Shown: positions 1 to 55,295 of the stretch, in pieces
Layout: every line of letters starts with the position of its first letter
Position numbering within the stretch: position 1 is the first letter of the stretch
IMG/VR virus record: IMGVR_UViG_3300005935_000016
Location: 1 to 55,295 of that record
Origin: a virus
Taxonomy: Duplodnaviria; Caudoviricetes
Length of the DNA: 55,295 bases
Reading direction: 5' to 3' (one strand)
Notes under the pieces: model-generated
What the model was told of the DNA's origin: nothing
Database searches by the model: none
What the model saw: the letters and a program-made list of their open reading frames with translations, nothing else
Position numbers and translations under genes: made by a program

Positions 1-65
1 TGGGAGACCACATTTATTATTATACGAAACAGATTTCGTTGAAAAGAGGAAAGGGGAACAAAAAA

Positions 66-2108
66 ATGAGTGAATTTAAAAAAATACAAGAAAAATTAAA
101 AGAACATTTTGAAACAATGTCAAAAGACGCAGATTTTATATACGCCGTTGACACAGAAAAAAACGAGTTGTGGGACATATATCTAAATAGTTTCCCTGAA
201 GGAACGAATGACATATATCGTGAGAGACGAGAACATGACTGTTCTTGTTGTAAACAATTTATTAATGCTATGGGTGGAGTTGTTGGAATCACTAACGGGG
301 AAGTAATCAGTATATGGGACTTTGAATTGAACCATGATGCATATGGACCAGTCGCGAAGGCATTGGCAAAACATGTTAAAGAAAAATTAATTAAAGATGT
401 TTTTATTAGCAAATTCAAAAGCATTGGAACAAAAGAAAATCACGAAGACGACAATGGTAACATCGTCACATGGAACCATTTTCACTTAGATTTACTACCA
501 AAGTTTGTCAATACAAGCAGCGATTCTATAGAAACAGTTAAAGCTAAATATAGAGACATTAAGGATGTATTCAAAAGATCCTTAGAAGAAATTTCAGAAG
601 AGTCAGTGTTAACAGTTTTAGAATTGATTTCACAGAACTCACTTTACAAAGGTGCTGAATGGAAAACAGTTTTAGAAAATTTTCATAAATATCAAAAAGA
701 ATATAAAACTCTTAATGGAGAAGAAAGAGACGTTTATTTATGGGACAAGGCAACATCTGTTGGTGGCGTAATTGGAAAAATAAAAAATCATAGTATTGGA
801 ACTTTGTTAGTAAATGTATCTAAGAATATGGATTTAGATATAGCCGTAAAGAAATATGAAGTGATTGTCGCACCTACTAATTACAAAAGACCAAAGCCAC
901 TTTATACTAAAAAAATGCTTGAAGACGCAAAGAAAAAACTTGAAGAGTTGGGTTTCATGGATTCATTGCAGCGAAGATTCGCAATACTCGAAGATGTAAA
1001 TGTCAACAATGTTCTCTTCGTAAACAGGGACGTTGAAAAGAAACTTCAAAGTAGAGACGTATTTGATGAGCTCGAAAAAGATGTTAAATTCAATCCGAAA
1101 ACATTCAGCAAAGTTGAAGAAGTTCCGGTTAACGATTTCATCGAGAACATTTTACCGACAATAAAGAATATGGAAATATTCGTTGAGGGTAGACATGCTA
1201 CAAATATGGTATCATTAATAGCTCCGTATAAAGCCGATAGCAAAACAATGTTTAAATGGGACAACAACTTTAGTTGGGCATATTCAGGAAACATTGCAGA
1301 TTCGGATATTAAAAAGAACGTGAAGTCTGCTGGTGGAAGAGTTGATGGAGTATTAAGATTTTCAATACAGTGGAATGACGAAAGAGAGCATAACAAGGAT
1401 GACTACGATGCACATTGTATGGAGCCTTGTGGAAATAAGATCTTTTATGCCAGTAAGACCAACCGTAATACAACTGGCGAGTTAGACATAGACATAATCA
1501 ACCCTACCAGAAACGTTCCAGCAGTTGAGAATATCACATGGACGAGAAAAGACAAAATGGGTAAAGGAACATACAAGTTCTTAGTACACAACTATACTCA
1601 CATGGGCGGTCAAGGCGGGTTTAAAGCTGAGATTGAATTTAATGGACAACAATACAACTTTGATTATCCACACCCATTGAAACAAAATGAAAAAGTTCAA
1701 GTAGCCGAGGTAACATTTGACGGAGAAAATTTTACAATTAAAGAAAAATTGCCTTCACAAATGTCATCAAGAGAAATTTGGAACGTAAAGTCGAACAACT
1801 TTGTTCCTGTATCGATAATGATGTATTCACCTAACTACTGGAATGAGCAAAAAGGTATTGGAAACAAACACTTCTTCTTTATGTTGAAAGGTTGTATCAA
1901 CGAGGAAACACCAAACGGATTCTTTAACGAGTATCTAAACAACGAGTTGACGAAACATAGAAAAGTATTTGAAGCATTAGGAAGTAAAATGAAAGTAGAC
2001 GACGCAGATGGTCAATTGTCTGGACTGGGATTCAGTTCGACACAGAAAAATTCAATCGTAGTACGGGTTGAAGGAAACACAAAAAGAGTACTAAAAATAA
2101 AATTTTGA
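66..2108 (+). CDS. Large conserved viral protein with C-terminal YfaP/DUF2135-like region
   Basis: Long ORF; ATG at 66 after AAGGGG. N-terminal HDCSCC motif; C-terminal LRFSIQWND..DYDAHC..LDID..VENITW pattern. Confidence 0.5.
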   Translation: MSEFKKIQEKLKEHFETMSKDADFIYAVDTEKNELWDIYLNSFPEGTNDIYRERREHDCSCCKQFINAMGGVVGITNGEVISIWDFELNHDAYGPVAKALAKHVKEKLIKDVFISKFKSIGTKENHEDDNGNIVTWNHFHLDLLPKFVNTSSDSIETVKAKYRDIKDVFKRSLEEISEESVLTVLELISQNSLYKGAEWKTVLENFHKYQKEYKTLNGEERDVYLWDKATSVGGVIGKIKNHSIGTLLVNVSKNMDLDIAVKKYEVIVAPTNYKRPKPLYTKKMLEDAKKKLEELGFMDSLQRRFAILEDVNVNNVLFVNRDVEKKLQSRDVFDELEKDVKFNPKTFSKVEEVPVNDFIENILPTIKNMEIFVEGRHATNMVSLIAPYKADSKTMFKWDNNFSWAYSGNIADSDIKKNVKSAGGRVDGVLRFSIQWNDEREHNKDDYDAHCMEPCGNKIFYASKTNRNTTGELDIDIINPTRNVPAVENITWTRKDKMGKGTYKFLVHNYTHMGGQGGFKAEIEFNGQQYNFDYPHPLKQNEKVQVAEVTFDGENFTIKEKLPSQMSSREIWNVKSNNFVPVSIMMYSPNYWNEQKGIGNKHFFFMLKGCINEETPNGFFNEYLNNELTKHRKVFEALGSKMKVDDADGQLSGLGFSSTQKNSIVVRVEGNTKRVLKIKF

Positions 2109-2122
2109 GAGGTAAAAACAAA

Positions 2123-2497
2123 ATGAAAATATATGAAACAGCAGTAAGACAAAAACTAAGGTTTAACTACAAAGGAGTATTAGCAGTCGAGGATCTTTGG
2201 GATTTAAATGTTATGGAATTAGATGAAGTTTATAAAGAATTAAATTCTAAGAAAAAACAAATTTCAGAAGACAGTCTGTTAGAAACGAAAAATGTTGCAG
2301 ATGTTATTTTAGAAACCAAAATAAAAATTGTAAAACATGTTGTAAAGACCAAACAGTTAGAGACTGAAACAAGGAAACTTGCGGCGGAAAGAAGAGAAAA
2401 GAAACAAAAAATTATGGCGATTATTTCAAGAAAACAGGATTCAGAACTTGAAGACAAATCCGCTGAAGAATTACACCAGATGCTTGAATCACTTTAA
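2123..2497 (+). CDS. Conserved viral coiled-coil protein
   Basis: ATG at 2123 after GAGGT; VEDLWDL motif; helical K/E-rich C-terminus. Confidence 0.6.
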   Translation: MKIYETAVRQKLRFNYKGVLAVEDLWDLNVMELDEVYKELNSKKKQISEDSLLETKNVADVILETKIKIVKHVVKTKQLETETRKLAAERREKKQKIMAIISRKQDSELEDKSAEELHQMLESL

Positions 2498-2499
2498 GC

Positions 2500-2520
2500 A
2501 TTTATTTTTTTCTTTTTTTA
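2500..2520 (+). terminator. Oligo-T archaeal-type terminator
   Basis: TTTATTTTTTTCTTTTTT immediately after the stop, no GC hairpin. Confidence 0.5.
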
Positions 2521-2538
2521 AAAAAAGGGTTAAATAAA

Positions 2539-3177
2539 ATGAAAGAACAAACAAAATTTTTAACTGAACATTGCGAGTTTAATAATCCGTGTGATTGTTA
2601 TGTCTTGTTAGCTGTCAGTAGAAAAAAGGACACTCCCGAAATTACTAACTCTCAAGAAATTGTATTTAGGGACGTTATTAAAAAAGAAGAAGATATTATT
2701 AAAAAGTACAACACAATGTCAGCACAAATTAAAAATTATAAAGACGAGAACGATAAGTCATATCCGTTTTATTTGTATGTATCGCTTAATGCAAGGGATG
2801 CTAAGAAAGCGACGTTCTTGTTAATGAAGAAAATATTACACTGGATCGAGGAAGAAGGCAAAGGTGTCGACAATAGTAAAATGTTTAAGAAGTTGTATGG
2901 TCACTTTTACTCGACGTTGATGACTAAAGAATGTAAAACTTCGAGTCAGAAATATTTTATGATAGATTATGATAGCAAAAAAGGTGTTATTGAATTTAGC
3001 GACAAATTGGAAAAATTTGCCGAAGTTATCGAAGGCCATGTGACAAGAAATGGTTACCATATAAAGACGAAGCCATTTGATAGAAGGAAACTAGAAGAAT
3101 TAAAAAAAGAGTATCCTGTAGAAGTTAAAACAGATGCTAATATTTTTGTAGAGTATATAGAAAATGGGGAGAAATAG
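2539..3177 (+). CDS. Archaeo-eukaryotic primase (prim-pol)-like protein
   Basis: hhhDxD (FMIDYD) followed by TxxGxH (TRNGYHI). Confidence 0.5.
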   Translation: MKEQTKFLTEHCEFNNPCDCYVLLAVSRKKDTPEITNSQEIVFRDVIKKEEDIIKKYNTMSAQIKNYKDENDKSYPFYLYVSLNARDAKKATFLLMKKILHWIEEEGKGVDNSKMFKKLYGHFYSTLMTKECKTSSQKYFMIDYDSKKGVIEFSDKLEKFAEVIEGHVTRNGYHIKTKPFDRRKLEELKKEYPVEVKTDANIFVEYIENGEK

Positions 3178-3179
3178 AA

Positions 3180-4037
3180 ATGGGATACATGCACATAGAT
3201 AATTTATATAAGAATATAGACATAATGAATTTCAAAGAATGCTATGCATTAGAAAAAATTCACGGTACATCTGCACACATCGGATGGAATCACGAACACC
3301 AAGAAATTAGATATTTTTCTGGTGGAGAAAAACATGAGAAATTTGTAAAACTTTTCGACCATGCACATTTGAAAACTAGGTTTTGCCAAGAATTTCCGGA
3401 CGTGAACGTCGTTTTGCATGGTGAAGCATATGGTGGGAAGCAACAGGGGATGTCTGAAACTTATGGAAAGGAATTAAAGTTTATTGTGTTCGATGTAAAG
3501 ATTGGAGAGACTTGGTTAGACGTGATAAACGCTGAAGATGTTACTAAAAAAATGGGATTGGAATTTGTAGATTATGTTCAGATTAAAACCGACTTGGAAT
3601 TGATTGATGCTGAGAGAGATAAACCATCCACTCAAGCTAAAAGAAACGGGGTAGTAGAAGATAAATTAAGAGAAGGTGTTGTTTTAAGACCTTTAACCGA
3701 ATGCACAAAAAGCAATGGAAAAAGAATAATCGTAAAACACAAACGAGACGAATTCAAAGAAACAAAAACCAAAAGAGAAGTCGACCCAGAAAAACTTAGA
3801 ATATTAAAAGAATCTAAAAAAATAGCAGAAGAATGGGTTACCCCTATGAGATTAAATCATGTATTAGACAAATTGAATAACCCCACAGAAATAGAACAGG
3901 TTAGAAAAGTTATAAGTGCAATGATTGAAGACGTATTAAGAGAAGCCAAAGGAGAAATAGTTGAATCTCAAATGGCTAAAAGTGCTATAGCAAAAGAAAC
4001 TGCACGATTATACAAATTAAGGATATCCAAGGTATAA
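3180..4037 (+). CDS. ATP-dependent RNA ligase, Rnl2-like
   Basis: Motif I EKIHGTS, GEAYG, FDVK, motif IV EGVVLRP, motif V KHK. Confidence 0.85.
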   Translation: MGYMHIDNLYKNIDIMNFKECYALEKIHGTSAHIGWNHEHQEIRYFSGGEKHEKFVKLFDHAHLKTRFCQEFPDVNVVLHGEAYGGKQQGMSETYGKELKFIVFDVKIGETWLDVINAEDVTKKMGLEFVDYVQIKTDLELIDAERDKPSTQAKRNGVVEDKLREGVVLRPLTECTKSNGKRIIVKHKRDEFKETKTKREVDPEKLRILKESKKIAEEWVTPMRLNHVLDKLNNPTEIEQVRKVISAMIEDVLREAKGEIVESQMAKSAIAKETARLYKLRISKV

Positions 4038-4041
4038 TAAA

Positions 4042-4338
4042 ATGAGAGAAGAATTAATGACAAATGAATATTATGATAAATTTAGTGCTAGAAAAATATG
4101 TAAAGTGTTTGAAATTAAGTTCGAGCTATTCGAAGTTCCAGAAATCGAGCTTGAACGTATTAGAGGGGAGGTATTTTTAGCAATTCATTTTAAAAACCGG
4201 ATTATAAGAATATCTCACAACCGAACGATGAATTTTTTAAAATCAAATAACTATGATCATTTTAGAAAATATGATAATTGCGACAATCCAGGAAAAGGAA
4301 AGTATATTTGGGCAGTTAGATATGAGGTAGACAAATGA
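4042..4338 (+). CDS. Hypothetical protein
   Basis: ORF tightly packed between its neighbours with an ATGA overlap. Confidence 0.6.
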   Translation: MREELMTNEYYDKFSARKICKVFEIKFELFEVPEIELERIRGEVFLAIHFKNRIIRISHNRTMNFLKSNNYDHFRKYDNCDNPGKGKYIWAVRYEVDK

Positions 4339-4748
4339 AACTAAAACAATTATTAGAAGAAGTAACAAAAATGATGCACCCTCACCCAGTATACGCAGTC
4401 GGTGGATGTGTTAGAGACTACATCTTAGAAATCGAACCGAAAGATTATGATTTTTGTACACCAGCTGAACCAGACGAAATAGAAAGATTAGTTAAGGAAG
4501 CTAAAAGACGTGCTTATTGTGTCGGGAAAAGGTTTGGAACTATTGGATGTAAGATTGATGGTGAGATGATAGAGATAACTACTTTCAGAACTGAAAAATA
4601 TGAAGAAGGAAACAGGAAACCTAAAGTTGAGTATGTGACTAACATTCACGAAGACTTAAGTAGACGTGACTTCACCATCAACTCCATGTGTATTTCTGGA
4701 AAAAAATTATTAAAACTTATAAAGATGAGGGAGAGAAAAGATGAGTAA
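4335..4748 (+). CDS. cca: Class II CCA-adding tRNA nucleotidyltransferase, N-terminal fragment (motifs A-B)
   Basis: VGGCVRD..KDYDF and DLSRRDFTINSM; ORF stops before motif C. Confidence 0.85.
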   Translation: MKLKQLLEEVTKMMHPHPVYAVGGCVRDYILEIEPKDYDFCTPAEPDEIERLVKEAKRRAYCVGKRFGTIGCKIDGEMIEITTFRTEKYEEGNRKPKVEYVTNIHEDLSRRDFTINSMCISGKKLLKLIKMRERKDE

Positions 4749-5451
4749 TTTTTGTGATTGTGGATGTGGTCTAGAAACTAAAAAATATCGTGGAAAATAC
4801 AATAGATTTATTGTTGGCCATAATAATAATTTTAAAAAAGGCCATAATATGAATATTGACAGAATACCTTAGAATAAAGGATTAACAAAAGAAACAGATG
4901 AGAGAGTTAGAAATTATGGAATAACTGAAAGAAAAACCAAGAAAAAAATGTATAGCAATGGAGAATTAACAACATGGAACAAAGGTTTGACCAAAGGAAC
5001 AGATGAGAGAGTAAAAAAAAGTGCAAAAAATTATCCCCAAAAAAGGAAATCCCCAACATATTCTCAAGAAGAATTGAAAAGAAGACAAAATAGTTTTAGA
5101 GGGAAAAATAATCCAAATTTTAATCCAGATAAATCAGAATTTACTAAATATAAATTACAATGCAGATTTAATTTCAATCCAGGTTTATTTCCAGATGAGT
5201 TTGATATTACTAAAATTAGAAACATGTTTCATCCGACTAAAAACAAAACAGGTTATACGATGGATCACATGTTATCTATTTACGATGGCTTTACTAATAA
5301 TATAGACTCTAACATATTAAAACATCCGGCAAATTGTAATATATTATTACATAGAGAAAATTCCAGAAAAAACAAAAATTCATCAATAACTTTAAAACAA
5401 TTAAATAAAAAAATTATAACATGGGGGAAAAATTATGGTGAATATAACTAG
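4741..5451 (+). mobile_element. NUMOD3-type/HNH homing endonuclease gene inserted in cca, with in-frame TAG at 4870-4872
   Basis: From ATG 4741: CDCGCG, P*NKGLTKETDERV and WNKGLTKGTDERV repeats, C-terminal DH..N..N HNH motif; in frame with the 4948 ORF. Confidence 0.75.
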
Positions 5452-6127
5452 AGAAGATATTATAGAATTTTGTTTGATAGACCCATTTAATGGTAGACAA
5501 GATTTAGAAAAAGGGATAATAAGAGCAGTAGGAATACCAAAACATCGTTTCAAGGAAGATAGTTTGCGTATATTGAGAGCGATTAGATTCGCGTCCAGAT
5601 TCGGTTTTGAAATAGAAGAAACTACTTACAAAAAGATGGGACGAATGTCAGTAAAGTTGTTAGAAATTTCTAAAGAAAGATGGATGATGGAAATGGACAA
5701 AATTTTAATGACCGACCATGTTCGAAATGGGCTAGAGAACTTATGGAAGTGCAACTGTTTTAAATATATGATACCAGAGTTATCATTACAATTTGATTAT
5801 GAACAAAACAGTCAGTATCACGATTACACTTTAGACGAACACACTATGAATGTCGTTGAAGATTGTCCTAAAGATTTAAACTTGAGATGGGCGGCTTTGT
5901 TGCACGACATCGGTAAACCTTTCGTAAGAACAAATAAAACAGTTAACGATGTATTCAAATCCAACTATGTAGATCACGAAGTATTGGGAGCAGACATGAT
6001 ATTGAAATTATCACGACATCTTAAATGGTCGAAGGATAGAACTAACACAGTCGTAGACTTAGTAAAAAATCACTTGAAGGAAGATAGTCCACTAAGAAAA
6101 TACGACAACATGAGAAAATTAAAATGA
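5435..6127 (+). CDS. cca: CCA-adding enzyme C-terminal fragment (motifs C-E plus HD domain)
   Basis: IDPFNG, EDSLRILRAIRF, ERWMME, HT..LLHDIGK..H. Confidence 0.85.
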   Translation: MVNITREDIIEFCLIDPFNGRQDLEKGIIRAVGIPKHRFKEDSLRILRAIRFASRFGFEIEETTYKKMGRMSVKLLEISKERWMMEMDKILMTDHVRNGLENLWKCNCFKYMIPELSLQFDYEQNSQYHDYTLDEHTMNVVEDCPKDLNLRWAALLHDIGKPFVRTNKTVNDVFKSNYVDHEVLGADMILKLSRHLKWSKDRTNTVVDLVKNHLKEDSPLRKYDNMRKLK

Positions 6128-6933
6128 AAGAAAACAAATTAGAAAACACGCCAGCCGTGTTCATTATATCAACCGGTCGAACCGCTACAAGATTTTTAGC
6201 TAAATACTTCGAACGTTACGATGGAATATTTTCATACCACGAAATCAAACCGGATTTGGTAGAACTCGGAGTCAAGTATGGACATGGTGAACTTACTGAC
6301 GAAGAGGCGTGGGACTTGTTTTATATAGACAGAATACAAATATTAGACAGTATGAAAAAAGAAAACGCAACACTGTGTATTGAATCTAACAACCGTTTCT
6401 ATTCGTTAGTTCCAGTAATTTTAAAAAATATGAAAAATGTTAAAATAATCCACGTAGTTCGAGACGGTCGAGACGTAACTCGGTCAGCAATGAACTGCTG
6501 GAAAACTCAGTCTTACGAATATACTAAACGAGTCGACTGTACATATTTTCCTGATGATAAAAATTTTAAAGATTGGAAAGATTTCGACATATTTCAAAAG
6601 GTTGCATATTGGTGGCGTAAAAAGGATGAACTAATTTACAAAGCTGTACAGGGAAAAGATAATTGCATGACAGTAAAATTCGAAGACATTTTCGACGAAG
6701 AAAACGATTATCCAGGAATGAAAAAGATTATAGATTTTGTTGGATTGGACAAAGAGGTTGATACAGAGTTTATGAAACAAAAAATTAATATTACTAAAGA
6801 ACACTGGTTCCCGCATTGGACACAGTGGGACGACGAAACAACTAAGAAGTTTATGTTAGTCGGTCGAGAATCATTAAAACTATATGGTTATTTAGATGGC
6901 GACGAAATGAAGTGGGAAGATTATCACTATTAA
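6124..6933 (+). CDS. PAPS-dependent sulfotransferase
   Basis: 5'-PSB loop STGRTAT, 3'-PB motif VRDGRDVTRS, KFEDI. Confidence 0.8.
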   Translation: MKENKLENTPAVFIISTGRTATRFLAKYFERYDGIFSYHEIKPDLVELGVKYGHGELTDEEAWDLFYIDRIQILDSMKKENATLCIESNNRFYSLVPVILKNMKNVKIIHVVRDGRDVTRSAMNCWKTQSYEYTKRVDCTYFPDDKNFKDWKDFDIFQKVAYWWRKKDELIYKAVQGKDNCMTVKFEDIFDEENDYPGMKKIIDFVGLDKEVDTEFMKQKINITKEHWFPHWTQWDDETTKKFMLVGRESLKLYGYLDGDEMKWEDYHY

Positions 6934-6949
6934 GAAGGAGAGAAACGAA

Positions 6950-7231
6950 ATGACAAAAGAAGAAAATCAATATTATGATAACGCTAAATATGAAGTTTTA
7001 GAAAATAAATTCATGATATTAGTATACAAAAAAACACTTTTCGGCAATTTACCTTGGCGCAAATGTTTTGCAACGGAGTTTTACGAGTGGGAAGAGGACG
7101 CAAATATGTTTATTATTAAAAGAAAAAAGAGAATAAGGAGAAATCAAAATGAAAAAAAGAGCACTGATAACTGGGATTACCGGACAAGACGGAAGTTTTC
7201 TAGCAGAATTTTTGCTAGAAAAAGGATATGA
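6950..7231 (+). CDS. Hypothetical protein
   Basis: GGAG RBS before ATG; the 3' end overlaps gmd by 83 nt so the true end is uncertain. Confidence 0.45.
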   Translation: MTKEENQYYDNAKYEVLENKFMILVYKKTLFGNLPWRKCFATEFYEWEEDANMFIIKRKKRIRRNQNEKKSTDNWDYRTRRKFSSRIFARKRI

Positions 7232-8168
7232 AGTATTTGGAGTAATTCGCAGAAATTCAACGCCTAACACTCATAGAATAAAACACTTGCTAGATAAAAT
7301 CACATTAATTCCTGGTGATATGACTGACGGCGAATCGATTTACAAAGCAGTCGAAACAGCTAAACCTCACGAGTTTTATAATTTAGCTGCACAATCTTAC
7401 GTTGCCGAATCTTGGTGCACACCGTACTCGACTTGTTTAATAACAGGTATGGGAGTAATACACTGTTTAGAAGCGATTAGAAAATACGAAAAAGATTTAG
7501 ATCATCAAATTAAATTTTACCAAGCTGGATCGTCAGAACAATACGGTTTAGTAGAAGAGACACCACAATCAGAGACAACTCCGTGGCATCCTAGAAGCCC
7601 TTACGCGTGTGCTAAGGTGTTTGCACACGAATTAGTTAGGAACTACAGGGAAAGCTATGGACTTCATGCAAGTGTTGGAATCTTGTTCAATCACGAATCA
7701 GAGAGACGTGGAGAAGAGTTTGTAACTAAGAAAATCACCAACGCTGTAGCACATATTATGACTGGAAAACAAGAACGATTTTCATTGGGTAACATGGACG
7801 CTAAAAGAGATTGGGGATACGCTAAAGACTACGTTGAAGGAATGTGGATGATGCTTCAGATGGAAACACCTGACGATTATGTTATTGGAACAGGTGAAAC
7901 ACATTCAGTTAGAGATTTCGTAGTAGCAGCATTTAAAGCGGTTGATAAAGAAATCATATTCGAAGGTGAAGGACTAAAAGAAAAAGGTTATGTCGACGGA
8001 ACTGTTGTATTAGAAATCAATGAGAAATATTACAGACCAGCAGAAGTTGATTTGTTATTAGCTAATCCAACTAAGGCTAGAACCGTTTTAAACTGGACAG
8101 CTCGAACAACATTCGACGGATTGGTAAAATTAATGGTGGAGCACGATTTAAGATGTTTGACCGAATAA
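7149..8168 (+). CDS. gmd: GDP-mannose 4,6-dehydratase
   Basis: ALITGITGQDGS, NLAAQS, YQAGSSE, SPYACAK, FNHES, RDWG. Confidence 0.95.
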   Translation: MKKRALITGITGQDGSFLAEFLLEKGYEVFGVIRRNSTPNTHRIKHLLDKITLIPGDMTDGESIYKAVETAKPHEFYNLAAQSYVAESWCTPYSTCLITGMGVIHCLEAIRKYEKDLDHQIKFYQAGSSEQYGLVEETPQSETTPWHPRSPYACAKVFAHELVRNYRESYGLHASVGILFNHESERRGEEFVTKKITNAVAHIMTGKQERFSLGNMDAKRDWGYAKDYVEGMWMMLQMETPDDYVIGTGETHSVRDFVVAAFKAVDKEIIFEGEGLKEKGYVDGTVVLEINEKYYRPAEVDLLLANPTKARTVLNWTARTTFDGLVKLMVEHDLRCLTE

Positions 8169-8584
8169 CGTTATTTTTCGCAATGTTGAAAATCAAAAAG
8201 AAACTTCGGAAAACTGTAGATACTTCAGAAAAATATTATGGTAAAAAGTTAAACAAAGAGTTGATTTCGATGTCAGAGACAGTTACCACTTTTTTGACTA
8301 GACACCAAAGAAGAAAAGTTCAGTTGCTACAAAAGGCGAGAGAGGATAAGGACGAAAAAATGCAACTGTCTTTATTATCTTTTATCATTGCATTAGATGT
8401 CGAGTTAATAGCTAACATATACAAAGTGTCTCCGAAGAAACAACGACATTTTTATCAGAAAATCGGCAAAATTATTACAGACAACGACAAAATAAGTAGT
8501 GAAGATATAACCAAAATAACGAAAGACGAAATAATGAACTTAGTAAACGACGAAAGTCCAAAACGACCATCATATTTTGGGTGA
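8153..8584 (+). CDS. Hypothetical protein
   Basis: ORF overlapping the gmd stop; no recognised motif. Confidence 0.55.
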   Translation: MFDRITLFFAMLKIKKKLRKTVDTSEKYYGKKLNKELISMSETVTTFLTRHQRRKVQLLQKAREDKDEKMQLSLLSFIIALDVELIANIYKVSPKKQRHFYQKIGKIITDNDKISSEDITKITKDEIMNLVNDESPKRPSYFG

Positions 8585-8600
8585 CTATATACTAGAGGAT

Positions 8601-8620
8601 ATAAAAGTTTATAAATAACA
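8601..8620 (+). promoter_or_regulatory. Archaeal BRE+TATA promoter
   Basis: ATAAAAGTTTATAAATAACA in an intergenic gap upstream of 8721. Confidence 0.65.
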
Positions 8621-8720
8621 GAGATTATCATATATTTAAGTAAAGAAGCGGTGATACGAATTCTTTAAATTACGATCAAGACAAGGCAATAAGACCAAGT
8701 CAAGATAGGAAAAAAACAAA

Positions 8721-9080
8721 ATGAGTGAAGAAAAAAAAATGATTGTCCCGACGGCGAAAGCTTGGGACGACGCAACTATGGGTAAATATATTAAATTACC
8801 AAACGACGGAACTAAACTTACATTGGGTATTACCAATTGGTCATTCTCAGAAAAAGTGTTTGATGAATCACAAGGACCTGTGATCATGATTGACATGGAT
8901 GTTTTTGAATACCAAGGAAATCCAGTAACCGACAAGGTATTTTCAAAAAGTGGAGCAAACTTTTTAAGTAAACTAAGACCGCATTTAGAAAGTCTTGAAA
9001 ACACGTCAAGAGTAAAGTTATCATTTTCACAACACGGAACTGGTAATAGTACTGTTTACGTTGTAGAAAAAGTTGAATAA
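8721..9080 (+). CDS. Hypothetical protein, possibly ssDNA-binding/OB-like
   Basis: Beta-rich 119-aa ORF leading the replication block; function inferred from context only. Confidence 0.45.
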   Translation: MSEEKKMIVPTAKAWDDATMGKYIKLPNDGTKLTLGITNWSFSEKVFDESQGPVIMIDMDVFEYQGNPVTDKVFSKSGANFLSKLRPHLESLENTSRVKLSFSQHGTGNSTVYVVEKVE

Positions 9081-9089
9081 ACTTTTTTA

Positions 9090-9126
9090 GTACAATAATT
9101 GTACACACGCATACAAAAATTGTATG
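9090..9126. promoter_or_regulatory. Two TACAA-N3-TTGTA palindromes, followed by a T-run
   Basis: GTACAATAATTGTAC (9090-9104) and CATACAAAAATTGTATG (9110-9126); cores are 21 bp apart. Confidence 0.45.
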
Positions 9127-9173
9127 TATTTTTTTATTTTTATTTTTATTAAAATTTTAAGAGGTGATTTTAA

Positions 9174-9701
9174 ATGAAATATTTTAGTTTATTTAGTGGA
9201 ATAGGTGGGTTTGAAAAAGCCATAGAAACAATAATACCAGATGCAAAATGTGTAGGATATTCAGAAATAGATAAGTATGCTATAAAAACATACGAGAAAA
9301 ATTTTGGACTAGGAGTCAAAAACTACGGAGACATAACAACAATTAACGTAGGTGAATTACCAGATTTCGATTTGTTATTAGGTGGAGTACCATGTCAAAG
9401 TTGGTCTATCGCAGGAAAACGAAAAGGGTTCGAAGACATTAGAGGAACAATGTGGTTTGAATCTTTTAAAATTTTAAAAGAAAAACAACCTAAATATTTT
9501 ATATTTGAAAATGTTAAAGGATTATTATCTCACGATAAGGGGAATAGTTTCGAACGGTTGTGTGAACATATGTGTAGTTTAGGATATGTAATAGATTTCA
9601 CTGTGTTAAACTCTAAAAACTTAGGCGTTCCACAAAATCGAGAACGTGTTTTTATTTGGGGAATAAGAGGTGACTTACTTGACAAAGAACAAATTATATG
9701 A
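9174..9701 (+). CDS. dcm: C5-cytosine DNA methyltransferase, N-terminal fragment (motifs I-VIII)
   Basis: LFSGIGG, GVPCQSWS, FENVKG, PQNRERVF; motifs IX-X are absent. Confidence 0.9.
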   Translation: MKYFSLFSGIGGFEKAIETIIPDAKCVGYSEIDKYAIKTYEKNFGLGVKNYGDITTINVGELPDFDLLLGGVPCQSWSIAGKRKGFEDIRGTMWFESFKILKEKQPKYFIFENVKGLLSHDKGNSFERLCEHMCSLGYVIDFTVLNSKNLGVPQNRERVFIWGIRGDLLDKEQII

Positions 9702-10098
9702 AGAGATGTATTTAAAATATCAAGACGGTTATTCGTTAGCCCAAGTTGGTGATGTGTTTGGAATGACTAGACAGTCCGTTTATTGTGGATTCAAAAGAAG
9801 AAAATTTATTTTAAGAATTAAAAAGAAATTAAAACATCTGATGTTTAATAATGTAAAATTTACTCCACAAAACAATGGATATTATAGGAATACAAACAGA
9901 AAAAAGGATTGCTTAATGCACCGATATGTTTGGGAATTTCACAATGGTAATATACCAAAAGGGTTTGACATACACCACAAAGATAGAGATAAATCGAATA
10001 ACATAATTAAAAATTTGGAGATGATAGAACATGGAAAACATGCCAGTAAATATTCAACCGGAAATAATCAATATACTAAAAAAATGGAGGAACAATAG
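9670..10098 (+). mobile_element. HNH homing endonuclease with N-terminal HTH, inserted in dcm
   Basis: SLAQVGDVFGMTRQSV helix-turn-helix; MHRYVWE..IHHKDRDKSNN..NL..H. Confidence 0.85.
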
Positions 10099-10101
10099 CG
10101 A

Positions 10102-10836
10102 ATGGAAAATGAAAAAGAGACTGTTAAACAACTCAAACATTCAGATGTGGTGCAGTCCATTACAACAAATAAAGATAATGAGCGAGTTAAGTCCTATTAT
10201 GACAACATTATCGGAAGTTTTAGAGGAACAAGTGGATCAGAAATATTACCTTTCAGAGAAAGCGATAAATCGACTAACAAGACACACGGGATTCAAGAGC
10301 AAATTGCATCAACTCTAACTACTGCTGAAATGAAAGTAGGCAGGGGTATGAATATGATTGCAGATTTTCGTTACGATGAAGGATTACGAATACGAAAAAA
10401 CAATATTACTCCATGTTTATGTGCTACAAATCATTCTGAAAATGATCCTAGCTCAATGCCTGGAATTGTAATAAGACATCCTTTAAAATTTATTAACAGA
10501 AACCAAAAAAATATAAAAGGAGATTACACATACACGGTAGATTCAGCAAACACTGGAGGAGTGATGATACAATCACATTGTCCTAGAAGTGGCAATCCTA
10601 ATAAAGGCGGTACGGGTTTATTAGAATCATCAAAACATTGTTTTACTTTAGATCGATCACCATATTATGTTAATAAAATTAGACGATTAACACCAACAGA
10701 ATGCGAACGATTACAAGGGTTTCCTGATGGTTGGACTAACAGTGTATCTGACACGCAAAGATATAAACAGTGTGGCAACGCAGTAACAGTTAGTGTGATT
10801 GAAACCATTATGACAAAACTAAAAGAGGTATTATAA
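10102..10836 (+). CDS. dcm: C5-cytosine DNA methyltransferase, C-terminal fragment (TRD, motifs IX-X)
   Basis: IRRLTPTECERLQGFPD and RYKQCGNAV. Confidence 0.85.
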   Translation: MENEKETVKQLKHSDVVQSITTNKDNERVKSYYDNIIGSFRGTSGSEILPFRESDKSTNKTHGIQEQIASTLTTAEMKVGRGMNMIADFRYDEGLRIRKNNITPCLCATNHSENDPSSMPGIVIRHPLKFINRNQKNIKGDYTYTVDSANTGGVMIQSHCPRSGNPNKGGTGLLESSKHCFTLDRSPYYVNKIRRLTPTECERLQGFPDGWTNSVSDTQRYKQCGNAVTVSVIETIMTKLKEVL

Positions 10837-10837
10837 C

Positions 10838-12613
10838 TTGAGTTTCCCAAAAGACGTACTTATATTCGACATCGAGACGAGAACTCCGACAGGCAAACCT
10901 AATCCAGATGTCGATATTTTTAGATTTTTTGGCGCGAATAGTTATAAACACGGCAAGTATTATTTCTACAACGAACACGAAAAAGAAAACATATTACAAT
11001 TATTATCCGAACATCCTATTATAATTGGATTTAATTCCAAAGAATATGATATGCCAATCATGCAACGAGACGGTATTTGGAGAGAATATAAATCGCACAT
11101 TGATCTTAGGGAGACAATAAAAAAAAGACAAATCCTTTTAGACTGCAAGCAAGAAGCCAAGTCTCTAAAGAACATGGCTATCTTTTTCGGATTAGACGTT
11201 TCTAAGGGAGATTTAGATTATAGTCTTTTGAACAAAGACCGACTAACACGAGAAGAGTTACTAGAAATAGAAAAATATACAATAAAAGATATAGAAGTTA
11301 CTAAAGGTGTGTATGAACATTTGTTTAACTTTTTTTTACCGTTTAAAGGTTATATGAACGATTACGATCAAGAAAAGTTAAAATGGATATCGGCAAGTCC
11401 TGGTGCCTATGCTTATAAAGTTATTTGCCATCAGACTGGAATCCCAGAAGAATACAGTGAAGATACTGAACGAAAAAAATTTGAAGGTGGATTTGTATCA
11501 GCACCGTTTGTTGATTATGCTAAAGATGATATATATTGTTTAGACTTCAATTCCCTTTACCCGCATTGTTTTATTCAAGCTAACTTATACTCACATTCAT
11601 GTATGTGTTGTGATAGAAACGAAAAGTGGGCTGGTAATGAGTTATATCCGGTCAATGGTCGATATTGTACTAAGAAGCGTGGGTTGATTGAAAATTTCCT
11701 AATAAGACTATACAACGAAAGGTTGGAATATAAAAAAACCAAGGATCGTCGAGAGTTTGTAAATAAGATTATTTTGAACACGATGTATGGGATTAGTGGT
11801 TCGCCTATTTTTAAAAATGTTTATAATTATAACACAGCCTCCGATTGTACATTAATGGCACGAAATTCTACTAAGTATGCGCGAAAAGTTTTTCAAGAGG
11901 CGGGTTACCAAGTTTTATATTCTGACACTGATTCTGTCTTTTTGAAAGACGTGTTTAAAGACAAAAAGCGTTTGTTGGATGTTAAGAACAAGATAATAAA
12001 ACACATCAAGGAAAATCTACCATTTCCCATTGACACTTTCAGCATGGGCATTGACGCCGAAATTAAACACATTTGGTTCTTTAAAAAAGATGGCGAATAT
12101 CTAAAGAAACATTATGTGTACGTTGAAAACAATGGCCGAGTTACAGTCAAAGGATTGCCGATGATTAAAGGAGACGGTTCGGGCATTGGACTATTAATAT
12201 TTAATAAATACATGAAAAAACATGTCGAACACGGAAAACTAAAGTTCAGTCTTAGAGAAATTCAAAAATGGTTGGCGCTTGAATTAAAAAATAACATGGA
12301 GATTGTATCGCGGGTTTTTAACGTTCACGATCCAAACACATACAAAAACACTTCACAATTACAATACCAAATTGCTAAGAAGTATGGTGCGGGACGACAT
12401 AGAATAATTGTTAATAAAAAATTTGGGGTCGGTAAATCAAAAAGATATTGTACGATTCAAGAATTCGAACAGTTAGATTTAAAGATACGAGATTTAGACT
12501 TAGGAAAATTCTGGAGTGAAATGGAATACTTTATATCGGAATTTTCAAATTTTAAAAATAGAGCGAAGTTGATTGAGACGGCTTCGAAACATAAAACATT
12601 AGATCCGTGGTGA
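10838..12613 (+). CDS. polB: Family B DNA polymerase
   Basis: Exo FDIET, GFNSKEYD; polymerase DFNSLYP, KIILNTMYG, YSDTDS, KKHY. Confidence 0.95.
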   Translation: MSFPKDVLIFDIETRTPTGKPNPDVDIFRFFGANSYKHGKYYFYNEHEKENILQLLSEHPIIIGFNSKEYDMPIMQRDGIWREYKSHIDLRETIKKRQILLDCKQEAKSLKNMAIFFGLDVSKGDLDYSLLNKDRLTREELLEIEKYTIKDIEVTKGVYEHLFNFFLPFKGYMNDYDQEKLKWISASPGAYAYKVICHQTGIPEEYSEDTERKKFEGGFVSAPFVDYAKDDIYCLDFNSLYPHCFIQANLYSHSCMCCDRNEKWAGNELYPVNGRYCTKKRGLIENFLIRLYNERLEYKKTKDRREFVNKIILNTMYGISGSPIFKNVYNYNTASDCTLMARNSTKYARKVFQEAGYQVLYSDTDSVFLKDVFKDKKRLLDVKNKIIKHIKENLPFPIDTFSMGIDAEIKHIWFFKKDGEYLKKHYVYVENNGRVTVKGLPMIKGDGSGIGLLIFNKYMKKHVEHGKLKFSLREIQKWLALELKNNMEIVSRVFNVHDPNTYKNTSQLQYQIAKKYGAGRHRIIVNKKFGVGKSKRYCTIQEFEQLDLKIRDLDLGKFWSEMEYFISEFSNFKNRAKLIETASKHKTLDPW

Positions 12614-12619
12614 TAAAAA

Positions 12620-12961
12620 ATGAAAAAAGAAAATAAAATGGTACTTGTAGAAAGTCCTTTTGCAGGTGATGTAGAAAAAAATATAATATATGCGAGAAAG
12701 TGTATGAAAGATTGTTTTAGTAGGGGAGAGTTTCCGTTTGCCTCACATTTATTATATACACAAGACGGAATTTTAGACGACGATATTAAAGAGGAAAGAA
12801 CGCTGGGCATTGGCGCAGGTTTAGCATGGGGAAAGTTTGCTAATAAAACTATTGTTTATACTGATTTGGGAATTTCTCGGGGAATGACATTCGGCATTGA
12901 AGAAGCTAAAAAACAAGGAAGAACTATAGAGTATAGGACGTTAGAAAATGAAATTGAATAA
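12620..12961 (+). CDS. Nucleoside 2-deoxyribosyltransferase-like conserved viral protein
   Basis: ESPFAGD..ASHLLY..LDDD..ER..G..DLGISRGM..G pattern. Confidence 0.55.
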   Translation: MKKENKMVLVESPFAGDVEKNIIYARKCMKDCFSRGEFPFASHLLYTQDGILDDDIKEERTLGIGAGLAWGKFANKTIVYTDLGISRGMTFGIEEAKKQGRTIEYRTLENEIE

Positions 12962-14103
12962 GATACACAACATGGATTGCCTAGAGGGTATGAAACAGTT
13001 AGACGAAAACAGCATCGATACTATAATCACTGACCCCACCCTATGGGCTAAGTTTCATGGGAAAGAAATGGGACTATGATGTGCCAAGTAAAGACATCTG
13101 GAAAGAATGTCTTAGGGTATTGAAACCTGGTGGCACACTGTTATGTTTCGCTGGAAGTAGGACACAGCACAGAATGGCTGTCAATGTTGAAGATGCTGGA
13201 TTTATTTTAAAAGATTGTATAATGTGGTTGTATGGAAGTGGTTTTCCGAAAGCGACAGATATTAGTAAGCAATTAGACAAAAAGGCTGGAGCAAAAAGAG
13301 AAATAATAGGCAAACAAAAAAATAAATCTGGTATTGGTAATAAAAATTGTGAGCATTACACTGTAGGAGGAACAAAAGCAATAGAAATTAATATTACAGC
13401 ACCATCCACCGAGCCTGCAAAACTCTGGAATGGTTGGAAATCTCACGGCCTAAAGCCTGCATACGAACCGATACTGGTTGCAGTTAAACCTAACGATGGC
13501 ACTTACGCTAACAACGCTTTAAAGTGGGGCGTTAGTGGGTTGTGGATTGATGGGGGAAGGATAGGGACAGATGTTATTCCAGCGCAAAAACGAGGAAACG
13601 CTGTTAATACTGATTTTATGAGTGGTGGTTTTACACCGGAACGAACTGGTCGTTTCCCTGCAAACATCATCCACGATGGTTTGAATGGTGAAGAATGGAG
13701 TAGATATTTTTACTGTGCAAAGGCGTCAAGATCCGAACGAAATCTCGGATGTGATGAAATTAAAAAAAGAGAAAAAGCACAATTAGCAGGCGCAAATAAT
13801 GACAAACCCATTGAAGAATTGGATGATGTTTCTAAAAGATATAGAAGCAAACCAATGTCCAACATACATCCGACAGTCAAACCACTTAAACTAATAGAAT
13901 ATCTGTGCAAACTTACAAAAACACCAACTGGTGGAATTGTATTAGACCCATTCTGTGGTTCAGGAACAACTTGTATTGCTGCATACAAAACTGGAAGAAA
14001 GTTTATAGGATTTGATAGAGAAAAAGAATATTGTGAAATCGCCGAAGCAAGGGTTAAACATCACATGGAGAAAAACGAAGATGACAAACATAAGATTAAG
14101 TAA
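12948..14103 (+). pseudogene. N4-cytosine/N6-adenine DNA methyltransferase with +1 frameshift in DPPY
   Basis: ATG 12948 gives MKLNKIHNMDCLEGM..IITDP; removing one C at 13034-13037 restores DPPYGLSFMGKKWD; HPTVKP and LDPFCGSGTT lie downstream. Confidence 0.85.
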
Positions 14104-14773
14104 TAGTAAGATTGGATCATTCGATTCATGTCAGTGGAAATACAAACTAAGTTACATTGACAAAATCAGGTCGACGAAAACACCAGAACAATTAAAGATT
14201 GGAATTGAAGTTCACGATATATTCGATTTGAGCTATAAAGAAAACAGCACACCGGAAGAACTCGAGAAATGGATTAAAAGTCATAAAAAGTATGATGAAT
14301 ACAAACTTCACTTAGACAACTTTTTAAATTTAAATAAACATTTGTACAAGTTCCATAACAAGATTAAGCCCGAGTATGCTGAATTAAAATTGTACAATGA
14401 AGAGTGGAATTTCGTGGGAATCATCGACCGAGTTGACGTATATGGTGACAAGGTAATAATGATAGACTATAAAACTGGTAAAGAAAAACAGATTAAAGAA
14501 TTTTATCAACAGCTAGCGTCTTACGTTAAATTGTTCGAAGATCAATATGGAAAAAAAGTCACACACTGGGGAATTTTCTTTAGTAAAACTGGTGGTTACA
14601 TAATAGAAAAGGTGAAACCTAACGAAGTTGTAAAAGCTGATTCAAAAATCCATAAGTCGAGAAGTAAGATTTTGACTAAGATGAGCGACCCGAACGCGGT
14701 ATGGGCTAAAAATACGTGGCTGTGTAGATGGTGTTCATACTACCCAGACATCTGTAATGGTAAAAATGACTAA
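14081..14773 (+). CDS. PD-(D/E)XK RecB/Cas4-like exonuclease with 4-Cys staple
   Basis: SCQWKY, GIEVH, GIIDR, IDYKTG, QLASY, CRWC..C; ATG 14081 after GGAG. Confidence 0.85.
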   Translation: MTNIRLSNSKIGSFDSCQWKYKLSYIDKIRSTKTPEQLKIGIEVHDIFDLSYKENSTPEELEKWIKSHKKYDEYKLHLDNFLNLNKHLYKFHNKIKPEYAELKLYNEEWNFVGIIDRVDVYGDKVIMIDYKTGKEKQIKEFYQQLASYVKLFEDQYGKKVTHWGIFFSKTGGYIIEKVKPNEVVKADSKIHKSRSKILTKMSDPNAVWAKNTWLCRWCSYYPDICNGKND

Positions 14774-15059
14774 GAGTATAAAGGATTTGATAATGCACGA
14801 GAATGCGTTTAAGATTTTAAAGGGAATATGTTACTTCCCCAAAGATTCGGTTTTTAGTATTTGGTCTTTGTCTAAAAATCTTGGAATGTATAATCACACT
14901 GCATTGTCTATTATGAATGACCTTGAAAAGTTTGAGTTAATAGAATGGACGAGAAAATCGTCCAAAACCACTCATATCTGTTTATCGGAAAAGGGAAAGT
15001 ACGCGTTAAATTTGTTGGAGTACATCTATACCTGTATGGATAATATATATACTAAGTAA
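14766..15059 (+). CDS. Winged-helix transcription regulator
   Basis: SIWSLSKNLG..LEKFELIE..LSEKG MarR/ArsR-like pattern. Confidence 0.65.
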   Translation: MTKSIKDLIMHENAFKILKGICYFPKDSVFSIWSLSKNLGMYNHTALSIMNDLEKFELIEWTRKSSKTTHICLSEKGKYALNLLEYIYTCMDNIYTK

Positions 15060-15075
15060 TAATAAAGTTTATAAA
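15058..15075 (+). promoter_or_regulatory. Archaeal BRE+TATA promoter of a leaderless transcript
   Basis: AATAATAAAGTTTATAAA; ATG 15098 lies 22 nt after the TATA box with no SD. Confidence 0.65.
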
Positions 15076-15097
15076 GGGTGAAGGTTTATATATATAA

Positions 15098-15487
15098 ATG
15101 GACACGTCTACAATTTTAAAAGATTTCGTTGGTCTTCCACAAAAAATTTATAACTCAGAGACACGTTATTTCGAACTAGAGACCACTAAAGAATCTCTGA
15201 TTCGGACTCTGAAAGAGTTAAAAATGAATTATATGAAACAAATAATTTTAGAAGTCTGTGAGAATAATCAAAAAAAGTTTAAAAATGAAACTCACCGTAA
15301 TTCAGAATTGAATGCTAGGTTAAAAATGGACGTAATATATTTAAAATTAACCACCGATATAACCAACGTCAACAATTTATTAAATGATATTAAAGCAACA
15401 TTAAACCTATTAAACAATACTCGAGTAGTATACGATAGGATTTTACAATTCACCAGTAAATCAACCATAACAAATGATTTACGCTAA
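15098..15487 (+). CDS. Coiled-coil hypothetical protein
   Basis: Heptad-rich ORF directly after the promoter. Confidence 0.6.
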   Translation: MDTSTILKDFVGLPQKIYNSETRYFELETTKESLIRTLKELKMNYMKQIILEVCENNQKKFKNETHRNSELNARLKMDVIYLKLTTDITNVNNLLNDIKATLNLLNNTRVVYDRILQFTSKSTITNDLR

Positions 15488-15496
15488 TCATAAAAC

Positions 15497-15706
15497 ATGA
15501 AAAGAAAATACGAATTAGGCAGTATCGCCGGGATTTCGTCCCGAACTAAAGTTAAATTAAGAGTATTAGGAAACAACCAAGGCAAATCTGTGTATGGCGT
15601 TACGTTACCACGACAAATTGCTTTGGGTTTCTTAGAAATCGACAGCTTTCTAGTCTACACGAGTGGATTAGGAATAGTATTAGAACCTGCAGCCCAGGAA
15701 CAGTAA
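15497..15706 (+). CDS. AbrB/SpoVT-like small DNA-binding protein
   Basis: SVYGVTLPRQIA..IVLEP swapped-hairpin pattern. Confidence 0.5.
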   Translation: MKRKYELGSIAGISSRTKVKLRVLGNNQGKSVYGVTLPRQIALGFLEIDSFLVYTSGLGIVLEPAAQEQ

Positions 15707-16101
15707 TGACAAAAATATTAACGTGTGATAACACAACAATTTTCAGACCAAATTTCAGTAATATAAGATTTACTGGCGAATTCTCTATAACAGATAGTCC
15801 GCGCTATGGAGTAACGACTCCACTATTTCCAGGCATCGTGACTTGGAAATGTACTAGTTGCAGAAACATTTTACCAGTTAAAGATATTACTGCACTACAA
15901 TTAGACTTAGTACAAACAAACAAATTTAGAATACCTTACAATTCTGGAGTATTATACGTTTGCCCCTGTTGTTTTGAACCATTGTACATTTTTGGTTTAG
16001 GGGATATTGCAATTTATAATGACAGAGAGATAGCCATCATCAACATGTGTAATTGGCTAAAAAAAGAATACGACAAACAAGAGAACGAAAACAATGGTTA
16101 A
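15706..16101 (+). CDS. Zn-ribbon protein
   Basis: CTSC and CPCC motifs. Confidence 0.55.
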   Translation: MTKILTCDNTTIFRPNFSNIRFTGEFSITDSPRYGVTTPLFPGIVTWKCTSCRNILPVKDITALQLDLVQTNKFRIPYNSGVLYVCPCCFEPLYIFGLGDIAIYNDREIAIINMCNWLKKEYDKQENENNG

Positions 16102-17404
16102 AATAAACGAACTTCCATATAGGATTTTAGGATTAAGCGATAGTCCTTTGACATGTACTGGCTTTGCCACATGTACTAAAGAATTATTAAACGGATTATC
16201 AAAAAACGCACACTTAGACGTACATTACTTGGCACACAATTATTTGGGTCAGAAACTAATGCCAGGCGTAGAATTTGAAGATGGCACTAAGTTAAATTTC
16301 AAATTACACGGACATGGTATGAGACCATATTGTGAAGATGTAATTGAACCAGTAATCAAAGATCTAAAAGCTAACATTTTCTATGTATGTTTAGACACGT
16401 TTATGTTGTGGCCATGGTTCTTAAATAAAAACTTAACACCAGCTAAAACTATATTCCATTTCCCTAGTGACGGTGCGGGCAATCTTCCAGCACAAGATGA
16501 AGGAAATGATTGTATGAGAATTTTACAAAAAGTAGATTTACCAGTTGCAATGAGTAAGTTTGCACAACGTCAAGTTAAGGAAAAATATAATATGGAAGTT
16601 CCATACATACCATTAGGCGTTCACACATCTAAGTTTTTTCCATTTCCAGCTGAATTAAAAGCTCAAAATAGACAACAGATGGGATTATTTACTATTAACT
16701 CAGTAACTAAACAGAAAGTTCAAGTTCCAAACTCAGTGTTACAAAACAAGTTTATCATTGGTTCGGTGTTTAGAAATCAACCGAGAAAATTCCCGGATAG
16801 AATAGTTAAAACATTGAAGGTATTATTACACGAAAAGAAAGTTGAAGATTTTATTTGTATTTTACACACTGACCCGACAGATTTAGCAGCACCGTTTAAC
16901 ATACAGTATTTAGCTAACAGAGAAGGAGTTGGTCATAAGATATTATTTACTGACATGACGTTCTATAAAGGTCTTCCATCCGAAAAGATGGTTAACGTTT
17001 ATAACCTGTTTGATATATTTTATTTGCCAACATCTGGAGAAGGTTTCGGTATTCCATATCTCGAAGCAATGTCTTGCGGGATTCCGATCGTAGGAACTAA
17101 TTATACAACTATCCCAGAACTGGCATTAGAAGATGGTCAATGCGGAGAAGTAGTAGACTTAGTTGGCACTGAAAAAGATTCTCAACAAATTTACCACAAC
17201 GGTGAAATCACTGGATCGTGGACAGTTGAAAGAGGATTGGCCGATGTATTCGACGCAGCAGACAAGATTTTAAAACTAAAGAACAGTCCTGGTTTGATTG
17301 AACAATACGGAAAAGTCGGAAGAGAAAAAGCAATCAAATTTTACGATTGGTCTGTGTTGATTCCGCAATGGGAAAAGTTAATATTAGATTTAATCGAAAA
17401 ATGA
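16094..17404 (+). CDS. Glycosyltransferase, GT4 (GT-B)
   Basis: RNQPRK and PTSGEGFGIPYLEAMSCGIP. Confidence 0.9.
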   Translation: MVKINELPYRILGLSDSPLTCTGFATCTKELLNGLSKNAHLDVHYLAHNYLGQKLMPGVEFEDGTKLNFKLHGHGMRPYCEDVIEPVIKDLKANIFYVCLDTFMLWPWFLNKNLTPAKTIFHFPSDGAGNLPAQDEGNDCMRILQKVDLPVAMSKFAQRQVKEKYNMEVPYIPLGVHTSKFFPFPAELKAQNRQQMGLFTINSVTKQKVQVPNSVLQNKFIIGSVFRNQPRKFPDRIVKTLKVLLHEKKVEDFICILHTDPTDLAAPFNIQYLANREGVGHKILFTDMTFYKGLPSEKMVNVYNLFDIFYLPTSGEGFGIPYLEAMSCGIPIVGTNYTTIPELALEDGQCGEVVDLVGTEKDSQQIYHNGEITGSWTVERGLADVFDAADKILKLKNSPGLIEQYGKVGREKAIKFYDWSVLIPQWEKLILDLIEK

Positions 17405-17432
17405 TGTTTCATAAATAACAGACTAAATAAAA

Positions 17433-18650
17433 ATGAGTAAACATAGATTACTATTAGTAAACCCATCTGAAAGAGAAATTCTCGAATGTGCTGGTGACAG
17501 ACCGCCTTTGGGTTTAGCATACACAGCCGCTAACACAATCAAACACAGTTACCCAACTAGGATAATAGATCTAAATCACCAATCAGTTGGAGATATGTTT
17601 AGACTAGTCGCAGACTTTGAACCAACACACATTGGAATTGGTTTCACCACACCACTCGCTTACCAAGGTATGAATTTAGCTAGCAGATTATCAGAAGAAA
17701 CAGATGCAATTTTAATAGCCGGCGGAGCACATCCTTCGGCATTACCAAAATCACTAGAACAATATTTCGATGTAGTTATCAAAGGCGAAGGTGAACAAGC
17801 AACATTGGAAGTATTATCTCAAGACATAAGGGGGATACACCGTTCTAGATTAATACCAGACATAGACGTCTTACCATTACCAGCACGATATTTATTAGAC
17901 ATGGATAACTATGGCGTCGAACAGAACGGACAACGTACGGCCACTCTGATAACTTCTAGAGGGTGTTATGGTAAATGTGGGTATTGTTCTAAACAGGTGT
18001 TCGGCGGATCGGTTAGAATGTTGTCACCGGAACGAGTAGAAAGAGAAGTTAGACAATTGGTTGAGCAATATGGTTATAACTCATTATATTTCTTAGACGA
18101 TACATTTACTGCGAGTAAAGACAGGGTCGTTGATATCGCCGACAGAATATCTAAATTTGATTTAACATATAGAATAACAACTAGGGCTGATAGTATTGAC
18201 GAAATGACATTACAAGTACTGAGAAATTCGGGTTTATCAATGATCAGTCTCGGAATCGAACACGCTGACAATGAAGTATTAGAACACTCAAACAAGGGTA
18301 TGACAATAGAACAAAATCGAAAAATAATTCGAGCCGCACGAGAAATGGGAATTTATGTCAAAGGATTTTTTATACTAAATCTCCCTGGAGCGACTAAAGA
18401 AACGGCTTTAAGAACAGTAGAATTTGGACAAACCGAATGTGATTCAGCAGATTATTATCCACTAACATTATACCCGGGAACTAAGTTTTGGCAAAACCCT
18501 AATCGGTTTGGAATAACTAAACTATCTGAAAGTTTTGATTTCACTCAAGCTGGCAAAGAACAAAAGACCACTGGTGATTTCAATGCAGTTACAGATAGCA
18601 TGACATTAGATGAATTATTAGAAGTAATGGAGACAATTAAAGATGACTAA
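17433..18650 (+). CDS. Cobalamin-binding radical SAM enzyme
   Basis: PPLGLAY, GGAHPS, GEGE B12 domain; SRGCYGKCGYC. Confidence 0.9.
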   Translation: MSKHRLLLVNPSEREILECAGDRPPLGLAYTAANTIKHSYPTRIIDLNHQSVGDMFRLVADFEPTHIGIGFTTPLAYQGMNLASRLSEETDAILIAGGAHPSALPKSLEQYFDVVIKGEGEQATLEVLSQDIRGIHRSRLIPDIDVLPLPARYLLDMDNYGVEQNGQRTATLITSRGCYGKCGYCSKQVFGGSVRMLSPERVEREVRQLVEQYGYNSLYFLDDTFTASKDRVVDIADRISKFDLTYRITTRADSIDEMTLQVLRNSGLSMISLGIEHADNEVLEHSNKGMTIEQNRKIIRAAREMGIYVKGFFILNLPGATKETALRTVEFGQTECDSADYYPLTLYPGTKFWQNPNRFGITKLSESFDFTQAGKEQKTTGDFNAVTDSMTLDELLEVMETIKDD

Positions 18651-19371
18651 AATAAAACTCGTGATTGCGTATATTGTCCAGAACGAAGAGTTTTGGATGC
18701 CGTTAAGTTTAAAATCGGTATTACCAGTCGCAGACAAAATTATTATCATAGACGGATTTTCTAAAGATAAAACCTTAGAAAAAATAGACGAATTTAATGA
18801 CGAAAGAATAGAAATACATTCGATCAGATATAAAAGTGAATTAAAAACTGCTAATGGTAAACAACGTAATGAATACATCAAAATATTAAAAGAAAAATAT
18901 CCAGACTATTGGTGTTTAGTTTTAGATGCCGACGAAATCGTTAACGACAATTTTTATATGTTAAAAAAAGCACTCGAAAAGGCTGAGACAGACAACTTTA
19001 CTCATTTCGATATTCACATGGAACATTTTATTTGGAACTTATCATTGGTCGATAGTATTTCTGAAAGACATTATGTTCCCAGAAGATTGTTTAAGGTCTC
19101 TGACGTTAACAAATATCCAACCGTGGAACACCCAATATTATCAGTCAATGGACAATTAGGTAAAATGGACATGTTTACGATATTTCATTACGGGTATCTC
19201 AACGGTGTTAAAGATGTTATGAAAAAATATCACAATCATATAAAAAAGTCTAACATACATTCGAAAGAATTTTTAGATTCGTGGAAAATTTGTCATGTGT
19301 TGGGATCGTATCCAGTAAAAGAATACACAGGAACTCACCCAAAAGTTATTAAAGATTTTTTTGGAATATGA
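18643..19371 (+). CDS. Glycosyltransferase, GT2 (GT-A)
   Basis: QNEE, IDGFSKDKT, LVLDADE, HYGY. Confidence 0.85.
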   Translation: MTKIKLVIAYIVQNEEFWMPLSLKSVLPVADKIIIIDGFSKDKTLEKIDEFNDERIEIHSIRYKSELKTANGKQRNEYIKILKEKYPDYWCLVLDADEIVNDNFYMLKKALEKAETDNFTHFDIHMEHFIWNLSLVDSISERHYVPRRLFKVSDVNKYPTVEHPILSVNGQLGKMDMFTIFHYGYLNGVKDVMKKYHNHIKKSNIHSKEFLDSWKICHVLGSYPVKEYTGTHPKVIKDFFGI

Positions 19372-19517
19372 TAAAAGACAAATATAATAAATTTATATGT
19401 TGGAAATTTGGACATTGTTACGATATAGTTTTCGAAGTATTAAAAAAACAGGGAAATATTGAATACACAAAATTGTATGCCAAATGTTCTCGGTGTCATA
19501 ATAAGAAGGAAGTTTAA
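19368..19517 (+). CDS. Small Zn-finger protein (49 aa, not in ORF track)
   Basis: CWKFGH..CSRC; ATGA overlap with the upstream gene. Confidence 0.6.
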   Translation: MIKDKYNKFICWKFGHCYDIVFEVLKKQGNIEYTKLYAKCSRCHNKKEV

Positions 19518-19518
19518 A

Positions 19519-20256
19519 ATGAACGAAAAAAAGTGGAATGAATATATTCAAAGACTCAAAGTACCTAAAACCAATTCAGGTATTAATATAACTATAAGAA
19601 AAAGCGACATAGAGTTTATTTCTAAATTTGCTGATATTTCAAACAAAAAAATATTAGACATCGGCTGTGAAGAGGGTGCGACATTAGAACATTTTAAAAA
19701 ACGGTTTAATTGTGAAATATATGGTGCTACTCTCGGTGATACTAATAAAGAATACATAACAAAATGTGATATGCATGAATTAGATTTTGATGATGATTCT
19801 TTTGATATCGTATTTATTTCTCATACATTAGAACATTCTATTTCACCTTATATAGTATTACACGAAATACGAAGAGTACTAAAAAAGGGTGGAATTGTTA
19901 TTATTATAATGCCAGAAGAAGGTGATATTTGGACTTCTGTTAAACAACATTATTCGACAATGACATTTAGACAATTATTTAATTTGCTAAATAAATTATC
20001 ATTTCGTTCTAAGATGAATTTCAGGAAAGAATATATGATAAACATGAGAGAAAATAAACGTGATATATTATCGATATGGACAAATCATAAAGGTACTATA
20101 CAAACAATAAATGATAACATATCTTTAATACCAGTCCCGATAAAATGTAACATTATATTCGATGAACATAATACCAAGTTTACATACATCGACGTTATGG
20201 TCGCTAGTGATAGGGAGATATGTCATTTTCTGAATCGAACAGATAGTTTAACATAA
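19519..20256 (+). CDS. Class I SAM-dependent methyltransferase
   Basis: ILDIGCEEG, DMH..SFD..SHTLEH, RVLKKGG. Confidence 0.85.
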   Translation: MNEKKWNEYIQRLKVPKTNSGINITIRKSDIEFISKFADISNKKILDIGCEEGATLEHFKKRFNCEIYGATLGDTNKEYITKCDMHELDFDDDSFDIVFISHTLEHSISPYIVLHEIRRVLKKGGIVIIIMPEEGDIWTSVKQHYSTMTFRQLFNLLNKLSFRSKMNFRKEYMINMRENKRDILSIWTNHKGTIQTINDNISLIPVPIKCNIIFDEHNTKFTYIDVMVASDREICHFLNRTDSLT

Positions 20257-20276
20257 AATATAAAAATAGGAAAAAG

Positions 20277-20780
20277 ATGAATCACAGACAATTAACATTT
20301 AGAGCAATCGACAAACTAAACTTGTAACCTGGTAAAGTTTTAGACGTCGGTTGTGGAAGACAGACAGAAACTAAACAATACTTTGAAGAGAAAGGATTTG
20401 AGTGGAGTGGGTGTGATACAATACCACAAAAAGACGAAAATATAAAAGTTTGTAACATGGAAGATTTAAACGTATACAAAGATGAATCATTTGATGTCGT
20501 GTTCGTTTGTCATTCGTTCGAACACTGTATGTCACCCTTTAGTTCATTATACGAGTTTAAACGAATATTAAAAGACGGTGGTAAACTACTATTAAGTACT
20601 CCACTATACTGCACAGAACAAGTTTTATATAGAGACGACGATCACTATTTCGTGTTAACTGGAGAACAGTTAGCTAAATTATTACATACTTGTCGATATA
20701 AAAACATTAACGGATGGGAAGAATTGCAGCCAAATAAAGATATTCCTAACAGCAGTCAAATAATGTATGCGGAGAAATAA
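20277..20780 (+). pseudogene. Class I SAM methyltransferase with in-frame TAA at 20325-20327
   Basis: MNHRQ..LNL*PGKVLDVGCG is in frame with the 20457 ORF (SFD..HSFEH, RILKDGG). Confidence 0.8.
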
Positions 20781-20781
20781 G

Positions 20782-21351
20782 ATGAAATACGGAAAAGAAT
20801 ATTTCGAAAATCGTGGCTTACACAAACATTTATTTTTTGAATTCGTGAAATGGTTACGATACTTAAACGCTGACGGAATACTAGAACCGCGGTTTATGTT
20901 TTTAGGTTGCGGTTTAGGACATAGGGTATATATAGCGAGTTATTATGAAACACTTGCTCACGGGATAGATTTAGAATATCCAATAAAAAATACACCATAC
21001 GATAGAATTAAAAAACAATTGGCGTTCGGTGATATAGCTAAAGACGAAACATTTAACTCAATACCAGACAGTTTTTATAATGTTGTATGTGCGTATGACG
21101 TGTTAGAACACATGGACGGAATTCAACAAGTTGAAAATACTCTAAAAAACATGTATAAAATATCTAACAAATATGTTATCATAAGTGTTCCAGTTATCGG
21201 TGATAAGAACTTAGAAGCAGATCCAACTCACAATATTAAAAAATCGTTAGAATGGTGGCATTATACGATAGGCAAAGCGGGTTTTAATATAATAGAAACT
21301 CCGTCAGATTGGTTGTATCGACACCAAATCATATTGGGCGTCAAAAAATGA
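20782..21351 (+). CDS. Class I SAM-dependent methyltransferase
   Basis: FLGCGLG, DVLEH, DPTH. Confidence 0.8.
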   Translation: MKYGKEYFENRGLHKHLFFEFVKWLRYLNADGILEPRFMFLGCGLGHRVYIASYYETLAHGIDLEYPIKNTPYDRIKKQLAFGDIAKDETFNSIPDSFYNVVCAYDVLEHMDGIQQVENTLKNMYKISNKYVIISVPVIGDKNLEADPTHNIKKSLEWWHYTIGKAGFNIIETPSDWLYRHQIILGVKK

Positions 21352-21539
21352 AAACTCCAGAATTATGCAAAGGGTGTTACCGTTGGGATAAATGGAAAAC
21401 AAAATGTGTATATTATTGGAAAGATAAAGGAAACGTCTATTCGACATACAACGATAACAAACCATTTTGCCCGAGTAAAGTTAGAGACGAAGAGGAGTTA
21501 TTCGCACTAAGTAGACGAAGAGAAACATTATTTTTATAG
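21348..21539 (+). CDS. Small Cys-rich protein
   Basis: CKGC..C..C; ATGA overlap at 21348. Confidence 0.55.
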   Translation: MKTPELCKGCYRWDKWKTKCVYYWKDKGNVYSTYNDNKPFCPSKVRDEEELFALSRRRETLFL

Positions 21540-21542
21540 GAG

Positions 21543-22442
21543 ATGATTATGAAAACAGTTAAAGAATTAGAAAAAGAATATTGTATTGATATTCAAGTTT
21601 GCTCTAAGAACAGAGTAGGAGAGTTGTGTTTGTTACTACAATCTCTAAGGACACAGAGTTTTACCAATTTTAACGTGTTAATATTAGACGACGGGAGCAC
21701 TACACCAAATACGTCACACGACATGTTTAATAAAGTTATACACAGAGTGAAACAAGAAAAGCATAAATTGTTTATGTTTAGAAATGACATGAGTGTTGGA
21801 GTATGTAAAGCTAGAAATAGATTGATCGAAGAATCTAATAAAGAAAACACCGGAGCTAACTTATTTTGTCGTCTGGATGATGACGTGATTTGTGAATCAG
21901 ATTATTTAGAAAGATTAGTTCGAGTAATCGACATGGGTTATGATATGTCTTCGGGGATTACTCCACCCGCAGCAAATCCAGAGTTTTTAAGAAGAGCTGA
22001 ATTTGTCAAACCGATTATTAACAGATTACACTTCGAACAAGATGGTAATGTTACAGTAGTTGGTGACGATTGTGGACATAGTTATTACGACGACACAGTA
22101 ATCCCAGCCCACCACTTGAGAAGTTGTTTCATGTATAAAAAAGAGGTTACCGATTCAGGTATAAGACACGAATTGGGGCTAAATTGGTTTAGAGAAGAAA
22201 CGTTCTTTAGCGCTAGAGCAATCTTAAATGGTTTTACTATGGCAGTTGATACGATGGCCAAGGTTATTCATTTAATAACTCCAAGCGGCGGTTGTAGAAG
22301 CGTGTACCCTTTAGCTAACTTAGATGAAGAAAACTTTCAATCTTGGATGAAACGAAAATTCGAGAAGCATGGTGATTTCTTAGATGAATACGAAAAGAAA
22401 GTTTTAGTTAAACATAAAAAGATTATGGAGAATCAACAATGA
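21543..22442 (+). CDS. Glycosyltransferase, GT2 (GT-A)
   Basis: LRTQS, ILDDGS, KARN, RLDDD, REET. Confidence 0.85.
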   Translation: MIMKTVKELEKEYCIDIQVCSKNRVGELCLLLQSLRTQSFTNFNVLILDDGSTTPNTSHDMFNKVIHRVKQEKHKLFMFRNDMSVGVCKARNRLIEESNKENTGANLFCRLDDDVICESDYLERLVRVIDMGYDMSSGITPPAANPEFLRRAEFVKPIINRLHFEQDGNVTVVGDDCGHSYYDDTVIPAHHLRSCFMYKKEVTDSGIRHELGLNWFREETFFSARAILNGFTMAVDTMAKVIHLITPSGGCRSVYPLANLDEENFQSWMKRKFEKHGDFLDEYEKKVLVKHKKIMENQQ

Positions 22443-23527
22443 AAATAGAAAATATAACAATATTAGGACCAGCATTCACACAAGACGGCTATGGTAGTCA
22501 TGTCAGACAATTATCTTACGCAATAAATAAACATCTTCCAGTAAGATTAGAAACAAATAAACCAGACGGCTGGGAACACCAATCATCACAAGAGATGATA
22601 GATATGTGTAATAGAAATTTCAGAGGAGATGCTACTGTCTTTATCGGGCTTCCACATTTTTGGGAATTGGCGTTATCAACTAACCCTAAAAACTTTGTCG
22701 GGTTTCTAGTTTGGGAATGCGACAAGATACCTCAACAATGGGCAGACATTTGTAACGATGAAAGAGTTAAACAGATTTGGACACCGTCTAAATTTACTAA
22801 GGAATCTCTTGTGAAGTCTGGAGTACCAGAAGATAAAGTATTCGTAGTTAGTCACGGAGTTAATTTAGACAAGTTTAAACCGACCGAAAGTCCTAATAAG
22901 AATGATAAGTTTACATTCCTGTATTGTAAGGGCTGGGTTAAGGGGTCTACTGACAGATCTGGTTTCCAATATTTAGTAAAAGCATTCAGTGAAGAATTCG
23001 GGAAAGATGAACCGGTTAGATTGATAGCTAAACTAAACCAAGCATATCTACACCAAGGTTGGGACTTCAAGATCGAGTTAGATAAACTAAACTTAGACTT
23101 AGAAAACTCGGCCGAAATCGGTGCAATACTAGAAAATGTACCATTCGATAAGCTGTTAGGTATATATGCAATGGCTGACGTGATGTGTGTACCAACATGT
23201 GGGGAAGGATTTGGTTTAACTTATGCCGAATCTATGGCCTGTGGGGTACCCTGTATTGCTACAGAGTTTGGCGGACAAACCGATTTTGTTACTAAGGACA
23301 ACGGTTGGTTAATTCCTCATGGAATGCAACCGGCTAATGATGGTGTAATGTATGAGGAATGCTCGTGGGCTAAACCTGACATCAAAGAATTGAAGAAGGT
23401 TTTAAGACATGTATATAATAATAGAGACGAAGTGGCTAACAAAGCTAAGAAGTCTTTAGAAGATATACAAACCTGGACATGGGACAATACCGCGAAATTG
23501 GCTTTAGATGCTTTATCTAAGCTTTAA
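22439..23527 (+). CDS. Glycosyltransferase, GT4 (GT-B)
   Basis: TPSKF..HGV; PTCGEGFGLTYAESMACGVP. Confidence 0.9.
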   Translation: MKIENITILGPAFTQDGYGSHVRQLSYAINKHLPVRLETNKPDGWEHQSSQEMIDMCNRNFRGDATVFIGLPHFWELALSTNPKNFVGFLVWECDKIPQQWADICNDERVKQIWTPSKFTKESLVKSGVPEDKVFVVSHGVNLDKFKPTESPNKNDKFTFLYCKGWVKGSTDRSGFQYLVKAFSEEFGKDEPVRLIAKLNQAYLHQGWDFKIELDKLNLDLENSAEIGAILENVPFDKLLGIYAMADVMCVPTCGEGFGLTYAESMACGVPCIATEFGGQTDFVTKDNGWLIPHGMQPANDGVMYEECSWAKPDIKELKKVLRHVYNNRDEVANKAKKSLEDIQTWTWDNTAKLALDALSKL

Positions 23528-23614
23528 TTTTTCTTTTTTTATTACCTTTTTATTTCTGTAAATATATCTTAACTTGAATCCTTTATAAATGAATTAAAAC
23601 CTTTAATCAAATAA

Positions 23615-23630
23615 TAGAAACCTTTATATA
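23615..23630 (+). promoter_or_regulatory. Archaeal promoter of a leaderless microprotein operon
   Basis: TAGAAACCTTTATATA with ATG 23653 22 nt downstream; T-rich terminator just after 23527. Confidence 0.6.
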
Positions 23631-23652
23631 CTGGTAATGTTTATAATCATAT

Positions 23653-23811
23653 ATGGAAACAAAGGACATAACAAAAATGGAACAACTAAAAAAAGAAAAA
23701 ATTGAACATGATGTTTTCATGGATGTACATCGTGAAGAAAGACAATATCAAAAAAAGATTGAATCGCGAACAGCTTGTATTATTAGATGTTTGCCTACTG
23801 GAGGATTTTAG
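23653..23811 (+). CDS. Microprotein (52 aa, not in ORF track)
   Basis: METKDITK..CLPTGGF; its end supplies the GGAGG RBS of the next gene. Confidence 0.55.
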   Translation: METKDITKMEQLKKEKIEHDVFMDVHREERQYQKKIESRTACIIRCLPTGGF

Positions 23812-23812
23812 A

Positions 23813-24043
23813 ATGGAAGAATTAAAAATATTAGAACAAAAACTCGAACAATTCGATTACACTTACATGATGAGTGACGATCATCGTGTTTGGCAAGCTG
23901 GAGTAGATCAAGAAGATTTAGTAAGAGCATTAATTCGGAAAACGTTAAAAGAAAATCCTGGATACAAACAACACGTAAAAGACTTAATATTAAAACACAA
24001 ACCTGAATACGGAACTAACTTTATTGAAGAGGACGAAAAATAA
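23813..24043 (+). CDS. Small conserved viral protein
   Basis: ATG 23813 after GGAGG; FDYTYMMSDDHRVW motif. Confidence 0.65.
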   Translation: MEELKILEQKLEQFDYTYMMSDDHRVWQAGVDQEDLVRALIRKTLKENPGYKQHVKDLILKHKPEYGTNFIEEDEK

Positions 24044-24044
24044 A

Positions 24045-24248
24045 ATGGGAAACATTGAAGAAGGAATAGTAGAACAAATTGTAAAAATTTGTAAAGAAAG
24101 AGATTTAGAAGTTGGACAAATCGTTGATTTATTACCAGACGAAGAACAAGAAGAGTTATTAGAACAACTAACAACAACGTGTATCTGTGGTAATACCTTC
24201 GAAGACGATAGCGACATTGAAATCGGAATATGTAAGGATTGCAGATGA
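24045..24248 (+). CDS. Small acidic Zn-finger protein
   Basis: CICG..CKDC; ATG 24045. Confidence 0.6.
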   Translation: MGNIEEGIVEQIVKICKERDLEVGQIVDLLPDEEQEELLEQLTTTCICGNTFEDDSDIEIGICKDCR

Positions 24249-24385
24249 ATTGTAATGTTAAAAGGTGCAGAGGATTCAGAAGTCTAATATACTACGACCG
24301 AAACGTTTGTCCTAAACATTGGATTAAACACTGCGACGACGATGATAAGTTCGATTTGAAGAAGGAGTTTGGTATTACAAAATGA
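24245..24385 (+). CDS. Zn-finger microprotein (46 aa, not in ORF track)
   Basis: CNVKRC..CPKH; ATGA overlaps at both ends. Confidence 0.6.
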   Translation: MNCNVKRCRGFRSLIYYDRNVCPKHWIKHCDDDDKFDLKKEFGITK

Positions 24386-24507
24386 TTGAATGTAAACACC
24401 CAATAACCAAGGTTAGAAAGGCACACAAGACAGATGGCGGTGAACAGGTTTACCGTTGTTTAGAATGTGATCACACTTTTACTAAAATAAAATATAGGAG
24501 GACATGA
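24382..24507 (+). CDS. Zn-ribbon microprotein (41 aa, not in ORF track)
   Basis: CKH..YRCLECDHTF; GGAG RBS. Confidence 0.6.
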   Translation: MIECKHPITKVRKAHKTDGGEQVYRCLECDHTFTKIKYRRT

Positions 24508-24677
24508 ACAAAATGGTAAGAACAACACTAAGTAAGATCGGAGAAGCATTATTCTACGTATCATTACTCGTTTCAGCATTGTTTACTTTTGGCGCTACGA
24601 TAGCTGCATACTTTATTCTGAGATACACAATATTCTATGCACTACAAGATCACGAAGCATCAAAAAGCAAGAAGTAA
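24504..24677 (+). CDS. Small membrane protein (not in ORF track)
   Basis: GGAGG RBS; long hydrophobic stretch ALFYVSLLVSALFTFGATIAAYFIL; start 24504 or 24513. Confidence 0.6.
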   Translation: MNKMVRTTLSKIGEALFYVSLLVSALFTFGATIAAYFILRYTIFYALQDHEASKSKK

Positions 24678-24781
24678 TACAATACGAGTTAAATACAAGC
24701 CCATACAGACATTCTTTTCTTTTTTATATATATAACCATAGCTTAAAATATATTGTCTTAAATGACACAGGATTAACCACA

Positions 24782-24967
24782 ATGATAATAGAGAACAGAA
24801 AGGATAAAAAAGAATACGATATCAGTGAATTATTAGAACTTCCAGAAATACAACAACTAATAAAAGACAAGAAAGATAAACGGAACGAATATTTCCGAGA
24901 GTATTATAAAAAAAATAAAAAAAAGAAAAAAAGTAAAGAAAAAATTACGCCTGAATCTTCAGGGTAA
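24782..24967 (+). CDS. Small basic protein
   Basis: Lys-rich ORF; converges on and overlaps the S-layer-like gene by 23 nt. Confidence 0.5.
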   Translation: MIIENRKDKKEYDISELLELPEIQQLIKDKKDKRNEYFREYYKKNKKKKKSKEKITPESSG

Positions 24968-26561
24968 CTTCTAATTTTTCTTCTGGTAACATCAACTTAG
25001 CTTCATCATTATCAGCGCCATTTTCTGGTTCTGAAATAACAACTCCAAATGCAGTTAATACATCATATTCTGAAGTACCAACATTATTACCATTATAAGT
25101 CAAGTCGTCTGCTTCTGCATCTTCTTCTTCAAGTCCAAATCTTTCTTCTGAAGCATCTGCGTTAACTACAATAACATTTCCATCTTCGTCTGTTAATGAA
25201 ACTGCACCTTCTAAGTCGAAAGCCAATTCATAAACAACACCATCAAGATCAATTGTTGCGGTTAAATCAGTTAAAACAACATAATCGTTGTCTTCTTCAT
25301 AGTATAAACTTGTACCATCTGAGTAGATAACATTAACATTTTCGTCATCAACTTCTAAAACATCGTCGTCTGCTGAGATTGCTGTTACTTGAACGTCAAC
25401 TCCAGCTACATCGATTTCGTCGAAGTAAATTTCTAGTTCCACGTAATCAACTTCGCTAACTGAATCTAAACACAATGTAATATATTCGTTAGGGAAAGAT
25501 AGACATTCTGAAACTGCTAATGCTGTAACATCTGAATCTAATTTGTTAAATTTCTCATCTAATGCTAATGAAATACTTAATAAGTTAGTTCCATCGTCTT
25601 CAATGTTCCATTCCCACATTTCTGCTTCATCTAAATAGTCACCAGATTCGATTGTCTGTTTAGCACTTTCACCTAAAATCAACATAGCTGAACTATCTGA
25701 TTTAGTGTCTTTGTTAAATAAACTTTCGACGTAAACTGTAAGACCATTAACTGTTTCAGTTTGACCCTCGCTTACTATTTCTGTTAAACCATCAACATCG
25801 ATAACAACTGCTGAAGAACCAACATCAATTAAAGTTAGTGTTTTTTCTTCTACTGTTACTGTATCATCGACAGTTACATAATTAGACTCTGTTCCAAGGT
25901 ATGTTAACTCACCAGATTCTGCGTTTACTATTTCCATATCAATTCCTAATACTGAGATTGATAACGGTGTTTCATCGCTAATATCTGTTAGAGCAACATC
26001 ATCTTCAAATGTGTAAACATATGAAACGGTGTCTCTTACTGAACCAACTAAATATGGATCAGCTCCAAATTCGTCTTCGAAATCTGCATTTCCTGAATAA
26101 GCAACGAATAAATCGTCACCTAATACCACAGACTCTTTTACTTCTATTTCTTCATCATCAAAGGTAATTTTTCCATCGTATAATACAGCTAACTCATTAT
26201 CATCTAATGTTTTAGAAATACTATCACCAAGTGAATACTCCTTTGTATATTCAACAACTTCATCGGTCTCTTCTGTTTCTGTCACTTCATCTGTTGTTGC
26301 ATCGTCGGTCACCTCATCGGTTACCGGTTCTGTTTCTTCGGAAGTTTCTTCTTCTTCTGAAACTTGATTTTCTACTAGTTGTGTATACTCATCAGAGTTT
26401 TTATATTCATCTATTGAGGATTCTGCTGCATTTGCGATCGCGTCACTTAGCTGATCTTCTGTGTATGTAACTTCTTGTTCTGTACATCCACTGATCATAG
26501 CCATAGCCAAAAGCAAAACAACGATTCCAACAATTGTGAATTTTGTTTTTTTTGTAGACAT
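24945..26561 (-). CDS. Archaeal S-layer-like acidic lipoprotein
   Basis: Signal peptide with lipobox-like MISGC, E/T linker, very acidic beta-rich body (DTVTVEEKTLTLIDVGSSAVVIDVDG..GQTETVNGLTVYV) typical of archaeal S-layer proteins; GGAGG RBS. Confidence 0.7.
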   Translation of the reverse strand: MSTKKTKFTIVGIVVLLLAMAMISGCTEQEVTYTEDQLSDAIANAAESSIDEYKNSDEYTQLVENQVSEEEETSEETEPVTDEVTDDATTDEVTETEETDEVVEYTKEYSLGDSISKTLDDNELAVLYDGKITFDDEEIEVKESVVLGDDLFVAYSGNADFEDEFGADPYLVGSVRDTVSYVYTFEDDVALTDISDETPLSISVLGIDMEIVNAESGELTYLGTESNYVTVDDTVTVEEKTLTLIDVGSSAVVIDVDGLTEIVSEGQTETVNGLTVYVESLFNKDTKSDSSAMLILGESAKQTIESGDYLDEAEMWEWNIEDDGTNLLSISLALDEKFNKLDSDVTALAVSECLSFPNEYITLCLDSVSEVDYVELEIYFDEIDVAGVDVQVTAISADDDVLEVDDENVNVIYSDGTSLYYEEDNDYVVLTDLTATIDLDGVVYELAFDLEGAVSLTDEDGNVIVVNADASEERFGLEEEDAEADDLTYNGNNVGTSEYDVLTAFGVVISEPENGADNDEAKLMLPEEKLEVTLKIQA

Positions 26562-26584
26562 TTTATAGCCTCCTGTGTATTTTT

Positions 26585-26628
26585 GTATAGTAATAACTAT
26601 ACTTTGTTATTTATAAACTTTATTATTT
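26585..26628 (-). promoter_or_regulatory. BRE+TATA promoter and inverted repeat of the S-layer-like gene
   Basis: Minus strand AATAATAAAGTTTATAAATAACA; palindrome GTATAGT-N4-ACTATAC at 26585-26602. Confidence 0.65.
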
Positions 26629-26645
26629 ATAAAAATTATATAATT

Positions 26646-26855
26646 TTAGTACAGTTTTATTGCACTACTTGTTTTCATTCTTAATAAGACATTTCCAACG
26701 ATCATTACGATACTAAATATTTGTAATGCTACGCCTGAAAGTAATCCTGAATCGATTAATGCGGTTGCTACTGTTGCGATTGCAGCTAAAACATTAAACC
26801 AAAACGTCCAACTTTCCCATATCTTTTTAACTATAACTTCTTCTTTTTTTGCCAT
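26646..26855 (-). CDS. Holin-like 2-TM protein
   Basis: Two hydrophobic helices, basic C-tail, lysis-cassette position. Confidence 0.65.
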   Translation of the reverse strand: MAKKEEVIVKKIWESWTFWFNVLAAIATVATALIDSGLLSGVALQIFSIVMIVGNVLLRMKTSSAIKLY

Positions 26856-26868
26856 TATTATTCCTCCA

Positions 26869-27111
26869 TCATATTACTGATTGAATTATTACAACCACAA
26901 CGGATGTGAACACTGCTGTTACGACACCAGTAGTGCCGATAATTTTAGCTAATTTTAAACTATTAGTTTTAATTTCCCGTTCGTGTTCTGCAACTTTACC
27001 GTTAAGTTGTTTTAGATGTTCACCAATGTTTTTCATTTCATTCTTAATAACTGCGACATCTGTCGTCAAGTTTATTAACATATCTTTGTTTGTCATTCCA
27101 CTGTTTCTCAT
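26869..27111 (-). CDS. XhlA/holin-like coiled coil with C-terminal TM helix
   Basis: HLKQLNGKVAEHE coil, then a hydrophobic C-terminus. Confidence 0.6.
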   Translation of the reverse strand: MRNSGMTNKDMLINLTTDVAVIKNEMKNIGEHLKQLNGKVAEHEREIKTNSLKLAKIIGTTGVVTAVFTSVVVVIIQSVI

Positions 27112-27123
27112 TTTTTGCGTCTC

Positions 27124-27873
27124 CTATATTAAAGTACTTTTTTGTGCCCACGAATATTCGTTGTTAAACGTCCACCAGATATCTTTATATTTTTTCATAT
27201 CATTGTGTGGGACTTTTTTAAATGATTTCACACTTTCATTATACCAATAACACCAATCTAATACATACCATTGATCGTCATCGGCTAAATAAATTACATA
27301 TGCGTGACCGACTTGTTTCTTTTTGTTACTTGGATTCTCAACGAAACCACAACATACCTTTACCCGGTAACTCGGTACACCAGCAATCAACATCATACTA
27401 GCTAACAATAATGCACCATCTTCACAATCGCCCTTTTTAGTTTGATAAGTTTCTTCTGGTGTTTGCCAATATTCTGCCTGTTTATGAGTAACGAAATCGC
27501 CAACATATGTTAAACGTTTTTTAACGTATTTTAACATACCTAACGCGGTATCGTCGTGTGTTTGTTTTTGTTTACTTTTAGACAATTTGTCTAATATATG
27601 TGATTTGTTAAATATTAAATTTCTTACATCTGCAGTTAACTTGCTTGAAACACTGTATGTAATACTATTCTTTTTCCATTTATTATTCCAATCATTAGCA
27701 ATTTTTTCTAGTTGTGTTTTACTAGTTAAAACCAGTAATTCACTGACAAGTTTACTATTTTCGCTAGACAACTTTTCAACTTCTAATAATGAATCATCAT
27801 ATAACTGTTGTTCTTCATCGAACACCAAATCGTAAATCGTTTGTTTTATTTTATGTATTAAGAGTTGTTTCAT
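27124..27873 (-). CDS. Transglutaminase-like cysteine protease, putative lysin
   Basis: EYWQTP..GDCEDGA, GHAY, VLD catalytic triad; next to holin-like genes. Confidence 0.8.
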   Translation of the reverse strand: MKQLLIHKIKQTIYDLVFDEEQQLYDDSLLEVEKLSSENSKLVSELLVLTSKTQLEKIANDWNNKWKKNSITYSVSSKLTADVRNLIFNKSHILDKLSKSKQKQTHDDTALGMLKYVKKRLTYVGDFVTHKQAEYWQTPEETYQTKKGDCEDGALLLASMMLIAGVPSYRVKVCCGFVENPSNKKKQVGHAYVIYLADDDQWYVLDWCYWYNESVKSFKKVPHNDMKKYKDIWWTFNNEYSWAQKSTLI

Positions 27874-27874
27874 T

Positions 27875-28936
27875 TTATTTGTTACTCGTGTCTATGTTGT
27901 ACACGTACCCCATGCACGAAAAACCTTCGTCTGCTGGCGTTGTCACGACTATTTTCCATGATGCACTTGTGCCAGTCGTCGAAAAATAATGTGGTCGTTC
28001 TAGTACAGAAGTCTCGAAGTCACTATCGTTCGCGCTAAGGCTAAGAGTCATGTTAGTGTATGCTGAATTAGTATACCCAGTCGTAATGTTTGGAAAAAAC
28101 AATGCTGAGTATGCTGTGTCAGTGTTAACCAACGTTTGTCCAGTTACTTGTATTGTACCAGTTACTCCGCCACCTTGAACATACCGTACTTCTAACACCT
28201 GCATTGAAGCCGTTTGTGCTGCACCAACATTAGTTTGTACTCCAATAAAATATGTTGCACCAAGTCCCGACAAGTCTACTGCGCCAGACCAAGCTGACCA
28301 TTCTGTTCCTGCAGTCGAAAATGAACGATAGTATGCGTTCTCTGTTGCTGCATCATAATAAATTTCGTATAATGTGTTAGAAGTTACACTTGAGAATATT
28401 GTGCTATAAGACGACGGTCCATCTGCTGCGATAATTCTTCCAGTACCGCCAGATGTTGTTACTGTCCCAACATGAATGAATACTGTACAATCTCCGTCAG
28501 TTAACTTGAAATCTGTTACTGAACCATCAGAAAATACTGTATTGTTTGCACTACCAACTGCCGGCAAAGCTTCAGAAGATATCGTTAATATTCCACCACT
28601 TACAGTAGTAGTGTTTGATCCATCTGATACAGCAGCTTGTGAATTTGTCCACAACGTTGTATCTAATGCAACGCCAGGGAATGTGTCATACAAGTTTGCA
28701 ATGTATGTTACACCATAATCTGAACCGGCATTGACAGAATCTCCACTATCATAATCTTCTGAACCGTTTCTTACTAAAATTGAATATTGTCCACTTTCTT
28801 CTCTATCAGACTCTGCGTCAATTAACCATTTTAAAGCAACACCTCTAAAGTTAGATCCTATAGTATCTAAAATCCTGTCTATGTCCGCGGCATAAAATAT
28901 TTCGCCGTCAGTTTTTGGTAAATCTCCAGCAGCCAT
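27875..28936 (-). CDS. Tail fibre / receptor-binding-like virion protein
   Basis: N-terminal DGEIFYAAD anchor-like motif; S/T/G-rich beta content; position after tail tip genes. Confidence 0.55.
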   Translation of the reverse strand: MAAGDLPKTDGEIFYAADIDRILDTIGSNFRGVALKWLIDAESDREESGQYSILVRNGSEDYDSGDSVNAGSDYGVTYIANLYDTFPGVALDTTLWTNSQAAVSDGSNTTTVSGGILTISSEALPAVGSANNTVFSDGSVTDFKLTDGDCTVFIHVGTVTTSGGTGRIIAADGPSSYSTIFSSVTSNTLYEIYYDAATENAYYRSFSTAGTEWSAWSGAVDLSGLGATYFIGVQTNVGAAQTASMQVLEVRYVQGGGVTGTIQVTGQTLVNTDTAYSALFFPNITTGYTNSAYTNMTLSLSANDSDFETSVLERPHYFSTTGTSASWKIVVTTPADEGFSCMGYVYNIDTSNK

Positions 28937-28979
28937 TTTAAATCGTATCTCCTGTTGTATAATTATTTTTTATCATTAT

Positions 28980-29234
28980 TTATTCTCCTATTTCGAAGTG
29001 TGGTCTTAATTCACCATTTACTTCTTTTGTCATCAAATCGTTTCTTAAATTTAATATTGAACATAATTCCCTAACCCTTCCAGCCATTTCTTGTTGATTC
29101 ATTACTATAATGTGTCCAATACCATACATACTTGCAGACCATGGATAGTCTTTAGCTTCTAATTCGTTGAATACGCCAATATAACTACCAAGCTTGCAAT
29201 GTAATATTTTTTTATTTTTTTCGTCGATTTCCAT
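28980..29234 (-). CDS. Hypothetical protein
   Basis: Probable ATG at 29234, right after the upstream stop. Confidence 0.5.
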   Translation of the reverse strand: MEIDEKNKKILHCKLGSYIGVFNELEAKDYPWSASMYGIGHIIVMNQQEMAGRVRELCSILNLRNDLMTKEVNGELRPHFEIGE

Positions 29235-29235
29235 T

Positions 29236-29598
29236 TTAATATATTTGAAATGTGATTTGTACTTGTAATTCGTTAGTGCCGTCAAAATTTATTCCAACAA
29301 AACCTTCGTAATTCCACAACGTTCCACTTAACGATGCTCCGCTGCTAAATATTCCTATTTCTGATATTGATGTTCCGCTTAGATCGATAGCTGCAAAGTC
29401 TGTCGTGTAAGTAACATTTTTTTGTATTGATGAATCTGTCGATGCGAATGCATTTCTCTGATATTCGTTGTCTAATAAAACTGTAGATGGCGAAAACGCA
29501 ACGCTACCACTACCCAACGCACAATACGCCGGTCTATTAACCACTGAACCAGATAACAATAAAGCTAACCCGCTTAGTCCTGAATCTACTATTCCCAT
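29236..29598 (-). CDS. Tail tip/baseplate small protein
   Basis: YCALGSG..L.NE..R..ISEIGIF pattern of tail-collar-type domains. Confidence 0.65.
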   Translation of the reverse strand: MGIVDSGLSGLALLLSGSVVNRPAYCALGSGSVAFSPSTVLLDNEYQRNAFASTDSSIQKNVTYTTDFAAIDLSGTSISEIGIFSSGASLSGTLWNYEGFVGINFDGTNELQVQITFQIY

Positions 29599-31130
29599 TA
29601 TGTTTCTCCTCCACTTACTTGAAAAGCATAACTTTTAGCAAAGCTTCCCGCCAAGTATGGTTGTGTCCCAGTAACGACTCCAAGTCGGCCGTTGTCTGGG
29701 TGTGCTAATATAAACTTACTACCGATATCCCACGTTTGTGCTGTCCATGAGCTAACGATAAAACCAAAACTACCAGTTCCCGTTTTTAATCTAGTGATGA
29801 CATCAGCCGAGTTTACATCAGCTGCTTGTAATTTTTTAACATCTAAAATCAACTGTTTTAAAGTATCGACAACATCTTTCAACGTGTTGCTAACTGTTAC
29901 TTTTATAACTGATTCCGAAAATACTGTAGTTGAATTGAATTGATATTTAACTGATGTCATTGTTAACACTTCGTTAGAAACATTGTGGTATGGTAAATTT
30001 ACAACCGCTGTCTCTCCCGGTGTTAATAATGAAACACCTTTTAATTGCAAAGTCCCTTCCTTCTTCGGATCTTTGTTTAATGATAACTGACTTTGTACTA
30101 TATCGATCGCTGTGTTAGGATCTTCTATATTATTATCTTGAATTACTTTACTACGTTTGCCATACTGTGAAATACTGGATTCATCCTGACCTTGTTTAAT
30201 TATTGGTGAATTTCTATAATAGTCCATTGTTATCGTATCACCAGAAGGTGGCATGTTATCGCTAGCAACTGTTCCAGACGTAAATATAATCAATTTATCA
30301 TTAAAACTTACCAAATATTGTTCAGTTGAACCAGGTACTGATACCATTTCGAAAACACCACCAGTAAAGATACTACCAGCAACATCGATTGTTGTATTGT
30401 ATGGACTATATTTTAAAGTGTATTCTGAACCAGCTCCATCTGAAGTAAATATTTCTCGTATCGCCGTTAAAGTCGAACCGCCGAAAACCCAAACATCGTT
30501 ATATATTTCGTTTCCAGATGTTTTGAATTTAGCATTCAACGTGTTAGTATTATTAAAAGTTAATCCGCTAGATGTCGTTTCATTTTCTTCGAAGTGTAAA
30601 TCATTATCGTCATCTACATAAAATTTGAAATTAGATAATTCAGCTAATTGTTCCAAAGCATCATAGACGCTTATGTTTGAAAATGTAATTCGTTCTAATG
30701 TAGTAGTAGTTGTGTTGACATTAACTCTAGTCAAACCACCTGTAACGTATTTATCGAAAATATCTATAACAGTCAAACTAACTTCTTGAGTATTATAAAC
30801 TTCGGGTTCGACTAAATTATCCATCAATCTTGACGTTCCATAATCCAAACCGCTAATAGTTAATATTTCAGTGTTTGGTTTCCCAGTATATTTAATATCT
30901 CTAATGATTGCCGTGATGATCGTCTGTGTTGGTGGAGTAACATCTTCTTCTGCTTTGATTGTTAGTTGTTCTCCAACTGTAAACTCATCATCATATATAC
31001 CATCGAAATTATCGAAATCTATTGACCATGTTGATGCTGCACTAAAGTCCGATGTTTTTTTAGTTACCTTAATGTTTTTAGCATCCGGGTATTCTGTACC
31101 ACCTTTATCAATTAGAGTATATATAACCAT
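29598..31130 (-). CDS. Baseplate hub / tail tip protein
   Basis: FYVDDDNDLHF, NDVWVFG, SISQYG; follows the tape measure gene. Confidence 0.75.
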   Translation of the reverse strand: MVIYTLIDKGGTEYPDAKNIKVTKKTSDFSAASTWSIDFDNFDGIYDDEFTVGEQLTIKAEEDVTPPTQTIITAIIRDIKYTGKPNTEILTISGLDYGTSRLMDNLVEPEVYNTQEVSLTVIDIFDKYVTGGLTRVNVNTTTTTLERITFSNISVYDALEQLAELSNFKFYVDDDNDLHFEENETTSSGLTFNNTNTLNAKFKTSGNEIYNDVWVFGGSTLTAIREIFTSDGAGSEYTLKYSPYNTTIDVAGSIFTGGVFEMVSVPGSTEQYLVSFNDKLIIFTSGTVASDNMPPSGDTITMDYYRNSPIIKQGQDESSISQYGKRSKVIQDNNIEDPNTAIDIVQSQLSLNKDPKKEGTLQLKGVSLLTPGETAVVNLPYHNVSNEVLTMTSVKYQFNSTTVFSESVIKVTVSNTLKDVVDTLKQLILDVKKLQAADVNSADVITRLKTGTGSFGFIVSSWTAQTWDIGSKFILAHPDNGRLGVVTGTQPYLAGSFAKSYAFQVSGGET

Positions 31131-31131
31131 T

Positions 31132-33027
31132 TTAGTATGAAATCATCGTGCTAAGTTTTGATTGTAATGCTTCTGCCACTACGTCTGCGTCTAACCCGTT
31201 GACATTTTCAATTTGTACCATCACACTCATACCACTTAAATCACTCTGGTTTGGTTCTGATAATTGAAAATTGTCTGGAGATGTTTGTAAAAGTTGTTCA
31301 GTATCGCCACCTTGTAATAAATTGCCCGCTTGTTGTACCATCACACTCATACCACTTAAATCACTCTGGTTTGGTTCTAATAATTGAAAATTGTCTGGAG
31401 TTGTTTGTAAAAGTTGTTCAGTATCGCCACCTTGTAATAAATTGCCCGCTTGTTGACCAAGACCACTCATGCCGAGTGTCGCCACATTAAGACTTGTTGC
31501 TGGTATTGATTCTGAAAAAGTACCAAGAAAACTGTCAGATAACATATCGTTTATGTCTTTAATAATATCATAAACGTCTGTTAAAGCATCGGAAACGATT
31601 GCTAATGCATCTGCTAATAAAACAAATAAAGATAAAATATCTTCTAAATATCCACTTTCTATTAAAATGTTCACCATTCCCACAAAACTTTCTAGTATAT
31701 TTCCAGTAAATGTTGCCATGTTAGAAAACAATGATGTAATATCGTCCTTATTATCAATCAAAAAATTAAACATTTTTTCAGTAGTTTCTTTTAATAACTC
31801 CCAATCCAACTCTTCAACAAATGTTGTAGCAGTATCAGTCACTGTTTGTAATGCCCCTGCAAATGTATCCATTAATCCAGTGAATACTTCACTTTCAGTT
31901 ATTGTATTTATAAGAGTTTGAAATTTTTCAGTCAATGGGGTAATTACTGGTAATAACTCAGTAAGAATAGAATCACCAATGTCAGTCATTGCGCTTCCAA
32001 TTGTATTCTTCATTTGGTTAAACAAATTTTCCGATGTCCCAGACATAATTTCGAATTGTGATTGTGCCATACCAGTCGAATCTGAAACACTTTCTATAGA
32101 TGCCGCAACGTCGTCGGACGCCGCTCCTAAAAGTGGTAATACAGCTCTTAATGCTTCTTCAGAATTAAACAATTTAGCCAATGATTCTGTGTCGTCACCA
32201 ACAACATCGGCCAATGATTCTAATGTTCCAACAAGACCCAATTCTTCAATTGCTGCTTGTCCAGATTCAAAGCCTAGAAATTCTAACGCCTCTTGCATTT
32301 CTTTAGTCGGCTTAATTAATTTAGTAAGTGTAGAATTTAATGCAGTTGCTGCTTGTTCGGGACTTGCCATTACTTTAGTCAATCCAGCGAAAATTCCCGC
32401 TGTTTCTTCTAATGAAACTCCCATCTCACCAGCACTAGCAGAAACTCTTGGGAATGCACTAGCCAGTTGATCCATCGTAGTTTGACCCGCAGCTACTGTT
32501 GCTGCGAATACATCAAATACTCTACCAGAATCTTCAGCCTCTATACCGAACGCAGCCATAGTTTTTGTACTTGCTTCGATAACAGAAGATAATTCAGCTG
32601 AACCACCTATAGATGCTTTAGTCGCTTCTTCTAAAAATGCAGTAGCTGTTGCAGTATCTGTAATACCAGCGGAAACAGTTTGATACAAACCAGCAGCCGC
32701 TTCTAACTCTCCACCGGCTAATCCAAATTCAGATGCTAAACTCTGTGTCGAGTTAGCTAATGCTTCCATGTCTTCATCAGTTCCGACTAGCAATGTTTCT
32801 ACATTAGACATCGATGTTTCAAAACTAGCAGCACTTTTCACTGCTTCGACTCCGAATATGGTTGCTGCAACACCGACAGCGGCAAATGCAGTTCCAACAG
32901 ATAATGCAGCGGTTGAAAAACTTTTCATACTCGATTCTGCTGAATTAAAAGTAGAACTAAAGTTATCGACAGCGTTGATTAAAATATTAACACTAGCAGC
33001 TCCACCAAATGCACCTAAACTTACCAT
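31132..33027 (-). CDS. Tail tape measure protein (TP901-like core)
   Basis: Ala-rich helical, INAVDNFS start, ALNSTL..LIKP; downstream of the tail chaperone. Confidence 0.9.
   Translation of the reverse strand: MVSLGAFGGAASVNILINAVDNFSSTFNSAESSMKSFSTAALSVGTAFAAVGVAATIFGVEAVKSAASFETSMSNVETLLVGTDEDMEALANSTQSLASEFGLAGGELEAAAGLYQTVSAGITDTATATAFLEEATKASIGGSAELSSVIEASTKTMAAFGIEAEDSGRVFDVFAATVAAGQTTMDQLASAFPRVSASAGEMGVSLEETAGIFAGLTKVMASPEQAATALNSTLTKLIKPTKEMQEALEFLGFESGQAAIEELGLVGTLESLADVVGDDTESLAKLFNSEEALRAVLPLLGAASDDVAASIESVSDSTGMAQSQFEIMSGTSENLFNQMKNTIGSAMTDIGDSILTELLPVITPLTEKFQTLINTITESEVFTGLMDTFAGALQTVTDTATTFVEELDWELLKETTEKMFNFLIDNKDDITSLFSNMATFTGNILESFVGMVNILIESGYLEDILSLFVLLADALAIVSDALTDVYDIIKDINDMLSDSFLGTFSESIPATSLNVATLGMSGLGQQAGNLLQGGDTEQLLQTTPDNFQLLEPNQSDLSGMSVMVQQAGNLLQGGDTEQLLQTSPDNFQLSEPNQSDLSGMSVMVQIENVNGLDADVVAEALQSKLSTMISY
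31213..31455. repeat. 120-bp tandem duplication in the tape measure C-terminus
   Basis: Two copies differing at only 31259/31379 and 31281/31401; encodes a 40-aa repeat. Confidence 0.95.
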
Positions 33028-33218
33028 TATCTTCTTCGTCCTCTTTTTCTTTTAGCTTTGTTTTTCTGTGCTGCTTTTTTCTTTTGTCTAATGTCATCGT
33101 TATGTTGTTTTATTAACACTTCGATTTCCATCATAGTTAACTGCGGTATATTAAAAAAATTATATCCTCGGACATGTAACATAGTTATTAAGTCCGACTC
33201 ATTTTTTATTCTTTTTTT
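33027..33218 (-). CDS. gpGT-like -1 frameshift extension of the tail chaperone
   Basis: A-AAA-AAA at 33218-33212 just before the chaperone stop; the -1 frame (RIKNESDL..IPQLTMMEIEVL..RRR) is open to a TAA overlapping the TMP ATG. Confidence 0.75.
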   Translation of the reverse strand, partial: KKRIKNESDLITMLHVRGYNFFNIPQLTMMEIEVLIKQHNDDIRQKKKAAQKNKAKRKRGRRR

Positions 33219-33601
33219 GATTGCACTTCTTTCATCGCTTTATTCAAAACTTCTTTTTTATTACTGTTAAATTTAGATTGTTCCCAACCAGTACTGATTG
33301 CAAAAATCGCTTTAACTATCGCATCGGCAAATTTTGGTTGCATTGATTCAATCTCTGACTCTGTATACTTTGGAGTATGACAGTGTTTTAAAATTAATTC
33401 GTCGTCTTGCGATTTAGACGTGTCTTTTGATTTACTTTCAGCTACAACTCTTTGTAACTCACCCTTTTTTAATGGTATAACCATTATGGTAGGTTTATTG
33501 CCATCGTCGACTTTTAAAGTCTCTAATACTACCTCTTGTGGTAGTAAATTATTGTTTTCGTCTCTTAAAAATAACGTGTCTGTTTTTTCTAATAATGCCA
33601 T
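33206..33601 (-). CDS. Tail assembly chaperone
   Basis: Between tail tube and TMP; slippery site at its 3' end. Confidence 0.75.
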   Translation of the reverse strand: MALLEKTDTLFLRDENNNLLPQEVVLETLKVDDGNKPTIMVIPLKKGELQRVVAESKSKDTSKSQDDELILKHCHTPKYTESEIESMQPKFADAIVKAIFAISTGWEQSKFNSNKKEVLNKAMKEVQSKKE

Positions 33602-33642
33602 GTCTTTACCCTCCTAAAGATAAAAAAATAAAAAATAAAAAA

Positions 33643-34644
33643 TTACCAAGCGTTGTATTGCTCAGTAGTATCTGCAACAACCACGCTCGCAGTTTGCGGA
33701 ATGATTGTTATTGTTTGTTCGTTTACACCTTCAATCGGTGTTGGTGAACTCATATCGTCTAATACACAACCGCTTAAACTCATAAGCATGCTAGCACTTC
33801 CAGCTCTTGCTGTGTCGTTAACTTCGAATAATACGTTGAACTTGCTACCAGTTAAGAAATATGTGTTATACAATGTTTGTGTCCATTCAGTGGACTCATC
33901 TAATGTTAAAGACAACTCGTAATCTCGTGTTGTTGGTATTGGTAACTCGATAACTTGACTTCCATTTAGATAATGTCTAGCAACTAAGTTGTTGTTAACT
34001 GTAAGACTAACATCTTTAAGTCCATCAATTGTATTTCCTGATTCTAAGTGAACTTTGAAATCTTGCCATTTATACGGTCTACTAGTATCTTGTGTGATTG
34101 CGGTTCTTTCTCCTGATCCAGCTGTTACATTTTGTGCGATGTAATTAACTTCAACAGTAGCCATTTCTCCTTCTGCAGAACTCACAGAAAAACTGTCTAC
34201 CATACAACCTACCACTGTTCTTACAAAATTATTACTACCGGGTTGTGGTCCCATGTGAGAATCTTCGATTGTAAAACTCGTAAAAGGATTCTTTGTTCCA
34301 CTTGTTGCATAATTTCCGTTATCTGAATTAACTTCGCTAATCACGTGTGAATAGGGTGAAGGTGATCCAGCATCAACATTACTTCCTAAAGCAAATGCTA
34401 AAAATTTCCAATCTTGTGGATATATCGATAACGTTCCCGTTACGTCTTTTGTACTATTTTCGAATTGCGAGACATTCCTATCCCCAGTTCCTGTATATCT
34501 AATTCTTTCTTTAGTTACAGTTTCGTCAACCTCGTGGTTTTGTACCAAACCAGGCCAATGCAATGTAGTCCCTAAGGTACTTGCGTATGTTCCAGATTCA
34601 TAAAAGAATCCTACATAATTTTGATCACTAATCATATATGCCAT
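33643..34644 (-). CDS. Tail tube (major tail) protein
   Basis: SFTIE..GCMVDSFSVS..SLTVNNNL pattern; position; followed by an oligo-T terminator. Confidence 0.8.
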   Translation of the reverse strand: MAYMISDQNYVGFFYESGTYASTLGTTLHWPGLVQNHEVDETVTKERIRYTGTGDRNVSQFENSTKDVTGTLSIYPQDWKFLAFALGSNVDAGSPSPYSHVISEVNSDNGNYATSGTKNPFTSFTIEDSHMGPQPGSNNFVRTVVGCMVDSFSVSSAEGEMATVEVNYIAQNVTAGSGERTAITQDTSRPYKWQDFKVHLESGNTIDGLKDVSLTVNNNLVARHYLNGSQVIELPIPTTRDYELSLTLDESTEWTQTLYNTYFLTGSKFNVLFEVNDTARAGSASMLMSLSGCVLDDMSSPTPIEGVNEQTITIIPQTASVVVADTTEQYNAW

Positions 34645-34659
34645 TTTTATTTTCTCCTA

Positions 34660-35109
34660 TTATGTTATAACTTGATAATTTATATCAAAAACTTTACTTT
34701 TTATACCGTTTGCGCCGTCTTCATCAACGTTTACTGCCGAATTTATATTAAATCCCCATAGATTTTGTTCGACAGTACCTTCGCCACTATCAAATTGTTT
34801 AGTCCTCAGAGTGGTATATAACTCTTGAGCCAATTTGTCTTTTTCTTTTTCGTTTCGCCCCCAAACTCGTACCTCGACTTTCATGTTAACAAGACTTTGT
34901 TCGCTTGCTAAACCTAATCTCCTAGTCGAGAAATTGTTTTGTTTGACGGTGATATGTGGATAGTTTACATACCTAGATGGATAACCAGTTACCACAAAGC
35001 TACTATTACCACTTCTGGTCGAAGTAATCGGATCTGTTACTCCAGATGCTATTACGCTCCTTAATAATAAAATAGAGTCTTGTATAAAAGTTGCTTCGTT
35101 TACTGTCAT
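34660..35109 (-). CDS. Tail terminator-like protein
   Basis: YPHITV..EVRVW pattern; directly upstream of the tail tube. Confidence 0.65.
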   Translation of the reverse strand: MTVNEATFIQDSILLLRSVIASGVTDPITSTRSGNSSFVVTGYPSRYVNYPHITVKQNNFSTRRLGLASEQSLVNMKVEVRVWGRNEKEKDKLAQELYTTLRTKQFDSGEGTVEQNLWGFNINSAVNVDEDGANGIKSKVFDINYQVIT

Positions 35110-35174
35110 TTTCCACCTGGAATATAAAATCGCACATGCGATAGATTGTTACATATATTAATATGATTATTACA

Positions 35175-35202
35175 TTTATAAACCTAATTTCTAGATATAT
35201 AT
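35175..35202 (-). promoter_or_regulatory. Conserved late-type promoter, copy 1
   Basis: Plus strand TTTATAAACCTAATTTCTAGATATATAT. Confidence 0.7.
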
Positions 35203-35583
35203 TTATAACGCAGATTTAATCTCGTCTTCGATAAATTCTTTAACTTTAGATTCTTCTCGATTCGCGGTGTTACCAAAATGACTTCTTGCTGTAATCTTAG
35301 ACGTACCAAACTCTAAATATACGGCATAATCTAATGGAGAAAAAACTTGAGCACTTAAATCATCAGATTCACTTCGTATAGAATTTTGGAACCGACCAGT
35401 GTCGACCGATTTTGGTTCTGCTCGACGACCAGCAATACTTTCGACAACTTCGCTTTCGATAAATAATGCAGCTTTAGTTATAGCAGTTTGAGCCGCCTTT
35501 AACGCTTCAGAACTAGATTTTGCTAATTTAGAAATCGCTTGACTTTCGCCCTCGATTTCAATGCTAAAAGAATTTTTAGCCAT
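35203..35583 (-). CDS. HK97 gp10-like neck/tail-completion protein
   Basis: VDTGRFQNSI and YAVYLEFGT. Confidence 0.85.
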   Translation of the reverse strand: MAKNSFSIEIEGESQAISKLAKSSSEALKAAQTAITKAALFIESEVVESIAGRRAEPKSVDTGRFQNSIRSESDDLSAQVFSPLDYAVYLEFGTSKITARSHFGNTANREESKVKEFIEDEIKSAL

Positions 35584-36011
35584 TATACTTCACCAATAAA
35601 TGAACCAGCGTTTAATACTCGAATAAAACATTTGTAATATACGTCGTCTGGTCCAACACTATAAACCAAGTTACCATTATCGATAATAGAATAGTTAACA
35701 AAATTCGGTGAACCTACTCCAATCTTTGTATATCTGTCTAAATCTGTTGCTAAACTACCAGCTATATACAACTTAGAATCGTCAAATTGAATTTGACCTT
35801 GTGTTAATAACTTAAAATCTTCGCCACCAGTTGAAGACGTGACAGGGAATCGTAACCCGCTAATATAAATATCAGCGCCACTTTTAGTTAAAAATGCATC
35901 GTCATAATCTGCTCCAGAATAAGATTCTACATAGTACTTTAATCTAAGTACTTCTCCATAGTCATTAAAAATTCCAATGACATCATCTCGTAAATCTGTT
36001 CCAAAGCTCAT
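35583..36011 (-). CDS. Head closure protein
   Basis: Size and position in the neck module. Confidence 0.55.
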   Translation of the reverse strand: MSFGTDLRDDVIGIFNDYGEVLRLKYYVESYSGADYDDAFLTKSGADIYISGLRFPVTSSTGGEDFKLLTQGQIQFDDSKLYIAGSLATDLDRYTKIGVGSPNFVNYSIIDNGNLVYSVGPDDVYYKCFIRVLNAGSFIGEV

Positions 36012-36020
36012 TTTTTATTT

Positions 36021-36407
36021 TTAAGAATTTGCTTTAAATAGTTTTATTCTTCTACCTAAAATTCTTAATTCTTCTGACAACATTTTGTCTGCACTTATAC
36101 GTGAATTAGAAATATTAGAATTTCCACCTTTAGAAATCGATAGGTCTCCTAATTTGACATTACTAACATCTGTTCCAATAACTTCTAACACGCCATAAAC
36201 GTCGTACATTGTCTTGTATAAAATTGAGTTGTGATATTTTTGGTCGATACTAACACTTCCGATAGTATAACCAGTTCGTTGTTCAATATGAGAAATGGCT
36301 CTTTCTATAATACCATACATATCAGTTCCACTTATCGATATCGGTACATTGTCTATTAACTTCTGTACTTCCGCTTGAGCGCTTCCTAGATTCCATAATG
36401 TTGCCAT
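36021..36407 (-). CDS. Head-tail adaptor
   Basis: Helical, VKLGDLSISKG motif, position. Confidence 0.6.
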   Translation of the reverse strand: MATLWNLGSAQAEVQKLIDNVPISISGTDMYGIIERAISHIEQRTGYTIGSVSIDQKYHNSILYKTMYDVYGVLEVIGTDVSNVKLGDLSISKGGNSNISNSRISADKMLSEELRILGRRIKLFKANS

Positions 36408-36416
36408 TTTAAATTA

Positions 36417-36716
36417 TTAAATATATTTAGCCGAAGATAGACGACCCAATATTTCCTTTTTAGTATCTCTCTCGATATTGTACTCGATGTCGATATTATT
36501 ATCTACCATCCAAGCTTTGATTTCTTTTTCTTTCCAACTTAGCTCTGGTATAATAGAAAATTTTGTTTTACTTTTAACTTGTGGTTTTGTTTCTTCGATA
36601 TTATCTAAATATCTACCCAGTCCAGATTCAACTAACTTTTTAGCATCATGTTCATTCAGATATTCGATTCGATGAGGTCCATGTGACCCAGTGTATTCAA
36701 TTCTAACTTTTTTCAT
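36417..36716 (-). CDS. Small protein with C-terminal HeH/LEM-like motif
   Basis: WKEKEIKAWM..NIDI..TKKEIL. Confidence 0.5.
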   Translation of the reverse strand: MKKVRIEYTGSHGPHRIEYLNEHDAKKLVESGLGRYLDNIEETKPQVKSKTKFSIIPELSWKEKEIKAWMVDNNIDIEYNIERDTKKEILGRLSSAKYI

Positions 36717-36717
36717 T

Positions 36718-39615
36718 TTATCTTCTCCTATTTTGTATGGTTTCTGCCCATGTATATGACCGACTGCTATCGTATAGCCAACCAGTTGATGTGTTTAATT
36801 CTGACGTTAAAGATTTAGCTGGATAAGCAGGATCTCTTTTTGAACTAGAGTTAGTATCAAAGTATATTACAAACCATTTTGTCGAGTTAACTACTAAATC
36901 AGTTACTGTCTTCCACACGTATTGTACAGAATCAGTTGTTGTCTCTTTATAGTATCCAAATTCTATTAAGTTTACTACTGGCGTTTCGATTGCAGTATCA
37001 CTCATTAACAAACACTGTGCCTGTACATATCTAGATTCGTTTAAATTAGTTAACGTTGTGTTTTGATAATAATATGATGACCAGTTGTAAAATGATGTAA
37101 CCTCGTTTTGTGATAACGATCTATTGTATATAGCAACTTCGTCGATAGTACCATTAAACTGATCGATAATGTGATCACCAGTATTAAAGTGTCTAGCTCC
37201 AATAAAAAATCCAGTGGTTGATGAAACAAATCCAGCGTGCCAAGTTTCACTATCTTCTAAATTACCATTCACATACATAAGAACATCAGTTCCATTATAT
37301 GTCGCCAACACGTTATACCAACTAGTGTTGAGTATTTCAGTACGACCATTCAAAAATGTAGATCGATCTGTACCATTTCCTATTCTAAAATCTAAAAGAT
37401 TATTATCCCTAATTCTAAAATAAAATCCATCGTAAGTAACATCTGGAATACCAACTGCGATGATTGATTGATACGAGTCAGACTCGGATTTTTTAATCCA
37501 TGCTGATACTGTAAAATCTCCTGATATATTTAATGCAGGGTCTGTAATATTTATCATTCCATTATCTAAATCGAATGCTGACGCATTTTCGCCACTAAAT
37601 ACTCCGTATGTCGAATTAGGACATATCACACAAGTTCCATTAAAATTTCCTTGTTCATCTACAAATATATTGTAAGTTTCTCCAAGAGTAGCATTATTAT
37701 TTAATTTATAATATGATACTAATGATGTATCTGTAATATTAGGTCTTAACAAATCCGCGTTTCGTATTCTACAACTAAAATTACTCGGTTTATATATTGT
37801 TGACGTAAATATTCTTCGATATTCTACGAAATTTACACTAGGTCCAGCATCTATGATAGACGTTGTAAAATTACCGACTGTCGCGAACAGACCAAAATCA
37901 AATATTTCTTTTACGTTTGTTGGTGATAATGTACGATTCCATAAAGCGACTTCGTCGATTGACCCGTTAATTGATACGGTCGGTGACGAAACATAAAAAA
38001 CATTAGATGATTTTAATACTGTAGAACTATTTAATAACGAAGTACCAACCAATGAGCCATCGTAATAAGCCGACAAATATGTGTCATTCGTACTAACACA
38101 TACATGATGCCACTTGTAATCAAAATTTGATCTGCTAGGAACACTAAATGAATATGTAGAATCTGCAGTCCCATATAAATCGTAGTCTTCATATCTAACT
38201 ATATAATTTATATCTTCTGTATCATAATTATAATCAATATGTCTAAATCCATAAGCACCAGACGTGATAACTCTTGGATACATTAAGGTTGAATTACCAA
38301 CGATATAAAACCATGCACAAGTTGTAACATTATAACCACCGGTTTTGTTTATTTCACTAGCCCCGACAACAGTTAAAGAATCATCATCATTATCAAAATC
38401 ATATCTTTCGTGTACATGTATTATATTAGCAGATGGAGTTAAATCATAACCATTACCGCTAGTGTCTTTTGCATCCTTAGTAAATGGATAATTTGCAACT
38501 AGTCCAAAATTTAAAATATTAGTAGTGTTAAAATGTACATTTACGAACTCGATAGTGTCATCTGATGATATGTTATATGATTCGTACAACGAATTTAAAT
38601 CCGCAGTAATTGTAAATACAGTAGAATGAAATCCAGTCTTATATTGACCAGTGTTAATATCGAATTCAATTACAGATTCTGTTGATGGATCATAATATTT
38701 TATGTCGTCAACAGAGCCGATGTCATTATAATTATATATCGGTACACCACGTTGTGATAAGACAGATTGTTCTGCTGTTGATAATGATAGTTTTTCAATA
38801 GATTCTGTTGTCAATGGTTCACAAATTAACTGTACTTTATCGTTAAAAACAAATTCGCAATTATCTTCTTTTTCGTATACGTTTATAACGTAATATCCTA
38901 AAATACCCCCAGTTGGTATGATATATGTGTCTAAAATTGATTGTTCGGAAATAGAAGTTTTTTCTATATCTACCCCATCATCTAATTCGATGACAGGATC
39001 GATGTCTATATTACCATATTGTGGTTTGTAAGTATAATAAATTTTTCCGTTATATTGAGTAACGTAATTTAATTTTTCGATGTCAGTAGAGTAATCGAAA
39101 ATTAACCAACCATCTTGTATTGATGTGATGTTAGTTTTCTCTTGATTGACAGAATATATAGTTCCTTCATTCGTTACATCTAACTCTGTGTTTTTGTTAC
39201 GTAAATAACATTTAGAGTCTTGATCTTCGGGTGTCCAAGTAACACTGTCTTTAATACCAGACGATGTAATTACTAAACTACGTGTTAAATTTCCCTTTGA
39301 ATAATAAATGTCTTGTGAGATAATATATTTGTTATCTTCTTCTTCGTAGTGTATCTCACTATATTTTGTACCACGTTGTTTATACACAGTTTTATAACGA
39401 CTGTCTGACAAACAATATGGTTGCCATACACTTTCGCCGAGGTTTGAATAACCTTGTTTTATTTTTAACATTCCGTCATTAAAATATAAATCATAATCTT
39501 TACTTAATTCGTTTGGTATAGTAATTAATGCAGTGTCCTGTGTTATATATATTCCCATACCGCCAAACACGATAAGCGCAATTAATGCGTAATTAATAAT
39601 ATCTTCTTTTTTCAT
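36718..39615 (-). CDS. Membrane-targeted protein with two LamG/ConA-like domains
   Basis: N-terminal hydrophobic helix; WHHVCV..NGSIDEVALWNRTLS and FTVSAWIK..NGTIDEVAIYNRSLS; many N-x-S/T sequons. Confidence 0.8.
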   Translation of the reverse strand: MKKEDIINYALIALIVFGGMGIYITQDTALITIPNELSKDYDLYFNDGMLKIKQGYSNLGESVWQPYCLSDSRYKTVYKQRGTKYSEIHYEEEDNKYIISQDIYYSKGNLTRSLVITSSGIKDSVTWTPEDQDSKCYLRNKNTELDVTNEGTIYSVNQEKTNITSIQDGWLIFDYSTDIEKLNYVTQYNGKIYYTYKPQYGNIDIDPVIELDDGVDIEKTSISEQSILDTYIIPTGGILGYYVINVYEKEDNCEFVFNDKVQLICEPLTTESIEKLSLSTAEQSVLSQRGVPIYNYNDIGSVDDIKYYDPSTESVIEFDINTGQYKTGFHSTVFTITADLNSLYESYNISSDDTIEFVNVHFNTTNILNFGLVANYPFTKDAKDTSGNGYDLTPSANIIHVHERYDFDNDDDSLTVVGASEINKTGGYNVTTCAWFYIVGNSTLMYPRVITSGAYGFRHIDYNYDTEDINYIVRYEDYDLYGTADSTYSFSVPSRSNFDYKWHHVCVSTNDTYLSAYYDGSLVGTSLLNSSTVLKSSNVFYVSSPTVSINGSIDEVALWNRTLSPTNVKEIFDFGLFATVGNFTTSIIDAGPSVNFVEYRRIFTSTIYKPSNFSCRIRNADLLRPNITDTSLVSYYKLNNNATLGETYNIFVDEQGNFNGTCVICPNSTYGVFSGENASAFDLDNGMINITDPALNISGDFTVSAWIKKSESDSYQSIIAVGIPDVTYDGFYFRIRDNNLLDFRIGNGTDRSTFLNGRTEILNTSWYNVLATYNGTDVLMYVNGNLEDSETWHAGFVSSTTGFFIGARHFNTGDHIIDQFNGTIDEVAIYNRSLSQNEVTSFYNWSSYYYQNTTLTNLNESRYVQAQCLLMSDTAIETPVVNLIEFGYYKETTTDSVQYVWKTVTDLVVNSTKWFVIYFDTNSSSKRDPAYPAKSLTSELNTSTGWLYDSSRSYTWAETIQNRRR

Positions 39616-39616
39616 T

Positions 39617-41395
39617 TTATATACCTATCAACTCTGTAATATCTGCAGATTCATATGGCAATGCGTAACATTGATTGTTTACATAATCTACAACGCCTGA
39701 CGCGTTTAAACATTGTCCGTATTGGTTTACTTCATAAACTCTAATCGAATTTTGGTCGACATAGACCTTATCTGATTTACTAGAGTCGTATAATTGTAGT
39801 ACATCATCAGCCGACAATGTTTTATTAAGTATAATTAAACTATCAACTGTTCCGTTCATTGAATTATAAGCAGTAATATATATTTGAGTTTTGCCTAAAT
39901 TTATTGCACCGTCAACAAAACCTGATGCGACTTCGTCTACACCATCATAATATATCGTTGCATTTTTGTCTGTTTTATTATAAGTTAAACAAGTAAAATG
40001 CCAATCCCTGTCTGTATAATTTCCTAAACCATAGTTACCTATCACTATATTAGAATTATTTTCTGTATCAATTCTAGCGTATATTTGATTAGTGTCGTGA
40101 ATACCAGTAAAATGTAATCTAAATCGTCCTAAAGACCCGTTTCCAAGAGTAGATAATGATTCGTAATCTGTATATTCGTCTTCTTCTAATTTAGACCAAA
40201 TACACATCGAGATGTTATCATTCGACAAATCTAAATCTGATACAGCAGAATGCAAATACGAGTTATACCCGTCACAATAAACACCTTTTAAAATCTTCCC
40301 ATCATATACCCAATCAGTGTTAAAATCTGTCAGTGTATTATCGCCAACGATATCGTCAGTTTGACTTTCTTCGAATGGGTAATACGAAATAATATTATCT
40401 TCCATCCCAGATAAATCGTAATTTTGTGGACCAAGACCCAACTCTAAAAACTCTGTATCCCAATCGATAGTGTGATTAAATACTGGGATCGTCCAATTTC
40501 TTGGTCTATATGAATTATAAACATAAGTAATTTCTTCATCTGTCAATGATCTATTCCATATCATAAATTCGTCAACTGACCCGTTAAAATCGTTAACTTG
40601 ATTACCGTTAGCTAATAAACCGCCAATTAATATTTTAGCGTTTGAATCAAAAACCTGAGTTACTGTTTGGTTTAACACTGTTGTCACATCTTCCTGTTCA
40701 CCGTCTATATACATTTTAAAACTGCCATTATTAAACACGAAACCGATATGATGCCACTCGTCGTCTCCAACATCTGTTGTCGATCTAAATAGTTTTTGAG
40801 CTCCGATTGTTCCAGTTTGTTGAACTCTCATGTCTAATTTTGAAGGGACATTCCTAGAATATACCATATGCCATGAACGTTGATTGTTACCGAAATCGAA
40901 ATGTGAAACTGGACTACCGCCAGACTGAGACGGTCCTTTTGTCCATGCAAATACACTTAATTGTGTTCTGTTGTAACCAGTCTCTGGATAATCGGGAATA
41001 GTAATATAATCATTTTTTCCATCCACGAGATAACAGTCTTGTATTTTACAAGCCTCATACGAACCAGAAAACTCTGTTCCGTCGTGAGTAGAAATACTAT
41101 CTTCAGCGTTATTTTCTAAACGATACCATGCTGTTAAGCCATCGTAAACACTAGAAGTAGAAATAATTGGTGCTCTTTCATAATTTTCAATGCTAAATAT
41201 TGTGGCGAATGTCCACGTTTCGTTTTCTAATGCATCATGAACTATTGACCACGAGGGTATAGTCGACAATCCAATGTTTCTAATCGAATCAGAAATTGGA
41301 AAGCCAGAAATTATACTAATAACTAATAAAAGCAAAATAAGTATGCTTAATAAAATACAAAAAATTTTTTTGTTAACTTGTTTCATTTTATGCAA
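39617..41395 (-). CDS. Secreted/membrane-targeted protein with two LamG/ConA-like domains
   Basis: KK plus long hydrophobic N-terminal helix; WHHIGFVF..NGSVDEFMIWNRSL and WHFTCLTY..NGTVDSL. Confidence 0.8.
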   Translation of the reverse strand: MHKMKQVNKKIFCILLSILILLLLVISIISGFPISDSIRNIGLSTIPSWSIVHDALENETWTFATIFSIENYERAPIISTSSVYDGLTAWYRLENNAEDSISTHDGTEFSGSYEACKIQDCYLVDGKNDYITIPDYPETGYNRTQLSVFAWTKGPSQSGGSPVSHFDFGNNQRSWHMVYSRNVPSKLDMRVQQTGTIGAQKLFRSTTDVGDDEWHHIGFVFNNGSFKMYIDGEQEDVTTVLNQTVTQVFDSNAKILIGGLLANGNQVNDFNGSVDEFMIWNRSLTDEEITYVYNSYRPRNWTIPVFNHTIDWDTEFLELGLGPQNYDLSGMEDNIISYYPFEESQTDDIVGDNTLTDFNTDWVYDGKILKGVYCDGYNSYLHSAVSDLDLSNDNISMCIWSKLEEDEYTDYESLSTLGNGSLGRFRLHFTGIHDTNQIYARIDTENNSNIVIGNYGLGNYTDRDWHFTCLTYNKTDKNATIYYDGVDEVASGFVDGAINLGKTQIYITAYNSMNGTVDSLIILNKTLSADDVLQLYDSSKSDKVYVDQNSIRVYEVNQYGQCLNASGVVDYVNNQCYALPYESADITELIGI

Positions 41396-41780
41396 TTGTA
41401 TGCTTGTAAACGACTGTCACATAAATCGTATGTGTAGTAATCCCAGCTGCACAATGCAGTCTAATAGGAACAGTGCTTAAATCTGAAAAGTTGTCAAACT
41501 CGATTCGTTTAGTACTACCTAAATTAGCATAATAAAATTGTGCTTGTAATACCCCATCACTATCCTCGTGTGCGGGATCTCTCTCGTTTGCTGTACTCGC
41601 CGTAGCTTTTCGTAGTAAAGTGAATTTTGCGTCAGCGTCTGCTGCTACTGAATATACGTATAATGCCTGAACACTCCATTTAGTATCACGGTTTAGTGTT
41701 AGTGCTTGTTCATAGTCATCTGAACCGTTATAAGCTAATGAATATGTTTCTGTAAAAAGTTGATAATCTGATTGTCCCAT
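41388..41780 (-). CDS. Hypothetical structural-region protein
   Basis: GGAG RBS; beta-rich. Confidence 0.55.
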   Translation of the reverse strand: MGQSDYQLFTETYSLAYNGSDDYEQALTLNRDTKWSVQALYVYSVAADADAKFTLLRKATASTANERDPAHEDSDGVLQAQFYYANLGSTKRIEFDNFSDLSTVPIRLHCAAGITTHTIYVTVVYKHTIA

Positions 41781-41854
41781 TGTTTGTTAATCTCCGAAAT
41801 GTTTTTTGTTTAAATATATATAAAAAAATAAAAAAAAGAAAAACCCAGCTATAT

Positions 41855-42613
41855 TTATACTGGATTTCCGTCTGCTTTCCATGCAAACAGTTTTGATGGA
41901 TCTGAACTTTCTACTCCGAATGATCCAGCTTGTGTGTAAATCAAACCAAATGATGTTCCTAAAGCCCCTGATCCAGCGTTAACCGATACTATTGGTGCGT
42001 CGAAAAATGGTGTTCCGAATACTACATCTAGTTTACTTCCAGCTCCTGTTTCTCCGGTAGCTCTGAGGGTTGTAGTTTGTGTCCATGCTGTTGGACTTCC
42101 GTTGAGTGCAGTCCGTGGCATTCTGTGAACACCTGCTTCAGAAATGTTAGATCCTTGTATATCACCTGTTGAATAAACTTGAGCTCCTGAGATCATTACG
42201 TCTCCAAACACTCTACCTGCTTCTACACTTCCTGTTGCGAATACATTCAATCCTGATACATGTGTTGCTCCAATTACTGTGTCACCAGTCACGCTTGCGT
42301 TTGCGTAAACGTTGTTTCCTGATACATGTGTTGCTCCAATTACTGTGTCACCAGTCACGCTTGCGTTTGCGTAAACGTTGTTTCCTGAAACCATTACGTC
42401 TGCTACAACTTTGTCTGCTTGTACACTGCCTGCTGCGAATACATTAGTTCCGCTTATGGTTGGTGTCGTGAATGATGTTGTTGCATATATAGTTGTACCA
42501 CTAATTGTTGCTGATTGCACACTAGTTGCACCATAAACATTAGTTCCGCTAATAACCGCTGTTGAGGTTACTGCTTGATTTACTTCTTCAAATCCTAATC
42601 CGTCTGTTGTCAT
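41855..42613 (-). CDS. Head fibre/decoration-like protein with beta-repeats
   Basis: ISGTNVY-type repeats; C-terminal VVFGTPF..PIV..FAWKA lectin-like module; follows the capsid gene. Confidence 0.6.
   Translation of the reverse strand: MTTDGLGFEEVNQAVTSTAVISGTNVYGATSVQSATISGTTIYATTSFTTPTISGTNVFAAGSVQADKVVADVMVSGNNVYANASVTGDTVIGATHVSGNNVYANASVTGDTVIGATHVSGLNVFATGSVEAGRVFGDVMISGAQVYSTGDIQGSNISEAGVHRMPRTALNGSPTAWTQTTTLRATGETGAGSKLDVVFGTPFFDAPIVSVNAGSGALGTSFGLIYTQAGSFGVESSDPSKLFAWKADGNPV
42252..42388. repeat. Perfect 66-bp tandem repeat (22 aa)
   Basis: Units start at 42252, 42318 and (partial) 42384. Confidence 0.9.
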
Positions 42614-42657
42614 ATTGTTTTACCTCCTAAAATAAAAACTAAAAATCAAAACCCCAA

Positions 42658-43509
42658 TTAAGAGGTTGTGATTTTTGCAATTGCATTTGTTCTTACTGCT
42701 TTTGCAGTAATTCTTTGTGTAATTGCTGCGCCTTTACTATCTAATAAAGGTAAATCGAAATTCTCAACAGTTAAAGGTCTTTTTTCTCCAATTACGTATG
42801 CAAATTCTCTGTCAAATACGTATGATGATGTTGTTGTCATACCAGCATTTGTTGAAACTTTATATACTTTCATACCGTAAATGTTTCCAATAAAACCTCT
42901 TGATAACATGTCGTTACTTCCAGATTTATCCACTTCTGTAAATGTGTCAATGTTTCTAATATCGTTAGCAACTTCCATTCCTAAAGCAAATGTTGTAGGA
43001 TTAAAGTCGTTATCTTCTAAATATTGCATTGCTCTTGTGATGTTTGCAATAGTAATTGCAGCTCCACCACCAATTGTATTTGCAGCTGTGTCTAATTGTG
43101 TAACAATTAGTGAGTTTTCGTTTTCAGCTAATCTTTTTCCAGCAACTCTAATGTTGTGCTGTAATAAATTAAATTGTGCGTCTTCTAATAAATCTTTAGT
43201 GATTCTAATTGAAACACCGTATTTTGCAGGTCTAATATTTATATTGGTGTAATCAACTTCATCCATTTCGATTTCGTTGTACTCTCCAAGTTGTCTAACC
43301 TGTAAACTATCTGGTGTTGCCAAGTTTAAATCCAAACTTGAAGCTGTAATCTGTGATGGACCTAAATACATCATTGCTTCACTTCGTGGAATTAAAGCTT
43401 TCTCGGTTTCCTCGATCAACATTGCGTGGATCTTCTTAGGAATCAACAGTGAACCCTCTGTACCTTTTGCAGTACTTAAAAATTCTTTAACATATTGAAA
43501 TTCTGTCAT
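42658..43509 (-). CDS. Major capsid protein (HK97 fold)
   Basis: GSLLIP, GEYNEI, KYGVSIRITKDLLED, GFIGNIYGMKV. Confidence 0.9.
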   Translation of the reverse strand: MTEFQYVKEFLSTAKGTEGSLLIPKKIHAMLIEETEKALIPRSEAMMYLGPSQITASSLDLNLATPDSLQVRQLGEYNEIEMDEVDYTNINIRPAKYGVSIRITKDLLEDAQFNLLQHNIRVAGKRLAENENSLIVTQLDTAANTIGGGAAITIANITRAMQYLEDNDFNPTTFALGMEVANDIRNIDTFTEVDKSGSNDMLSRGFIGNIYGMKVYKVSTNAGMTTTSSYVFDREFAYVIGEKRPLTVENFDLPLLDSKGAAITQRITAKAVRTNAIAKITTS

Positions 43510-43526
43510 TTTTTTCTATTCTCCTT

Positions 43527-43964
43527 TTAATAAGCCCCGATAGTTACTACTGTGTAACCTTCAGAACCTGCACTTGTTACAGCTCTTCCGATCGGTACGT
43601 TTCCGCCTGACCATGCTGCTGCGTCAATGTCTGCAACCCCATCAGTTCCGTTTGTAACTACTGGTTGCCCTGCTGTTGTGTCTCCGTATGCTCCTACGAT
43701 ACAATCTCCAGCCCTATGTACTACTACTAATGCTCCGCTTGCTGCGTTATGCATTGCGATTCCAGTGAATGCTCCACCGCTTGCACTTACTGCAAATTCG
43801 ATGTCTGATCTTACTAAACTAGTAGCTCCTGAAATGTTTACTTTACCTGTTGCGCCTGAGCAATATACGAATTGTCCGCCTGAAATTACTTCTCTTGCAA
43901 TTCCACCTAGGGTTCGTGGTACTCCGCCGTCTAATACAGGTTCATATTGTGTTGTGAATGCCAT
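43527..43964 (-). CDS. Capsid cement/decoration protein
   Basis: GIAMHNAASG..AGQPV..IGRAVT pattern; between scaffold and capsid genes. Confidence 0.7.
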   Translation of the reverse strand: MAFTTQYEPVLDGGVPRTLGGIAREVISGGQFVYCSGATGKVNISGATSLVRSDIEFAVSASGGAFTGIAMHNAASGALVVVHRAGDCIVGAYGDTTAGQPVVTNGTDGVADIDAAAWSGGNVPIGRAVTSAGSEGYTVVTIGAY

Positions 43965-43978
43965 TTTTTAATCCTCCA

Positions 43979-45427
43979 TTAATAGCTACCGCTCTGGTTT
44001 GGCATTTTCCAAAATGAGTATTTCCCATTTGCCATTTTTTCCATACAGTAACCGTTAAAATCTTCACCAACTTCTGCTGTTTCAACTACACTCTTAGTGA
44101 CTGTTTCTTCAGCTTTCTCGTCTTCTTTTGTTTCTTTTTCTGCTTCCTTCTCTTCAGCTTCTTCTTTAACAGCTTTTAATTCTGCTAATTCAGCTTTCAG
44201 TGGAGCAATTTTGTCTTCTAAAACTTGAGCAATTGATTCTGTTAACTTACTCATGTCAAAAGCTTCTTGCTTAGTTTCTACAACTGTTTCAGTTTCAGTA
44301 TTTTCTGCAACTGTTTCAGTTTTTACTACTTTTTCTTCTGTCATTTTACTCTCCTCCGAATAATTTTCGTTTAATTCTAATTCAACGTTTTCTGCACCGG
44401 ATTTTAACGCTTTCGCGTGTGCTTCTAGGTGTGTTCGTGATGCAGTTTTTTGTGTTGATGTCAAATCAGTTTGGTCTAATCTAGCCAAAGCAATTTTCAA
44501 CTGTGGTAAGTCCACTGTTGTATGCTCCATACCAGATTTTACACCAGTTCCATGATGTGGTAATTTTCTCAAACTTATGAGAACTGTTTTCCCGTCGTCA
44601 TCCTTTTTACCACTAGGTAATATAATTGCAAATGCCTCGTCTGGCAATTCACTAATAAACTTTGTATCCCAAAGTGCTTCTGTGTTTGAAGTTTCTTCGG
44701 TTTCAACAGTTTCTTCCTTTTCTTCTTTTGTTTCTTTTTCAGTTTCTTCTTCAGATTCAGTTTCTTTCTCCGGAGTTTCTTCGGTTTCTTCTGCGTCTGC
44801 AATTTCTTCCTCAGTACCCTTTGATTCTTCTTCTGTATCTTCAGTTTTTGTTTCTGATTCTTTTTTAGGTTCTTCTGTTTTAACTTCTGATTCTTCTTTA
44901 GGATCTTCTTCTTTTTCTTTAACTTTAAAATCTCCAACACTTTCTAATATTGGTTGAATTCGTCGTTTATCGCTTTCAGTTTTAAATTTGTCCATCTGTT
45001 TCAATGTTTGTTTCATAGATGTTCCATTTACCCCTGGTGTTGGTGTTGTGCTAAGTTCCATGTAATGAATCCCCTTCGCTATAACGAAATCAGAATCCTC
45101 ACTCTCCTTTACTAACTTATCCACCATAGCACCGATACTAACTTCTTTGATCCGACCGTCAGATATTCGTTCAGTAATCTGACTTCCGTCCTCTTTTACC
45201 CAGCCACTATACGATAAACCAACACCGTTTTCGTCAACGACGAAAGAAGCTTCTAAAGTTCTGCCAATAACATTATCGGTCTTTGAAATATGATCTTTTA
45301 AAATTGGTTTGTCTGACAACTCAGCTGCCGTCAATTTAATTTCTTCTTCGGAATACATTATTCCGTTTTTACTAAGACCTGGTCTTAGTGCAATACCTTC
45401 AACATGAATAACTCTTTCTTCTATCAT
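43979..45427 (-). CDS. Prohead protease-scaffold fusion
   Basis: EGIA..SKNG..PILKDH, EVSIG, ELS..PG protease; acidic linkers and coiled coil; internal LPDEAFA..RKLPHH domain. Confidence 0.8.
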   Translation of the reverse strand: MIEERVIHVEGIALRPGLSKNGIMYSEEEIKLTAAELSDKPILKDHISKTDNVIGRTLEASFVVDENGVGLSYSGWVKEDGSQITERISDGRIKEVSIGAMVDKLVKESEDSDFVIAKGIHYMELSTTPTPGVNGTSMKQTLKQMDKFKTESDKRRIQPILESVGDFKVKEKEEDPKEESEVKTEEPKKESETKTEDTEEESKGTEEEIADAEETEETPEKETESEEETEKETKEEKEETVETEETSNTEALWDTKFISELPDEAFAIILPSGKKDDDGKTVLISLRKLPHHGTGVKSGMEHTTVDLPQLKIALARLDQTDLTSTQKTASRTHLEAHAKALKSGAENVELELNENYSEESKMTEEKVVKTETVAENTETETVVETKQEAFDMSKLTESIAQVLEDKIAPLKAELAELKAVKEEAEEKEAEKETKEDEKAEETVTKSVVETAEVGEDFNGYCMEKMANGKYSFWKMPNQSGSY

Positions 45428-45428
45428 T

Positions 45429-45596
45429 TTAGTTATCCTCTGTTACCTGTATATACGTTGTAAAAATTACTGGAACGTGTTCTGCTACTATTATCATTCC
45501 ATCTTCATCAAGCTTAACTTCTTTCTTTTTTTCGAGTTGTAAGTCTTCGTTGATAATATCAGTTGTTTTGTCTGCTTCTTGTTTTAAATCTGTCAT
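45429..45596 (-). CDS. Small acidic protein (55 aa, not in ORF track)
   Basis: GGAGG RBS, first gene after late promoter copy 2. Confidence 0.6.
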   Translation of the reverse strand: MTDLKQEADKTTDIINEDLQLEKKKEVKLDEDGMIIVAEHVPVIFTTYIQVTEDN

Positions 45597-45680
45597 TTTA
45601 GAATCCTCCGAGTTGCCTTTTTAATATTATTTATTTTTTAGACGTTATAAAAATTATATATATAATATAGTTAAATATGA

Positions 45681-45708
45681 TTTATAAATGTAATTTCTAG
45701 ATATATAT
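45681..45708 (-). promoter_or_regulatory. Conserved late-type promoter, copy 2
   Basis: TTTATAAATGTAATTTCTAGATATATAT. Confidence 0.75.
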
Positions 45709-46056
45709 TTAATCCTCAGATTCTATATACCTTAAAGTTATTTTAACTAAATTATGTGGTGATGTTCTTACTTCAATTAGTAAGATGTCGAACAAACACA
45801 TTTCTGCGACACTATGTAAATACACTTCTTCGTCATTCCCAGTAAACGCTTTTTTCCTAATATTATATTCCCTAGTTCCTAAAATTGATTTGTGATCGAA
45901 AACTCGAATTCCTTTCGTGGTCTCTATTAATATATTAGCAGACTTGTCTGTTTCCACGATTACACTTTTTAATATTCCACGAATAAGTGGTGTGTCTATG
46001 AATACTTCGCCAATGTCTCCGCCGTTTGCTCTTACTTCTAATTGTTGTATTTTCAT
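45709..46056 (-). CDS. Hypothetical structural-region protein
   Basis: Tightly packed ORF. Confidence 0.55.
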   Translation of the reverse strand: MKIQQLEVRANGGDIGEVFIDTPLIRGILKSVIVETDKSANILIETTKGIRVFDHKSILGTREYNIRKKAFTGNDEEVYLHSVAEMCLFDILLIEVRTSPHNLVKITLRYIESED

Positions 46057-46059
46057 TTT

Positions 46060-47412
46060 TTAATTTTTATTAGTATGTTCATACCACTCTCCACAGTATG
46101 TTACAATATTATCATCATCTGCTGATGCGATCTCAAATCTATATGTCGTTCCAGATTTCAAAATGATCTCACGGTTTCTGTTCACAATTCCTTGACTGGA
46201 TGCCTTTGAAGGCGTTGCTCCAGCTAGTCCATTACTCTGAGAATAAATTATTGTTCCAGGTACTGTTACAGATGGATTCATAGCTAAAGTTGCAGCACTT
46301 GTATTAGAACTATTACGATTATTATTAAAAGGAGATACAGTTACACCACCACTAACGGTAGCATCTTCATATATTATCATTTCAGTTTGTGACGTACCTT
46401 CTATTTCAAACGTCATATGTAACCATTTTGCTGTATTTGGAGTTGACACCGAAAAATCGGCCGATACTCCACTGTCTAATGTTTCGAAACTACATACATA
46501 ATAATGATCACCACTATGAATTTCTTTATGCTCATATTCAATTGTTGTTAATGCATGTGTAACACCATCCATGCTTACGGGTCTAACAGTAGAATCATTA
46601 ATTCGCGAATATAAAGTACTCGCTGTTATTAAACCGTATTTTTCATCTATATTATCAGTTGTACCTGAAATGAATTGTGCATCTATAATATTCCCTACAG
46701 CGTCAACTACTTGGGTTTTTTGCGAGCCATCTGTTTGATTCGTATCAGTTGATAATCCACTTTTGTTTATATCTACAGTATTAGTAACCGCGACTGAACC
46801 TAACATATCTACTGTATTAGTAACAACCACTGAGCCTGTCATATCAACAATATTAGTGACAGATACTGAGCCTATCATGTCGACGACGTTGGTCACGGCA
46901 ACAGAGCCCAAAATGTCTACTGTATTAGTAATAACCGCAGAACCTAAAACATCCACTGTATTAGTAACTGCAACAGAACCTAAAATATCTACAGTGTTAG
47001 TAACCGCAACTGAGCCAACAACGTGAACCGAACCTAAAATAGGAACCCCGCCACTGGCAATGTTTACAAATCCAGCATTTATCGCGTTGTCGAATATTTC
47101 GTTACCAGCACCGTTATAATTTACAATACCAAAATAACTTCCGGCTGTTAATTTTAATCTATCCCAGCTGACACCGTTGTAACCCATCAATCTAGAATTT
47201 GTATATAAACCAGTAATAGAATTAACTCGAGAATCTTGACCACCATCAGTAACGCCGGTATCTTCGCTGCCATTGGTAAGAATAACTCGTCCGATTATAG
47301 CACTACCGGCGTGAAGACCACTAACATTAACAACTCCGACCGCGGTTAAACCAGACTCGTACTCGATGAACTTGTTCATCTCTCGATCTTTCTCTGCTGG
47401 ACTAAATACCAT
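46060..47412 (-). CDS. Putative virion protein with 12-aa GSVAVTNTVD(I/M)L repeats
   Basis: About seven 36-bp repeats at about 46770-47040; beta-rich C-terminal domain. Confidence 0.6.
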   Translation of the reverse strand: MVFSPAEKDREMNKFIEYESGLTAVGVVNVSGLHAGSAIIGRVILTNGSEDTGVTDGGQDSRVNSITGLYTNSRLMGYNGVSWDRLKLTAGSYFGIVNYNGAGNEIFDNAINAGFVNIASGGVPILGSVHVVGSVAVTNTVDILGSVAVTNTVDVLGSAVITNTVDILGSVAVTNVVDMIGSVSVTNIVDMTGSVVVTNTVDMLGSVAVTNTVDINKSGLSTDTNQTDGSQKTQVVDAVGNIIDAQFISGTTDNIDEKYGLITASTLYSRINDSTVRPVSMDGVTHALTTIEYEHKEIHSGDHYYVCSFETLDSGVSADFSVSTPNTAKWLHMTFEIEGTSQTEMIIYEDATVSGGVTVSPFNNNRNSSNTSAATLAMNPSVTVPGTIIYSQSNGLAGATPSKASSQGIVNRNREIILKSGTTYRFEIASADDDNIVTYCGEWYEHTNKN

Positions 47413-47744
47413 TAATCACAACCCCCGTTTACATCTTCGATAAATTCTAAATGTTGTCGTTGTCTGTGAGTTCCTTTTCTTGCACCACGTGGACTTCGAT
47501 CTTCTTCAGTCTCACCATCACAAATATAAGCCTCAGAATACATTAAATCGTTTTGAATACCAGCAACTTTTAGCTGAGAAGGTCCCACTGTTCCAGAACC
47601 CGTATAATCTGTCCAATCTCCGATAGCGACCACATCTTCTTGGTCTAATGTTGGGTTTCCGCTGTGACATTGGTGACTAACATCTGAAACACCGATAGGC
47701 ACTGCATATTTTTTTCGACACCTGGGGCAAATTCTAATCGTCAT
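47412..47744 (-). CDS. Zn-finger protein
   Basis: CPRC..HQC. Confidence 0.6.
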   Translation of the reverse strand: MTIRICPRCRKKYAVPIGVSDVSHQCHSGNPTLDQEDVVAIGDWTDYTGSGTVGPSQLKVAGIQNDLMYSEAYICDGETEEDRSPRGARKGTHRQRQHLEFIEDVNGGCD

Positions 47745-49720
47745 TTTTTGCTAAGACCTTCGATAATCGGGACGAATCTACATCGACACTGTGGGTGAAT
47801 TGGAAGTACACCACTAGCATCTTTAATCTCGTAAACCATTCCATTCATTGGCCCGCAAATATCACACGTTCTTTCAGACAATGCTGACACCCATCGAACT
47901 TTTTCTACGTCTCTTTTTTCATAAACTTTTAAAGCACCGTTGTTGCTCAATCGAACAACTTCAGTCCTTGCAATCATAATTGGTCTAAACTTTTTAGACA
48001 ACTGTGTTTTAGGGTTTCCATCTGCATCTAAATCTAAATCGCCTTCTTTATTCATCTTTAACAAATCTGCCGGTTTAACTTCTCGTTCGATTTGTTTAGC
48101 AATTTCGTTCATTGACCAGTTGTTAGTAATACCATCATTTAAAACTACTCTCAATGAATCAATTTGTACAGTTGATAATTTTCCAGCACTTGCTTCGATT
48201 AAATTTTTCGCCCTAACCAAATCAAACCCGTCCTTTTTAATTGAATCTAAAATTTCTTCAGTATAATCTAAATAATTGAAATTTACAAACTCGGAAATCG
48301 TGAAATCTTTTGCATCATCAAACTGGTCAAAAGCTCCACCCTCGTGAACATGACATCCACATAATTGTTCTTGTCGAACCTGTGTCGGTACGATAGGTTG
48401 TCGTTCTTCTTGTTCTCTGGCCCTTTCTTCTTCTGGAGCTTCTTCAAAACTTACACCTATTAACTCACCCACAACTTTTTCAATCTCGATTCTTAATCTA
48501 AGATCTAAATCAGTTATTTTTAAAATTTCTACTAACCTAGTTAATCTAGCATTCTTTTCTGACGTTGATGGTAATCCCCAAACAAACTCTGCGTCTGCAT
48601 CAGCAAAACCGTTAACTTCTAATATTTGTTTAAATATTTGTTCTTCGATAACTTTTTCTAATTCTTCTTGTAAACTTGAAACTCGTCTTTCGAATGCATC
48701 TAATTGTACATCGGCTAAACCTTCCGATACGTTACCATCACCCAATAAAACTTCGGGTACTTGCACTGTAGTGAAAAACATTCTCCAGTTGTCTGCTAAC
48801 ACCGGTTCAAACTTTTCTGATATTTTACCGTAATCGATAACGCTTAACTCAACAAATGGACCAGTTGCGAACTCGGTCTTGTTGTTCATATATTCTAATT
48901 CTTGGCCAAACGTGTTAACATCGTCTTCAGTCGGCTCAATAGGGTCTCCATCTGCTCCCTTTCCACCCAACTTCGCCCATAATGGAGAATTTGCTTTTCG
49001 TTTTATCAACGTAAACATATCTTTTCTTGTACTGAGAATGTTATCAACGATAGGAAGTGTACAATTTACAATACCTTGTCCGTATGGACTAGTACCAACC
49101 CTGTTAATATCAAATACAGCGACTTCAGCAACATCAAATTTAATTGGATCTTCTTGTTTAGTTCCGATCACCTGACAATATCCAACTACCTTACCTTTAT
49201 TATCTTGTCTAATAAAAAACGTAGTCGGTTCAATAATCTTATATTCTTTTACGTCGCCCTCTTTATTTTTACCAATTTCTAAACCCACTGTGCCCGTAAT
49301 TAAGGCTGTTGTGATAACGTTGTCTAACACAGAATGAAATTGTGTGTCTTTCATATGTTTGTTAAGAAGGGCTGAAACACGTTCGTCTTTTGAGGTGACA
49401 TGAAAACCTGGACCCAGAATAAAATCTGTGTATTTATCAACAACAGCCTTAATAGGACCGAAAGATTTGTATAAAGCGAGAACTTGATCGTAATCAAACG
49501 GATGTTCACGAAGATCTTTACATTTTTTTGATGCTTGAGTAAAAGGAGTTTCGACTTCGTTTAATTGAGATTTAAACTCTTCTTCAACAATCTGTTTGTC
49601 TCGTTCTTTTTTGTTATAAATTATTTTGTATCTGCTTTTGTTTGTAACCGGAATTGCAGTTTTCCGCGTTTTAGAATCTCTAGATATTATATTAGAGAGA
49701 AATGATTTGTTTTTAGCCAT
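47741..49720 (-). CDS. Portal protein fused to MuF/SPP1 gp7-like head morphogenesis domain
   Basis: Portal features (YGQG, QVPEVLLG) after TerL; C-terminal IARTE..TCDIC..PIHPQCRC. Confidence 0.85.
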   Translation of the reverse strand: MAKNKSFLSNIISRDSKTRKTAIPVTNKSRYKIIYNKKERDKQIVEEEFKSQLNEVETPFTQASKKCKDLREHPFDYDQVLALYKSFGPIKAVVDKYTDFILGPGFHVTSKDERVSALLNKHMKDTQFHSVLDNVITTALITGTVGLEIGKNKEGDVKEYKIIEPTTFFIRQDNKGKVVGYCQVIGTKQEDPIKFDVAEVAVFDINRVGTSPYGQGIVNCTLPIVDNILSTRKDMFTLIKRKANSPLWAKLGGKGADGDPIEPTEDDVNTFGQELEYMNNKTEFATGPFVELSVIDYGKISEKFEPVLADNWRMFFTTVQVPEVLLGDGNVSEGLADVQLDAFERRVSSLQEELEKVIEEQIFKQILEVNGFADADAEFVWGLPSTSEKNARLTRLVEILKITDLDLRLRIEIEKVVGELIGVSFEEAPEEERAREQEERQPIVPTQVRQEQLCGCHVHEGGAFDQFDDAKDFTISEFVNFNYLDYTEEILDSIKKDGFDLVRAKNLIEASAGKLSTVQIDSLRVVLNDGITNNWSMNEIAKQIEREVKPADLLKMNKEGDLDLDADGNPKTQLSKKFRPIMIARTEVVRLSNNGALKVYEKRDVEKVRWVSALSERTCDICGPMNGMVYEIKDASGVLPIHPQCRCRFVPIIEGLSKK

Positions 49721-49765
49721 CGTAAGAACCTCAAAATTCAGTATATATTATATTAGTAAAAACAA

Positions 49766-49793
49766 TTTATAAATGTAATTTCTAGATATATAT
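49766..49793 (-). promoter_or_regulatory. Conserved late-type promoter, copy 3
   Basis: Identical 28-mer to copy 2, upstream of portal. Confidence 0.75.
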
Positions 49794-49857
49794 TTATAAT
49801 TGCACAAATAGCATAAAATCACACTTTTTCATAGAATAATACAATCGACGACCGAAT

Positions 49858-51369
49858 TTACCTTATTGCAAATCTACCAGAACTAGACTTTCGCCGTTCT
49901 TTCATTTTGGTAATACCCAAACAAGCTAATGCTAATGAATCACAAAAATCGTCGTGATAACCAGCACCTTCAGGGTGGTGACATTTCCATATGTCTCCCT
50001 TGACCTCAACCTGGAAATCCATCATCTGTCTAATGAACCTTTCTTTTTCGGGACTTTGTTTTTTTGGTATTTTTAATTTTGGTTCTTCGATAACTTCACC
50101 TTTAAAAATCACTGGGTGTAATAACGAGTGTAAACTTTTAAACATAAAATCTTTACCTTGTGAACTCATATTATATCCGATAATCTGAACCGGTAATCCC
50201 TTGCATCGTTGTCTAAGCATACTAACTCCCATGTCTTGGTTTCCAGTACTATCACACCAGATTTTACGCAATGAACTGTTGTATTTATTGTTGATAATAT
50301 CATAAATCTCTTCTACCTGAGACGCATAATCAACACCGCTGATTTCTTTCCACATGATTATTCGACCATCTGCGTCAATAACCGTGAACACTGTTGAATC
50401 GTATTGTTTACCCCAATCAATCCCGCCATATAGTTCATAAGCTCTACCATAAGTATCGAACACTTCATACTCAGTCTCTAAATCTATCAATTTCTTATAT
50501 TCGATAAACTGTCCCTTACCCAATACCCAGATTAGCTTGTATTGAACCTTGTACGCATCCGAATCTTCACTAAGGTTAAGCTCTCGCAATTCCTTATCGA
50601 TAGACTTTTGATAATTCTGATAAATAGTATCACCAGTTTTTTTGAACATTTCATCTCGTTCTTTGATTGTAACATCTACTGGAGAAACAACTTTAAAATC
50701 TTCGGGCAATGTTTCTAACATCTCCCAGAATCTACAACGCTTATAACCAGCAGTCCCGATATACAATTTGGTCGCACGTGTGTGCATACCCATGGGTGCG
50801 ATAGTGTTATCAATAACATCGTCTAACAACTTTTGTGCTTCTTCTAAAATTATTAAATTCAGCGTTTTAGATTCTGTATTAGAAGTTGATGATGCTGAGA
50901 AGCAATAAATCTGTATTGGAATATGCCCAGGTGTTTCTAATAACAATGAATTACCGTTTGCTTCGGATACTTTAAACCCATAACCTTGTTCCATTAAATC
51001 TTTCAAGTAACGTTTAATTCTATCGAAATCTGTTTTACTCTGTTGATACTGTGGAGCAAAAATTCCAATATTAAAAAATCCGGTGTTGGGTAAATTAAAC
51101 TTCTTAACTATCACCGAATAAAACATCGCAATATAAAGTACAGATATGACAAGAGATTCTGTCTTGCCACTCTGTCGGCTGAACTCTGCCGCTAGTGTCC
51201 AACCCTCGTTATTTACTACACTCTCGATTAGCTTATTTGAAAATCGCTGCTGTGATCTAAACAAACGTTTACCGAAATGTGTAAAACTGAATGCGTCTCT
51301 TGTCTTAAAAATCTTTTTTAATTGTTCTTCGTCTAATTTTGTGTTCTTATCTATTACTATTTCTGTCAT
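49858..51369 (-). CDS. terL: Terminase large subunit
   Basis: SRQSGKTE, LIILEEAQ, GTAG, GIDWGKQYD, HDDFCDS. Confidence 0.93.
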   Translation of the reverse strand: MTEIVIDKNTKLDEEQLKKIFKTRDAFSFTHFGKRLFRSQQRFSNKLIESVVNNEGWTLAAEFSRQSGKTESLVISVLYIAMFYSVIVKKFNLPNTGFFNIGIFAPQYQQSKTDFDRIKRYLKDLMEQGYGFKVSEANGNSLLLETPGHIPIQIYCFSASSTSNTESKTLNLIILEEAQKLLDDVIDNTIAPMGMHTRATKLYIGTAGYKRCRFWEMLETLPEDFKVVSPVDVTIKERDEMFKKTGDTIYQNYQKSIDKELRELNLSEDSDAYKVQYKLIWVLGKGQFIEYKKLIDLETEYEVFDTYGRAYELYGGIDWGKQYDSTVFTVIDADGRIIMWKEISGVDYASQVEEIYDIINNKYNSSLRKIWCDSTGNQDMGVSMLRQRCKGLPVQIIGYNMSSQGKDFMFKSLHSLLHPVIFKGEVIEEPKLKIPKKQSPEKERFIRQMMDFQVEVKGDIWKCHHPEGAGYHDDFCDSLALACLGITKMKERRKSSSGRFAIR

Positions 51370-51414
51370 CTTCTACATACCAACCTTTCCAAATTGCCGA
51401 TATAGATGTAATCT

Positions 51415-51570
51415 CTATTTTTTACTCTCTAAACTTAACGTTTCATCAAAAACAATCCTGTCTTTAAACTCCGCTCGTTTACCCACATTCCAGTTTTGTA
51501 TCGGTCTAATATAACCCACCACTCGACTAAATATTTCGCATTTAGTTCGTTTTAATTTTACTTCTTCCAT
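51415..51570 (-). CDS. Stand-alone NrdD-type glycyl-radical peptide (51 aa, not in ORF track)
   Basis: MEEVKLKRTKCEIFSRVVGYIRPIQNWNVGKRAEFKDRIVF matches the class III RNR C-terminal motif; GGAGG RBS. Confidence 0.85.
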   Translation of the reverse strand: MEEVKLKRTKCEIFSRVVGYIRPIQNWNVGKRAEFKDRIVFDETLSLESKK

Positions 51571-51571
51571 T

Positions 51572-51934
51572 TTATCTTTGCCTCCCGATATATTTCCAAT
51601 CGTAACTTAATCCATTATAAATTACGAGCTTTCTAACAATCCTGTGTGGTTCAACGTCGAACATCTGTTCTAAGAATCGTCGACCTTGCATAAGTTGTCG
51701 TTTTGCTTTACTTGAATCATGGCCATTAGCCTTCAGCTCGACCACTAAATATTTATCAGTGTAAAAGTATGCTATCAAATCCGGCATACTGTATTGTTGA
51801 ATTTTACCATCAGGGTGCCATATCGGCTCTTTAATCACCCACGCCAAGTCTTCTCGACTTTCCCCTATCAGATGTACATGATGACACAGATAGTCCAACG
51901 ATCGTTCGTGTGATGCTCTTCCTCGTTTAGTCAT
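51572..51934 (-). CDS. Small PD-(D/E)XK nuclease-like protein
   Basis: E..PDLI..VELK..Q motif. Confidence 0.65.
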   Translation of the reverse strand: MTKRGRASHERSLDYLCHHVHLIGESREDLAWVIKEPIWHPDGKIQQYSMPDLIAYFYTDKYLVVELKANGHDSSKAKRQLMQGRRFLEQMFDVEPHRIVRKLVIYNGLSYDWKYIGRQR

Positions 51935-52160
51935 ACGGTTTCACCATTCTTAACACATACTGCTCAGCCATGCAATAAGGCATCATACGTCCCAATCCAG
52001 CCACCCGTTGTAATGGACAATATAGTTTACCTCCACACATAACTCCAACTGAATCAACCCGAAATGAACCCCGAGCGTTGCATATACATCGTCTTACCTT
52101 ATCATCAAGGTTGCTGAACTCGTTATCTGTTAATCCTAATTGTCTATGCTTGATTTTTAA
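51927..52160 (-). CDS. Cys-rich ORF lacking a canonical start at its expected position
   Basis: 77 sense codons fill the gap exactly; begins at TTA just after a GGAG. Confidence 0.45.
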   Translation of the reverse strand, partial: LKIKHRQLGLTDNEFSNLDDKVRRCICNARGSFRVDSVGVMCGGKLYCPLQRVAGLGRMMPYCMAEQYVLRMVKPYD

Positions 52161-52606
52161 TCAATCTCCTTCTCAACTAAGAAGTCTAAATAAGCTTCCT
52201 GTTGCATTACCTCTCGTTCGATAGCTCTACTCGATACAGTAATGATTGGAACTTGACTAATTGTGTTGGTAATATCTGGGTCTAACTCCATCCTCATACT
52301 AAAATATGGTGTTAAAACTGGGTCGCCTTCAACATCTTTGTGATCTTGTCGATAAGCTAAACACTTAACGACTGCACGTTCGTAACGTTGTCCCGTTGGG
52401 TCGGTTTTTGGTAACATTTCGTAACCAACGATGTGTAACTGATACTCTAAGGTTCCCAGACCGTGTTGTCTCGCTAAATATAACCCGTTCTCTCCCTCTG
52501 TCTCTAAAAATTGATTCGCCTCTTCGTGTGTTAAAGCTTTCCATTCTCTAAACACCATTAATGCTAAATTACTCGTCATGTGACCAATACCTCCCGATTT
52601 CGTCAT
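52157..52606 (-). CDS. Hypothetical protein
   Basis: ORF; the true start is probably the MTSNL ATG after GGAGG. Confidence 0.6.
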   Translation of the reverse strand: MTKSGGIGHMTSNLALMVFREWKALTHEEANQFLETEGENGLYLARQHGLGTLEYQLHIVGYEMLPKTDPTGQRYERAVVKCLAYRQDHKDVEGDPVLTPYFSMRMELDPDITNTISQVPIITVSSRAIEREVMQQEAYLDFLVEKEID

Positions 52607-52886
52607 AAAAATACATGTGTAAATATGCGCGTAAGTCTGGATCTTCGACAGTCTCCAACGCGATTTCTTCGATCGTCAACTCTGATAACCTGTCCGAATC
52701 GTAATGGTGAGCTAATTCGTGAAATATTGTTATCATAAACTCACGACCTGAAGCTATCTCATACGGATTGTAAAAAATCGTTGATTGACTCGGCTCATAA
52801 AGTCCGCTTAGCCCGACTTTATAAAATCTTTTAACTTCTAATTCGGCCAAACCGTCAACGATATCATCTAAAGATAATACAAACAA
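52569..52886 (-). CDS. Small HExxH zinc metallopeptidase-like protein
   Basis: GLY..TIFHELAHH..E; TTG start after GGAGGT. Confidence 0.7.
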   Translation of the reverse strand: MFVLSLDDIVDGLAELEVKRFYKVGLSGLYEPSQSTIFYNPYEIASGREFMITIFHELAHHYDSDRLSELTIEEIALETVEDPDLRAYLHMYFYDEIGRYWSHDE

Positions 52887-52972
52887 TTTGACCTCCGATA
52901 ATATTAAAAAAAGTTTTAGAATTATATTGTGTTTGGATAGCGCACATTTTATATTTATAGTTAACCTCTTGA

Positions 52973-53002
52973 TTTATTTAAATGTTATTTCTAAATATAT
53001 AT
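52973..53002 (-). promoter_or_regulatory. Degenerate copy of the late-type promoter
   Basis: TTTATTTAAATGTTATTTCTAAATATATAT. Confidence 0.5.
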
Positions 53003-53071
53003 CTGAACGGTCGAATGTGTCTACACCGACTACTCTAAATTTTCCACTGGGTGCTTTTAATTCTAAGCGCG

Positions 53072-53536
53072 TCATTGTTCGTCCTCACTTTTTTCCGCGA
53101 TCGGAACCAACGACACACTCTGCAACTCATCGCCTTCAAACGTCGGAACAATCTTAGCAGTACCATCGTCTAATTTGTGTATAGTTTCGCTAAGATGTTC
53201 AGTTGTCTGTCTAAAAGTCGCATCATATTCATGCGCATAATCAACTCCCATAACAACATCTGATTTGTCGAACTTCACCTTAAAACCGATATCTTCCGAT
53301 AACTCACTCTTAATAACCCCATACAACTTCTTACAGTCCCAAAGCGCCTGTTGTATAATATTCCTAATAACTCTTTCACGAATCTCGACACCTTTATATT
53401 GGTTATTACCACCACGTCTGTTAAGTTGATTAATCGCCTTTTCCACGATATCGTCTGAGTTGCTAATAGAGTACATCGGCACTAACTTCTTTTTTACTTC
53501 TTCATCTACTAATTCTTTCTCTTTTGTTTCTTTCAA
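53072..53536 (-). CDS. Hypothetical protein
   Basis: TTG start after GAGGTGA. Confidence 0.6.
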   Translation of the reverse strand: MKETKEKELVDEEVKKKLVPMYSISNSDDIVEKAINQLNRRGGNNQYKGVEIRERVIRNIIQQALWDCKKLYGVIKSELSEDIGFKVKFDKSDVVMGVDYAHEYDATFRQTTEHLSETIHKLDDGTAKIVPTFEGDELQSVSLVPIAEKSEDEQ

Positions 53537-53561
53537 ATTATATCACCTCTTTTAACTATGA

Positions 53562-53789
53562 TTAATGACGCGGACACTTGCGGTATTGACGTGTTGATGT
53601 TTGTGATTCTTGAGCTGGTAATTCGCGATATTTGACGCACCGGCCACTTTGTTCTTTGTATGCGCAACTACCGTCTAATGAACAAATGTAAACGTTAATT
53701 CCTTCGCCGGTTATTTGGTGCAACGGGTCTTCAGATGTTCTACATGCTTCGATTCGGTCTTCGATTGTTGTCATTGTATTCTGTACCAC
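53562..53789 (-). CDS. Small Cys-rich protein
   Basis: C..C-x5-C..C spacing. Confidence 0.55.
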   Translation of the reverse strand: MVQNTMTTIEDRIEACRTSEDPLHQITGEGINVYICSLDGSCAYKEQSGRCVKYRELPAQESQTSTRQYRKCPRH

Positions 53790-53959
53790 GCAGCTTCTCC
53801 AGAGCGTTGATGATATAAGTTAGTCGATTGTTTTTGATTACATCGATGACACGTTCTCACGCTTGGTTGATATATTTCGTTATCGTTACTATTAGTAAAT
53901 TTAATAACACTCGAATACACCCACTCGTGAAACCCTAACCAACATCTAACTGAACTCAT
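53771..53959 (-). CDS. Small Zn-finger protein
   Basis: CWLGFHEW..CHRC, same pattern as 19368-19517. Confidence 0.6.
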   Translation of the reverse strand: MSSVRCWLGFHEWVYSSVIKFTNSNDNEIYQPSVRTCHRCNQKQSTNLYHQRSGEAAWYRIQ

Positions 53960-54255
53960 CTAAACAGCTTCTCCCAAAACGTTTTCTTTCGCCGCTTCTT
54001 CGGCTTAACTTCCTCGGCATCTTCAGTTAATATAACCTCAATCAGCTCGTCTAAATTCAACATCAGCGGGTTGTGGCCGTTGTATGTCATCGCGCCTAAA
54101 TTCAAAACAGCCATGTACGATTTTGGACTTGCTAAATACCTTACAACATATACACAGTTTAATAAAAAGTCGGGCCGAACGGTCACAAAATAATCGTTGG
54201 TCTCTAATGCGTTTAATCGCAATTCGTCTAAAATTTGTTCTTTTGTTAATTCCAT
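53956..54255 (-). CDS. Hypothetical protein
   Basis: Real start probably ATG 54255 (MELTKEQ) after GAGGTGA, not 54327. Confidence 0.6.
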   Translation of the reverse strand: MELTKEQILDELRLNALETNDYFVTVRPDFLLNCVYVVRYLASPKSYMAVLNLGAMTYNGHNPLMLNLDELIEVILTEDAEEVKPKKRRKKTFWEKLFR

Positions 54256-54341
54256 AGTATCACCTCGGGGAAATAGCGGGACGATTATAGTCGCGCCCAC
54301 GACTTTGCATGAAAATGGACCCACCAACCAGGTGAGACTAT
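54254..54341 (-). promoter_or_regulatory. GC-rich structured 5' leader sequestering SD and start codon
   Basis: AUAGUCUCACCUGG pairs with CCGAGGUGAUACUAU; internal hairpin GCGCGAC/GUCCCGC; TATA box at 54381-54388. Confidence 0.5.
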
Positions 54342-54424
54342 TAAAACGTAGTGAGTATGATTTGTTAGCAACTTCACTTGTTTATAAATATATACAACCA
54401 TACTAGTTTATAAATATTATTATT

Positions 54425-54628
54425 CTATAGAATATACTTCGCTAAAATAGCTCAGATAACAATTGTTAACGGAATCCAAATGTACTAAGAAGTTAATACG
54501 ACTTGTAATGCAGACAAATCCTGGTGTCTATATCTAAATGATAAAAGACCCGAAACAAAAATTATTGTGAATAAGCTGACTAAATATTTTGCGAATAACT
54601 TTTTGATGAATTTAATCATGAGGATCAT
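54425..54628 (-). pseudogene. Small membrane protein interrupted by TAG and TGA
   Basis: TM1 ..VLTS*YIWIPLTIVI*AILAKYIL*; stops at 54487-54485 and 54454-54452. Confidence 0.4.
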
Positions 54629-54634
54629 CGTTTG

Positions 54635-55117
54635 TCATCTCTCACCCTCGCTCTTAACATCGTCCAAACACTCATCACATAGGTAACTCTTAGTCACCAA
54701 GCTGCTAACTTCCCAGTCGCAATTCTCTGCCCGGAACACGTTAACATATTGGTCAGGAGTGTGGACTGCTGCCCTTGCCCCACACACCTGACACGTTCCG
54801 TAACACTCTTTTGAAATTTTAGTAGAGTCTCCACCCAACAAATGAATAAATGCGAGTCTGTCGAAATAAGTAATCGGTACTAAGTTGCTAAGTAAAGTCG
54901 CCTCAACGAATTTCCCAGCATCTTCAAGCTCGTGTACCTTTCTAAGAATAATAAACTTAACCGCGAACATAAAGTCGCCACGGTCGCACTCTAACTGAGT
55001 TAACAATTGTTTATTGTCAACGTTTTTCATGTTAGAATGTTTAAAATCTTTGTGCAACTTACCGATAGTGTCGATGTCTTTGAAATTGATTCCTTTGATT
55101 GTTTTGTTGTCTTTCAT
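54635..55117 (-). CDS. Zn-finger protein
   Basis: CQVC..CDEC. Confidence 0.6.
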   Translation of the reverse strand: MKDNKTIKGINFKDIDTIGKLHKDFKHSNMKNVDNKQLLTQLECDRGDFMFAVKFIILRKVHELEDAGKFVEATLLSNLVPITYFDRLAFIHLLGGDSTKISKECYGTCQVCGARAAVHTPDQYVNVFRAENCDWEVSSLVTKSYLCDECLDDVKSEGER

Positions 55118-55293
55118 TTTATAATTTTAATATTTTCTTTTGGTATATTGCCCCAACATAACACTTCCGAACCATCGAGGTTCTCTTCGAAGCATGTTAG
55201 TTTGCTATCGCCAGTTTCGACTTCTAGTAACACTCCACCTTCATGTAGTGTATCCCATCTATCTGGAAACTTTGTTAAGTACGAAAAACCAAT
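55114..55293 (-). CDS. 5'-truncated ORF, possibly ADP-ribosyltransferase/Tpt1-like fold
   Basis: ..FSYLT..VLLEV..EV...GNIPKENI; runs off the window edge. Confidence 0.35.
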   Translation of the reverse strand: MGFSYLTKFPDRWDTLHEGGVLLEVETGDSKLTCFEENLDGSEVLCWGNIPKENIKIIK

Positions 55294-55295
55294 AC

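Follow-up and report, generated by a model that had tools for sequence, protein, structure and literature searches.

Virions of tailed viruses form inside the cell, so an export signal in the proteins of such a virus is odd. The window analysed here, a stretch of 55,295 nucleotides from a tailed virus of about 55 kb, raises this very question: between its capsid genes on one side and its connector and tail genes on the other lie two genes whose products appear to be exported. What might they do there?

Position and architecture of the gene pair

All coordinates in this section are on the minus strand. The two genes occupy 36718..39615 (P0001; ATG start, 965 aa) and 39617..41395 (P0002; TTG start, 592 aa), and fill exactly the interval 36718-41395 in which a preliminary description had seen two ORFs. 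An alternative P0002 start, an ATG at 41386, lies 9 nt inside the TTG and 1 nt past the stop of the upstream gene, and is likely the true one. The pair had been assigned to the head-neck operon, correctly: an HK97-type capsid gene (42658-43509) and two small genes lie upstream, followed downstream, at 1-9 nt spacing, by a 99-aa gene, a connector-region gene, a Neck1/tail-completion gene, the tail tube and the tape measure. The connector-region gene is conserved in 62 related loci, and the 99-aa gene (36417..36716), which lies 1 nt after the P0001 stop, has relatives in 9 related loci. A 130-aa gene (41388..41780) that overlaps or abuts the P0002 start heads the transcription unit; it had no Pfam match, a PHROG match only at E 0.0065, and BLAST and phmmer found no relative of it in 88 loci. 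Direct reading of the intergenic stretch ahead of it (41781..41854) gave a T-tract, then a TATA-like A/T box, then GGAG about 12 nt before the ATG, possibly a terminator and promoter; similar T-tracts also stand upstream of other genes.

Each protein matched Pfam Laminin_G_3 in two stretches, far above the curated cut-off of 27.6 bits (P0001, 132.7 bits; P0002, 111.1 bits), which bears out the initial view of these genes as LamG-like. In P0002, the best Pfam stretch is the first domain (residues 125-289; 40529..41023), which also has PHROG matches to a virion structural protein and other LamG-based entries. The limits of its second LamG-like domain (about residues 340-540; 39776..40378) are approximate, the Pfam stretch having no coordinates, and were drawn from BLAST alignments against P0001 and the 1157-aa protein of L009. 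In P0001, the best stretch is the second domain (residues 686-839; 37099..37560), the region hit by most of the 150 library matches listed; the first (about residues 400-575; 37891..38418), again a Pfam stretch without coordinates, was placed by BLAST to the same L009 protein (residues 405-572).

Signal calls were based on hydropathy and reading of the sequences. The best 19-residue Kyte-Doolittle mean was 2.09 at residue 6 in P0001 and 3.47 at residue 11 in P0002 (3.55 for a 15-mer), with a Lys preceding the hydrophobic stretch in both, in agreement with the basic-hydrophobic signal or anchor noted earlier at both N-termini. Among the 61 window ORFs, one other, a lipobox protein (24945-26561), has a comparable N-terminus. 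The predicted signal or anchor of P0002 (residues 11-30, TTG numbering; 41306..41365) follows a basic n-region, spans about 20 hydrophobic residues and ends in a small-residue I-S-G motif; its cleavage is uncertain. P0001 starts with a sequon-poor base module (38971..39615), read as a helix serving as signal anchor (about residues 6-25), followed by some 185 residues of beta-rich domain that end in an I-D-P motif; a low-confidence AF2 model places a helix at residues 3-27. This module is conserved in the related proteins P0010, P0032 and P0011, and is homologous to the N-terminal module of those exported proteins whose genes directly follow the tape measure in relatives (hhalign probability 90.4%, E 1.4e-6, 169 columns). 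P0001 has 10 Cys and P0002 8, and a pair of Cys close to the C-terminus is common in the family; this resembles extracellular proteins, and the pairs suggest an oxidising location.

Sequon excess and its link to export signals

Sequons (N-x-S/T, x not P) were counted and compared with an expectation from 500 shuffles. P0001 holds 31 against 15.1 expected (z 4.6) and P0002 17 against 7.8 (z 3.6-3.9), about twice the shuffled expectation; the preliminary description, which proposed such statistics as a check, had counted about 30 and about 16 by hand. Of those in P0001, 29 fall within residues 348-941 and two within residues 1-340. None of the remaining ORFs among the 61 in the window reached a z above 1.7 (1.9 in a repeat run). 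The excess depends on both the motif N-x-S/T and its direction: in P0001 and P0002, respectively, no excess was found for the reversed motif [ST]-x-N (z -1.0 and -1.4) or for the look-alikes Q-x-[ST] (-0.8 and 0.5), D-x-[ST] (-0.3 and -0.6) and N-x-[AG] (0.3 and 0.0).

We then surveyed the lineage, taking from 88 related loci the 567 genes that code for 150 aa or more and have an intact N-terminus. The pooled observed/expected ratio was 2.22 in the 25 signal-bearing proteins versus 1.02 in the other 542, and z reached at least 3 in 14/25 versus 2/542 (Fisher p 1.5e-19), both exceptions having hydrophobic N-termini slightly below the signal threshold used. The relatives' N-termini read as classical signal peptides, with a basic start, a hydrophobic core and small residues at -3/-1. 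The signal itself does not create the excess, because signal-bearing proteins of two cellular MAGs, treated by the same method, had none (ratios of 0.77 in the one DPANN MAG examined, with 33 signal-bearing genes, and 1.07 in a CPR MAG). The secretome of this DPANN MAG is not sequon-enriched as a whole, and dense sequons are therefore not simply a host habit. A LamG-bearing tail protein without a signal, from the relative G810, has 7 sequons versus 6.3 expected; the excess follows export, not the LamG fold. It is absent from all other structural proteins, including the likely head fibre adjoining the capsid gene.

Bacterial PglB-type sequons differ from archaeal ones by the rule of Asp/Glu at position -2. 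These residues occurred there in 34 of 431 sequons (7.9%) versus a background of 9.9%, and the missing preference fits the archaeal rather than the PglB-type rule. Together with the oligosaccharyltransferase distribution described below, the lineage statistics and motif controls make export and N-glycosylation of both proteins a well-supported prediction. It is this step that has been strengthened in the earlier reading, which saw the proteins either displayed on the infected cell as adhesins or added to virions during egress.

Proposed role and alternatives

P0001 and P0002 appear to belong to a lineage-wide set of sequon-dense exported proteins, many of which, P0001 included, share a base module with a predicted membrane anchor and have variable distal domains. 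The nearest homologs are of the kind to be expected: full-length relatives combine an anchor with a sequon excess (P0010, z 5.3; P0011, z 5.1; P0032, labelled Candidatus Iainarchaeum, z 4.3), and seven giant proteins (4163-7662 aa) top the library match list, six with sequon ratios of 1.86-2.19 and the seventh, labelled Verrucomicrobia, with 1.39. Giant archaeal LamG-repeat surface proteins of this type give the best LamG-level matches, with up to 26 stretches and a two-fold sequon excess, and two of them have N-termini that by their look we take to be archaeal pilin-type signals. Unlike our pair, they are cellular, far larger and without the viral base module, and the similarity (about 30% identity) covers the LamG domains only. 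The large relatives G809 and G810 have no such exported protein. P0001/P0002-type proteins are accessory, and a surface-modifying role therefore fits them better than that of an essential virion part.

We propose, with roughly even confidence for and against, that these are late proteins, Sec-exported and glycosylated by AglB, that form a glycan-binding coat on the infected cell. Export by the Sec pathway from an archaeal host cell, most likely a DPANN, would leave both proteins tethered via the N-terminal signal anchor or freed by cleavage. On the outer face of the membrane, the host oligosaccharyltransferase AglB would densely N-glycosylate them, and each would display two LamG (concanavalin-A-like) carbohydrate-binding domains. 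Made late, they could cover the cell surface and bind glycans there, with two plausible uses: the infected cell may stick to neighbouring cells, or the virus receptor may be masked, both on the cell as it dies and on its debris. The reading builds on domain content, hydrophobic N-termini, the sequon excess and its link to signals, base-module homology and operon position, from which we infer export, glycosylation, host, surface location, binding function and a link to glycan genes.

Dehydratase, sulfotransferase, methyltransferase and glycosyltransferase genes of the virus may supply or alter the glycan. A sulfotransferase gene and a GDP-mannose 4,6-dehydratase gene (6124..8168, plus strand; Pfam Sulfotransfer_3, E 1.3e-9; GDP_Man_Dehyd, 429.6 bits) are possible glycan-building partners of the sequon-rich proteins, and a block with Pfam matches to GT1, B12-radical SAM, GT2, two methyltransferases, GT2 and GT4 (16094..23527, plus strand) may be linked to them too.

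Several known systems resemble the proposed coat in part. T5 Llp, Cor, Ltp and lambda Lom/Bor are exported phage exclusion or receptor-masking proteins that act at the infected-cell surface, and some are encoded beside structural or receptor-binding genes. Unlike P0001 and P0002, they are small, unglycosylated, often early or prophage-expressed, and without lectin domains; our pair, moreover, has no lipobox. A lipobox, I-S-G-C, does occur in a third exported protein encoded in the window (24945..26561, minus strand), a very acidic predicted lipoprotein of 538 aa; its gene is the last in the tail module, and it has 0 sequons versus about 4 expected and no match in Pfam or PHROG. Archaeal viruses with an envelope or lipids have structural proteins that use host N-glycosylation and serve host contact, among them pleolipovirus spikes and fusellovirus proteins, as summarised in the introduction of one paper (PMC10384203); those viruses have membranes and bud, whereas the virus studied here is of head-tail type, with an HK97-type capsid, tail tube and tape measure. 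A role in adhesion has been proposed before. In a groundwater virome, CPR/DPANN viruses, which are linked to ultrasmall symbionts, encode Concanavalin/LamG proteins and glycosyltransferases that were described as cell-surface modification genes and proposed to help the symbiont adhere to free-living cells (PMC11310336). The DPANN-virus hosts named in the excerpted text of that study are Altiarchaeota and EX4484-52, and this text makes no mention of signal peptides, sequons, a shared base module or a structural-operon position (PMC11310336). What appears to be new is the signal for export, the selection for sequons, the shared base module and the slots in the operon.

Several points count against a surface coat. 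The site in the structural operon, the tight spacing and the modular layout are what virion fibres or receptor-binding proteins would show; the DPANN MAG secretome, as noted above, is not rich in sequons; the coding investment (about 8% of the genome for P0001/P0002, about 22% for the exported proteins of the relative G806) is large for mere surface decoration; and late expression fits poorly with adhesion for metabolite supply. We therefore weighed a somewhat unlikely alternative, in which the proteins are virion fibres that are exported and N-glycosylated, stay for a time in the membrane or beneath the S-layer, and are joined to heads or necks at lysis. In relatives, exported genes have a second slot between the tape-measure and baseplate genes, and tail tips would take up their products; virion assembly would be partly extracellular. 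Recurrence of two slots among head, neck and tail-tip genes and the large coding investment speak for this scheme, as does the usual receptor-binding-protein layout of the family: the N-terminal module is kept, distal, potentially carbohydrate-binding ends vary (LamG, a putative BNR/Asp-box end in P0011, plus weak Ig-like and CarboxypepD_reg matches), and paralogues occur, with N-terminal halves 40% identical in G806. Most signal-peptide forms have no second anchor and would be free once cleaved, and the PHROG LamG-based matches are to a virion structural protein and a tail fibre.

Siphovirus receptor-binding, head-fibre and neck or collar proteins with carbohydrate-binding modules share the place in the structural operon, the conserved N-terminus, the exchangeable carbohydrate-binding ends and the paralogues. 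To our knowledge, however, they assemble in the cytoplasm and lack an export signal, whereas a signal and a sequon excess define the P0001/P0002 type. Addition of Sec-exported parts is not known to us from any tailed virus, nor did the literature searched contain an example. Anchored forms would need to exit the membrane, G809 and G810 manage without any such protein, and no docking partner turned up; the small genes that precede exported genes fall into several unrelated families. A tailed haloarchaeal virus offers evidence on both sides: it gave faint glycostain bands and has an attachment protein with nine sequons, but was unaffected by aglB deletion, according to the excerpted text (PMC10384203).

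It is unlikely that the proteins are ordinary cytoplasmic head fibres or neck whiskers, with the N-terminus as a capsid or oligomerisation anchor and the sequons unused or glycosylated in the cytoplasm by viral glycosyltransferases. Their genes do occupy the usual place of head-fibre or collar proteins, the virus encodes several glycosyltransferases, GT1 and GT2 genes are present in 5/5 large relatives, and mycobacteriophages and chloroviruses provide precedents for virion glycosylation by phage enzymes in the cytoplasm. However, the relatives' N-termini are textbook cleavable signal peptides, the sequon excess is bound to signals, the Cys pairs suggest oxidising conditions, and no GT41/HMW1C-type cytoplasmic N-glycosyltransferase was found among the Pfam matches.

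A role in egress is very unlikely. Exported lectin-like proteins might bind the glycosylated S-layer from inside, or loosen it, as lysis nears, in the manner of signal-anchored endolysins that lie in wait in the bacterial membrane; late expression together with the structural genes and a signal-anchor topology agree with this, the ConA-like superfamily (PF13385) takes in glucanases, and P0011 ends in a stretch, S-P-D-N-G-T-T-W, that we take to be a BNR/Asp-box (sialidase-type) motif. Against it, Pfam and PHROG detected no catalytic family in P0001 or P0002, the size, diversity and number of the proteins per genome far exceed those of known lysis proteins, and a transglutaminase-like protease (27124-27873) is the better lysin candidate.

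Host assignment

The surface coat that we favour presumes an archaeal host, and genomic signals suggest that the host is likely archaeal and probably DPANN, as the preliminary description had assumed. STT3/AglB was found over the cut-off in 182/201 genomes from the phylum of a Pacearchaeota-labelled MAG, and marginally, in short ORFs, in 6/201 from the phylum of a Saccharibacteria-labelled MAG. It was present in both (2/2) DPANN-labelled MAGs holding a related capsid gene; none was found in the 3 bacterial-labelled MAGs searched, nor in the virus. On the other hand, 4/6 capsid-gene matches in genome collections were in bacterial-labelled MAGs, the Pacearchaeota-labelled contig is purely viral, the closest cultured terminases are those of bacterial phages (26-29% identity), and the virus encodes a PolyA_pol-type nucleotidyltransferase, presumably the bacterial type of CCA-adding enzyme.

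A bacterial host without protein N-glycosylation, for example a CPR, in which the sequon excess would be a by-product of constraint on secreted beta-rich proteins, draws on those capsid matches, that nucleotidyltransferase, the lipobox protein and the LamG proteins also reported in CPR phages (PMC11310336), but is highly improbable: reversed and look-alike triplets show no excess, nor do the signal-bearing proteins of the CPR MAG, the capsid profile was found in 7/401 genomes of the DPANN-labelled MAG's phylum versus the centre genome only among 401 CPR-phylum genomes, and a provirus in a DPANN chromosome likewise codes for a lipobox protein.

Two LamG proteins in the structural module

Two neighbouring genes on the minus strand encode LamG proteins of 965 aa (P0001; 36718-39615) and 592 aa (P0002; 39617-41395), both ORFs lying exactly where the preliminary description had placed them. 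Laminin_G_3 (Pfam PF13385, concanavalin-A-like lectin/glucanase superfamily) matched two stretches in each protein, with 132.7 bits for P0001 and 111.1 bits for P0002 (cut-off 27.6). The N-terminal signal or anchor that had been claimed for both was found again: lysines are followed by ~20 hydrophobic residues, hydropathy is highest at residue 6 in P0001 and residue 11 in P0002 with Lys ahead of each maximum, and the hydropathy profile contains no second hydrophobic span. The hydrophobic segment is kept in three full-length homologues of P0001 (P0010, P0011 and P0032). With a basic n-region, a hydrophobic core and no other membrane span, P0001 and P0002 are predicted to belong to the Sec-exported class. 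By eye, a signal-peptidase site with small residues at -3/-1 (A-x-A-like triplets) is clear in many relatives; in P0001 and P0002 it is doubtful, with long cores and just I-S-G or G-M-G as candidates.

The richness in sequons (N-x-S/T) described earlier also held against composition-preserving shuffles, with 31 in P0001 and 17 in P0002 versus 15.1 and 7.8 expected (z 4.6 and 3.6). No z above 2 was obtained for the other 59 ORFs of the window. The excess is confined to N-x-S/T in the forward direction: neither the mirrored motif nor any of three look-alike triplets is over-represented in either protein. The sequons of P0001 are unevenly spread, with two in residues 1-340 and 29 beyond. Structure prediction of P0001 with AlphaFold2 was too poor for a fold search, both for the whole protein (10-row alignment; mean pLDDT 53.5, pTM 0.33) and for residues 1-370 (13-row alignment; pLDDT 48.4, pTM 0.35). 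The ESM Atlas gave no usable feature match for residues 25-370 (structure rows at TM 0.23-0.31), and a word-index homologue search with P0002 returned just 6 matches.

Both genes belong to a head-tail structural module that occupies the minus strand from ~24.9 kb to 51.4 kb of the window (one entire IMG/VR record of 55,295 bases, completeness estimate 92%). The module encodes a large terminase (49858-51369; PHROG), a portal fused to a Mu-F-like domain (47741-49720; Pfam), an HK97-type major capsid protein (42658-43509; Pfam and PHROG), a Neck1/tail-completion protein (35203-35583), a tail tube (33643-34644; Pfam Phage_tube_2), a tape measure (31132-33027) and a 510-aa tail-tip protein whose relatives match YqbQ-like baseplate proteins. 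At its tail end lies a transglutaminase-like cysteine protease (27124-27873, minus strand; Pfam Transglut_core and DUF553), conserved in the relative G807 and a candidate envelope-degrading enzyme or lysin. The genes around P0001 and P0002 are separated by gaps of 1-9 nt, in a unit running on into the connector genes, and the 130-aa gene that precedes P0002 has a T-tract and a TATA-like box in front of it. Sigma-70 promoters were at background (51 found versus 42.2 ± 8.0), and the same scan found terminator-like sites above shuffles (12 versus 3.2 ± 1.9). For a moron or lysogenic-conversion gene, which would have a promoter and terminator of its own outside the late operon, these features give a mixed picture. 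As in fibres and receptor-binding proteins, the two proteins are encoded in the structural module and join a conserved N-terminal part to a distal binding part that varies; unlike fibres assembled in the cytoplasm, which carry no export signal, both start with an export-type hydrophobic segment.

The gene at 41855-42613 (minus strand), whose counterpart follows the capsid gene in most relatives, combines a conserved N-terminal motif with a variable remainder; its product has neither a signal nor a sequon excess and is probably a head fibre or decoration protein put together in the cytoplasm. The last tail-module gene (24945-26561, minus strand) encodes a very acidic protein of 538 aa whose signal is of the lipoprotein type (I-S-G-C lipobox), with no family match and no sequon versus ~4 expected. 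This exported protein seems to avoid N-glycosylation sites, beside two proteins full of them.

Exported sequon-rich proteins across the lineage

A capsid-protein profile search of viral contigs yielded 94 relatives, of which 80 were kept, and the lineage census covered 567 genes from 88 loci, each of at least 150 aa and with its N-terminus intact. Pooled sequon obs/exp was 2.22 for the 25 genes with a signal-like N-terminus, 14 of which had a z of at least 3, and 1.02 for the 542 others, of which two reached that value (Fisher p 1.5e-19 for the association of signal with sequon z over the 88 loci). Both exceptions have hydrophobic N-termini slightly below the threshold used.

The exported genes occur in two slots. 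The first is a variable position between the capsid gene, with its conserved head-fibre-like gene, and a conserved connector gene; about 10 loci hold one to three signal-peptide genes there (sequon z 3.8-6.4) and most are empty. The second, seen in relatives, follows immediately on the tape measure and a small gene, with the baseplate-like gene next in order, and holds a membrane-anchored protein of ~340-360 aa followed by a signal-peptide giant, or both fused. The N-terminal ~200 residues of the anchored proteins of the second slot align with one another, and in a profile-profile comparison they matched the N-terminal module of P0001 and its three full-length relatives (probability 90.4%, E 1.4e-6, 169 columns). 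By this alignment, therefore, P0001 is placed in a modular family in which an anchor and base domain are followed by exchangeable sugar-binding ends. In one relative of P0001, what we take by eye to be a BNR-like stretch stands at the C-terminus in the place of LamG.

Whole-record census of the large relatives found six exported sequon-rich proteins in G806, five in G807 and three in G808; there were none in G809 and G810. The largest is a 2060-aa protein of G807 (record 21913-28095, minus strand; L171:1913-8095), whose gene comes next after those of the tape measure and a membrane-anchored base protein of 339 aa; it has a signal peptide, one LamG domain and 136 sequons versus 53 expected (z 13.5). 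The six of G806 (L167-L169) total ~3358 aa, or ~22% of its 45-kb record, and include two paralogous giants with N-terminal halves 40% identical; in the window, the coding share is 8% of the genome. A search for a common small partner ahead of the exported genes found small genes of several unrelated families, and the 130-aa gene of the window has no relative in the related loci.

N-glycosylation and the host

Two comparisons bear on the meaning of the sequon excess. Signal-bearing proteins of two cellular MAGs, run through the same pipeline, gave obs/exp of 0.77 and 1.07, and the viral excess is therefore not a signal-peptide artefact. A LamG-bearing tail protein of G810 that lacks a signal has 7 sequons versus 6.3 expected, so that the excess does not come with the fold. 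In the one DPANN MAG examined the secretome is itself not enriched (obs/exp 0.77), and a simple imitation of the host by the virus was rejected for that genome. Many family members have a Cys-loop-Cys at the C-terminal end, and the sequons show no preference for an acidic residue at -2. Selected sequons on a polypeptide predicted to be exported, as expected of substrates of AglB, are present in P0001 and P0002. The evidence fits translocated proteins selected for sites of an archaeal-type oligosaccharyltransferase, and P0001 and P0002 are, with good support, probably exported and N-glycosylated.

The virus itself has no gene for STT3, the oligosaccharyltransferase. STT3 was detected in both DPANN-labelled MAGs with related capsid genes and was not found in the three bacterial-labelled MAGs searched. 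In the phylum of the Pacearchaeota-labelled MAG, STT3 was above cut-off in 182 of 201 genomes; in that of the Saccharibacteria-labelled MAG, matches were marginal (ORFs of ~500 aa in 6 of 201 genomes).

An archaeal host is probable and a DPANN host somewhat less so, and the assignment of the host is the weakest link of the argument. In favour of a DPANN host, beside the distribution of STT3, related capsid genes lie on MAG contigs labelled Woesearchaeota and Pacearchaeota; others lie in four MAGs with bacterial labels, of which one is Saccharibacteria (CPR), and the contig labelled Pacearchaeota contains only viral sequence. Among 401 genomes of the phylum of the Pacearchaeota-labelled MAG, the capsid profile found more distant relatives in 6 further ones, within large chromosomal contigs; among 401 of the phylum of the Saccharibacteria-labelled MAG, it found the centre genome alone. 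Also in favour, the labels among homologues include Candidatus Iainarchaeum for one full-length protein and Nanoarchaeia for one LamG match, and the giants that head the library match list have a two-fold sequon excess in 6 of 7 cases. Against a DPANN host, or neutral, are the bacterial-labelled MAGs, the purely viral contig, the non-enriched DPANN secretome and the type of the viral nucleotidyltransferase, which we take to be bacterial.

Other features were uninformative. The record contains neither tRNA genes nor an archaeal SSU rRNA, and the best matches of its GDP-mannose dehydratase, 52-59% identical, come from many phyla. The nearest cultured terminases are those of bacterial phages (26-29% identity), with a partial match to Halogranum tailed virus 1, and Shine-Dalgarno-like motifs, present ahead of 33 of 61 genes, do not separate the domains. 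Distant proviruses in DPANN chromosomes carry no exported sequon-rich genes. Three of these regions (G165, G214 and G088; L159-L164) share a ~560-aa gene whose start presumably resembles a reverse transcriptase, and provirus G237 encodes a lipobox protein. Among the library matches, P0013 and P0014 are giant LamG-repeat proteins of ~7000 aa with a two-fold sequon excess, and each begins with a sequence reminiscent of archaeal pilin-type (class III) signals.

Sugar genes and the role of the exported proteins

The plus strand carries a sugar toolkit (6124-8168 and 16094-23527) of a sulfotransferase, a GDP-mannose 4,6-dehydratase, four glycosyltransferases, a B12-radical SAM enzyme and two methyltransferases. 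It looks like a hallmark of the virus lineage, because none of the five large relatives (G806-G810) lacks GT1 and GT2 genes, including the two in which no exported proteins were found. A link between the exported proteins and the viral sugar genes is suggestive only.

We favour display on the surface of the infected cell, where the proteins would bind glycans for adhesion or receptor masking, and give this reading about an even chance. The proteins are dispensable, because two relatives have none; many family members are anchored; and the closest relatives are cellular surface proteins. In a groundwater virome paper, LamG/Concanavalin proteins and glycosyltransferases of CPR/DPANN viruses are already in print and interpreted as surface display (PMC11310336), and here too a LamG protein and glycosyltransferases occur in the same virus. 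The parts of the literature consulted contain no mention of export signals, selected sequons, a shared base module, two operon slots or the scale of investment; overlap with supplementary lists or Wu et al. 2024 is possible. Were the proteins to stay on the cell, they would offer a concrete, testable molecular basis for the published reshaping of host surfaces by viruses of ultrasmall symbionts, and the remodelling proteins would themselves be glycoproteins.

The main rival, attachment of the exported proteins to virions outside the cell, appears rather unlikely. It would account for the position of both slots inside the structural operon, the base-plus-variable-tip layout as in receptor-binding proteins, the paralogues, the large coding investment and the cleaved forms without a second anchor. 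Tailed virus particles are regarded as built entirely in the cytoplasm, and we know of no host-recognition protein of a tailed virus that uses the secretory pathway. A full version of virion attachment, which we consider improbable, is that a head-tail virus without an envelope sends its host-binding fibres through Sec, that the host N-glycosylates them, with N-glycans perhaps tailored by viral sugar genes, and that they are then fastened extracellularly to heads, necks or tail tips through the membrane-anchored base module, so that assembly would be partly extracellular and glycosylation-dependent. If the proteins join the virion, this would be a new assembly mode for tailed viruses. A tailed haloarchaeal virus is reported to give faint glycostain bands, yet aglB was not needed (PMC10384203).

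Whether cell surface or virion is the destination, this lineage spends between 8% (window) and ~22% (one relative) of its genome on exported proteins with clear selection for N-glycosylation sites, encoded among head, neck and tail-tip genes and adjoining a conserved sugar-building gene set. The combination of sequons and signal could serve as a cheap, sequence-only marker for archaeal virus contigs and their surface-acting genes.

The plus strand also encodes a family-B DNA polymerase, DNA methylases, an RNA ligase and a PolyA_pol-type nucleotidyltransferase. The RNA ligase is followed by the nucleotidyltransferase (3180-6127, plus strand), which is seemingly split into a head domain (4335-4748) and an RNA-binding and HD part (5435-6127), with an Asn-rich 167-aa ORF (4948-5451) between them; the region may be a tRNA-repair module broken by an insertion. 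A C5 cytosine DNA methylase is likewise in two pieces (9174-10836, plus strand), the first covering profile positions 1-165 (9174-9701) and the second positions 227-323 (10102-10836), with a 142-aa ORF between them.
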